DNA of 64,000 nt from the NCBI GenBank assembly GCA_964658305.1, contig OZ210884.1, positions 7,874,001-7,938,000 of the forward strand. The letters are read 5' to 3'. The stretch is from Leptogorgia sarmentosa (Eukaryota). A program made the translations under genes and the position numbers. Positions 1-64,000 of this stretch are shown piece by piece. Positions within the stretch are counted from its first letter, which is position 1; each line of letters opens with the position of its first letter. The notes under the pieces are model-generated. The model did not search any database. It saw only the letters and a list, made by a program, of their open reading frames with translations, and was not told the DNA's origin.

Positions 1-741
1 GCACTCAACTTTAATGCATGGTTGTTCAATTTTTAGGACTACAAACAACAACCTCGTATAAGCTAGCTGTTTATCACGCTTGGAAAACTCTGTCATATAG
101 ACAATTATTTTTTATTCTAGCAGGAACTTATTGAGTTGAATGAAAATCAGAATAGGGCACACACGCAATCACAGCACGTTTTTTGTCTAATGTTTTTTGG
201 AAATAATTATTACACATAGATAATTTGTGTGGTTTACTCATGCATTGAGAGCTTTAGTATGACACAACTTATTCAATAACACAATTATTAACTAATACTT
301 AAGTTTGATCTCGACTCTGGTCTCCGCTCGATTTTCGATTCGTTTTGTTCAACTGTACAGGGTGTCCCAAAAAATTGGATGCCGTCACTACTGAGATTAA
401 CTAACCTAGTGGCTACAGAGATTTTTGATAAGATCACATTTTTTTTGTCTTTGCTTACACTCAAATAATATGTCGACAAGAGTGCTTTGCTTTGATGAAC
501 GTGAATGAAAACTCGGTTTTCTAACGCTAGCTAAATTTTGGGGGCGAAACTACAGCGTTGTTTTTTTTCAAAACGGAAATCCGTCATGAAGCACATGAAC
601 AGAATACATGAATATACACACACAATTAATGTTCTAATTTCGCCCCTGCAGAATAATGTTACTGTTAAGTATTGGGATGATGAAGTTTAATTGTTTTAAG
701 GCTACAGCAGCTGCCAAATGAACTATTAAAATCACAATGAT

Positions 742-978
742 CAGTGGCGCAGCGCGGCCACTGCCTCAGGGGGGGGAGTTAGATGTAGACTTCACATTTT
801 ACCAACAAATAAAATTTTTCTTGTCAATTTCCGAACCGGTTTTAATAAATATGCCGACTAAACACCTTTTTCCTTGTTTTACCGACGGTTTTTCTTTGCA
901 TATTTTCAGGTTTACCGACGAATCTCCCAAATCGGGAAGGGTGTCGCACCCCCACACCCCCCATTCGTTACGCCCTTG
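742..978. mobile_element. MITE-like element, possibly hAT-type
   Basis: Imperfect terminal inverted repeats (cagtggcg...cgcccttg) with G-run/C-run subterminal arms. Flanks acaatgat/acaaagaa resemble a degraded 8-bp TSD. Confidence 0.45.
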
Positions 979-1527
979 ACAAAGAAGGGACATGTAGATC
1001 AAGACTAGTTAATATGCAGAAAGAGGAAACCTGCTCTGAACAGCTGCAACAGTATTCAATGCCGGCACTGATCAAAAACAAATTTGAAGAACATAATGAC
1101 TCATTTCCGTCTCAAACACCCAATCAGGTTAACTCATTATCACTTTGATGATAGCGCTGACGGAGTCAAAGTACGGCCCTCGTTTGATTTTTTTGCCATA
1201 TATTATATAAAGCCAAAAAGGTATATCTCAGGTTCAATTTACCTCTAATTTCCGCTACGTTTTTGCAAAATCTGCCCAACGACGATTTAAAATGAACTGA
1301 ACAAAAAAACACATGGAAACAACAGGTTTGACACCACTTTTAACCTAGTTGATTGTTAGTTGACTTTAATTAACATTGCAGTTTTATACTTTAATCAATA
1401 TGACTAATATCTTATAATATAGCTACATATATTTCATGTATATATAGACTTCCAAAGGTGCAAAGGCTGGAAACATATTTGAAAAGAGGTTTGGAATAAA
1501 TTCATTCAGTCATATGGTTCATCCACC

Positions 1528-2451
1528 ATGAATGAAAGTGAGAAATTAGGAAATGTTTTAACGACGTGCTACATCATTAACAAGAAGACAGATCATGTCA
1601 CTGGATTTTCGTCCAAGAAGTATGAAATCAACCGAATATCCAATATCGCTTTTCTTGGTGTTCTAACGGTTTCAACGATTCTTCTCAATGCAGTTGCAAT
1701 AATAACCATCCAAAAAGCTCCCAAGTTGAAAGATAAGCTTTGTTTTTTCGTTATTCTCATCCAGTCAGTCGTTGATTTAGGAGTTGGATGCATCGTCATA
1801 CCGACAGTAAGCGTCTTCTTACTTCAACCATTTATAAACATTCACGACGTTTGTATTTCAATTCTCTTAGCAAGATCAACAGCAATACTCCCTGGTTTAT
1901 CGATAGTCACATTATCAGCTTTGACTATGGAGAGATATCTCAGTGTGCTTCATCCCTGTTTCCACCGTACACGTCTGAAAAAGAAAAGAATTGTCATTTT
2001 CGTCGTTGGGGCAGCTTTGGCGTTGTTGTCGTTAGTTGCTGCTTCAATTTTTGTTGAAGGTGAAATAATCAAGTACATTTCAATATTGATACTTGCAACA
2101 TTTTTAATTTTCGTCGTCTTCGCTTACACTCGAATATATCTCGTGATCCGAAAGATAACCCGAGTCCGTACAGATGACGAAGCAGGCGAAGGAAATCGAA
2201 AACATTTATCCCGTGAAAGAAAACATGCTCTAGCTTGCTTCATTGTCGTGGCTTTTTTCGTTTTGTTCCTAATTCCGTACATGCTGATTCCAATTTTTAA
2301 GCAATTCGAAAGAATGACTTCTAATACATATAACTGGTGGTCAGTGTCATTACTACTCTCAATCTCCTCCGTAAATTCGGCTATATTTTTTTGGAAGAAT
2401 ACCGTTTTGAGAAACGAAGCCAAGAAAGTCGTAAAAAACATGTTTGAATGA
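1528..2451 (+). CDS. Intronless rhodopsin-like (class A) GPCR, 307 aa
   Basis: Seven hydrophobic segments. TM1 LN, TM2 QSVVDL, TM3-end ERY motif, basic ICL3 (RERKHA), TM6 Pro (LIPY), TM7 NSAIFFW, then helix 8. Confidence 0.9.
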   Translation: MNESEKLGNVLTTCYIINKKTDHVTGFSSKKYEINRISNIAFLGVLTVSTILLNAVAIITIQKAPKLKDKLCFFVILIQSVVDLGVGCIVIPTVSVFLLQPFINIHDVCISILLARSTAILPGLSIVTLSALTMERYLSVLHPCFHRTRLKKKRIVIFVVGAALALLSLVAASIFVEGEIIKYISILILATFLIFVVFAYTRIYLVIRKITRVRTDDEAGEGNRKHLSRERKHALACFIVVAFFVLFLIPYMLIPIFKQFERMTSNTYNWWSVSLLLSISSVNSAIFFWKNTVLRNEAKKVVKNMFE

Positions 2452-3041
2452 CTTACAAAATTTATAACAAATCAAACCTGCAAATTCAGTCTACATGCAG
2501 CAGGTGTGTTGTATATTCGATACAAACTAAACACCTTTTCGATGAAATAAGGAAATGGAAACAGTGAGAAACAGTGAAACTGACTTATAGTATTTCCTAT
2601 GCCAAAGACAAATTTGGGAAGAGATGCTTTAATAATAATGGGGACACACACTGTGAGATAATCGTCCCCAGGACTGGAGCAAAATTCACTAATTATTGTA
2701 AGCTCTTGCAAAACAATTTGAAACGAGGAACTGGTTGAATCGGACTCATAAAATATTGTGTGTAGTTGATGTTCTATTTCTGGATATTCTATGTAATACT
2801 ATAATTCTAAATAGTTTCAAATGAAAATCTGATTGTAATGTTAAGTTGTTGAGACTAGCCTAATAAATAGAGTTTGTGCGTGTTCATTTATATATCTATA
2901 TATCCTGCTATAAATATATGCATGAATCTGCCGATAAAATATGGCCGTGTGACCTCCAAACGAGTACGAGTTTCATACTATATGTTTATTGTATCTGTGA
3001 TAGAAGTCCTTCGCTTTGATTGACCTTAAGAAACACGTATT

Positions 3042-3720
3042 TTGGCGCTAAATTTATTGAGGATTAAGAAAAAACTTTGCAAATGAGTTTGTTTATAATG
3101 GATGTGTTTGTTTCAAGCTTTGAGTGCATGGCTACAGCAGCTGTCAAGTGAAGAATAACAAAGTTTTTGCCAACGTGTGCATTTTTTATAAAAGTAATCA
3201 AGAACATCATATTTGTGAGAAAACAGTAGAACTATGTGACGTGCGTTCATTTTCATTTTCTGGATGAAGTTATAAATCCTTGGTTGCTCAACAGGAATGC
3301 GAAGCACAATTATTGAGCACAATATAAAAAAGAGAGATAGATAAAAGGGTATACACTCACTACCCAAGCTACCCAAACGATGGAAAAGAATTTGATCTTT
3401 TGCTCGAAACTTCGATTTCTGTTTTATATCGCATCTGGATAGTGAGCATTGAACTTTTCATCTATCCAGTAGCGTAATGAAATATAACCTGGGGCCGGTC
3501 CCACCTCCCCCATCGGTCTTCAAGGCCATACAAGTAAATAGTGGGAGGACGTGACTGAGTGAAATGCGATTATTTTACTACACATTGTATTTCATGTTTA
3601 TAAGATATTGCAAAAGTTGTACTTTATAGTTGGCCTAAATATTTCCGAGGGGAGTATACCTGAACTCCCTGGTTGTTTGTCGACTATTCGTACATCGCCA
3701 CCCCAGAATATTCACTGTTC
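3042..3720 (+). repeat. Segmental duplicate shared with 17692-18045
   Basis: 3042-3212 aligns by eye to 17692-17860, and 3556-3720 to 17876-18045, in the same orientation. Confidence 0.75.
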
Positions 3721-4196
3721 ACTCTTAGATTTTCACTTTACCTAGGACACGATCTGGGGACGTGATCCAGAACGCGTTCTTAACATTAACGGGACATTAG
3801 GCTACTTTTAGCAGATACTGTGAATGTGATGGATGACTGAATAAACTGCTGTCAAAATACGCCTCTGGCAGCCACCTTATCACTTGCGTGTCAAATCAAT
3901 GAGCACAACTGTTGTGGAAGAGTAGGGTACCTGCAGGAAATGATCGCAGTTAAAGGCCAATCCTAACCCACCCTGTAAACTACAAAGGCCCCCCATCAAC
4001 ATGCGCATAGGGCGTCCCACGAGGTTAATCTGGCCCTGCGCAGTGTAGTTTTTATAAAGAACTCGACCGTGCAGTATCCTTCAGTACGGACGGAACAAGA
4101 TCAGTCAATAAGCTATTTATGATACGGCAAAAGCAAAAACAGAAATTATTAAAATCACATGATCAATTTTTCTGCAGATGGAAAAGGACAACGTAA

Positions 4197-4660
4197 ATCA
4201 AGACTATAGTTAATATGCAGAAAGAAGAAACGTGATCTGTACATCTGCAACAATGCCGGCACTGATCAAAAACAAATTTGAAGAACATAATGATTCAATT
4301 CCGGCTCAAATACCCAATCAGGTTAACTCACTTTGATGATAGCGCTGATGAAGTCAAAGTACGGCCCTCGTTTGATTTTTTTGCCATATATTATATTTAT
4401 ATTAAGCAAAAAAAAGTAAATTTCAGCTTCAATTTGCCGCTAATTTCTACTTAATTATTAACAAGTTTTCAAAGGTGCAAAGGCTGGAAACATATTTGAA
4501 AAGAAATTTGGAATAAATTCATGTAGTCATATGATCATCCCCGATGAATGAAAGTGAGAAATTAGGAAATGTTTTAACGACGTGCTACATCATTAACAAG
4601 AAAACAGATCATGTCACTGGATATTCGTCCAAGATCGAAGTATGAAATCAACCGAATATT
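4197..4660 (+). pseudogene. Truncated duplicate of the GPCR upstream region and 5' CDS
   Basis: Closely matches 998-1640. ATG at 4544 gives the same MNESEKLGNVLTTCYIINKKTDHVTG start, then a 2-nt insertion (ccaagaTCgaagt); similarity ends at ~4660. Confidence 0.85.
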
Positions 4661-6209
4661 TAGTACAAGCGATCGTAATAATTAAAATTAGTCCCGTGCA
4701 TGGGGACTTTAAAACTTTAAAACACCATCCAACATGCCACATTCCGGAAGGAACATTCATTGTTGACAAATATTCATTTTGAAATTTACACTTGGACTCC
4801 AGTTTTTTTTATTCTCCCTGTACATACAACTGTTCAACACTTGAATTCAATCGTGTAGATGAATGCGAGTCTGATTGCCCAGTTTTATAAAGTTTGATAC
4901 GATTGTTATAAAGTTTGATACGATTCTTGACTATATAACAATGGGGCGGAGGAACTAGCTACTAGACACAGTGCATATACAATTTGTTGTAATTTAGGTT
5001 AAGGAAGAGAAAATGGACAGCTCAGCAGGTATGGAGAAGACTGAAAGAAGAAATTGACTCTTATCTATCGTCGAAGACTATATATGAATCTATTTTATTT
5101 AAATACATGTAATAGTTAAAGTTAATATTTTTACATGGTGAGACTGTGGTTGCTATTAAGGGAATACTGAATACTGTACATGCAATTGTTCACATATAGC
5201 CGGGCCTAGTAATGAACGTTTAAGACTACTTTTACCCCATTGATAGTTTTTTTAAAGTTAATACTCCAACTTATTGTGAAAAAAATATCGACCCGCAATT
5301 CTTCGTTTGCATGTGACGTCATAATCTGGCAATGGGCGCCATCTTGGTTGACACTGTGAAGTTTATTTCAGCTATTACAGAGAATAAATTCGCCTATTTC
5401 ACCATGATTTCTTGGTTGAAACTGGCAAGCATGCCCAGCAAATTATTGATCATCGAAAAGTGTCCTTGTCTAATGCTTGTTTTGTTGTGCACGTGTTTTG
5501 AAATGTCGACCAAGATGGCGGCCAATTGCAAGCGATCTATTCGGGCTTATTACCTCGTGTTTCGTTACCCAAGTTTGCGCTTTCTGATAGTTGTGCGAGC
5601 ACAAGCTACTTCACTCAATATGGTTTGTATGTAGGTTTCTGTGGCTAGTATCTTGATGTATATATTATGTATATAGAAGTCTTTACTTGAGACGAGAAAT
5701 TGAAATTTGAAAGTGTAGTCAATCAATCGGCAAAATCTTAGCTATATGTTTGATCTCTGATCTCTGATTCTACTAAAACAGAATCCCTCTGTCAACTGTC
5801 GCCTCATGGAAGCACAAAATATCACAAAGATCTCGAATCCCCAATACAACATATGCCCTTGGTCTAGAATTCACCACTTGGACGAAGGACAACACGTTAT
5901 TTCTGCACAATCACTCTCGTTTTCAAGTAGTAATTTGTTCAAGTATAACTATTGGTAGTTTTCTGTTTTCTATGTTGTCTATAGTATTTATTAAATTTAT
6001 TTTAGACCTTTGCTGTCTGACTTCTTTCAGGTCATCAGGATGGTTTTTATTAATTTCCAATGTCAATATTGAGCAGTGTCAAGTACTGAGAGGTTGAAAA
6101 CTCGATGGGGTCATATCCAATCGAAATATTACACTGACGTGTGCTTGCAGAGTTCAATATAATTCTGAAAACATGACATTACGCCAGACCAACCCGCGTT
6201 CTGGTCAAC

Positions 6210-6345
6210 GTAATGGACCGATTGCATAATAGACAAAATTTTTAAAAATCTCGAAATAGTACAATTCATAGTAACAGCGTTAATGAGCATCCCAAAATTA
6301 GTAGAAATGCAAAGTTTGGGAGCGAAATGTTGTAAAATGGGCAAG
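6210..6345 (+). repeat. Dispersed repeat fragment, second copy at ~15027-15170
   Basis: Shared gtaatggaccgattgcataataga...gcgaaatgttgtaaaat. Confidence 0.7.
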
Positions 6346-6413
6346 ATATGCCCCTAAAAAGTTTGCAAATTTCGTCCCCGAGCCACGGCGCGAAGCGCCG
6401 TCCGGGCTTTAGC

Positions 6414-7091
6414 CACTGAGCTATACTTAATATATCTGGAGATCAGGTCGTAATACCTCGCCGTACAAAATAGTGTCGCCAAAAACATGGCGGATTTTAG
6501 CCAAATTTACGTCATTATGACGTAGTAAGTCCCCTATTTCAGGGGACTAACCACTGACCAAATAAAATTGCCGAAAGTGAGCAGTTTTGAAATACTAAAT
6601 TATTATAAAATACTAAAATACCAGCTAACATCACGTCAAAGTTTTAAATTCAAAACAATATTTCGTTGAATTTTGTTGATTATCAACATGCCGCCGCGTT
6701 TTTGCTATGTTTACCGATGTCACAACTCCTTTGACAACAAAGAACTGTCGTCACACTGGTCCATCCCTGTCCTCTTTAATCAATCGCGTTCGGTATTTAT
6801 AGGCGCGGACATCAACAAATGCAACAATATATTTTTGAGATGTAAGAGAATTTTAATACTTTATCTCAATTCTTTGAAAAAATATCAAAACAGCACTGCA
6901 GTATATATATTTATATATAAAATCGTACAGTAAAATCCAGGGGGGATTGGGAACGGCGCCTGCACACAATTAAACTGTGGCCAGTAATTACCATCATGAG
7001 AATAGGGGACGTGTGACGTAAAATCCGCCATGTTTTTGGCGACACCTTTCAGTGGAGTGCCTGATCTCCAGATTAATAATATAGCTCAGTG
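6414..7091 (+). mobile_element. Non-autonomous DNA transposon (P-element-like) with 8-bp TSD and a residual THAP-like start
   Basis: Termini CACTGAGCTATA.../...TATAGCTCAGTG. Perfect TSD GCTTTAGC at 6406-6413 and 7092-7099. Subterminal IR gtgtcgccaaaaacatggcggatttta. Internal MPPRFCYVYRCHN...SSHWSIP resembles a THAP N-terminus. Confidence 0.8.
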
Positions 7092-8078
7092 GCTTTAGCC
7101 CAATGCGAGGGTAATAATTCCGGACGGCTATTTACACCCGGGTAAACGAGAGCATAGGGGAGACGAAACCTTTCATGTGTGTAGACCTCCATAGTTTGTA
7201 ATAACACAACTGACAGTATTAACATACTTATTAATATCCGATCATAAATATTAACAACATGCAACCAGTCAACATTAATTACCAAACGTGAATATAAATG
7301 TTTGTTGGATTTCTCGGTACAGTTCCCACCAGTTGTCAAAATTCAGGGAAGATTTTTCTTGTGGCGTACAGCAAATCTGTAAAATAGATACTTGTTCTGT
7401 TCATAAATTAAGTCAGTTTTGGACAAAACTGTGGATGGTGACACCAATTGTTCAAATCCGACACTGTTTGTTTTTTTGTGCACAGTAAAGGGTGTCCCAA
7501 AGAAGTACCCTCTATAGAATTTACTCTTTAAAGTAATCTTGACACTTCAGAAAACTTTACACATCGACTGTATTGCAATCATATTGCTTTACTTACAAGT
7601 ATCCAATTGTTAACGCCCAGAGGCAAATCGCGATAGCGGCACATATCAACAAGATTTTCCACCAACCATCTTGATTTATAAAAATTAGGAACAATTAGTT
7701 TGGAAAGTAAAAGGGATACAAAAATTAGGAGCTTTAATGTTCGTATAACCAGCGCAACATAAACGAAGCCTTCGTTTCAGCAATAAAAGCAAGATTTCAA
7801 ACCGGTAAATCTCGCTTTGGCGTACGCTCCAAAATCTTTTTATTTTCGGTTTAAACCATGAATTATAAATCCAACTAACTTTTTCAAATAGTCTCCCGAC
7901 TGAGAATTCTCAAAATTTGAAATTTATATTTTTGGAATTTGAGTTTTGAGCGCCAGATACCCGACATCAAGGGCGCCAATCCTGGGGGGGGGGGATGGGG
8001 GACGCGTCCCCCCACTTTTTGGAACGGATTGACGCCCTTGCCCGACATACAGAAAATCTTCGTCCTAATCAGACTCAC

Positions 8079-11000
8079 CGGTACCGTTTCGTATTTTAGT
8101 ACTGTTCTTGACAATACAACTTGTCCTTGAAGGAGACATTTCTGTGGCTATACCTTTATAATAATAGTCCAGAAACAGAAGTTTTAATGATGGGGGCATT
8201 GCTCCCCCAAGTCTCCCTCATCAACGGGCTTGCTTGCTTGGGAGAAATCGTGGGTGATCATCTTTGTCTAAACAAAGCCATCTTGCAAAAAATGGATGAT
8301 CACAGTACTTAATTTACAGGTACGTACTGCTTTTTTCTGTCGCTAGCTTGTTTACTGTGGTTGTAATAATGACAGGTGCAGTCCGTGTAAACATGCTGAC
8401 GGTACCTACAACATAAAATCATGCACTTGATCGCTATGTCGGTAATATCGGTAATGGTGTGTCACAGAAATACAACCACGTATCAAAAATACTCAAAGCA
8501 ATACAACGTCTTCGCGAGTCATTGCAGGACTTCTTTAAAAATCGAAATTTTACTGAGTTGTATTTTTCAGCTTTTCATATTGACCATGCTCGTTGTCTGC
8601 TCATAGCGAAGGTGAATTCGAACGAGTTCCCGTTCAAATAAATGAATAAGGAATATGATCACGCAGTTGCATTTTAGGGTATTTCGATGGGAAGAAGGAA
8701 AAGGCGAGGAATTGGATGCTGAACGAATGAAGACAAAAGTCATCTTATCTTCTCAGGGCGGGGGGTACCTTTAAATTATATAATTCCTAAATACATTCAG
8801 GTCGTCTAATTGGTTGATTATGGTCACGTGTTATCGAATAGAACGGAGAGTGCTTTCAGAGACTCCAACGCTTTTCACCCAGTGATCGCTGTTTATATAC
8901 ACCGCTTATTATTATAGTTTTTTTATAAACTGTTCTTTGAAAGCAATAGCATAATTTGGTATTATATTCGCCTCGTTGAATAGAACTTTCCATCTTCACC
9001 TCATGAAAATATTCTTACCATTGCACTCATAAGCATTCATTATTTGTATATCTGCTAGTAGAGAAATGTAAACAAAATGGCTGAAAGAGCGAAGCCGAAA
9101 TTCGACAAGTTTTCAACACTTAAAAAACAAAAATAATAAAATTCAAGAAGTTTAGTTGCAAATGTTAACTGTGCAGCTTTGAATCTGGAAAACCGGACTC
9201 GACGTCGTAAAATTCCTTCCTTGATTGACTTATTTGACTATAAGCGCATCTATATACGACTCGAGGTCGCAGAATAACTGTTAAATAAACAGGCTCTGAT
9301 TATAATAAGATGCAAGTTTAATCTGGCGTACATGTATGTATAGTTATTTTTTCTACTCCTCGTTACCAATTGATCAAACTCACCATTTTTTATGCTAGTA
9401 CTAGTGTTGTTGACAGTACAGAAATGTTAACTGTTCTTAACATTTCTGTCGTTATGCCTTTATAATATAACAGTTCAAAAACACACGTTTTAAAACGCTT
9501 ATCAAACTCGGCATAGCGGGGAAAACGCGGACATGCAGAATAGACTGGCCATCAAGCCCATAGCTCTTTCTCAATTTCTAACGAGGCACTGCAGAGAATT
9601 TAAGTGAAATTTTTGCGCTTTTTTCTTGCGAGTTTCCGATCGCGCAGCCATGAACACATGCAGTGCGCATTTCTTCTTGGACAGTGTTAAATTTGCCGCT
9701 TATTTTTTAAAATATTACAGTAGACATGACAACTGTTCAGTTTCATTAAACGACTTGACTAAAACGAAACAAAAAACGCGAAATCGCACAAGCATATATT
9801 CTTTAAAGAAAACCATTTGTCTGATACGTACTGCTGTTAACTGTCACAGATTGGTTTACGGAGGTTCCTGTGACGACAGGTGTAGTCCGTGTAAAAAGGC
9901 TCATGGTATCTACAACATAACATTCACATGATCGCTTAATATCCAGTTTGGAAGCCAGCCCAACATTTTCGGAAAAAATCCTAATCACACGTACTCAATT
10001 AACAGATACGTACTGCTTTTTACTATCACAGACTGGTTTACGGAGGTTCCTGTGACGACAGGTGTAGTCCGTGTAAAAAGGCTCATGGTACCTACAACAT
10101 AACATTCACATGATCGCTTAATATCCACTTGCGAAGCCAGCCCGACATTTTCGGAAAAATCCTAATCACACGTACTCAATTAACAGATACGTACTGCTTT
10201 TTACTATCACAGACTGGTTTACGGAGGTTCCTGTGATGACAGGTGTAGTCCGTGTAAAAAGGCTCATGGTACCTACAACATAACATTCACATGATCGCTT
10301 AATATCCACTTGCGAAGCCAGCCCGACATTTTCGGAAAAATCCTAATCACACGTACTCAATTAACAGATACGTACTGCTTTTTACTATCACAGACTGGTT
10401 TACGGAGGTTCCTGTGATGACAGGTGTAGTCCGTGTAAAAAGGCTCATGGTACCTACAACATAACATTCACATGATCGCTTAATATCCAGTTGCGAAGCC
10501 AGCCCGACATTTTCGGAAAAAATCCTAATCACACGTACTCAATTAACAGATACGTACTGCTTTTTACTATCACAGACTGGTTTACGGAGGTTCCTGTGAC
10601 GACAGGTGTAGTCCGTGTAAAAAGGCTCATGGTACCTACAACATAACATTCACATGATCGCTTAATATCCAGTTGCGAAGCCAGCCCGATATTTTTGGAA
10701 AAAATCCTAATCACACGTACTCAATTAACAGATACGTACTGCTTTTTACTATCACAGACTGGTTTACGGAGGTTCCTGTGACGACAGGTGTAGTCCGTGT
10801 AAAAAGGCTAATGGTACCTACAACATAACATTCACATGATCGCTTAATATCCAGTGGCGAAGCCAGCCCGACATTTTCGGAAAAAATCCTAATCACACTG
10901 ACGTACTCAATTAACAGATACACTGCTTTTTACTGTCACTGACTGGTTTGCGGAGGTTGTTATCACGACAAGTGTACTCCGTGTAAACATGCTGACGTTA

Positions 11001-14000
11001 CCTACAACGTAAACTCATACACTTGATCGCGCTTAACATCGGTAATGCTGTGTCAAGAAATCACAAGCACGTATTAGAATTAAAACAACACAACGTCACA
11101 TTCACGGCCGTACTTTCCTTTAATATATAAATGTCGAAATGTTAGTTGTATTTTTCAGGGACCGATTGTATATTCCCCGAGCCACGGCGGGAAGCGCCGT
11201 CCGGGCGTTAGCCCGGGGCGAGGGTAATAATTCCGCTTAGCGGAGTCCAAAGTTGCTCGATTTGGCCGCCATTTTGGGTCATCGTGCATCGTAGGTCATC
11301 ACTGATCTCTAAAATATAGCGGACTATCATGAATAGCCGAAGCTTTTTAGAGTTTTCAAGGAGCTTCTTAAAGCTTTGGAAAGGGGAAACAAAGACAAGA
11401 TCTGTGCGTAAGACTTAAAAAGCCCTCTTAGATGATATAAAACGCTGAGAAATGGGACGAAACGACTATGGATTGAAACACAGGATAAGTTTGTCAATAT
11501 ATTGTCGGCAGTGAACTTTTGTTTTGCGTATATTTACTATTTGTATGAAAGGTCGCCGGCCGTAGCCGCATTTAATCTATTAACCGTTCAATTCCAGAGT
11601 ATCAGTTTACGTTTTTAAATGCAAGTCTTCACAAAATATTTACAAATTTTACCATAAAACGAGCGAACATTGGCCGGAAACTCATATATCAAAGACTGAC
11701 TTGAATATTTAAATAAAAAGTTTCATGCAAATAAATGCAGTATTTCGCAATAAATTCAAGTTTATCATAGTCTTAATAACGTACGGATAACAAATGGTTC
11801 GCCAAATTAAAAAAATGCCAATAAAACCAAGATAAAAGCTGATATTTTGATTATTTGGTTAGTAAGGCGAGGGGTTGTTGCATATATGTATTTCTAGTAA
11901 CGTAGTTGAAGTTGAATATAGTCAGTGCGAAAATTAACTAATCAGAAATGCGTCTTTTAGAGTTAACTATGGTGGTATACCACTTAGCTAACTACGAAAC
12001 GGCTATAGTTAAAATGTAGTAAAACTGTTATTGTCGGCGAAATTAAACATGCTTAAAGTTTTTTAGAATTTCTCTATTCAGGAAAAAAACCATGCATCGG
12101 ATCGGATCGGATAGTATCGGAGTATACACTCGTTTTCATCATTAGCTAATTATCCATATCACTGGAAATAAAAGTTAACTAGAAATACATATATGCAACA
12201 ACCCCTCGCCTTACTAGCCAAATAATCAAAATATCAGCTTTTATCTTGGTTTTATTGGCATTTTTTTAATTTGGCGAACCATTTGTTATCCGTACGTTAT
12301 TAAGACTATGATAAACTTGAATTTATTGCGAAATACTGCATTTATTTGCATGAAACTTTTTATTTAAATATTCAAGTCAGTCTTTGATATATGAGTTTCC
12401 GGCCAATGTTCGCTCGTTTTATGGTAAAATTTGTAAATATTTTGTGAAGCCTTGCATTTAAAAACGTAAACTGATACTCTGGAATTGAACGGTTAATAGA
12501 TTAAATGCGGCTACGGCCGGCGACCTTTCATACAAATAGTAAATATACGCAAAACAAAAGTTCACTGCCGACAATATATTGACAAACTTATCCTGTGTTT
12601 CAATCCATAGTCGTTTCGTCCCATTTCTCAGCGTTTTATATCATCTATGAGGGCTTTTTAAGTCTTACGCACAGATCTTGTCTTTGTTTCCCCTTTCCAA
12701 AGCTTTAAGAAGCTCCTTGAAAACTCTAAAAAGCTTCGGCTATTCATGATAGTCCGCTATATTTTAGAGATCAGTAATGACCTACGATGCACGATGACCC
12801 AAAATGGCGGCCAAATCAGGCAAACTTTGGACTCCGCTAAGCGGAATTATTACCCTCGCCTCGGGCTAACGCCCGGACGGCGCTTCGCGCCGTGGCTCGG
12901 GGAATATACAGCACTTCAACAACTATATTTACTTCAACTCTATCGTAGGACCACAGGTTCAAACTGAATCGTGAAACTGGTACCGAAAGCCCATTCGCGG
13001 GTTCAATTTTGTTCCTATCCTGTGCAACCCCATGCTTGCTATCTCGAGTGGAAAGAGGAAAACGAAGAAATGGAAGCAAAATAATAACTCAGTATAGAAT
13101 GAAAGCCATTTATCTAGGGGCAATTATATTCGGAACTAACATCATATCTTCGTAAAAGGAAAAGACTACTGTACGTTAAGTATCATAATAATATAATAGA
13201 CATGCAAAGGCAGACGTAATTTATGCCTATAGTTGTAACTCATACCCCTCCTGATCTATTAATCAAACTCACCATTTCTTATCTTAGTGTTGTTGACAAT
13301 ACCAGCTGTTCTCAAAGACGAAGTCCCTGTAGCCCCGCGAAAACATTGTATAGCCAAAAAGAACAAACTTAATGCATTTGGATTCAGAAGGGAGGGGGCA
13401 TTATTTTATTCCCGGATGGGGGAGGGGAATCATGTATATATGATCATGCTTTAATTATCTAAACAAAGCATTTTCAAAAAATTGCTCCTAATCACAGGAC
13501 CGGCACCTAATTTCAAGATACGTACTGGTTTTAATATTTACTGTACTTGTGACTGACTGGTTTATTGAGGTTGTCATCTGGACAGGTGTATTTCGTGTAA
13601 GTATGCTGACGGTGCCTACAACATAAAATCATACAAAGAAAAATTGCATCGTGTAACAGCGCCTTTAGGGCAAAGGCAGGCTATTACCTTTAATCAAACT
13701 AATAATATTCAAACTCACCACTATTTATTTCAGTATTAGTGCAGCTGCTGACAATACCAGCTGTTCTCAAAGTCGAATTCCCGGCAGTAATGCCTTTATG
13801 GTAGTGAAAAAACATACGTTTTAGAGCTCTCGTTAAAACCATATACACTCGATGGAATGGAAACGCAAGGCGAACATATCACGCAAACAATTGAACGTAC
13901 GTTTCAATTTAGGCCGAAAAGTAAACATTCTCTATACAATAGTTAATTATTATTCGTGAAACGAAAAACCGCTGAATGTACACATTCTGTGAGAAAAAAA

Positions 14001-15870
14001 GACTTATCTACAGGGCCGGATTTATCACTTTTGGGCTTACAGGCCAAGTGCATGTGACGTAACATTTCAAGTAAACATATTATATCTATAAACCAGTATT
14101 ATAAATTATATTATGTGGAACATAACAAATTTTTGAGATTCATCCTATAAAATGAGAATGTTAGATGGAGCATTTTATGAACATAATATATAGATCCAGT
14201 GGGCCACAAAATAGAAAACGCATCTGAGAGACGAAGACCGAGTTACACTGCCAACCGTGCGGGCGAAATTTAATAGCGTGAGTTATATTTGCTGAAACCC
14301 TGTTCACATGAGCCCGGGACAACATGTTATCCCGGGACATTTTTCTGTCCCGGGGAAAAAATTGTCCCTACCCGTTATGTAAAATAGGTTCTGTTCACAT
14401 GACATTTCAACTTGTCCCGGATTGAAAACTGCCGCCTCTGAGGACAGGGACACTCGCCTTACCGAGCTATTTTTGCATTGACTAACATATTTTAAATTGC
14501 ATATTCCTTAGACTTTCAAATCGTTTCAGTTTAGCGCTAAAACTGTACTCAATAAATTTCGCAAATTTTTGAGTACTTGTCACGGGCAAGACAACTCATT
14601 GTGCCGGGGTAAAATGTTGTCCCGAGCTCATGTGAACGAACCCTTAGTATAATACCTGTCACAATGACTTTTACTATGAAAATATGTTGAGGATAAAATT
14701 TGTCGTCCGGAGTGTTCCTTCGAGCTGATCGTATTCTTGCTTTCAAATATCCATGATATTCCATGGTAGCATTGCGTACCGTCAGTTCGCACCAAGACGG
14801 CGTACAAACGGCCTCAAAGCCGGGTCGATCATCAAGGACGAAAGGAAAATTTGTGTTCACTCCATATACTGCACCCAGAGTCGCATTTTCAAGGAACCAA
14901 ATAACAACTTCGACTTCATCAGGTGGAGTACATTTATAGCTGGCTTTCACTGAAAAGCTCGATCCAATTGGGACGTATAGAGTGTAGTTGGACTTGCCGG
15001 TGATCATGCAAGAATCTAACGGAATGTAATGGACCGATTGCATAATAGAGAAGCAGAGAGAAATTTTAAAAAAATCGAACTAGTACAATTCATTACATTT
15101 ACAACAGCATTAAAAAGCATCCCAAAGTGAGTAAATCCACAAAATTTGGGTGCGAAATGTTGTAAAATATTGAAAATCGAAAATTCAAAGTAGTGAAATT
15201 TTCTATATAAAGTCAGTTCGTTCACGGAAACCATAGGCAGCCCAGTGATTTGGGGTTTTATTTATGTTAACTAAGGTTGAATAGGGCTATTTCATCATCC
15301 TTAGTTGTCTATATGCGTGCGCCGACAATACGGTCACCGCGTATGTAATTAATAGTTATAATAATTGACAATTATTATAACTATTAATTACATAATTATT
15401 ATAATAATTGTCAATTATTATAACTATTAATTACATACGCGAGTGACCGTATTGTCGGCGCACGCATATAGACAACTAAGGATGATGAAATAGTCCTATT
15501 CAACCTTAGTTAACATAAATAAAACCCCAAATCACTGGGCTGCCTATGCGGAAACTAGGTATAATATCACTCATGTCTTGCTCACGTGTCTGGTTTGTAT
15601 AATTGAATACAGAGCTCTCTCTTAAGGTGTGTTCCGGGTCGTGAACATTCGTGACTGGTTTTATACTCGTTCACATATCCATCAAAAGGAGGAAATCGCA
15701 CTGAGGGAAATTGCTCGTGTGGACGGCCTTTATACTAATGAATCAAAATTGATAATTTAAAGAAAATATTAAATTATTCTCTTACCAAGCATACCGTTGA
15801 TAACATGCAGCATCGTCAACAGCCCAACGCATCTCGCTAGAATACCACGGTTGATGAAAATCAACTTCAT
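8079..15870 (-). CDS. Secreted or cell-surface protein: signal peptide + atypical Ig V-like domain + mucin-like Thr/Ser-rich stalk (3' end uncertain)
   Basis: Exons (minus): 15870-15786 (MKLIFINRGILARCVGLLTMLHVINGML), 15015-14656 (Ig-like), 13793-13719, 13615-13526, 13326-13273, 11001-10924, 10817-10740, 10635-10558, 10453-10376, 10272-10195, 10091-10014, 9909-9832, 9457-9384 (74 nt, in-frame TAA), 8405-8328, 8153-8079. Internal exons are AG/GT bounded and, except the 74-nt one, phase 1-1 and open. Confidence 0.75.
9822..10923. repeat. Tandem repeat, 181-184-bp unit, 6 copies; each unit is a 78-nt exon plus intron on the minus strand
   Basis: Near-identical units. Minus strand reads ttatgttgtag|GTACCATGAGC...GTAAAAAGCA|gtacgt in five units; the last unit's exon starts ATACC. 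Confidence 0.95.
11167..12910. mobile_element. Foldback element with ~732-bp inverted arms and a 279-bp spacer
   Basis: 11167-11898 is the reverse complement of 12178-12910 with only a handful of mismatches. No ORF of note. The terminal ~65 bp recur at 6376-6413/7100-7121. Confidence 0.9.
14296..14645. mobile_element. MITE-like element (PIF/Harbinger-like termini)
   Basis: Inverted ends gttcacatgagcccgggacaac / gttgtcccgagctcatgtgaac. Confidence 0.6.
15232..15548. mobile_element. Palindromic MITE with 7-bp TSD, CA...TG termini (P-like)
   Basis: Near-perfect 317-bp hairpin CATAGGCAGCCCAGTG...CACTGGGCTGCCTATG. TSD CGGAAAC at 15225-15231 and 15549-15555. Confidence 0.88.
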
Positions 15871-16302
15871 ATTTCAATGTCTGCCAAACTGACAAGAAAA
15901 GGTTCCGCATCTTCACATTTTTGCTAATAATCTAGGTTAGTCTTCTAGAATTTATAGCGTAACCCCTTCCTCTCCTTTGGGCCAGTATAAATGAGAGTCG
16001 GGATGGGACAATTGCTGGGGCGGAATAATTGTCGAGAACGAAAAAGTGACCTCTGTATAAATCAGCTTTTTTGTTGTCAAACGTGCGTTGTTATCCCTTT
16101 GAGAATATAGTTGAATGGCTCATGTGAACGACAGACGTATTTATTTCAGCACGCGCTTTTGTTGCTGTTCGTCAGAAACTAATTTAAATTTCCAGAGGTG
16201 CAATAACCCGAGATCAACAACAAACGAGTGTTTCTATAGAGGTCACTTTTTTGAGGGACACCCAGTATAGTTAAGGCGAGAAATTTTAGCCCCGTTTCGT
16301 TA

Positions 16303-17040
16303 TAGTGGCTATTTACATGAACCCTATAGGGAGGGCCGGCCCTACTAGGCGAGACCCGCATGCTATTAGAAATCCTTATAATATTTATAAAATAATATAA
16401 TATAATATTTATATAATATAATATTATTTAATATAATATAATATTTAGAAAATATTTATAAAGTTTGTGGTTTCACTTTGCACCACGTAATTTTATTATC
16501 GCAAAGCTTTTGATCCGTATAGGCCCGGATTATTGGCACTGATGAAGATCCGGGCTTACGGATCGTGTTTAGTACTGTTTACACGAGACTTTCGAAGAGG
16601 GCTGGCTCGCCAAAACAAACTACTGGTCTCATTGCTATAAATAGCAATATTTTCTTACAAACGGGAAATGCACACTTTTGAAAGCTAATTTCACAGTTAT
16701 AACTCACAGAATCGTTTACTGAGACTTTTTAAGATTGAAATATGTCGAAAAAATCTAATTCGCAGCAGTATATTCGCGCGAAAAGCGAAATAACACCCAG
16801 CCCGCTTAGGCGAGCCAGACCGGGCAATTGCGTTTATATGGAAAACTTCCAGCTCGGCGCTCGCCTAGGCCGGCGGGATCCCGCTTTCTTTGGCAAAGCG
16901 AGATCTCGCCTAAGCGGGCCAGCCCGGTTCCCATATAAACGCAAGATGAATATTACTATAAATTATATTGTGACATTAGATCTCGCTTCAAGCGAGCCTG
17001 GTTACCCGGGCTTGCTCGCCTCCATATAAACACCCCCTCA
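16303..17040. mobile_element. Degraded Harbinger-like non-autonomous element
   Basis: Ends gtggctatttacatg / catataaacacccc, with GC-rich internal repeats (ggcgag/ctcgcc). Confidence 0.5.
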
Positions 17041-17460
17041 CTACATAGACGAACTTTTAAGCTGCTAGTTCGCCCGGACAATTATTAATTATATTCATCC
17101 GACCGTCTCCAGTGTAAACACTGCCAATAGTTTATACATTTGCTTGATATCTTTTACTTACTTGATATCTTTACGTTTGTCAAACCTCTGTTGCCCCAAT
17201 CTCGTACCCTGAGCCTGCGATCTTCGTTTGGGGCAACAGAGGTTTTACAAACGTAGGCGGTAGGTCTAATCAGGCCCGTTTCCGCCACGTATTTGTAATA
17301 ATTAACCACGATAATTGAAACGTAACGACTAACAATAGTAATAAGATGAAAATCAATTTCACACCTTCGTGTTTTTATTTGTTTTAATTTGAGGAGTTTT
17401 GCACTCAAAGTTCTCACTAGGGCTTATATACTGAGAGAAATGCAGAGAGATATCTGTTTT

Positions 17461-17524
17461 CAACCTCGTGTCCAGGGTCTTGATCCTCGCTCGAGCGAGG
17501 ATCAAGACCCTGGGTACGAGGTTG
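17461..17524. mobile_element. 64-bp hairpin mini-MITE with 9-bp TSD
   Basis: CAACCTCG...CGAGGTTG palindrome flanked on both sides by ATCTGTTTT. Confidence 0.85.
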
Positions 17525-20100
17525 ATCTGTTTTCTTTTCTTTCTTGTATCTTTGTGTATTCTAACATAATTTTAAAATTTGGGAATCTGTCGATAAAATA
17601 TGGGCGTGGGACTGCCAAATTTTCACACCTATATGTTTATTCAATCTATGATAAAGCCCTTTGCTTTTATTGACTTTAACAACTCGCTCGGTGGCGCTAA
17701 ATTTATAAAGGATTAGGAAAAAACTTTGCAAATGAGTTTGTTTATAATGCATGTCTTTGTTTCAAGATTTGAGTGCATGGCTACAGCAGCTGCCAAATGA
17801 AGAATAATAAAGTTTCTGTCAACGTGTGAATTTTCGATAAAGGTAACCAGGAACATCATAATTGTGTGAGAGAATTGAGTGAAATCCGTTTATTTTACTA
17901 CGCACGTATTATGTTTACAAGATATTGTAAAAGTTGTTCTTTAGTTGACCTTGGTATTTCAAAGGGGAGCCCTTGAACCCCCTGGTCGTTTGTCAACTAT
18001 TCCGTCTATTCGCCCACCCCCACTCCGAGATAATCACCGTTCACTGTTATATTTTTACTCTTACTTAACACATGTTAATTATTTTTCACAAGTATTTTTT
18101 ATCAAAAGATACAGTCTTCCGCTACCAAACCTGAGAAGTTCAATAGAAAGCATGAATAGAAAAAGGCACAAACAAAACAAAAATTCTACCACTATCCCAC
18201 AGGGAATGCTCTCACTTCCATCTCAGCTTTTCATTTTCGTAGAGGACTGGGATCGGCTTTAGGACTGGACTGCTCAATGCAGCCTGAAATAAAGTTAGTT
18301 ACCTCAGCCTTTGGCTCCGACAAATAACACAAACCTAGGCCTTAATAATTCAGCATATCCTACTAGAACCGTATTCAATAATTGTTTTATTATTTATTTG
18401 TATCTTTATCGGACTTAAGGTAAAAGCATTGTACACAAGAACTTTTCTTTGAGAAAGTCATTTGTATTTTTCAGCTTTTGGCATAAGCAGCATATGTAGC
18501 TATAATATCGTATATGGATTTTCAATATACGACATAATTACGGCAAAATGTCGCATATGACGATCTCACCCACTGCTCCTCTTAACCAATCAAAACTCTT
18601 GAATTATTACAAATAAATAATAATATCTATTACGTCATGTTATATTGAAAGTTACTTCCCGGCCCGGCCATATCTGCCATGGTCCATTTCATATAAACAT
18701 ATACAGCTCAGCTTCGGCAGTACCAAATTTTCCGGGAATTTCCAAAATAAAAGGCCGCACATTTTTGCACTCAGTATTTCCGGACTATCCGGTGAGGGGC
18801 GAACGTCATCAAACAAATAGCCAATAAGAAACCGAAATAACCAGGGAGAACCAATCAGAAGCCGATGAGAATATTCAAAACTTTTTCCGCGCACAATGGT
18901 GTGACGTCAAGCTGCTGGGGGTCTTCGAAGTCAGAATTTTTCAAACTTCGTTCGAAGAAGACGTTCGTTTGAGTCTTCACCGTGGAAAAAGCCGACCAAA
19001 ACTGATGAGAAATTGCACATGATGTCAAGAATTTGGTCGCAAAGTGTAGCTGCTTTCATGAAAAAGGTAGACATTCACATTGTGCGTTTAGTTGTTTGTA
19101 TATTTTTGTTGTTTGTCGCTCTGCGCGAATTCCCAACCTATACTTCGTATTACGATTCGGCAGTAAATTTACGACGTTTAATTTGAATATTTGCCTTCTT
19201 TCTTTCTTCTTAGACGTGGTTAACTTCCATAATGGTTCAGAGGTTTTGAAAAGGTAAAATTTTAAGAAACGTTCGGCGTACGTACGCCTTTTATAGCTTC
19301 GTACGTGTTTGTGAAATTTTGCGAGTGTTGTTCCGTGATTTATTGTTCTCTAAAATGTTCGCTAAAATGTTTTTTCTTTTACTTTTTCCATAGCAAACAC
19401 AGATGACATGCTCTCTGTCGCAATGAGGTAAAATTCAGATACTTTTACAGTATTTCAGAGCAGTTTTAGCGTTCGAAATGTCGTGCGAAGACTCGAAGTA
19501 TTTTGGCAAAGGCGCCGACATGCCATTCCAGACTTCGTGACGGCGTTTGCTGTTTCTAATTTCACTTATGTGCAAATATTTATTGATTTACGTCGCTATT
19601 TATTGATTTAATTCGCTATTATGATGTTTAAAGTTAAAATAAAAAGACTTTGAGCGATTTTTCGTGCGTTTCGAGTGAGAAAAGCATGTGTGACGTCACT
19701 TGTTTATCAGTTTATGAACTATGACGCACTTCAGGGATTTTGAAGTCACACCCATCTGGGATTTCAAAAGCGTCGTAATTCGTAAACAACAAAATTTTGT
19801 GTGAAAAAACAACGCAAAAAAGCCATTTTTAATAGTGTGACCCTGTGGTGTTAAATATCTATAGGATAAAATTTTTTCTTCTTCAATTGTTTTGCTTTTG
19901 AAAGTTGTTTTTCACCATCATTTTAATGTCTTCTTTTAAAAGTCTATTGGTTTACCCTATATTTTCGAAACTTTTACAAACATTCAAAAATAATATGTAA
20001 TTATTAAGTTTTTATAGAAACTTGTTACTGCAACAAATACTAATATACTATAAATTTAGTGTAATTCAAAAGTTCACGGGCCAAGTCTCCTGAGCCGGTT

Positions 20101-20388
20101 CAGGGACGTAGGGAGGATTTTTTTGCAGGAGGGCAGCAGCGGACCCATGGTAAAGTCAATATCCAAGCTCTGTTGGTGCGGGCATTGGAGAGGGGTCCGG
20201 GGCATTCTCCGCCGGGGGAAACATTTTGAAATTTGAAATGAAGTACATTTTTAAGGTGGGGATCAAACGAAAAAGTAAGTTTAAATATTTATAGACGTTA
20301 AGTGACATAATAATTCCAAGCGAATTTTTCTTTGGGCAACTGCCCGTGTCGACCACCCCCCCCCCCCCCCCTTCCGTCTACGGCCCTG
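20101..20388. mobile_element. hAT-like MITE nested in the terminus of another MITE
   Basis: CAGGGACGTAG...CTACGGCCCTG. Flanks AGCCGGTT/AGCCTGTT (7/8 TSD). It interrupts a ccggttgtatcaaaggcgtttagcttaaac terminus like that at 22221. Confidence 0.7.
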
Positions 20389-20459
20389 AGCCTGTTGTAT
20401 CAAAGGCGTTTAGCTTAAACAATGGATAAGTCGACAATATCAAACGAAAGTGTGAACTA

Positions 20460-20790
20460 TTGTCTATTGACTACAAGGAAACTAAACTGGCACGGTTGAG
20501 GACGGACCCTGAAGGCGTTCTCATCCTCGACGTGTACGATGTGGACCAGTATGGACGTCTGCTGGCGAACGTCCGTGGTGTTCGTGTGGGTGCAGAGCAA
20601 AACATCTTGGCCCGGAGGACATTGGCCGAAGAATGCGTGGCTGCCGGCTGGGCCTTCACAACGCCACTCCACATCCTCCCCGATTGCGTGGATTAGACCA
20701 AGCGACGAACAACAGGGCCGGAGGGTGGGGCCTCGAAACACCTGAGCGCTCATTCCAACGACCGTGAGCAGATCAACCGTGAGGGACGAC
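20460..20790 (+). pseudogene. Decayed staphylococcal nuclease (thermonuclease/SNase)-like fragment
   Basis: Translation contains DVDQYGRLLANV and LAEECVAAGWA. After a stop and frameshift it continues QATNNRAGGWG. GC-rich relative to the flanks. Confidence 0.6.
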
Positions 20791-21100
20791 GACGCGTAAC
20801 CATACACACGCACAAAATTTCAAGCAAGTGAAAAATTGAACCAGACTGATGTAAAAAGGTAAGCTTTTTAATAAGGCTCACGTTATCACTAAACGATTAA
20901 GCGTAACTTACACACGAATATAATAGATTATAATGGACAATTTGTTAATTGCATCGTTAGAAAGTGAGAATAACTTAAATTACTTGCTGCTTATTGATGT
21001 TCTTATTCGCTACCTACACACTACTATTGAAGGATCAAAAAATCATTATGCATAAAAGTTATTATTAAAAATTCTGTACATAAAAGTTAACCAAAAGGCT

Positions 21101-24100
21101 TCACTTCTTCTGAAATCCTTTGATTCTTTCCTCCTTCTCGCCACGGCAAAGTGCACACTTGTACTTGGATTTGGATTTCGACAATTCCTTGTATGTTTTC
21201 TCGTCAATGCCTTCACAATCGGTGTGCGTCCAGCGGTCACACATATCACAACACACCATGGGTAGGTCTGTCTCATCATTGCGGTACACTTTGAGACAGA
21301 TTGGGCAGAAATTCCCATTGCGAAATAACCTTGAACACGAGATACACAAGGTTTGCAAGAACTGCGGCTCTTCACCTTCGCCGGGAATTGTGAACTCGTG
21401 TTTCCACTTGGCCGCGCTACCTTCGGGGCCTGGAACCCTCTTCAAACACGAAGCACACATTCCGCATTTATCACAGATCCATCTGCCAATGGGGATCTGG
21501 GTTAAACCAACACAGAAACTATGGTAACCTCTATCGCATTCGTCACAGAACAACATCTTATCTTCATCATGGGGATCGTTACACAGGGTACACCTCTTAC
21601 ACTCCATGCATTGCCAAGAGTAGGTCTTGATTATTTTGACCAACTGAGGACTCATATCCAGACAAGTTGGATGGCCACTGTTTTCACATTCTGAACAATG
21701 GATTAGACTCTCTGGCATACCTAAATCAAAATCGTATTGTAAAGAAGCACTCGTGGTTTGCAGGACTCCGAACTACTGAACTACAACAAACTTCAATACA
21801 TATGGCCAGCGTACGTAGGAAGTCCGAGATGTAGGAAGTATCGAATTTTGTTGAAATATCACCATTTGGGGTATTTGTGGCCAAAATTTTTCAATGATCT
21901 TTCAACTTGAAAGTTGTAATTGTAAATTTTGACCACCATTCGTTCAGGCATGCAAGAGGCATTTCTGTAAAAACGTTCTCTGAATCCTTACCTTTCTTGT
22001 TTCTTTCTGGGCCAGATAAACAAATACCACAGATAGGATCTTTTTTACCACTGGCCACATTCCTGTAATATGTTTTCTTCGGAGGAGGCTCATCGTAAAT
22101 ATCCTCACGTTTTCCCATGGTGACTAATGGTGCGGGTGACTCTGGTGGATTTTCGACAGCCTCTTCTAACATCTGAAAAGCTTCTGGGACTGTGATTACC
22201 TTAAACATAGCAGAAAAGGGTCGGTTGTTCAAAGCCTGTTTAGCTTAAACGGTAGATAAGTCCAAGGGCCGGTTGTGCGAAAGTCGGATAACTTTATCCA
22301 GCGGATAGTGATTTTTTCAACCGCTGTAAGAGTGCACAAAAAGCTAAAAAACTGCACCTATGGCGGGGCAATTAATAAAAGGAAAGTTTAACTTTAAAAT
22401 ATCGAAGTTTAATCTGAATTGGATGGATCAACGGGTTATTTTTTCATCAACGGGCGACTTTCACCTTTCGTACAACCGGCTCCAGTCAATGTCAAGCTAA
22501 TCTATGTATTCATTGAACGATCAAAATAAAATCTTTTAATCAGAAAAGAACTTACGCATATAACTACATATTCATTGTTTAAAATTTATGTTCAGTTATT
22601 CACAAGACAAATGGGAGTGCAATTCAAATTTGACTTATCCACCGTTTAAGCTAAACGGGCTACCAACAACCGGCCCCTGGGTTAGATTTGAATTCCACTA
22701 CAACTATCGCTACCTTTCACTAACCTACTATACGCATGTTATTGGTTAACAGGGCCGGTTGTACGAAAGGTGAATAGCGCTATCCATCGGATAGCGACTT
22801 TTTCAAGCTTTCTAAACCAAACCGTTGATCCATCCAATTCAGATTAAACTTTGATATTTTAAAGTTGAACTTTCCTTTTATTAATTGCCAGGCCCATATG
22901 TGCAGTTTTATAGCTTTTTGTGTATTTTTACGGCGGCTGAAAAATCACTATCCGATGGATAAGGTTATCCGAAAACTTTAAAGCGTTCGGTTGGTTCATG
23001 TGTCTTGTATGGTATAGCGTTGGTGGAAGTCAAATCTGAACCTCTCTAGTAAGCGGGTGGGTGTGCGCTGAACATCCTTAGTTGCAGCTGAAGGCTCACA
23101 CAGAACTTTGAAGGACGCAGCTCAACACGAACGATTGAATGCTTTTATAAGGCAGTCACTTTATGACTCGTGTCTGATCACGGAGTACAACTACGGTGGA
23201 AGGCTTGCAATGTTCGCTAGCATGACAGCATGCTGCCAGGAATTTTTTTTTACTTTAAAGGAAATTTTGGAGAAACACAAACATCGTGGAATGGATATAT
23301 CGACGCTCAAGTTTGCTGCTTTTCTTAAAGATAAATAATCTCGATGTTTAACCATATGCAACAGAATTTTAATGTAAAAAAACAAAGTAAATCTGTAATT
23401 TTGCAGGAAATGTTTTTGAGCAGTACTGCAGTTAAGCCTGCGGCCAGGAAGAAAATATTTTACATATTACGGTGGAAGGGTCAATTACGAGACAATAAAC
23501 AAAATCCTTGTTTGAAAGGGTTGTTGAATGACTGTTAAATTTAGTCAGGATGCTCTCTCTTTGCTGGTGTTTACCTCTGGTTGGGGAGGTGGTGGAAAGA
23601 AAACCACCGAGTTCAAAGGAAACTGATTCAGGTCATTTGAAGTATAAGGATAGTAATAATCTTGGTACTGGCCCAGAAGTAGTGCAACAGGGTATTTACT
23701 TGGCACTGTCATATGTGGTGGCATTTTTATATTTTTTCGTGCAGGAATATGAATGAGCTGGGTCTGCATGTCATAGTACGAAGCACGTTCCTCTTTCCGT
23801 TGATGTAGTAGCATGGAGTTGTATTCTGAGGAGTCCTTCATGGCTTTCTTCAGAGCATTTGTCTGTCTTATCGACATCATCTTTCTGTTCTTGTTTTCCT
23901 TGATTGCTTGTTGTCTTTCTTTTTTGTGCAAGATAGTCACATATCTTTGGTAGAATGAAGGGAAATGATCAATCATCACTTGCCTCACATCGTCAGTGTT
24001 CAAAGCCAATATCTGCAAGTGTGGTGATTGAATATGTATTAAATTTAGTTAACAAGCAGCAAAGTTTCTACGCACTACATAAATAATATAAATTAATTTG

Positions 24101-25087
24101 ATGTTTCGGGCACTTTGTTGACAAAGTGTCCGATATTTGGGATGGATTGATGCTCATTTGATGGGAAGAATGTGCACATGTCATTGTGGGCAAACTATAT
24201 GAGACCAATCAGGCTGTTGCATGACTGACTGCCTTCACAATTTCAGTTTAAAATCCAAAGATGAGAATGTTTGAGAAATCGCACCCTAGTACAAGGCTTC
24301 AAAAACGAACAAGAACTATCGGGGATCGTAAATCTCACGAGACTGAGCTTTTTGTTTTCGGTCATGCTTGTCTACTGTACAGAGTGCTCATGCTCTATCT
24401 ACTGTACAGAGTTCGTCCTGAGTTCCATGCCAGTTGTATTCAACATATTATAAAATAATGACAAAGTCTTGATCTAATTCGCAAGAATCGACATGCATGA
24501 CAGATTGTGGAGGATTTTAATATGATATTAAATTACCTTTCTTTAAATATTTCACGTGGCCATGACGAGCGCTGATGCATCAAAGAGACCGCAGACCTAT
24601 ACTTCAGCGGTATTAATACGCCAATACTTCATGTTGTTAGCGCGTTTGGCACATTCTTCCGAAAATTTTCAAGTAAAATGATAATACTTTGGGACTTTTT
24701 AAAAATAGTCCTGAAATAATCACTTTCAAATGAAGCATGCGGGCGGAGGACCAGAAACTAATGATCAACTTGTAGGGGCTTAGTCTCGGTGGCAAACCAA
24801 GTCATTTTGTAATTTTTCTGTACCTTCTTGTCGTCATGAAATTCAGCTTCTGTAATGGTTCCTTGTTCGAACAGAAACTTCCTCTCCTCTTTGGATACTT
24901 CATGATGTTGCATCTGAGGATATTTCTGCAACAGACTCTTTTCTTTCAAAAATTCACAAACCTGTCTTTCTAATTGATAGTACTCTCCGGCATTCTCTTG
25001 TGGCCACTGATAGTCAAAAGGCAGTGTCTCCAATGTTGTTGTCTCGTTCTTTGATAGCTTCTCTGCCGTTGCCGCCGTGGTGGACAT
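21101..25087 (-). CDS. PHF10: PHD finger protein 10 (BAF45a/SAYP-like), 4 exons, ~509 aa
   Basis: Exons 25087-24824, 24012-23575, 22199-21992, 21720-21101 join in frame. SAY-domain motifs ([33 protein letters not shown]) and a double PHD (CGIC...[12 protein letters not shown]...WQCMECKRC...CDECDRGYH). Confidence 0.92.
22221..22680. mobile_element. MITE with a nested related MITE (22265-22485); another partial copy at 22750-22970
   Basis: TIRs ggttgttcaaagcctgtttagcttaaacgg / ccgtttaagctaaacgggctaccaacaacc. The inner element runs ccggttgtgcgaaag...ctttcgtacaaccgg. Confidence 0.7.
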
Positions 25088-25734
25088 GGCGAATTTAGCC
25101 AATGAAGTCAAGATTATTCGCTGTTTTGTTCTACAAATTTGCGAAAGTTGTCCGCCATGCTGCTTTTTTTCAAAGGAAGCCAACGGAGGGCAATGATTGG
25201 TTAAATTTTAGACACTGAGCTGTAGTTACTCATATATAACTGGATTAAGAACAATTCAAAGAATTTTCCGAGCAACACAGCGTTTAAAAACTTTTACTCT
25301 CTACCTAAATTATACAACAAGCCGATGAAGGGCAAATCTTGTTGCAATGTTAGGTATTGAGTAGATGAAGGGCTTTTTGCTGCTTTTGTTGATGTTGTTC
25401 AATTAATAAATTTCCTATTTGCACTTTCTTCTCTTACAAGAAATATTGGCTAGCAGTGATGGCAAAGAACGCTTAATAACAATGATTTGATCTCAATGAA
25501 TCGAAAGAACGAACGTCATGCGCGGGATAAGGCAGATTACTGAAGAAATGAAGAAATTTGTAATACCATAATCAAAATAATCAATAAATTTCATTTTCAG
25601 ATATTTTTTGTTAATAGTGGAAGCACGGATCCGATATCTCCCATAAGGCAATTCGGTGATAATATTCATTTTTCTTTGACTCGTGGCGGGTAGAAAGCGA
25701 AGTTTCCATCAACTTAATTCCATATTTTTGCGAA
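25088..25734. promoter_or_regulatory. Bidirectional promoter and 5' UTR region shared by PHF10 and SNRNP70
   Basis: Divergent ATGs are only 648 bp apart. CCAAT-type motif (gattgg) at ~25195. Confidence 0.6.
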
Positions 25735-28700
25735 ATGACGGCGTTTTTACCATCAAATCTTCTGGCATTATTTGCTCCGAGGAATCCTATACCTTATCGA
25801 CCACCTCTGGACAAACTTGGTCATCAGAAGAAGCCATGGCCGTATACCGGAGTCTCCAATCATTTGGACATGTTTGAGGTAGACAAATTGTGCCTTTGTA
25901 TGTGTATAAGTGTATAGTTCTATGTATTGTTTTGTTCTCGCATCAATAATATGTATGTTGTCGTAATGCTCATGTTTTGCTTGATATTATTTACTCAGAA
26001 AACATAAATTTTGAAAGTTTAATAGCTATTTTCTTTCTCATTATATTTTTGTTTTCTGCACCCCCTTCCCCCCCCCGTCCTCCACCTTCCTTCCCTCACT
26101 CTCCCCCCCCCCCCCCCCCATCGTCCACCCCCATCATCCAACCTTACCCCCTTCTTCCCCCCCTCTCCCCCCTTTACCCTGGAATTAACACTTGAATTTG
26201 TATTGTTTTCAGGATCCAAACGACACCCCCGCTCCAACAAGGGCAGAAAATAGAGTGGAAAAAACTGAACGAAAGGCAAGTTGTGGTATTTCAGAAACTG
26301 CCAAGTGGTCCTTTCTCAATTTCCATTAAAAGAAGAGGCAGCACTGATTTTTAATGTTTTACAAAATTTAGAAAAAGGAAAGAATTGAGAAGAACAAGTT
26401 TCAGCTGGAACAAGCAGTGGAAGAATGTAAGCATACATGTATATTATATAAAGGCATTTAGATTCAGCTGGAATGGATCATTCCTGAAAAGATCTATGTA
26501 TTCTCTCTCCACACGGACGAGGGGAAGGAGAAAAAATTGTTTCTGATAATAGTTACATCTGAAGCTAATTAGGGCAAAAATTAGGATTTCTAACGGGGGT
26601 AGAGGGGATAACATCCTATCCATCGCACATAATCCACACTGCATGTGTTCACTCTGTGCCAAATGGATGGATATTCCATGCATTAGTCTAAAATAATAAA
26701 GTCTTTGAAACGTTCTCTGATCGTAAATTTTATTTAAGACACGAGCTTTCGTCTGCCAGCCTGCAGTCTTCGACTTACTTGTCTTATACACCTATACATT
26801 TTTAATAAGTCTGAAATAACTTTTCAATTTAATGACTTGTAGGGGATCCGTATTCAGATCCTAATGCAGCAACTGATGCCTTCAAAACTTTGTTCATTGG
26901 ACGGCTGGTAAGTATGCTGTACACATGTGTAATATCCTGTAGCGCAAGGGGGAAATTTGAAGGAAAATATTGAAAACAAATTAAAACCAAAGTAACTGCA
27001 CCAGTGTGAAGGAATTACAACTACTAAAAATATGTCACAACACATCATCTACGACGACTACGTCTAAAAGACTAAGCCTACGACTAAAAATATGTCACAA
27101 CACATCATCTACGACAACTACGTCTAAAAGACTAAGCCTACGACTAAAAATTTGTCACAACACATCATCTACGACGACTACGTCTAAAAGACTAAGCCTA
27201 CGACTAAAAATATGTCACAACACATCATCTACGACAACTACGTCTAAAAGACTAAGCCTACGACTAAAAATATGTCACAACACATCATCTACGACGACTA
27301 CGTCTAAAAGACTAAGCCTACGACTAAAAATATGTCACAACACATCATGTACGACAACTACGTCTAAAAGACTAAGCCTACGACTAAAAATATGTCACAA
27401 CACATCATCTACGACGACTACGTCTAAAAGACTAAGCCTACGACTAAAAATATGTCACAACACATCATCTACGACAACTACGTCTAAAAGACTAAGCCTA
27501 CGACTAAAAATATGTCACAACACATCATCTACGACGACTACGTCTAAAAGACTAAGCCTACGACTAAAAATATGTCACAACACATCATCTACGACAACTA
27601 CGTCTAAAAGACTATAAGCCTACGACTAAAAATATGTCACAACACATCATCTACGACGACTACGTCTAAAAGACTAAGCCTACGACTAAAAATATGTCAC
27701 AACACATCATCTACACTACGTCTAAAACACTAAGCCTACGACTAAAAATATGTCACAACACATCATCTACGACGACTACGTCTAAAAGACTAAGCCTACG
27801 ACTAAAAATATGTCACAACACATCATCTACGACGACTACGTCTAAAAGACTAAGCCTACGACTAAAAATATGTCACAACACATCATCTACGACAACTACG
27901 TCTAAAAGACTAAGCCTACGACTAAAAATATGTCACAACACATCATCTACGACGACTACGTCTAAAAGACTAAGCCTACGACTAAAAATATGTCACAACA
28001 CATCATGTACGACAACTACGTCTAAAAGACTAAGCCTACGACTAAAAATATGTCACAACACATCATCTACGACGACTACGTCTAAAAGACTAAGCCTACG
28101 ACTAAAAATATGTCACAACACATCATCTACACTACGTCTAAAACACTAAGCCTACGACTAAAAATATGTCACAACACATCATCTACGACGACTACGTCTA
28201 AAAGACTAAGCCTACGACTAAAAATATGTCACAACACATCATCTACGACGACTACGTCTAAAAGACTAAGCCTACGACTAAAAATATGTCACAACACATC
28301 ATCTACGACAACTACGTCTAAAAGACTAAGCCTACGACTAAAAATATGTCACAACACATCATCTACGACGACTACGTCTAAAAGACTAAGCCTACGACTA
28401 AAAATATGTCACAACACATCATCTACGACGACTACGTCTAAAAGAATAAGCCTACGACTAAAAATATGTCACAACACATCATCTACGACGACTACGTCTA
28501 AAAGACTAAGCCTACGACTAAAAATATGTCACAACACATCATCTACGACGACTACGTCTAAAAGACTAAGCCTACGACTAAAAATATGTCACAACACATC
28601 ATGTACGACAACTACGTCTAAAAGACTAAGCCTACGACTAAAAATATGTCACAACACATCATCTACGACAACTACGTCTAAAAGACTAAGCCTACGACTA

Positions 28701-31700
28701 AAAATATGTCACAACACATCATCTACGACGACTACGTCTAAAAGACTAAGCCTACGACTAAAAATATGTCACAACACATCATCTACACTACGTCTAAAAC
28801 ACTAAGCCTACGACTAAAAATATGTCACAACACATCATCTACGACGACTACGTCTAAAAGACTAAGCCTACGACTAAAAATATGTCACAACACATCATCT
28901 ACGACGACTACGTCTAAAAGACTAAGCCTACGACTAAAAATTTGTCACAACACATCATCTACGACGACTACGTCTAATTAAGACTAAGTCTACGACTAAA
29001 AATTTGTCACAACACATCATCTACGACGACTACGTCTAAAAGACTAAGCCTACGACTAAAAATATGTCACAACACATCATCTACGACAACTACGTCTAAA
29101 AGACTAAGCCTACGACTAAAAATATGTCACAACACATCATCTACGACAACTACGTCTAAAAGACTAAGCCTACGACTAAAAATATGTCACAACACATCAT
29201 CTACGACAACTACGTCTAAAAGACTAAGCCTACGACTAAAAATATGTCACAACACATCATCTACACTACGTCTAAAAGACTAAACCTACGACTAAAAATA
29301 TGTCACAACACATCATCTACGACAACTACGTCTAAAAGACTAAGCCTACGACTAAAAATATGTCACAACACATCATCTACGACAACTACGTCTAAAAGAC
29401 TAAGCCTACGACTAAAAATATGTCACAACACATCATCTACGACAACTACGTCTAAAACACTAAGCCTACGACTAAAAATATGTCACAACACATCATCTAC
29501 GACAACTACGTCTAAAAGACTAAGCCTACGACTAAAAATATGTCACAACACATCATCTACAACGACTACGTCTAAAAGACTAAGCCTACGACTAAAAATA
29601 TGTCACAACACATCATCTACGACGACTACGTCTAAAAGACTAAGCCTACGACTAAAAATATGTCACAACACATCATCTACGACAACTACGTCTAAAAGAC
29701 TAAGCCTACGACTAAAAATATGTCACAACACATCATCTACGACAACTACGTCTAAAAGACTAAGCCTACGACTAAAAATATGTCACAACACATCATCTAC
29801 GACAACTACGTCTAAAAGACTAAGCCTACGACTAAAAATATGTCACAACACATCATCTACGACAACTACGTCTAAAAGACTAAGCCTACGACTAAAAATA
29901 TGTCACAACACATCATCTACGACGACTACGTCTAATTAAGACTAAGTCTACGACTAAAAATTTGTCACAACACATCATCTACGACGACTACGTCTAAAAG
30001 ACTAAGCCTACGACTAAAAATATGTCACAACACATCATCTACGACGACTACGTCTAAAAGACTAAGCCTACGACTAAAAATATGTCACAACACATCATCT
30101 ACGACGACTACGTCTAAAAGACTAAGCCTACGACTAAAAATATGTCACAACACATCATCTACGACAACTACGTCTAAAAGACTAACCCTACGACTAAAAA
30201 TATGTCACAACACATCATCTACGACGACTACGTCTAAAAGACTAAGCCTACGACTAAAAATATGTCACAACACATCATCTACGACGACTACGTCTAAAAG
30301 ACTAAGCCTACGACTAAAAATATGTCACAACACATCATCTACGACGACTACGTCTAAAAGACTAAGTCTACGACTAAAAATTTGTCACAACACATCATCT
30401 ACGACGACTACGTCTAAAAGACTAAGCCTACGACTAAAAATATGTCACAACACATCATCTACGACGACTACGTCTAAAAGACTAAGCCTACGACTAAAAA
30501 TATGTCACAACACATCATCTACGACGACTACGTCTAAAAGACTAAGCCTACGACTAAAAATATGTCACAACACATCATCTACGACAACTACGTCTAAAAG
30601 ACTAACCCTACGACTAAAAATATGTCACAACACATCATCTACGACGACTACGTCTAAAAGACTAAGCCTACGACTAAAAATATGTCACAACACATCATCT
30701 ACGACGACTACGTCTAAAAGACTAAGCCTACGACTAAAAATATGTCACAACACATCATCTACTACAACTACGTCTAAAACACTAAGCCTACGACTAAAAA
30801 TATGTCACAACACATCATCTACGACAACTACGTCTAAAAGACTAAGCCTACGACTAAAAATATGTCACAACACATCATCTACGACAACTACGTCTAAAAG
30901 ACTAAGTCTACGACTAAAAATTTGTCACAACACATCATCTACGACGACTACGTCTAAAAGACTAAGCCTACGACTAAAAATATGTCACAACACATCATCT
31001 ACGACGACTACGTCTAAAAGACTAAGCCTACGACTAAAAATATGTCACAACACATCATCTACGACGACTACGTCTAAAAGACTAAGCCTACGACTAAAAA
31101 TATGTCACAACACATCATGTACGACAACTACGTCTAAAAGACTAAGCCTACGACTAAAAATATGTCACAACACATCATCTACGACAACTACGTCTAAAAG
31201 ACTAAGCCTACGACTAAAAATATGTCACAACACATCATCTACGACGACTACGTCTAAAAGACTAAGCCTACGACTAAAAATATGTCACAACACATCATCT
31301 ACACTACGTCTAAAACACTAAGCCTACGACTAAAAATATGTCACAACACATCATCTACGACGACTACGTCTAAAAGACTAAGCCTACGACTAAAAATATG
31401 TCACAACACATCATCTACGACGACTACGTCTAAAAGACTAAGCCTACGACTAAAAATTTGTCACAACACATCATCTACGACGACTACGTCTAATTAAGAC
31501 TAAGTCTACGACTAAAAATTTGTCACAACACATCATCTACGACGACTACGTCTAAAAGACTAAGCCTACGACTAAAAATATGTCACAACACATCATCTAC
31601 GACAACTACGTCTAAAAGACTAAGCCTACGACTAAAAATATGTCACAACACATCATCTACGACAACTACGTCTAAAAGACTAAGCCTACGACTAAAAATA

Positions 31701-34700
31701 TGTCACAACACATCATCTACGACAACTACGTCTAAAAGACTAAGCCTACGACTAAAAATATGTCACAACACATCATCTACACTACGTCTAAAAGACTAAA
31801 CCTACGACTAAAAATATGTCACAACACATCATCTACGACAACTACGTCTAAAAGACTAAGCCTACGACTAAAAATATGTCACAACACATCATCTACGACA
31901 ACTACGTCTAAAAGACTAAGCCTACGACTAAAAATATGTCACAACACATCATCTACGACAACTACGTCTAAAACACTAAGCCTACGACTAAAAATATGTC
32001 ACAACACATCATCTACGACAACTACGTCTAAAAGACTAAGCCTACGACTAAAAATATGTCACAACACATCATCTACGACAACTACGTCTAAAAGACTAAG
32101 CCTACGACTAAAAATATGTCACAACACATCATCTACACTACGTCTAAAAGACTAAACCTACGACTAAAAATATGTCACAACACATCATCTACGACAACTA
32201 CGTCTAAAAGACTAAGCCTACGACTAAAAATATGTCACAACACATCATCTACGACAACTACGTCTAAAAGACTAAGCCTACGACTAAAAATATGTCACAA
32301 CACATCATCTACGACAACTACGTCTAAAAGACTAAGCCTACGACTAAAAATATGTCACAACACATCATCTACGACAACTACGTCTAAAAGACTAAGCCTA
32401 CGACTAAAAATATGTCACAACACATCATCTACGACAACTACGTCTAAAAGACTAAGCCTACGACTAAAAATATGTCACAACACATCATCTACGACAACTA
32501 CGTCTAAAAGACTAAGCCTACGACTAAAAATATGTCACAACACATCATCTACGACGACTACGTCTAAAAGACTAAGCCTACGACTAAAAATATGTCACAA
32601 CACATCATCTACGACAACTACGTCTAAAAGACTAAGCCTACGACTAAAAATATGTCACAACACATCATCTACGACAACTACGTCTAAAAGACTAAGCCTA
32701 CGACTAAAAATATGTCACAACACATCATCTACGACAACTACGTCTAAAAGACTAAGCCTACGACTAAAAATATGTCACAACACATCATCTACGACAACTA
32801 CGTCTAAAAGACTAAGCCTACGACTAAAAATATGTCACAACACATCATCTACGACGACTACGTCTAATTAAGACTAAGTCTACGACTAAAAATTTGTCAC
32901 AACACATCATCTACGACGACTACGTCTAAAAGACTAAGCCTACGACTAAAAATATGTCACAACACATCATCTACGACGACTACGTCTAAAAGACTAAGCC
33001 TACGACTAAAAATATGTCACAACACATCATCTACGACGACTACGTCTAAAAGACTAAGCCTACGACTAAAAATATGTCACAACACATCATCTACGACAAC
33101 TACGTCTAAAAGACTAACCCTACGACTAAAAATATGTCACAACACATCATCTACGACGACTACGTCTAAAAGACTAAGCCTACGACTAAAAATATGTCAC
33201 AACACATCATCTACGACGACTACGTCTAAAAGACTAAGCCTACGACTAAAAATATGTCACAACACATCATCTACGACGACTACGTCTAAAAGACTAAGTC
33301 TACGACTAAAAATTTGTCACAACACATCATCTACGACGACTACGTCTAAAAGACTAAGCCTACGACTAAAAATATGTCACAACACATCATCTACGACGAC
33401 TACGTCTAAAAGACTAAGCCTACGACTAAAAATATGTCACAACACATCATCTACGACGACTACGTCTAAAAGACTAAGCCTACGACTAAAAATATGTCAC
33501 AACACATCATCTACGACAACTACGTCTAAAAGACTAACCCTACGACTAAAAATATGTCACAACACATCATCTACGACGACTACGTCTAAAAGACTAAGCC
33601 TACGACTAAAAATATGTCACAACACATCATCTACGACGACTACGTCTAAAAGACTAAGCCTACGACTAAAAATATGTCACAACACATCATCTACTACAAC
33701 TACGTCTAAAACACTAAGCCTACGACTAAAAATATGTCACAACACATCATCTACGACAACTACGTCTAAAAGACTAAGCCTACGACTAAAAATATGTCAC
33801 AACACATCATCTACGACAACTACGTCTAAAAGACTAAGTCTACGACTAAAAATTTGTCACAACACATCATCTACGACGACTACGTCTAAAAGACTAAGCC
33901 TACGACTAAAAATATGTCACAACACATCATCTACGACAACTACGTCTAAAAGACTAAGCCTACGACTAAAAATATGTCACAACACATCATCTACGACGAC
34001 TACGTCTAAAAGACTAAGCCTACGACTAAAAATATGTCACAACACATCATCTACGACGACTACGTCTAAAAGACTAAGCCTACGACTAAAAATATGTCAC
34101 AACACATCATCTACGACAACTACGTCTAAAAGACTAAGCCTACGACTAAAAATATGTCACAACACATCATCTACGACAACTACGTCTAAAAGACTAAGCC
34201 TACGACTAAAAATATGTCACAACACATCATCTACGACAACTACGTCTAAAAGACTAAGCCTACGACTAAAAATATGTCACAACACATCATCTACGACGAC
34301 TACGTCTAAAAGACTAAGCGTACGACTAAAAATATGTCACAACACATCATCTACGACGACTACGTCTAAAAGACTAAGCCTACGACTAAAAATATGTCAC
34401 AACACATCATCTACGACGACTACGTCTAAAAGACTAAGCCTACGACTAAAAATATGTCACAACACATCATCTACGACGACTACGTCTAAAAGACTAAGCC
34501 TACGACTAAAAATATGTCACAACACATCATCTACGACGACTACGTCTAAAAGACTAAGCGTACGACTAAAAATATGTCACAACACATCATCTACGACGAC
34601 TACGTCTAAAAGACTAAGCCTACCACTGAAAATATCTCACAACACATCATCTACGACAACTACGTCTAAAACACTAAGCCTACGACTAAAAATATGTCAC

Positions 34701-37700
34701 AACACATCATCTACGACGACTACGTCTAAAAGACTAAGCCTACCACTGAAAATATGTCACAACACATCATCTACGACAACTACGTCTAAAAGACTAAGCC
34801 TACGACTAAAAATATGTCACAACACATCATCTACGACAACTACGTCTAAAACACTAAGCCTACGACTAAAAATATGTCACAACACATCATCTACGACGAC
34901 TACGTCTAAAAGACTAAGCCTACAACTAAAAATATGTCACAACACATCATCTACGACAACTACGTCTAAAACACTAAGCCTACGACTAAAAATATTTCAC
35001 AACACATCATCTACGACGACTACGTCTAAAAGACTAAGCCTACCACTGAAAATATGTCACAACACATCATCTACGACGACTACGTCTAAAAGACTAAGCC
35101 TACGACTAAAAATATGTCACAACACATTATCTACGATGACTACGTCTAAAAGACTAAGCCTACGACTAAAAATATGTCACAACACATCATCTACGACGAC
35201 TACGTCTAAAAGACTAAGCCTATACGACTAAAAATATGTCACAACACATCATCTACGACAACTACGTCTAAAAGACTAAGCCTACGACTAAAAATATGTC
35301 ACAACACATCATCTACGACGACTACGTCTAAAAGACTAAGCCTACGACTAAAAATATGTCACAACACATCATCTACGACAACTACGTCTAAAAGACTAAG
35401 CCTACCACTAAAAATATGTCACAACACATCATCTACGACAACTACGTCTAAAAGACTAAGCCTACGACTAAAAATATGTCACAACACATCATCTACGACA
35501 ACTACGTCTAAAAGACTAAGCCTACCACTAAAAATATGTCACAACACATCATCTACACTACGTCTAAAACACTAAGCCTACGACTAAAAATATATCACAA
35601 CACATCATCTACGACGACTACGTCTAAAAGACTAAGCCTACCACTAAAAATATGTCACAACACATCATCTACACTACGTCTAAAACACTAAGCCTACGAC
35701 TAAAAATATGTCACAACACATCATCTACGACAACTACGTCTAAAAGACTAAGCCTACCACTAAAAATATGTCACAACACATCATCTACACTACGTCTAAA
35801 ACACTAAGCCTACGACTAAAAATATGTCACAACACATCATCTACGACAACTACGTCTAAAAGACTAAGCCTACAACTAAAAATATGTCACAACACATCAT
35901 CTACGACAACTACGTCTAAAAGACTAAGCCTACGACTAAAAATATGTCACAACACATCATCTACGACAACTACGTCTAAAAGACTAAGCCTACGACTAAA
36001 AATATGTCACAACACATCATCTACGACAACTACGTCTAAAAGACTAAGCCTACGACTAAAAATATGTCACAACACATCATCTACGACAACTACGTCTAAA
36101 AGACTAAGCCTATGACTAAAAATATGTCACAACACATCATCTACGACGACTACGTCTAAAAGACTAAGCCTACAACTAAAAATATGTCACAACACATCAT
36201 CTACGACAACTACGTCTAAAAGACTAAGCCTACGACTAAAAATATGTCACAACACATCATCTACGACGACTACGTCTAAAAGACTAAGCCTACAACTAAA
36301 AATATGTCACAACACATCATCTACGACAACTACGTCTAAAAGACTAAGCCTACGACTAAAAATATGTCACAACACATCATCTACGACGACTACGTCTAAA
36401 AGACTAAGCCTACGACTAAAAATATGTCACAACACATCATCTACGACAACTACGTCTAAAAGACTAAGCCTACAACTAAAAATATGTCACAACACATCAT
36501 CTACGACGACTACGTCTAAAAGACTAAGCCTACGACTAAAAATATGTCACAACACATCATCTACGACAACTACGTCTAAAAGACTAAGCCTACGACTAAA
36601 AATATGTCACAACACATCATCTACGACGACTACGTCTAAAAGACTAAGCCTACAACTAAAAATATGTCACAACACATCATCTACGACAACTACGTCTAAA
36701 AGACTAAGCCTACAACTAAAAATATGTCACAACACATCATCTACGACGACTACGTCTAAAAGACTAAGCCTACGACTAAAAATATGTCACAACACATCAT
36801 CTACGACAACTACGTCTAAAAGACTAAGCCTACGACTAAAAATATGTCACAACACATCATCTACGACGACTACGTCTAAAAGACTAAGCCTACAACTAAA
36901 AATATGTCACAACACATCATCTACGACAACTACGTCTAAAAGACTAAGCCTACGACTAAAAATATGTCACAACACATCATCTACGACGACTACGTCTAAA
37001 AGACTAAGCCTACGACTAAAAATATGTCACAACACATCATCTACGACGACTACGTCTAAAAGACTAAGCCTACGACTAAAAATATGTCACAACACATTAT
37101 CTACGATGACTACGTCTAAAAGACTAAGCCTACGACTAAAAATATGTCACAACACATCATCTACGACGACTACGTCTAAAAGACTAAGCCTACGACTAAA
37201 AATATGTCACAACACATCGTCTACACATCGTGAAACAGTCCTTGTCCCTTTTGGAAATCATTGGGAAATGAAATATTTTTAAATACTTTGCCATTGCACA
37301 TACTGGTAATACATATCAGTATTCAATTCTCTCGAATTTGGTGTAAAACGGCAATTACAACTTGAAATGCAGCTAAAAATTGAGGTTTGCTGCCAAAGAC
37401 TTTGTGGTACTTGTCCTCTTTATCACCATTCGCGTCATTTAGGTTAAAGGTTACACAGTAATGCGTGTTATATTCATGTTTAATCCACGTTGGAACATTG
37501 AAACAATGAAATAAAAAAGAAAACAAAATTGCCATTTACTACAACCAAACATCAACAGGATTTTTTTCCTCTGAGAATTTAGTTAAACTGCAAAGACCAG
37601 GATATGAATTTCTACTGACGTTTCTTTTCACAGAACTATGATACATCTGAGAGCAAGTTGCGTAGAGAGATGGAAATATATGGACCTGTCAAAACTGTAA

Positions 37701-40700
37701 GTTTGTTCAAAATCTGATTTTCGCGACAAAGCAATAAGAGGAATCTTCTCCATGTTCATGGGATGATTTTTTTCAAGTCGCGTGTTTTCTTGGCGAAATG
37801 TAGCTATTGAAAACCTGAAATCTTTTTGGCGTTCCTCACAAAATCATGTTGTTCTATGATTATTATCTCGACAAAAAAGTTGATAAGCTTCGAAACTTAG
37901 TATCAGGTTTGAGATTTAATTATATAGAGAAAAACATGTTAATGTTCATTTAGCGCAAGCAGAAAGTGGTTTTGAAGCAATAAGCGATTTCAAACGAACT
38001 CGAGACAGCGGGATTCTACTGTACCTATATCACAAATTTAAATTAATCATACCTTTAAAGGTGCCCTCCACTCATAATGTAAACAAATGCTTTGTTGACA
38101 TTTTGAACAGCTATATTTGTAAAATATGATAATACTAACAGCATATCTAACGCTATTTTGGTTTGCTATGGTCATAAATGGATATAAACCAGAGTTTTGA
38201 TTCAAAAAAAGTTCGGAACATTACAAAATTTTTGCAATGTTATATCTGCGGGTCCCGATTTGTTATGAGCAGAACCGATACGCAGAACGGAGTGGACATC
38301 ACCTTTAAAGAAGCCTTAGAATTCGAAATTTTTGTTTCGAGAAACTTGAGTTTTGATCGCAAGTTGCGTAACATAAAGAAAATAAGAAAATTATCCTCTT
38401 TTAAAATATGTACATTGATGTTTTTTAGATCATCATGGTTAACAACACTACGACGCAAAAACCACGTGGTTATGGTTTTGTTGAGTTTGAACATGAACGA
38501 GATATGCACTGTAAGTAAAGATTGGAATATAACAATAACTACAGTCTATTAACACAGGCTCATACACAGGAATCCTGTTGTTAAGAGACTGCTGGTTATA
38601 GTATCATAAGCAACTTCAATATGTGGCCAGTGTAGGCAGCGCATCAACAAGCAACAAAAGTTCTACTCACTACCTAACGATACAACGAGACTTGACGTTT
38701 TTGAGTGAAAGCCCTTCATCCGGACTTACAGCAGTGTCGGGGGTTGGGGAATAGCACGGGTATTTTGTACAAGTGAATATAATTGAAACACCGTTAAATT
38801 CACTTGTATAAAAACACGCATGCTCCTAACCAACCTCCGACGGTAATCCCCGATGAAGGGCCCTGCTTGAAAAGTTGAATCTTATTGTATCGTTCAGGTA
38901 GTGAGTTGAACTTGCCTTTGATGTTGTTATCCATTACCTACACTGGCACATATTGAAGTCTGTTACCGGTATATCTACGTGTATATATATCCTTAATCAT
39001 TTAAATGACCGTATATATAAATTATTATACATAGCATATTTCGTTAACGCAAAGCGCATTTTGAAGGGGTTTATATTTCTGTTTGGTCGGTGGTAAGTCT
39101 TCGTGTCGCGGTGCTCCATGTTTGGTAAGTTTGTGAACTATGGCGGTTTTGGTTTTCCGGTTTTACAATTTGCCTAAAAATGATCAATTTTTAACAATGC
39201 GAAATATAATCATTTCAATAAAATAATACTGCTATTATTAAATCTTGCAGTGAAAATACTATGAATGTTGAGCCAACTGTATGGCAACAGATGTTCACGC
39301 CAGTGGCCAACTTGATCGTTTATATTGTTTCATTTTAACCGGTGGGTATTTTGGTGGGTATAGGTTCGTATGACGTTCGGATAAAGCATTGAGCTACAAC
39401 GCAACATACAGAACACTCTTTCGCTGTGAGAATATCAACAAAAAGCAAGGTTCACTCGCGGCTCATACGATACAATAAGATTCGATGTTTCGAGCAAAGG
39501 CGCTTCGTCGGGAATTGCTGTGTGAATGATTGTCATTTACCAAGAAAATAATCGTTCTTGTGTATAATTCTTTAAAAAAAGTTTTCTAAATACGAGACTG
39601 GAAAATGACATTACCCAAATGAATTGATTCATGTCACACAATTATTTTGAAACGACAAAAATCTTTACCGAAGGTATGGTAGGAAGAGATCTACATAACA
39701 AAAAAGAAAAATTTCGTGCGCGTGCTAAAAGCTAGAATCGCAGTAAGTCTTTGAGGTTTCTATCGGAGCACAATGTGCAAGAAAAACCATTAATGACATA
39801 ATCCTTTCCAATTGCTTGTTGGCAATCACGTGACTTTTTGCCCAAATGACGGGCAATTGAACAACTTGTACACGATTTTTCTCAGTATTCAAGTGCTTGT
39901 AGCAAGATAAAATGACGTTAACAAGACTTAAAATGTCTCTAAATCTTAAAATGTCTCCAATGGATCTATTTTCGTCCTACTTGCCCGTCAACCTATCTAT
40001 GCTGTTTTGATCAACTAAAATGTAATACGCAGAGAATTTTTATCGGAGTGTTGCTGATCAATAATAAGCGCTGGTGCAAAATAATACTCATATATTTGAA
40101 AAACTTTATCGAAAGCGCCATTTTCATGTGCATGCGTGCGTAAATCAAGAACATGAAATTATCGCTTGTGTTAAAAATTATTGGAATGGCAACCGGTATC
40201 CTGGATGTTTAATTATTGGCAAACTTTGTAGTTGGTTCATTTTGTAAGTATATTAGACATGTAAGTATCTTCTTTGGAGAACGAGTTAGACGTGCGAATA
40301 CTTGTAAATTCATTTACAGTATGACAAACCGACCAGTTTCGTTGTATATTTTCATTGTTAATCGTATTCGTAAAAAAATATGGTATTTTGGACAAATCGA
40401 AGGACAATTTGAATTCCCACAAACTTCTTCAAACAACGTGTCTTCTTCTCAAGCATAAGTATGAATTCACTCTGAACGTGTTAAAAAATATTTATAAATA
40501 AGAAATGAAAATCCAGATGAAAATCCATGGATGTAACATGGGCAAAAGCATTGTTGGAAACTTCAATTATGAATGAGAGCGGGTACTACTACAATTAAAA
40601 AACATGCAACACCCATTTATGATATTTATTCTTAACATAGTTTATAGTCCATGGAGGAACATAATCACTACATGAGTAATAAAGTCATTCAGGTTTAAAA

Positions 40701-43700
40701 CCCATAGACAAATGCCGAAGAAAGAAACTTCGTGCTAAACTGTATTGCGATAATTTTCTCTCCAAGAGCAATCCAAAGTGGAGTGTTTGTAATATATGAT
40801 TATATAGTACAGTATTAAATGCAAAATTATTTTAGTACAGTATTAAATGCAAAATTATTTCTCGTGATTTGTTGCATCGAAATTTCATCAAACGTACCCC
40901 AAAATCGGTTATAGAATTTCTGGTGGTGGGTAGTGTAAGGGAAAGATTCCCAGAAATTTTCGTTTAAAGAAAGTATATCTGCGATAATCTGTTAGTAGTC
41001 TAATTAACTAGTCTGTTTAATTAGTAGTCTAATTAACTCGACTAATTATATCGACTATGATTCGATCGTAGTGTACTTTATCGGTGGTTTACAAGCGCAG
41101 GGATTACCATGGTGACCATTACTGCTGGTATAGGCAAAGCGAAAGAGTCTAATTGTCTATCTTGTAATTTTCAACCGGTGTCGCTTAATATTACGTGAAA
41201 ACTGGCAAAATTAGTGGGAAAAGCGTTTTTGGAACTTATTATATTGACATAGAAGAGTGGAATTTAGAACGATCTGCGATTCAATGTGCAGAGGGTATTT
41301 TCTAGGTATATATATTTTACTGTTTCATTTGGGCTGTTTGCACATGTAGTAAATGATACGAGATTAAATTCAGGTCGTAAATCCATAAAGGTAATGAAGC
41401 TGTAGGGAAAATGTTGGTCAATACCAATGCTTAGTAATCCTTGCACATTCTTAGTTATTTCATACTTTTTCAGCTGCCTACAAACACGCCGATGGCAAGA
41501 AGATTGATGGTCGACGTATTGTTGTGGATGTTGAACGAGGGAGAACAGTCAAGAATTGGAAGCCACGACGTTTGGGTAAGTTTTTTTTATGATAAAACTT
41601 CACATTTGTTCAAAGGATGAATATCCTTATCTAATAGATAGTGAATTCTGCTTGGCAAATATGCTTTGGAAAGCTTAAACACTTCATATGTTCACGATAT
41701 TAAACTCAACATTAAAATAGATAACTTGAATCTAAGCGATGCTAATAAAATGAACAATTTTAGGACGTTTGTATAAATTTGCTATGTCTTAGATAACTTT
41801 ATCAACCTTTTGTGCAACTGGCTCCTGGTTTTTAATTTGAATGACAAATGAATAATTAACAATTATTGGATGAGGTTTTTGTGATATGCGGAATTATCAG
41901 GGTCGAGGTAAGCGTTATCGCTTACCGAGACCTTGATAATTTTGCATATCACAAAAACCGAATTCAATAATTGTTTTATTATACATTTGAAGAATAATAA
42001 ACCAAGTATTAACGCATGAAAACACTGAAAACAGGCTCATTTTGTACCTAATTAGTTATCTGCTAGCAGATAACTAGATTTCCTGTGGGTTGCGTGATTG
42101 CGCGATTTAACTGTATGCTCTTAGCCAATCAGATTGCTTTTACCATCTACAATGTATAATAATGGTAATTATTTTTAGGTGGTGGTCTCGGTGGTACACG
42201 TAATGGCAGCAATGATGTGAATGTGAGACATTCGGGACGTGTGGAAAACTTCGAAAGGTATGTACAGTACACGAATTTTGGAGAACTTGTGTAGTAAGTA
42301 AATGTGTAAATCTTGTAAATAACTGCTGAAGTTAAATTTTATCAGCTGAATGTGTGTAGTTCTATGCGTAGTTGTTACGTTTAAGGCCTATTTAAACAAT
42401 GGATGTTGGATGAAAATTTTAGGCAAGCTTAAACTCAAGCCATTATCATCCAACATAGTGTTCAAACGAGGCCAACATGTTTCATCTAACGATGCTGGAT
42501 GATGTTGGACCAACATGTTGGCTTCGCTTGAACGGGCCTTTAGACAAAACAGTTTAGTTTGCTTTTCGTCGATAGTTCATAGATTTGTTTGATATTTTTT
42601 ACTTATCCACCAAAAAAATGCTCTTGCGTTGTAATCAGGGATCGCGAACGAGAAGAACGTGGTGCTGGCGGTGGAGATTATCGTGAGCGTGATCGTCAAA
42701 GACGTGATCGTGAACGGGACCGTGGCCGTGACAGGGGAGAACGTGATCGTGATCGGCGAAGAGATAGGGACCGTGAAGGACGTGATCGTGGTGAACGTGA
42801 TCGTGGTGAACGTGAGCGTGGTGAACGTGAACGAGGTGATCGTGAGCGTGGTGATCGTGAACGGGGTGAACGTGAGCGTGGTGAACGTGAGCGTGGTGAA
42901 CGTGAACGTGGAGAACGTGAGCGTGGTGAACGTGAGCGTGGTGAACGTGAGCGTGGTGAACGTGAGCGTGGTGAACGTGAGCGTGGTGAACGTGAGCGTG
43001 GTGAACGTGAACGCGGAGAACGTGACCGTGGCGATCGGGCTGATAGAGACAGGTACTCCTCATCCTTTGACTCTAAATCTTTAATTACCAACACCAGCTT
43101 GACTAATGATGTGTTAAAACGAGGAACGAGCGTTTCGCTCTTGTAAGCTAACGGACAACTGCAAACGATGACTTACCTTTCAAACATTATTTTAGGGACC
43201 GCGACCGTCGTCGTGATCGTGACAGTGATCGCAACCGTGAAGGTGAACGAGAACGTGAGGGCGAGCGTGAAACACGAGAGGGCCAGCGTGAAACACGCGA
43301 GGGCCAGCGTGAAACACGCGAGGGCCAGCGTGAAACACGCGAGGGCGAACGTGATGGAGGTCGTGACGTTGAAGCGCGAGAACGTGATGGTGAGAGACGT
43401 GAACGTGGGGAAGGAGAACGTGATAAATATCGTGATGATGGAGAACGTGAAAAATATCGTGATGATGGAGAACGTGAAAAATATCGTGATGATGGAGAAC
43501 GTGAAAAATATCGTGATGATGGAGAACGAGAAAAATATCGTGATGATGATCGCGAAGGAGAACGTGAAAAATATCGTGATGAGGGAGAACGTGAAAAATA
43601 TCGTGATGAGGGAGAACGTGAGAAATATCGTGACGGAGAGCGTGACCGTGATAGAGATCGTGACCGGGAGCGTGATCATTCTGATCGTGATCGTCGCGAT

Positions 43701-43874
43701 CGTTACAAACGTGAACGTGATGAAGATGACGAGCGCAATGGAGAGAGAAAGGATGATGAAATAAAGAAGATAAAGACAGAGGATGATCGTTATGGCGGCG
43801 GTTATGACACTTATGAAGGAAATATGAGGATGGAGAATCAGGTGATTAAACAGGAATCTGATGGATATTATTGA
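25735..43874 (+). CDS. SNRNP70: U1 snRNP 70 kDa protein (U1-70K), 10 coding exons
   Basis: Exons 25735-25878, 26213-26275 (GC donor), 26372-26426, 26843-26907, 37634-37696, 38429-38510, 41474-41575, 42179-42257, 42639-43052, 43196-43874 join in frame. [16 protein letters not shown] start; RRM with [53 protein letters not shown]-rich tail. Confidence 0.96.
27021..37225. repeat. 60-bp satellite, ~170 copies, inside SNRNP70 intron 4
   Basis: Unit ACGACTAAAAATATGTCACAACACATCATCTACGACRACTACGTCTAAAAGACTAAGCCT, with occasional 56-, 59-, 61- and 62-bp variants. Confidence 0.99.
38620..38960. mobile_element. Inverted pair of a dispersed repeat with Penelope-like end motifs
   Basis: 38620-38725 is inversely similar to 38850-38960. 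Related pieces at ~25322, 39470, 44315, 53005 and 61125. Motif CYGAYGAAG...GAAA(C) is followed by ttgtatcgt. Confidence 0.5.
41860..42165. repeat. Non-autonomous repeat with a terminal hairpin; related to 18340-18625
   Basis: Hairpin aacaattattggatgagg...ttcaataattgtt, followed by a ccaatca motif and an AT-rich tail. Confidence 0.5.
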
Positions 43875-46664
43875 ACAGCAGTGCAGCCGTCACATGGGAT
43901 AAAGAACCTACAATTTGAAAGATATGGAAATGGAGTTTGTTAACAATTACCGATGTTAATAGTAATTGAATGCCGTTTTATAACTGAGAAGTATTTTAGC
44001 GCTTAGTGTCAGCTTTTATAGGAAACTGCAGCTTATATATGGCGTGCTTGGCAAAAAATGTGATAGACAGGCCATTTAGAATCGTCTCTATGCATTTGAA
44101 ATTGATAATAGTGCGTTGACGCGCTACGAGTTGTCAGTTATGACACAGATTGGATTGAGTGGGATGTCTGGTTAAAATATGTCCAATCTGTCCAATCGAA
44201 TACGAGTAGTATAGCTAACAACTTGTATCGTTTAATCTTGATGCTGTGAAAACGTGAAGAAACGATTACTTTTTATATTGATAGTGTAAATATGTTTGCT
44301 GATTCTTTAGTAAGAGGCCAGTGTAGGTAAAGGAAAATGACGTCAAAACAACTCTACCCTGCAAGAGAAATGAGAAATCGACATTCCGAGAAAAACCCTT
44401 CATTGGGAATTATTGGAGGGCGACGTATGGTTACGGGAATTCTCGGAAAGTATAATTCTTATTTTTCAAGTAGCAGCTCACATTTTGAGTTTTTTGGTTT
44501 AGTTTTTGTTTAAACGTTCAGATTGCCAACGAAATTACATACGGTACTTGCAAAATACGTGTAGAAACAGTAGGATCAATTTCTGTAATAGTTATAGATA
44601 CCATACAATATTACCTAACTGTAACTTCTCACACGTATGCTAATAAAATTACGATCTTGGTACTTGGAATGAGCTCCATTTCTTTCGCGAAGCAAACCTG
44701 GGACAAATCACTGCTCGAAGAGGTTTGACTTTAGGATAGGTTACTATTCTGTTGTTACTCCTACTGTGTCGTTACAAACAGCAACAATGAAGTATAATTC
44801 ATGCTGTTTTGATAAGGTTTGGCCATTCACTCTTCCCAGTTTAGTGACGTTTGAAGGGGTGTATTATACAGGGTATCCCAAAAAACCGTCAAAGCACTGA
44901 AATGAACCTATTGCTTGAATTTGAATGCCACGAGTGCCCGAAAGACTGACGTAACTGTCATAATTATGGTAATAAGAAGATGGTAAAATTCCCACGAACA
45001 AAACGTGCACTTTACAAGGGAACACAGTGTTTATAAATCGTCCTCTTGAAAATTTACGCATGTTTGCGTTCAGTTAGTGCTAGAGCATTGTTTTAATTCA
45101 AACAATACGTTGTTTCGATGTTTTTGGGGGGTTTTGTTGGGACACAAAAAGAACATATTGAAACTTATATGTGAAATCAGGTTTTAGAAAAACAAAGTCG
45201 AACCCACTTAATGCAAATTGATTTTGGTGAGGCTGTCTGTGTAAACAGAAGGGGTTTAGATGTTTACTTTGTATGTCGAAACCAATGTGATTAATCATTC
45301 ATTTGTATTGCAAAAATGTACTTTATTTACCAACTACTTGCATCAAATACAATGATATATGACCATTGCTCATAAACCACGACACCGAGGGAGGGTATTG
45401 CATTTATCCTGAATATCCATCATGAGAAACAAGTGATTGTAAGAAAATGAGAAGGCAACAAATGAATGGGTATGTAAAAGTATGTGACTTAGATGAACGA
45501 AAATATTTGGTTTAATTTTCAACTGTGCAAGTAATCCTTGTTTACTCGGCACATAAATGCCTGTGAAATCCTGTCCGGTTGTAATGTTTTAGCACCGTGG
45601 AGTTTAACTTTGTGTTGCACAATGTTGAATAAAAAGCATTTATTTTAGACACTTCTTTACATTTTACAGTAGGAACCTTCAGTACGTACTATGGCAACGG
45701 CAACGGGACAACGACTGCTTAAACAAACTCTCTAAATCAAATAACATTAAAATAACTTTCCATAAAAATTGTTGTTCATTGCCGTTGCATGAATGCAACG
45801 AAATGTTCAAACATACGGATTGGTAGTTTAAAACCCTTCAACTCTCCACTATACGTCCGTTTGCCTTGGATCATTTTCCGTTGCTTAAAACGCTGGCGTC
45901 GTATTCAAGAAAGACCTTTAGTTTTGATAGTTTGCCAATGACGTCCAGGGAATGTTGACAGGGTGGGTTGGGATTAGCCCCCTAACTGACCCTTCCACCG
46001 TAGCTGTGCTCCTTGATCAGACATGAGTCATAAGGTGGCTGCCAGAGGCGCCCTTAGTAAGCCTTCAACTCGATCAGGTTGAGCTGCGTCCTTCGTAATT
46101 CAGCTTAGCTCTCAGCTGCAAGTAAGGATGATTAGCACACATCACTTACTTACTTACTTTTTTCACTCGTCGCATGCAACGAGAATAAAGTTAGCATAAA
46201 GTTAGCATGGCCATATTAGGCTGTCTTGGAGCCTACATAAGACTTAATGTTTGAACAGCTGGATGTGAATGGACAAAAACCTGCAAAGTGTACATAGCTT
46301 TCTTTTTATAGCCTAATCTTTCTTAGCCCAATAACGTCATATTCATTGTCCCGTTCTTAACGGTATTTATTCATAAAGGTAGGTTTCTGGACCCACACCT
46401 TATAGATCCTACTGATTAATTGTTGCCGATTCAAATATGTAGAAATTCAGTGCCAGATAAAACGATTAGTTTAACTAATTATACTGGCCCTGGTTGTTGT
46501 CTCACATGTGCATTACGGATGTGCATATGCTAACAGTTTAGCTGGTGTGGCATTATCTGTCGCTAATGTCTGATAATGTTATGTAATTTCTAGGAACCAC
46601 GAAGCTGATAAGTTCCATGATTTATAATAATGTAGAAACGCAATAGGATTGTTCAACTGGACAA

Positions 46665-47546
46665 ATGAGTTTTGAGAAAGATGGAAGCAACTGTCCTTCT
46701 CGGAACGGCATCGCACAATCAAGACGAGAAACAACGCTGTACTTATGCAAGGCTGATATATTTCTTCAAAGAACCCAGATACCAACAACCCGAAAGTGTC
46801 TGGAGAAAATTTTCAGCCATATCGATCCAGGTTGGAAATTTATCAGAATTCGAGACAACAAATGCTCCCCCCTGAATACAACGGATAAACAGTTCACGAC
46901 AGACAGTCGAGCGGACAATGAGGAGACTAGTGTTCAGGCTCTCAGTGTGATCCTCTTCATGAATGAGGAGCAATACCAGGAGGTACTGGGAACTATTCAT
47001 TCCGAAACTGATGTTTGGCAATTACGTCATACTATTAAACTACTAAACGGCATTGATGGCTCCACGGTGATTGGCTGCATGAATTTTTATGAATATTCTC
47101 AGGATTTGCCACTTTGTGCAATTTCTCCAATACATTTCGGCAGCAAAGTTTTGAGATTCAATATTTTTGTAAAGGATTTTGAAACGATGAGAGAATATTA
47201 TGAAAAGCTAATATTGCAGCAATGTCATTTTGTACGAAAGGGGTTTGGTATCTTTCAAGTACATTCCTACCCAGGCCTAGAAGTTCAAATTTCTTTAAAA
47301 AGTGAACTAAGGACGGAACTGCGTCCCACAAAGTCAGCAGTACTGCGCTTAAAATTTAGAAAACTTGATGTAGCACGGTGTAATTCGGTTTCTACCCTTG
47401 AGGAAGTTAATCCTCGAGTGTGGCGTACCAAGGACCCAGAAGGCAATGTTATACTACTTGAGGAGATTGGGACCGAGTCACGTGGGAAAATAACGAAGCG
47501 TCGCTCCAAATCTGAAGCCACTAAGGACGAACTGGTGTTTGTGTAA
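46665..47546 (+). CDS. FAM124: FAM124 family protein, intronless, 293 aa
   Basis: Family motifs ALSVILF, W-x-x-x-HT, PLCAISPIHFG, LRFNIF, EVQISLK, WRTKDPEGNVILL. Confidence 0.85.
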   Translation: MSFEKDGSNCPSRNGIAQSRRETTLYLCKADIFLQRTQIPTTRKCLEKIFSHIDPGWKFIRIRDNKCSPLNTTDKQFTTDSRADNEETSVQALSVILFMNEEQYQEVLGTIHSETDVWQLRHTIKLLNGIDGSTVIGCMNFYEYSQDLPLCAISPIHFGSKVLRFNIFVKDFETMREYYEKLILQQCHFVRKGFGIFQVHSYPGLEVQISLKSELRTELRPTKSAVLRLKFRKLDVARCNSVSTLEEVNPRVWRTKDPEGNVILLEEIGTESRGKITKRRSKSEATKDELVFV

Positions 47547-48794
47547 TTATGATGCTAAATTATAAAAAAAATGTATATAACGCGTGTTCTGATTGGTCGA
47601 ATTCTTTATGGTTTCCGTGTTTGGATGGCCACCCTCCGCCATCTTTGTTTACATTTTTGTAAAAATAAAACACCCCAAATGTTATAATTGTTAATGCAGC
47701 TTAGCGATTCAACTTCGCATTCGTGTCTACTGACTTATGCTTTCCGAAAGGGTAAAATTGCAAGAAAAATTGTACAGTGTGACAGGGCCTTTATTTTTAA
47801 AATTCGTTTTTTCTTCGTATAAGACACAGTAGCCCAGGATGTGCGAAGTTGTCTTTTTTGGGCAACATGTGGTATGAAGTTCAATCACAAGAAATATAAA
47901 ATATAAAAAATAAAAAATAACAGCACAATATGTTTTTATCATTCTGATTTATTTCAAGCGTTCAGAAGCAACAAGCACCTGCAAGCAGAGTAAACGTCAG
48001 CAGGGTCGCCCAGGGATTAAAGGGAACACGGGGAAATTGCAATGCATTGTCTTGCATATTCCTAAATATCACTTGGCAGATATATGCATGTTTCAAGTCA
48101 GTATTTCCATGGCCACTTTTGGTGAATTCGCGCGACGAAATTAGACAAAAAATTTTCGAATGTGATTGGTTGGCAAAAGAAAATAAAATTCCCCATGCCA
48201 CTGTCTGGGCGTCCCTGACAAACGTTGGATAAGCTAAGCAAGTAAAGCAACTAGCGGAGAATCTTGAATTGTATTGTGACTTTTACCGATCTCAAAACTA
48301 TCACTGGATAGACCAAATGAGAAAAATATAAAATGAGAAAAATCTGTTTTTATCACGGAAAATTTTCATTACCGAAATAAAATCTAAGCTTCAAATCAGA
48401 GGGATATTCTTGTTCAAAAACTGGGATTACTATACCTACTCAAATATATGACGTCACATAAAACCCAAGAATACACTATAATTTATTGAGTATTACGTCA
48501 CGAGGTTTTTGGTAGCTTGGGAGCTTGGCTTTCAAAACGCAAATTGATTGCCTACCAATTGACGAGAGCAAAGCTCCTAAGCTGAATGACGTACGTATCG
48601 AAGGGGTGTATTGTTATTTTTCTGAAATCGTGAAACGAGTTTAGATATTCAGTGTTGTTTTGAGATCAGCGCTAAACTATATCAGTGATTTCTTGGCTAA
48701 AAGCTCGCGTTTACCAAAGCACCAGAGCGTCTTAAATTGCGTAAGAAAATGAGTTGCAGCTGGAGACTTTAATATCATTGGTCAGTTTTCGATT

Positions 48795-51700
48795 CTATAG
48801 TTCATCAATATTCCTGTTCAACGTTTCACCCCAATGAGTGGCTCTACTGCCGACAAAAACATCGTAGTGGTCCAAAATTTCCTCCTTTGTCAAGATCCCG
48901 TCCTAAATGAAATCAGTAGTTAGCACCGTTTCAAAATTCAAATGTTGCTGTACGTAATATTAATAAACGTTAGACAAACGTTTCGTGTAATATGCACTTT
49001 AGGTGAATTCACATCGTCATTTTTCTGTTTATCGAACATCATCACAGAAAGTACGAGTAGCCCCACAATATAGGCCCATTGCGATTTACTCCCTTTGACG
49101 GATGTGAATGACCGGATTAATAACGAATGTGCTGAGTGCATGTCTCTTCATCAACATTCGTGACTGGTTCACTCATTCACATCCGTCAAAAGGAGAAAAT
49201 CTCGCACTAGACTGGCCTTATACCAGTAACCTACATTTACGAAGCAAAGCACTATATACTCACTTTATCAGAGTCAGCTTTACGAATGAGGTGCTTGGCT
49301 TCATTTTCATGGATATCGTATGATGTTGGAAAATACCACTCCATAATTTCATTCTGAATACGAAAATGGTAAGGGTTAGGGTTAGGGTACATTTATGTTC
49401 ATATAGCTGCCACACATATTATACACACAAAATGCAAAAAGTGAGATCAAAGTGTGAACTTTCACTCAATCTTTCATTGTAAAACTTAAAATGCATCAAC
49501 TTCGTTCCCAGGCTCTCTCCTGAGGTAGGAGCGTCAGAGCAAAGACCCTAGGAACGAGGTTGAAAATGCATCTCCCTCGTGAAAGTTTGTCTCATCCTCA
49601 CTTGACTTAGGGGTAGTGGGTCCGAGACAAAAATTCCGATAATTTCCCGTTGACAACGTGCATTATATCGTTTTACCAGTAATGACTTTCACCAACCTTC
49701 TCCAGTGATCCACTCTTATCCAAATCTCTGATATCAAATTCCAGTTTTGAATTCTCGCGAGGCTTTTTTTCACCTAAAAAAAATTTATTGCGTAATTATG
49801 CATATTGTATATCGACTTGGCTTTCCAAATGCTTGAACTGATGTATCTACTCGCAATGAAAACTAAAGGCCTTGTTCGTGCACATGGTGCGATGTTCCTT
49901 GCGACTTGCAACGCAATTCTCTTCCTGGGAGATGTTAATCGGTGAACAATTATTTAATATGTTCACAAAGAATTACGTTGCAAAAATTGTACCGTGTGAC
50001 ATAACACAGGGCCGCAAAGCGCGCAATTACATATTTATACTAGTTGATAACTATAAATATATTACTCTAGGTAGTATAGTGCCGTAGCGCAAATTCGGCA
50101 AGACTATGGTATAATAAAATAATATTCCAGTAAAAACCTTTTTTGAATTCCTCGAAAGATAAGGCGCCATTTTTGTCAAGATCGTAAGGTATCAATAACT
50201 CATCAACGAAGACAGGATGCATGCGAGGAAAAAGATCCAAGTATTGAAACGCCACATATTCATCCGCGCTCAGTTTACCATCTTTGTTCTCGTCAGCTGC
50301 CTCGAATCTTTTTTCGAATTTTTTTATTCTGGCAATAATTTTTTCATCTATAAAATAATCGAATTGAATGAATTATGCATAATTTCGGAATAGAGTAAAT
50401 GGCTAGTGCTCGTATTAGGGGATAAACTATAGAGCGTTGATGTAGGGCGGGGAGAGGTAATATTCATATACTCGTGTCTGCCCGGCAGATTTAACTAAAA
50501 AACAATTGAATTAAAGCTTGGAGGGGTCAGGGGCAACCATTGCAGGCCGGGGAAGCCGGGGCTGCCGCGAGGGTGTCTGGGGCAAGTGCACAGGAAAGAC
50601 TTTGTAAACTAGGTAGGGTCACCCATCTGCTTTAAAAAGTTAACCCCTCTGGCCAATAATGGTCCTTATGACCCCATGGGTGAAAGCATTCTCAAATCGT
50701 TACCTACTACTGCCCTGTACTGGAAACGAGGTTTCAACTACAAGATTTTACAAACAGAAGATAAATTTACCATGAAATTCACCAGGGAAATTTAGTTTCC
50801 GATAATCCTCCCAACTGATAAGACCATCAGCGTCAATAATAGTACCGAGATCGCTTTCCCACTGTTTCTTTACAATGGCTGTTGGTTCTTTCAGGGAAAT
50901 GTATTTCAACCAAGCTGTTAGTTCACTGGACGATACATTGTTATCGCCATTTTTGTCAACTTTGTCCACCAGTTTACTGTGTAAGGTAAAACGAAAATTC
51001 TCAGTAGGTCCCTTTAAATTTTATTACTGTGAATTCTGTACCTCTTTTCATGCAGGGTGCGATTTGTTTGAAAGTTTGATAATCCTATCCAAATAATAGC
51101 GAATTTTCTAAGCTTTCCAAAACAGAGCTGTCTTCGAGAGGAACATTTGCCAGGGATATATATCGTTAAATTTATGGCATTTTGAACATATTTTAACGGT
51201 CAACAAAATCGAGCAAACGGCCAACTGCTTTCCAGACTCCATCAGTAACTATTGGCTCAATTGGCTCGAAACCTAATCCATTGCGGATTGTGTAAACAAA
51301 TTGGATTCCGGATTTTGTTGAAATTACAATTGATATTAGGAATTTAAGATTCATGCACCAATGAAATTCGATCGATTATGGTTTTAACTAGATTCCGGTT
51401 GATCAAGTAACAAGATTAGTCTAGATTCCGGATTCCATCGATCAATAAACAGGCCATTGAGATCAATAGAACAGATTTTAAAGAGGAGATTTTATTTACA
51501 CAATGAATAATTGTGAAGTATTTAGAAACTACTGTGTAATACGGTGATCTCCACGAAACATTTGTATTCTGTGTCGAAAATCTGACTGGTATAGATTTTG
51601 AAATATATGCGCGAGCTAAATATTGTCAATAATAATATGATCCATCTTTTGAGTTTGGAATGAGCGAGCGTTAGCCCAAGCAGTATTTACATAACGTAAT

Positions 51701-52107
51701 TTCATTGCTAACAATATTGACTGCTGCACAAAATTTTGCGCAAATTGAATTAGATTTACCACAAGTGTATTTGCGGGAATTCGTGCACGCGCTCTATCTT
51801 AATCATGCATACACATGCATACGCAGTGCTAATATTTCAAACAAAAGGTTCCAAGGTGATTTACAGCAAAGAAGTCATGTACAAAGCAATCAACTTACCT
51901 AAGCCTGTGTACTCTTTCTTCGTTTTCCATTTCGCCAAATTCTTGTTGTCCATCATGGCCGAGGAAGGTTTCATGATCGTACTCATCATTATGCTTGCCG
52001 TCTTCGGTGTAATGCCCATCCTCCTTTCGTCCGGGCATCGAATGCCCGGAACCTAAACAAGCGAAGCTCGAAATGAGAAGAAACAGAAAAATTCTTGAGA
52101 CTGCCAT
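48795..52107 (-). CDS. CALU: Calumenin/reticulocalbin (CREC) paralog 1, 6 exons, C-terminal IDEL
   Basis: Exons 52107-51899, 50976-50771, 50347-50138, 49773-49697, 49353-49264, 48902-48795. Signal peptide, [12 protein letters not shown], multiple EF-hands, [11 protein letters not shown]...IDEL. The exon-3 donor (AAG|GTTTTT) is weak. Confidence 0.88.
49497..49562. mobile_element. 66-bp mini-MITE with 9-bp TSD (same family as 17461-17524)
   Basis: CAACTTCGTTCC...GGAACGAGGTTG flanked on both sides by AAAATGCAT. Confidence 0.82.
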
Positions 52108-52228
52108 GATACTTTTGTTATATCTCACTACTGCGTCGTTGCTGCAAGAAGCGCAAGGAATGAATGTATTCGAAAGCGCAAATACAAAGCTTTTCTAAGC
52201 GTATAAAGTTTGTTATTTCGCGTGGCAA

Positions 52229-52247
52229 TGTGGCCGTGCGCGATTGG
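52229..52247 (-). promoter_or_regulatory. ER stress response element (ERSE)
   Basis: Minus strand reads CCAAT-CGCGCACGG-CCACA (CCAAT-N9-CCAC), ~120 bp upstream of the calumenin-1 ATG. Confidence 0.6.
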
Positions 52248-53488
52248 TCAACTGGAATCACATGTCACAAATCGAGCATTCTAATTGGTTGTTAGCCTCA
52301 ACTGACAAACATGAAAGACCGTATTGTTTTATTGTTTGTTGTTATTCAGCAACGCACAGATTTACGCTCTAGCGAGGATGTTTTGCTTTTTCTTTCATTC
52401 TGTGAACATACAATACTTCTGCGCAAAATGACAACTTACATATGGGAATGAAACGCGCAAAAATTACATCAAAATTGTATCAGGACAAATAGATTTCAAT
52501 GCAGAAAAGAATATTGGGGGTTTTCCCTAAACATGCTTGGGGAGGAAACGGAAATGGTTGACCGAGTTGAGCGGCGTTTCTTTCTATATACTTGAATGTC
52601 TTACTAAATTTATGCTTGATTTATACGGCAGAAAAAACTTGATCGCGAACATGGGAAACATTAGCTTATGATATCGCGTTATTATATTTACATAAATTCC
52701 GTCAAAGCTTCGACAATTACATTCCAGATTTAAAAGCGCGTCACTTCAAGCAACGTGGCATCACATGGCATGAGATCTGGCGCCAGCGCAATTTTGGTGT
52801 ACGTGGCAAAACGCGCTGATGTAAAATTTTACACGTGCGCAAAATGACATAACATCAGCTCAAGCGAGATGTTTAGATGCATGAAAGAAATACTAATTTA
52901 TGCGCGAAGGTGGAAGCAAATATTTTGCATTGTAAACGGTACGTTTCAAAGGAATTTTCAAAGAAAATTTGAAGCTTTTCGTTTCGAGCTTTGAAAAGCG
53001 ACAAACGTTCTACTCACAACCTAAACGCTACATTACAATAAGATTTGACGTTTCGAATCTGATTCTAGAGCCTTCAGTTCACAATAAACGTCTAATTTCA
53101 ATACATCGTATAGGTAGATCTAGAACTTTTGGTGCTCGTTGATGTTGTTGCCCGCTACATACACTGCCCACATATTGAAGATTTGAAGTTTGTTTTTGAG
53201 CTTCAATACGCACAGTATTGAACTGCACTGAGTCCAATACGGATGTGAAAAGAATATTAACCAAGAAGTTGATCTAATGACCAGATTTTATGATAAGGGT
53301 TGATGATGAAAAATGAAAATTGAACAGAAAATAACATAGAATAAATTCTCTAGAATAAATTTTCCAGTTGAACCAGTCATGATTACATTGATTAAACAGG
53401 ATATCAGATTAAATCTGTCTTAGGATCAGATCTACCCGTTCGTAGGTGGTCACCAATCTTGCTAAGACAATGGTGTATTATGATATTT

Positions 53489-53512
53489 CCAATTACGAAT
53501 CGCCGACGTGGC
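53489..53512 (+). promoter_or_regulatory. ERSE/UPRE-like element
   Basis: CCAAT-N9-CCGACGTGGC, ~105-130 bp upstream of the calumenin-2 ATG. Confidence 0.45.
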
Positions 53513-53616
53513 ATGTATTGCGTCCTAGGTTTAGCGTGGTCCATTGAAATCTCGAACACAGTCTAAGACACCCATATTCAGGGAACGTCTCTGACTCGCT
53601 GTGAATATTCGCCGAG

Positions 53617-56600
53617 ATGAACGTTAAAATAACGTGTTTCCTTAGCTTATTGCACTGCGCTTTTGTAAACTCGATTCCACGCATACGACCAAATGATCAT
53701 TACATCGCAGGCAAACATAACGTGGAACACGATCATCAAGCATTTCTTGACGAAAGCGAGAGAAACACATTTAAAACGCTTACTCCTGAAGAAAGCAGAC
53801 GTCGCCTTAGGTAAGTGCTTGTCGTTATTGCTTTGCTGTCTACATATGAAAGAATTCGCATGTCAGACTTTGCGCATGTTTGCAGAACGCATTCAAATTT
53901 TGGCAATATGCCCCACAGCGATGTATTTTAGTTCAATGGATTGTACACGGGATCAATTGGTTAAAGGAGGTTTTCTTTCTGCATAAATTCGCCTGTGTCC
54001 TATCTTAGTTCCCAACTTTGTTAAAGTGGAAGGTAAAACTTGGTAAATTTTGTTTTGGTTTGCCTACCGTAATGATTTCCTTTTGTAATATGATCTTTTC
54101 ATTTCTCTCATTACGTCATTGCCTGGACGTTGAAATGGTGTGGGAATATCATCTTGCAAATTGAAATTATCGATTTTTGGCAAAATGATGCATTTTAGTA
54201 GAATCATTATTCCAATGGTAATTCATTAGTATTTGTTCTAGAATCGAAATGAAAATTTGCTGAAACTTTATTCAGCTGTATAGGAGAAAATGTCCATTGT
54301 TGTAAGGATTAGGTCCTAAAGTATCCCTAATCAATACAGACTACTTTTTGTATCTGCGCAGCAGATATGTATATATTTATACATGCAACATCGCGTATTA
54401 GGGACAGATAAGATGCGTGTATCGAAAAGCTGAAAACAAATAAGACTTAATTGATCATCGCTGGTAACCAAGCTACATAGGCGCTTATGTACCTATTTTT
54501 CTTTATTCTTAGACTTTTCTCACTTTTCACATTTCAATCTGACTTCATATGTTATGCAATAAATTGCTTTTAGATTTTGCGTAATGAAAGTGCGCTGTGC
54601 GAAACAGCAGTATATGCAGGATATCGAAACCGGTTATACAAACATGCAGTAAATATCCGAAATCTGTTTCAAAAACGAATGGAACTTTTTAAAGAATTTA
54701 AAATGAAAGAAAAGCAGTTAATGGAAATTTTTGTTTTCAGTGAAATCGTGGATAAAATAGACAAAGATAATGATAATAATATTACGAAGGCAGAGTTACG
54801 AGCCTGGATGGAATACATTCAACTGAAACATTTGGGCGATGAAGTGGAGAAACGTTGGTCTCTTATTGATACAGATGGCGATGGAATGATATCTTGGAAT
54901 GAGTTTAAACAACGACATTATGGTCACAAAATGGGTAAGAAATTATGTATTGACGTCTGCCATAGATTTTAGCTTTTTAAAACAGCTTACAGCTAGTGGA
55001 TGGGTTACATATAACAAATCCTTTCAAGTAATTAAAAAACAATCAAAATTCTTCGACTATCTAGAAAATTATGGCGTCCATTCGAGTAGGCTTTCCCAAC
55101 AACTGCGAATTACTGTAACCCTGACTGACCGCTGCAGCAGTATCTTCAAGCATATGATTGTTAATTACTTAAACAATACTCTAGCAAGATTGCTCCGAGA
55201 TCCAGCGCTCAATACGAACCCGCACTGAAAAATCTGGCAATGACTACTAAGTAGGACTATTAGTTTGAAATCTAAGGCCCGCTTTAAACGTCGAATTTCC
55301 GTCGCATCGAATGCAATTCAAACAATGGATAATGAGATAACTCAGCTCATTAACTATTGTTTGAATTGCATTCGACGCGACGGAAATTCGACGTCTAAAA
55401 CGGGCCTAAGCTTTATTCTTACGGCACGTCAGTGACTAAAGAGTAAAGTTGTTATAAGGGCTCAATAGGGTACGTAAAAACGATCTGGTAGTGTCTTGTT
55501 TTATTTAGACCACGACAACAGGAATGTTGACGAAGACTACAGAAAGAAGCGAGAACTGGACAAGAGGAAATGGCACGCTGCTGACTCTAACCAAGACAAT
55601 ATCTTATCTAGAGCTGAATATTCGGCTTATCTTCATCCCAGTGAATACAGAAGAATGCACGAGATCGCTGCTGAAGAAATATTGAAGGGAGCAGATACAA
55701 ATAAAGATGGCTATCTCTCCCTTGAAGAATATATTGGTAAATAATAACATAATATGGGCATAATCCTTGAATGAGTTTCGTTTGGAAATGCTCTGTTTTT
55801 TGTTTGTCAAAGGTGATTACGGCGAACCAAAACCAGATTGGGTGGATGGTGAGATAGAGATTTTTACCAAGGAAAGGGATAAAGATGGCGATGGAAAACT
55901 GAATAAGGTAACGGTCAAGTGAACGAGAGACAGTGCTGAGAAGACGTTTGGGATGGAATGGTGTTGCAAATTAATGTGGACCTGAAAAACAATTCGAAAA
56001 AACGAAGACGAAAGTTGGTGAAAGTTGATGAGAGCTGCATGGTAGTCACAAATTGTCACATGAGAGAATTTTAAGCCGTTCACACTAAAAAAATGGAAGA
56101 TTGACGAGTGTTTTCACTTCAATAAAATACATGACGGTGTTGGAAAAGTATCGACTACAGCTAAATACGTGCCGGCCAAATTTCTTCAACTCTCACTCTT
56201 GTTTGACCAGGCTTTTAGCGTTGTGAATGAGTTGGACAATTTTGTGAAAGAGTGAATTATCGTTTAGCTAGCCTCGTTTGAATATTTCCCCTCTGTAATG
56301 TCCAGCAATGATTTTGACTAGTGCCAGTACTTTTCTGTGTTTTAAGATCACCTGATGTATTGCAAAAAGCAACCTTATATTAGTATCTATGTATACTTTT
56401 GATTCAATTATTAACGAAGTTGGATGATATTAATTTCGCTTTTTTCTGTCATTTTAGGCGGAAGTGTTAGCATGGCTATTTCCTGCGAATTTTAATCCTC
56501 TTGATTCCGAGGCAATTCATTTGTTACACGCAGCTGATGAAAACAAGGTATGTTTATATGCCGTATGAGAAGAGGGTGGGGGAGGAATGGAGGAGGGGGT

Positions 56601-56825
56601 ACGATACTTTGGGAGTCGTGACAGTGCATATGCAATACATTGAAATTACAGTATGATGATTCCGAATCTTTAATGGGAAGTATGGGCCGTTTTTTAAAAT
56701 ACTTTTCTCAACTTAAGGACAAGACTCTTACGAAGCAAGAAATTTTAGACAAGCAAGAACTGTTCGTTCGAAGTAAAGCCACAAATTTCGGAGAGACATT
56801 GAAACGTTCAATGGATGAGCTTTAA
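53617..56825 (+). CDS. CALU: Calumenin/reticulocalbin (CREC) paralog 2, 6 exons, C-terminal MDEL
   Basis: Exons 53617-53810, 54741-54934, 55509-55736, 55813-55907, 56458-56547, 56718-56825. Signal peptide, HNVEHDHQAFL, LTPEESRRRL, EF-hands, FVRSKATNFGE...MDEL. Intron phases match paralog 1. Confidence 0.92.
55276..55406. mobile_element. Harbinger/Tourist-like palindromic MITE with TAA TSD
   Basis: TAA|GGCCCG...CGGGCC|TAA, near-perfect hairpin. Confidence 0.8.
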
Positions 56826-58163
56826 TTTTCGCACGTTTGTGGTCGATTTAACTCGGATTGTAGCTACAATATAGTCGTTGTTCTTGAATAAACGCAATAA
56901 GATCTCAAGATTAATATAATTATTAGAAATATCGTCAAAATTGCCAAATCGTTCATTATTTCTGTTGCTATCCTGAATATCAGTGCCACAATGCAACGCA
57001 GTACCAGGACCATTTTTATCCTGTAATGATCTTAGCCTTAGACCCCCAGTATTGTTGCTATTACCAAAAATTTTCTGTAATGTAAATGGGCCTTAACTCA
57101 CATGACCGGTGACACTTCTGCAATAAAACAGGCCTTTCGCAAGCCAAAGTATGTATATTTACAATACATGAAAAGCTGCTCATGTTATTGTTATGTTAAT
57201 TTCTTCCAATGATCACTTGACTTAGTAGTGATATCAAATGTATTCTGACAAGGTACAGGAAACCGGTTAGAACAGAAATGTTGGAACTACGTACGATGTC
57301 CAGCATTCCGCTTACAATAAAACAGCCCATGCTTTCCTTGTCTTTGCTTTTTCAAGTCTCTAAACCTTTTATGCAGGGCTTCCCGCGTCTCCGCCCATGC
57401 TATATGAATATAATACAAGGCGGCGTTATTGTATACTCACACTGACTACTTGAATCATGAGTAGTTAAAACTCCCGACCCGTTAATTTAATTTTGCCAAA
57501 GCTGAGCTTCTACGAAGAAATATTGATCGTTTATTTTAAGTACAGGTATAATGGCGAAATCAGCTCCCATTCTCGGGAAGGGAAACGAATTTCAGTTGGC
57601 ACAGAATTTTTTTAATATTGTTTTTTGTATCTTGATATTATATTAAAATTTCAAATCTTAATAAAATATAAATGTGTTTATATCATTGTGGGATGATATA
57701 TGAATCACAATGGGGATTTGTAGCTGTTCCCGGCAGGTTACTTGCGAGAGAAAGTAATTGCAAAATGTACAAAAACACGACACAAAATTCCTACGTTAGT
57801 AGTATATTTTTCTTTAGTGCTTTAAGTAAATTTGGCTCGCCACAAATTTACGGCAAGTGCCTAAGTGAATTTATATAGTTTTGTTATAATGGCAATCTTG
57901 AATACACCTGCAAATTGACAAATATAGACATTTAGCACCTGTCACAGCGGGCAAAACGATCGAAAACATAATTCAAAGGTCAAAATAAGGTACAGTAACA
58001 ATTATAATATTTTAAAACAGTAAAAGAAAGCGATACAAACGGTGATAATTCAGTCGATTATTCATTAAGAGTTGATTCTTGTTATGATGGCATAATTGCA
58101 CAAAAACTAAGTGAATTGGATGTACTAATGAAGTCGGTACAGAACTTATAGAAGACGATCATC

Positions 58164-58718
58164 ATGAATTCAAGTCGGTCAAGGGAGGATGAATTCAGAG
58201 AGAAGTTACAGCCTTGCAATTCATTTCAATTCTATAATAGCGCAAGTAGTTCGCGCCTGAGACATTCTGCACGACAAGACGTCACTCCCTCGCCCGAGGT
58301 TGACACAGACATTACAATACTGAATGAAACGCCAAGGGAGAAAGCAGACAGACTTTTGCAGGAAGCGAACAAACGTGATATTGCTTTAATGGCGGCCAGT
58401 TCACGAGCAACGACTCGCTATGCCGCACTGTACGCTGCGAGTAAGAATCGCGGACTCGAAGCATCCTTGGGAAAAAGCCTGGTAAACTTGGAAGCGATAA
58501 AAATAAAGAAATTGAAAACGATCCAACAATCTCAAGAGACAGTAAAAGATGACTTTAAGAAAACGAAAAAGGTCGCATTGCGACGAGAAAAACAGTTGGG
58601 TAGATATAAATCCGAAAGTAATATCCATGAAAACAGAAGGTCTTACGCAGGGCATTGCCGTAACAGCCGAAATATTAGACTGCCGCCTATTCGCCTCAGA
58701 TCGAGTTATAGTACGTGA
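58164..58718 (+). CDS. Uncharacterised basic, helical/coiled-coil protein, 184 aa, single exon
   Basis: 555-nt ORF in AT-rich DNA with ATG context atcATG. Helical central region, C-terminal IRLPPI. No family recognised. Confidence 0.6.
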   Translation: MNSSRSREDEFREKLQPCNSFQFYNSASSSRLRHSARQDVTPSPEVDTDITILNETPREKADRLLQEANKRDIALMAASSRATTRYAALYAASKNRGLEASLGKSLVNLEAIKIKKLKTIQQSQETVKDDFKKTKKVALRREKQLGRYKSESNIHENRRSYAGHCRNSRNIRLPPIRLRSSYST

Positions 58719-59523
58719 TGATACTCTGTGAGAGTTCTGAATGGGTAAATGAGACTATAGGATTCGCTTATTCAGTTTTGGTTGCGAAGATTTTACTTCA
58801 TGCACAGGGACTGGGATTCATGATGAAAACAATAAAAAATGGGAATAAGAACACCCGTTAGGACACTCAAAATATAAGAAAAAAACATACTCATGCGAAG
58901 AATAACATCTTGTAAACTCATGATGTCATCTACTTTATTTCGCTATATATTCATCTACTTTATATGGCTATATATATTCTGAACCGCAATCTATTTTAAA
59001 GTATCGCAATTATTACAATAAAAAACATCTAGATGAACACATTAATTATCCCAAACCACAATTATTATGGTGTTTCTTTGTGAATGTAAAGTAGCCGCTT
59101 GTAACGAAATAAAACACTGGCATAATTTAAAGTTGACACCGACAGTTGTATGTAGTTTGTAAGTACACAGTAATACCAGCTATATTGGTAAACCCATAAT
59201 TTACGTTTATATTTCGTGTATGCATAATTGCATGTAATAATGAAACTCAAGGTTTTCACTTGAGGATTGATTATACACAAACGTCAAAATGCAGCTGATT
59301 TGCGACTGCGTTTCACATACAGTTTAAATTTCAGGAAATCGTGATCCACATCGGAAAAGCCTAACTACATCAGTGTTTTCTGCAATATAAATCAAGTTTC
59401 TGCAATATAAATGAAGTTAAATGAGATAAATTCTAGTTTGTCTTTTTTTGTCTTCAAGCACGTCCAAACCACAAGGGACGATTGCCGATTCATCATCAGG
59501 CATTGCACTGAATATCTATATTT

Positions 59524-60582
59524 TCATACAAATGTAATGTGGTCTTTCTTTTCATTGTTCACAATGTTTTCCAATTCTTTTTCATTTTCTTCGAGTTGCG
59601 TTGCACCCTCATCACCAACGGACATGGCCTCTTGTGGAAACAAACCATGTTCTGAGTATTCATATTTACTCCACGTATGCTTTCTAATACAGGTATTGTC
59701 AAAAATACTGAATTCAAAATTGTTATTTTCCTCAATTTGGCCGGGAGATTCACAATGACCGCGGGGAATTTTGGTATATGACCGTTCCACTATGACGTCA
59801 TTGCCATCTGGATCAGGAAGAATATAGTGTGCTTCACTCGTTGAGTCACATGACGTGGCCAAATACTTAAACACTGGGGATACACTATGAATTCTGAATT
59901 TAAGTCTAAATGAAATACTTCGTACGGGCAGCACCGCTGTGTTTTTCTTCAGACCAATTTGTACATCGAGACCGTCTTCGGAGTACACCGTAAGAAAGCA
60001 GAAATCAGGTCCACAATCCTTTGCTTTGCGGTCTGTAATATCTTCGTAGAATTTCTTCATGGCATAAAAACTTTTAGTATTGATATGAAAGCGTACGTGT
60101 TCATTGCCATAATGCACGCCACTGATAGATATCAACGGCATATCATTGGAGCAACTGTAGAACTCCTGCCACGCTATTTTCTGCGGCCGTTTTGTCAACG
60201 AACTTTTAATTATGTGATCCAGTTGCCATGGTGATGCTTCGAGATGACGTTTACACTCGAGCGCGCTGTCTTCTTTCAGGAATAAGCAAATTGCAAGGGA
60301 TTGTGGATTTCTTTCTATGACTCCGGTTTCAGAAGTTGTACAGTTATCTATCAGTGAACGATCATATTCTAGAACATCGAAGGGAAGTTTCAGGTCTTCG
60401 AGAAATTCTTTGAATATTAGTGATGGTTTTGAGTTCTCGTTTTTAATACAAGAAACAATTGAACAATAGCAATGTGTCTCTTCCATTAACCTCAAAGGCT
60501 TCAGTTCTTTCATAGTGTAGCTCATCATTCCTACACGTTTCTCTACCACTGAAACGAAATTAAATAGAGTTCTTTTAATCAA
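59524..60582 (-). CDS. FAM124: FAM124 family protein, intronless; ORF-track start is a TTG, the first ATGs are at ~60525-60528
   Basis: SLAICLFL, PWQLDH, PLISISGVHYG, VRFHI, DFCFLTVYS, DVQIGLK, DPDGNDVIV. Confidence 0.85.
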   Translation of the reverse strand: MIKRTLFNFVSVVEKRVGMMSYTMKELKPLRLMEETHCYCSIVSCIKNENSKPSLIFKEFLEDLKLPFDVLEYDRSLIDNCTTSETGVIERNPQSLAICLFLKEDSALECKRHLEASPWQLDHIIKSSLTKRPQKIAWQEFYSCSNDMPLISISGVHYGNEHVRFHINTKSFYAMKKFYEDITDRKAKDCGPDFCFLTVYSEDGLDVQIGLKKNTAVLPVRSISFRLKFRIHSVSPVFKYLATSCDSTSEAHYILPDPDGNDVIVERSYTKIPRGHCESPGQIEENNNFEFSIFDNTCIRKHTWSKYEYSEHGLFPQEAMSVGDEGATQLEENEKELENIVNNEKKDHITFV

Positions 60583-62822
60583 TGCCAGTTTAACTTACCG
60601 CAAGGATAATTTCTTTCTTGAAAATATTTGAAAATTTAAGGCTGGTTTGAAGCTATTTCCAGCATCTCTCACGCTGGTAAAGTAAAGAAGGAAAGACATA
60701 CTAATTACTTCGTGTCGTTCGGGATGAGAAAACCCAACCATTTACTGATCGATTGGTGTGGGACTAATCGCCGGTTATTATTAACCTAACGAAACGACGT
60801 GTAGAGAATATCTGAAGCACCACGCGTACGAGCGTGGTACGAGTAAATAAATTGATTCAATTATTCAGCCTTGTATATAAATTACACACATCTGCTTCCA
60901 CATTGGCTGCAAAGTCACCTAGTCCAATTGACCAGTTGTAAGACAAGCTGGAAAGAAGGACGAGTGGAAAGACACAAATTGGTTTGTTCAGTGTCTGAAA
61001 TTCCTCTGAAATCATGCAGTTCAATTAATTTGATTCCCTTATATACTGTTTGGAACTTTGGCACACAAACACTGTCTTTAGCTAACAAATAGGTAAAACG
61101 AAATTTCGAAAGCCCTTCGTCCGAAATTGTTGTAAAGGGTCTTTACTCGAAACGTCAAAATTTTGTATCGTTCAGGTAGTGAGTAGAATTATTGCTGATT
61201 TTTGCTGATTTTGAACTTATACTGTAATGGCACGCGAGCTCTAATTCACTTGTAAAATCCGATGCGATCTTCGATTAATCCAATTAAGCAATGTTTCGGC
61301 CAGATAAGCTGATAAACTTTTCTCATATTATTATTATTATACAGCAACCGCCAATATTGTCTGTGTCAATCATTGAAACAGTACCTGTTTGCCTACAAAT
61401 TAATTCACAATATATCTATCACAAAATTTGATTTACCTTCAAAATTTCACTTCACTTGGTAACAGAAACACCAAAACGTTTCGGATACTGTTGTGTAATA
61501 TACCAAAGAAAACGTATCCTGCAGTATAGGAGACGATGAACAAAGATAATCTTAAATCCTTTAAGGTGAATTCCATGTAACGTAATGAAATGCATATCTT
61601 TTTTCATTTACTGCTTGTGTAAATGTATTGACAAACAATTTAGAGTCATCAAATAGTTTTACGACGTGCTAATTAGTGATAAACAATGGGGGATAGCGTC
61701 ACCATAACGCAGTTGACAATATTGTGTAAAATGGAAACTGTCGAATAGTGTCGTCTAGATAGTGAATAGAACTATTGCTGTTTATTGGTTTGTAAATGAA
61801 CACATACATACAGAGCAAGTCCCACTCCCTCCATAACCACAAGCGTCATCGAATTGGCGATTTGGCGGAAATATTGAAGGAATATCGTCAGCACTATAGC
61901 TCCAATCGTAAACAGCTGGGAAACTGAATAAACTGACCTACCACTGATCTTAATTGGCAAACATTCTACTAATTCGTTGGGTTTATCAACGTCACACGTA
62001 CTAAAATATGTAGCTACGAACTGGACGATTATAGAAGCTAAAACAAAACCATTTCTCAAGGGACGTGACGTAGACGATTGAATAATTACGTCATTTTTTT
62101 AATGCGTGATTTTAAAGCGTGACAGACTTCCCTCCGAGATCTAACTCACAGTTTCAGCAGAGTTGAGTAATCTTCAAAATTTCGAGCATTTCTATCTGAA
62201 GAGCCTCTAAGTAGCTACCATAATCGAATCATATACATCATATGTATACATGCAGAGCTAAATATGTCGTATCAAAAGTAGTAGAGTATAATCGGGAAAC
62301 CTGCTAACCTGAAAACAGGGATAAATACAGGCACTAGTTGTCAACAGAAATCCATTTTTCCATCCAAACTACTAAATTTCCTTTGGAAAGTTATTTTCTC
62401 TGTTTGTAAACTTATAATTCATTTTCTTTACTAAACATGATTATAAGCTATAAGTTATTGAATTATAAAGGATATATATATATATATATATATATATGTA
62501 AGTGATTAAAAACTGCAAAATGAATTCCTATTCGATAACAAGTCCCAGGCCTTTTACTCACGGGAAAAAATGATACTTGCGCTTTTAGCGTCTAACAGCT
62601 GCAGTTTCATCAAACCGAAAAAAACGAACAAAACAAACAAGAAGGAACGTTCAACAAATCTCAAACAAAAGATATTCTTTTAAAAAATCTGTTACAAATC
62701 CAGTTGATACTTGGCATGAAGCCACATATAGGAAAACAGACACATTCCTCTCTATGCATAAATATATTTGATATCTCTGTCTCCATTAATTTGGCGTGTG
62801 AGAAAGTAAATTTTTGATGTGA

Positions 62823-63419
62823 TTAAAATTCATCATGGCGTGCTAGGGCTTCTCCAAAGTCAGTCACTTGACTACCGACAAATATATCGTGCTTGGCCAG
62901 AATTTCTTGCTTTGTCAGTATTCCATCCTACAATGAGCAACGAAATAATTTAACGCATTTTGCACAGGTTTGATGATGCACGTTGTGGAATTTCTTTCCC
63001 TTAAATCTGAGTGAATCAGTAGAACGCATTTTCTTTAGTGGATTAACTCGTTGTAGTATAAAAAATTCAATATGGTCACGGGGATAAGACGACGGTAGTA
63101 GTTGGAAGTCGAAGCCCATGGGTGCGACCACTGGATCAATTTTTTAATTTTGGGTCTTCGGACGGTCGGAAATAGCAGAAGTATTTAAATACTTTTACTT
63201 TTGCTGCTGTAATGATAAATCAGACAAATATGTGGGGTGGGGGTATTCCCGTCCTCCTTATGAATTAGTTGGGAGGGGACACGCCCCACGGTTTCTACAC
63301 CCATGGATATGTTTGTGGTGTACACGTACTTTGTCAGCGTCAGCTTCATTCATCAAGTGAGTAGACTCGGCAGCAACATTGTCATATTCAGCAGGCAGGA
63401 TCCAGTCTTTCACCTCGGC
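62823..63419 (-). CDS. CALU: Calumenin paralog 3: last two exons, canonical HDEF end; 5' part lies beyond the window
   Basis: Exons 63419-63330 ([30 protein letters not shown]) and 62927-62823 ([34 protein letters not shown]). Confidence 0.9.
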
Positions 63420-63689
63420 CTTTGGAAAACAATGGTATAATACGTCATAGACTGGTTTGAAATGAAAAGCCTGTCAATACTTGTAGAGATAAGGCAATCT
63501 CAGACCCCAGTTACACGATACAGGATTCGCATTGGAGTGACATCAATTAGAACGTTTTCCAGTTCTTCTGCTCTCGAAACTTTTTGTACTTGCAGTTTTC
63601 GTTTAACTCTGTTATATTATCGCATTTTAAGTGCAAAATTCACTTTGAAATAGCAAAATTTGAAATCGCTCCGATAGTAATCCGGTATA

Positions 63690-63836
63690 ATGGCGTTGGA
63701 AGATTGATAATAGGGGGCTCATATTCATATTTTCGTGTGCTTTATCATTAATTTCTGTTGAAATCCGTTGTTTTTATGATTTGTGGACACGAAGATATGA
63801 ATATGAGCCCCCCTTATTATCAATTTTCCTACGCTA
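63690..63836. mobile_element. MITE-like inverted repeat
   Basis: attgataatagggggctcatattcatat / atatgaatatgagcccccccttattatcaat-type inverted arms. Confidence 0.6.
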
Positions 63837-64000
63837 CACAGAGGGAAAACATAAATACCACGAAGAAATAGAGAAACTGTAAATGTGAACAGCCTATTTG
63901 AGATAAGTGATCAGGGTATATTGGTTGTTTTCTAGGCCCGAAGATGACTGGAAACGTTTCGAAGTTTACCTTGCCCAGAAAACCATCCTTATTTTTATCT

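Follow-up and report, generated by a model that had tools for sequence, protein, structure and literature searches.

Anthozoans tell self from non-self, and in the part of PMC7563517 that touches on this ability the Alr genes named are hydrozoan. One defining trait of Alr is a set of tens to hundreds of alleles with allele-specific homophilic binding and control of fusion. In the portions of Huene et al. (2022; PMC9546547) on which all Alr comparisons below draw, no other V-set domain was known outside bilaterians, many escape detection, and the Alr members share ~24% with one another. Two further systems are relevant to the locus described here. The IgV domain of the TIM receptors carries three disulfides, the canonical B-F bond and two around the CC' loop, according to passages of PMC8484753 and PMC6269442. 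Chicken Muc13 and Schistosoma SmPoMuc have Ser/Thr-rich repeats encoded one per exon and duplicated together with their introns, and sections of the two reports propose repeat-length variation for Muc13 and demonstrate it for SmPoMuc (PMC1552070, PMC2576457). The one-repeat-per-exon design is already in print.

Gene layout and expression

The locus lies on the minus strand of a 64-kb stretch of Leptogorgia sarmentosa contig OZ210884.1 (the window). The first-pass annotation had described a signal-peptide exon and a 360-nt Ig-like exon followed by 13 small exons of two types, an arrangement that was borne out (Table 1). The exons that it mapped stand, but its limits stop short of the gene, as the model runs on to 7669-7343 and would encode a type I protein of 489 aa. 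The transmembrane (TM) exon that it had left to be sought is predicted at 7669-7597, where the sole open, phase-1, hydrophobic candidate bounded by AG...GTRAG in the 8 kb downstream of A4 is found (17-residue hydropathy 2.84). The last exon is entered in phase 2 behind the acceptor tattttacag and runs for 10 codons to a stop, giving a predicted tail of 7 residues that is basic and without a Tyr motif. At the other end, exon 1 (ATG at 15870, signal peptide hydropathy 1.67) has a second phase-1 donor at 15795; the donor at 15786 is favoured because exon 1 can be aligned over its whole length to the start of the Paramuricea clavata protein P0012 (Z 6.2, 0/2000 shuffles). No second copy of the Ig, A, B or TM exons is present within the 64-kb window. 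Three transposon-like insertions lie in introns of the model, and the high-copy element in Table 1 reaches a depth of 288-1128 in DNA runs vs ~6.

Table 1. Features of the predicted gene, in window positions
Feature	Position	Strand	Details
Exon 1, ATG and predicted signal peptide	15786..15870	-	85 nt, phase-1 donor gtaaga
Exon 2, V-set-type Ig domain (predicted)	14656..15015	-	360 nt, open, phase 1-1
Stalk exon A1	13719..13793	-	75 nt
Stalk exon B1	13526..13615	-	90 nt; in-frame +12 nt vs other B exons
Stalk exon A2	13273..13326	-	54 nt
High-copy element, ~735-bp terminal inverted repeats	11167..12910	.	in A2-B2 intron, outside coding model
Stalk exon B2	10924..11001	-	78 nt; weak donor gtgtat, 3/9 U1-consensus matches
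Stalk exons B3-B8	9832..10817	-	one 78-nt exon per 182-bp tandem unit
B3-B5	10817-10740, 10635-10558, 10453-10376	-	
B6-B8	10272-10195, 10091-10014, 9909-9832	-	
Stalk exon A3	9384..9457	-	74 nt, frameshifted; if included, stop before TM exon
Stalk exon B9	8328..8405	-	78 nt
Stalk exon A4	8079..8153	-	75 nt
Predicted TM exon	7597..7669	-	73 nt, phase 1-2, donor gtaagt
Predicted last coding exon	7343..7376	-	helix end, short basic tail, stop 7345-7343

Expression appears to be low. Between 25 and 44% of the words of the Ig exon occur in each of the four P3 runs, and two of these behave RNA-like by depth rather than by run label, with bin 1-550 at 18x and 6x the DNA depth and a background of ~0.10x of genomic. 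At an Ig-exon depth of ~3, a single contig in one run looks spliced: the match of X7 record 32 to 14655-14830, with 0 differences, ends precisely at the Ig donor, and the remaining 327 letters of the record depart from the intron sequence. A comparison of these letters with cumulative exon lengths of 75, 165, 219, 297 and 375 did not identify the joined exons; the stalk and TM junctions are predictions of the gene model. In X7 and X11, bin 9351-9900 (A3, B8) has no cover and 7151-7700 and 10451-11000 have low cover; since repeats and the 0.1x background can explain these gaps, they carry no evidential weight.

The Ig exon and its relatives

The proposal that exon 2 is Ig-like is upheld by structure prediction and fold comparison, in which it appears as a V-set-type fold. 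The predicted model (pLDDT 76.8) is a V-frame beta-sandwich of V-type length with strands A, A', B, C, C', D, E, F and G, while for C'' the model shows a single bridge residue, 59, where pLDDT is 61-65. Foldseek returned at least 500 matches at E ≤ 1e-3, headed by CRIg, CAR D1 and TCR V (TM 0.67-0.72), and a TCR V domain superposes with Z 12.7 and rmsd 2.7 over 111 aligned residues. In the Atlas, the domain scores 0.96 against unnamed, mainly cnidarian clusters and 0.94 against V-set clusters. A single-sequence model is poor (pLDDT 54.6, best Z 5.4) and gave no Foldseek match at E ≤ 1e-3. Neither the exon nor 10 octocoral-type relatives gave an Ig match in Pfam, and a PDB sequence search found nothing at E < 0.05.

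Assigned from spacing and from comparison with the fish sequence P0007, four of the eight canonical V-set residues given in the cited portion of PMC9546547 (G16, C23, W41, R75, L89, D98, Y102, C104) are kept, as Gly17, Trp39, Arg63 and Leu77. The two canonical Cys positions are occupied by Ala24 and Ala92, with 68 residues between them, and C23 and C104 are Ala, D98 is Tyr and Y102 is Leu in every relative row covering them. The four Cys of the exon, at 2, 28, 70 and 75, lie outside C-C' and F. Failure on this list does not exclude a V-set assignment, since Alr V domains fail it as well. The 360-nt exon is predicted to encode a V-set domain that is invisible to Pfam.

Named relatives come from P. 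clavata only, at ~52% identity, and in its sequences P0006/P0012 the signal exon and the Ig exon are both conserved. The octocoral assignment draws on these two sequences, since exact matching of four neighbouring proteins gave no match. Database relatives run through the Ig donor into the intron, and the gene models end at the Ig exon. Weak searches for a relative with a stalk or TM segment gave 0/87 and 0/7994 candidates, and among metagenome contigs 61 pattern matches yielded 0 confirmed cases, with 0 for the B-exon pattern. Against 1.84 billion representatives, HMMER found 6 matches to the query; none is an Alr, which is also set apart by its defining features. The sole non-cnidarian Ig match is P0007 from the fish Triplophysa (E 2.8e-7, 33% over residues 35-101), which we take to be a CD2/SLAM-like multi-Ig protein. 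P0008 (kinase/Sel1) was dismissed as a chance match.

Composition and history of the stalk

The stalk comprises 305 aa with 39% Ser+Thr, 21% Val+Ile, 3% Pro and 13 N-sequons, in agreement with the Ser/Thr-rich, sequon-rich stalk first proposed. Being so poor in Pro, it is mucin-like and not a classical PTS mucin. The two exon types also stand as described. The four A exons (75, 54, 74 and 75 nt) all have gtgagt donors, and the nine B exons (one of 90 nt, then eight of 78 nt) all have ttgtag acceptors and, with the exception of B2 (gtgtat), gtacgt donors (8/9). The B acceptors, with a pyrimidine fraction of 0.47-0.59, and the B donors are middling. As had been claimed, all small exons but one are open and symmetric in phase 1-1 (12/13), the exception being A3, in which a stop falls at its nt 66-68. 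Outside A3, the exons differ in length by multiples of three. Among 7346 random 78-nt stretches, 27% are open and 2.2% are open with Ser+Thr of at least 32%.

An origin of the stalk by duplication of symmetric exons is supported both by an array and by homologous introns. B3-B8 are one tandem array of a 182-bp exon-plus-intron unit at 95% identity, which contigs collapse, and they form one clade (support 100/99). Since this array is young and single, the 13 small exons amount to ~8 lineages, of which seven are intact. The intron homologies reported earlier, 8154-8327 with 13327-13525 and 8406-8580 with 11002-11160, were confirmed at Z 13.0 and 33.4 (0/500 shuffles each), compared with Z 2.3 and 14/500 shuffles for a control pair. 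The A and B exons show no detectable kinship with each other (Z 0.4 and 1.3). In a neutral simulation that used the rates of substitution and indels seen in the homologous introns, on a star tree that makes it rough, the chance of seven of eight lineages staying exon-like was P 1.5e-7 to 5.6e-4 over six settings. B2, B4, B8 and B9 have zero gaps in their exons vs 2-18 gap letters in the flanking introns, and among these four pN is close to pS.

Interpretation and comparison with known systems

The best explanation, to which we give a probability of about 0.7, is a low-expressed octocoral-type gene for a predicted single-pass membrane glycoprotein that would serve cell-surface recognition or adhesion. 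A signal peptide would direct the protein to the cell surface, where some 300 Ser/Thr-rich residues with 13 N-sequons, glycosylated and extended, would raise its one V domain clear of mucus and glycocalyx. This domain may engage a protein partner by the C-C'-C''/FG face, at which relatives differ most; the partner would most likely sit on an apposed cell. The 7-residue basic tail without a Tyr motif suggests tethering or reliance on a co-receptor, not autonomous signalling. The stalk may have grown as an A-B exon pair was duplicated en bloc and through the recent 182-bp tandem run of B, with selection acting on reading frame and splice sites and not on the residues encoded; A3 is probably a non-functional copy left out by splicing.

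A polymorphic Ig domain for self/non-self recognition (fusion/rejection) would be a special case of this explanation, and an unlikely one. Variants of the Ig exon occur at 88% and at 97-98% identity, as alleles or paralogues, and four are near variants. P0001 differs at 14/119 residues, which by residue-level count requires at least 15 nt changes, and 9/14 of these fall in the BC, C'C'' and FG loops that make up 40/119 sites (P 0.013); between P0011 and P0012 the same loops hold 9/15 changes (P 0.025). Among the pieces listed, the X6 DNA contig over the Ig exon has 22 differences and 4 gaps in 438 nt vs 1/708 and 1/714 at the window start, and in Huene et al. Alr genes likewise encode polymorphic proteins that cross the membrane once and have unusual V-set domains; three of them have tails below 14 aa (PMC9546547). 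However, P0002-P0004 differ by 2-3 residues only and X4 at 6/626 nt, P0001 may be a paralogue or a sister-species sequence, X6 carries a different organism label, and the window holds a single copy vs the 41-member Alr cluster. The loop excess is explained by loose loop constraint, as it is equally strong between distant relatives (26/54 changes). The fuller version is given the same low weight as a whole: an octocoral receptor for self and non-self, separate from Hydractinia Alr, that would represent a second V-set family outside bilaterians, would have lost the core disulfide in its own way (Ala/Ala), would have a binding face diversified between colonies, and would set its reach by A/B copy number and skipping, with A3 switching to a shed form.

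It is somewhat more doubtful that the gene chiefly yields a secreted or lipid-anchored protein, acting as a soluble decoy or as part of the mucus. A3 retains its acceptor and gtgagt donor, its inclusion would end the protein at 425 aa with a mildly hydrophobic tail and no TM segment, and an ATTAAA lies just downstream at 9322; Alr genes produce TM-less splice forms in the cited account (PMC9546547). Yet B9, A4 and the TM exon downstream of A3 are still open and in phase, and the one-base loss in A3 may be an assembly error or private variant. With four junctions still to follow, a stop this early would usually trigger decay, which counts against inclusion. Least likely is a decaying or partly used locus in which the Ig exon is real and many small exons are unspliced duplicated intron debris. 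The A3 frameshift, the weak B2 donor, the transposon insertions, pN close to pS and the low depth would fit such decay, but AG, GT, frame and openness are retained in seven of eight diverged lineages (P ≤ 5.6e-4), exon lengths outside A3 change in threes, and the Ig domain is ~52% conserved in another genus.

The molecule had been called undescribed, and the literature agrees: in titles and abstract openings, with supplements outside this scope, no description of this V-set/mini-exon-stalk family was found, and the sole immunoglobulin passage in the part of PMC11959691 covered is a GO term. Relatives may appear in proteome or annotation tables for octocorals. The family is real and is an undescribed octocoral-type member of the IgSF. 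Taken together, the locus represents a Pfam-invisible octocoral V-set family with a complete receptor-like predicted model missed by public gene models, and a concrete candidate for graft genotyping; the claim is tempered by the Atlas, which already contains mainly cnidarian clusters with some V-set members, and by the precedent for stalks with one repeat per exon.

Among known systems, the TIM layout of signal, one IgV, Ser/Thr-rich stalk, one TM helix and tail is shared by the gene model, and TIM-4 shares the absence of a Tyr motif, as far as the cited passages go (PMC6269442, PMC8484753), whereas TIM-1 and TIM-3 have a cytoplasmic Tyr motif. The TIM-family label attached earlier nevertheless fails, because the canonical B-F disulfide and the TIM Cys pattern are absent, and TIM is an analogy of layout only. 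Cys occurs in the exon only at the four positions given, with no CC' pairs and no sequence match to TIM; the tail is ~7 residues and the stalk Pro-poor. A WFND-like motif, which in TIM is the metal-ion-dependent PtdSer site in the FG-CC' cleft, was not found in the Ig exon.

Hydractinia Alr resembles the model in being a cnidarian single-pass protein with a Pfam-missed V-set domain, both core Cys lost, domain and TM each on its own exon, and variants present. It differs in that the core Trp is kept here (present in 2/29 in Alr) and the salt-bridge Asp/Glu is absent here (present in 26/29 in Alr) (PMC9546547, in the portions cited), and in that a repeat stalk takes the place of I-set or Fn3-like spacers between Ig and TM, with no ITAM/ITIM. 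The V domains of P0007 are cysteine-free and share the Trp, the Arg, the LT-x-N and the F-strand Ala, but P0007 has 13 tandem V-set stretches and no repeat stalk, and the likeness may be convergent. The stalk, with its Ser/Thr-rich repeats on their own symmetric exons duplicated with their introns, follows the design of Muc13 and SmPoMuc, although it differs from both in its Ig domain, its two unrelated exon types in an A-B pattern, its richness in N-sequons, its low Pro and its lack of SEA. Finally, while the much larger Amphimedon aggregation factors carry Calx-beta, VWA and Wreath domains and no Ig in the sections of PMC5400394 cited, they resemble the present model in being extracellular, polymorphic and built of all-phase-1 modular exons, with a proposed role in self/non-self recognition.

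Exon anatomy and growth of the stalk

All candidate exon boundaries in the region were listed on the minus strand, and this enumeration upholds the anatomy proposed in the first-pass annotation, namely a signal exon, a 360-nt exon and 13 small exons of two types. The stalk comprises four A and nine B exons in the 5′ to 3′ order A1 B1 A2 B2 B3-B8 A3 B9 A4. As had been claimed, all but one are open and symmetric: 12 of the 13 have a length divisible by three and an open frame, the exception being A3 (74 nt), with a stop codon at nt 66-68. Both intron pairs previously called homologous proved to be so (Z 13.0 and 33.4, vs. 2.3 for a control pair), as are the introns 3′ of A2 and A3 (Z 11.4). No relatedness between A and B exons was detectable (Z 0.4 and 1.3), and B3-B8 form a tandem array (182-bp unit, 95% identity) and a single clade in the tree. 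The stalk thus grew through copying of A-B blocks with their introns and, later, through a recent run of B duplications.

Among 7346 random 78-nt stretches from the window, 27% have an open frame and 2.2% are both open and Ser/Thr-rich. When B2, B4, B8, and B9 are aligned, the exons are gap-free vs. 2-18 gap letters in the flanking introns, and pN is approximately equal to pS among these exons. In a rough simulation using intron-derived rates and a star tree, retention of AG, GT, frame and openness in seven of eight stalk lineages has P values of 1.5e-7 to 5.6e-4. We infer that selection retains the A and B stretches as exons with little regard for their exact residues, which fits the expectation for a spacer.

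The 8 kb downstream of A4 contain ten hydrophobic windows, only one of which (409 nt 3′ of A4) has an in-phase AG, a GTRAG donor and no stop. This putative TM exon and the tail have junctions predicted from sequence; the last exon would complete the TM helix and add a short basic tail. Without A3, the predicted product has 489 aa: a signal of 28 aa, a domain of 120 aa, a stalk of 305 aa, the TM and the tail. The stalk carries 13 N-sequons and is 39% Ser+Thr and 3% Pro.

Features of the gene and its neighbors in the window
Feature	Positions	Strand	Remarks
GPCR, rhodopsin-type	1483-2451	plus	single exon
Copy of GPCR 5′ part and upstream DNA	4207-4634		with stops
Predicted last exon	acceptor 7376, stop 7343	minus	strong acceptor; phase kept from TM exon
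Predicted TM exon	7669-7597	minus	
Ig exon 2	15015-14656	minus	360 nt, phase 1-1
Signal exon 1	starts at 15870	minus	
PHD-finger/DPF gene	21101-25207	minus	presumably PHF10-like
Arg/Glu-rich repeat protein	42583-43874	plus	
FAM124 gene	46647-47546	plus	
FAM124 gene	50067-54972	minus	
EF-hand gene	59524-60594	minus	presumably calumenin-like

No second Ig gene was seen in the window. A 60-bp satellite at 27023-37224 (170 copies, 96% identity) is likely non-coding; one of its plus-strand frames stays open over as many as 787 codons (a Thr/Ser run), but frameshifts interrupt it. Copies related to the GPCR are present in the RNA-like runs.

The V-set-type domain and its relatives

The Ig exon product has no match by Pfam or by PDB sequence search. 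HMMER against 1.84 billion representatives returned six matches: P0001 (88%), P0005 and P0006 (52%), P0009 (33%), together with a multi-V-set protein of a fish and a chance hit (P0008). Among the close relatives, named ones come only from the octocoral Paramuricea clavata: the hypothetical proteins P0006 (CAB4039857.1) and P0012 (CAB4039856.1), whose public models join a signal exon to the Ig exon. Exon 1 can be aligned with the P. clavata signal segment (Z 6.2), and the source animal is therefore probably an octocoral too. The P0012 model, on a contig of 5959 bp, continues past the Ig donor into intron sequence; P0006 and P0012 are probably incomplete models of a gene of this kind.

The fold predicted from a 10-row protein alignment (alignment A4), leaving out P0003 (near-identical to P0004), P0007 (the fish protein) and P0008, has a pLDDT of 76.8. 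Its structure matches are V domains (CRIg, CAR D1, TCR V), with Z 12.7, rmsd 2.7 and 111 aligned for a TCR V domain, supporting the Ig-like identity first assigned to the exon though Pfam is silent. In the Atlas, a map of protein clusters, the domain lies next to clusters without names that are mainly cnidarian (0.96) and next to V-set clusters (0.94). Huene et al. list eight canonical V-set residues; the domain keeps four of these, and both canonical cysteines are Ala in every alignment row covering them. Cys28 is invariant across relatives, with Cys2 on the adjacent strand a possible partner; the C'' strand of the predicted domain is uncertain.

Expression and sequence variation

Two of the four runs of study P3, which carry no RNA label in the records, were compared with two DNA runs. 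Because both show the single-copy bin 1-550 at 18x and 6x DNA depth vs. 0.10x in 13 high-copy bins, they behave as RNA plus some genomic background. At the Ig donor, the putative transcript evidence comes from a single contig of a single run (record 32 of X7; 503 nt, depth 3), which has no differences to the window over 14655-14830; its match stops on the donor and its remaining 327 letters do not follow the intron, unlike the genomic relatives P0001-P0004, which read on into the intron. Positions 1-533, single-copy by DNA depth yet at depth 106-142 in X7 and X11, are a well-expressed transcript extending beyond the window start.

P0002-P0004 differ from the window by 2-3 changes over ~119 residues. 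P0001, which may be a paralogue or come from another species, has 14; the BC, C'C'', and FG loops hold nine of these (P 0.013), and likewise 9/15 between P0011 and P0012 (P 0.025), P values to be read with loop limits fixed after the alignment was inspected. As a caution against making much of this pattern, distant pairs are equally loop-enriched (26/54), and all counts are of residue changes. P0001 parts from the window exactly at a small inverted-repeat element (14302-14637) 18 nt 3′ of the Ig donor, and because of this divergence its source may differ in that insertion.

Among the eight pieces listed per run, of thousands, X6 (labeled as another organism) shows 22 differences and 4 gaps/438 nt in the Ig exon, 16/372 nt in exon 1, 12/613 nt in the TM region, 6/528 nt in a further piece, 22/545 nt in a multi-copy stretch, and 1/708 and 1/714 nt close to the window start; X4 shows 6/626 nt in the Ig exon. 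Intron 1 holds a near-perfect hairpin element (15232-15548), and an X6 contig joins 15231 directly to 15560, fitting a copy without this insertion.

Function and comparison with known systems

The gene is real and its family undescribed, a known design in a new combination. Recognition or adhesion by a tethered protein is our favored reading (probability of about 0.7): a presumably glycosylated stalk would raise one V domain at the putative cell surface, where the variable face might bind a partner; the tail would be without Tyr-signal capacity. As first proposed, the length of the stalk may be tunable. That the protein is an allorecognition determinant is improbable, and slightly more so is a secreted or lipid-anchored form made via A3, whose inclusion gives a predicted product of 425 aa with no TM. 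A decaying locus is the least probable of these.

A literature search, with most subscription papers and all supplements outside its scope, found no description of the family. Of the TIM-family architecture originally proposed, the domain layout stands and the TIM cysteine pattern is absent. Stalks with one repeat per exon are known from chicken Muc13 and SmPoMuc (PMC1552070, PMC2576457). Hydractinia Alr shares with the coral protein a hidden V domain without core cysteines, but the two differ in core Trp, salt bridge, spacer and tail.
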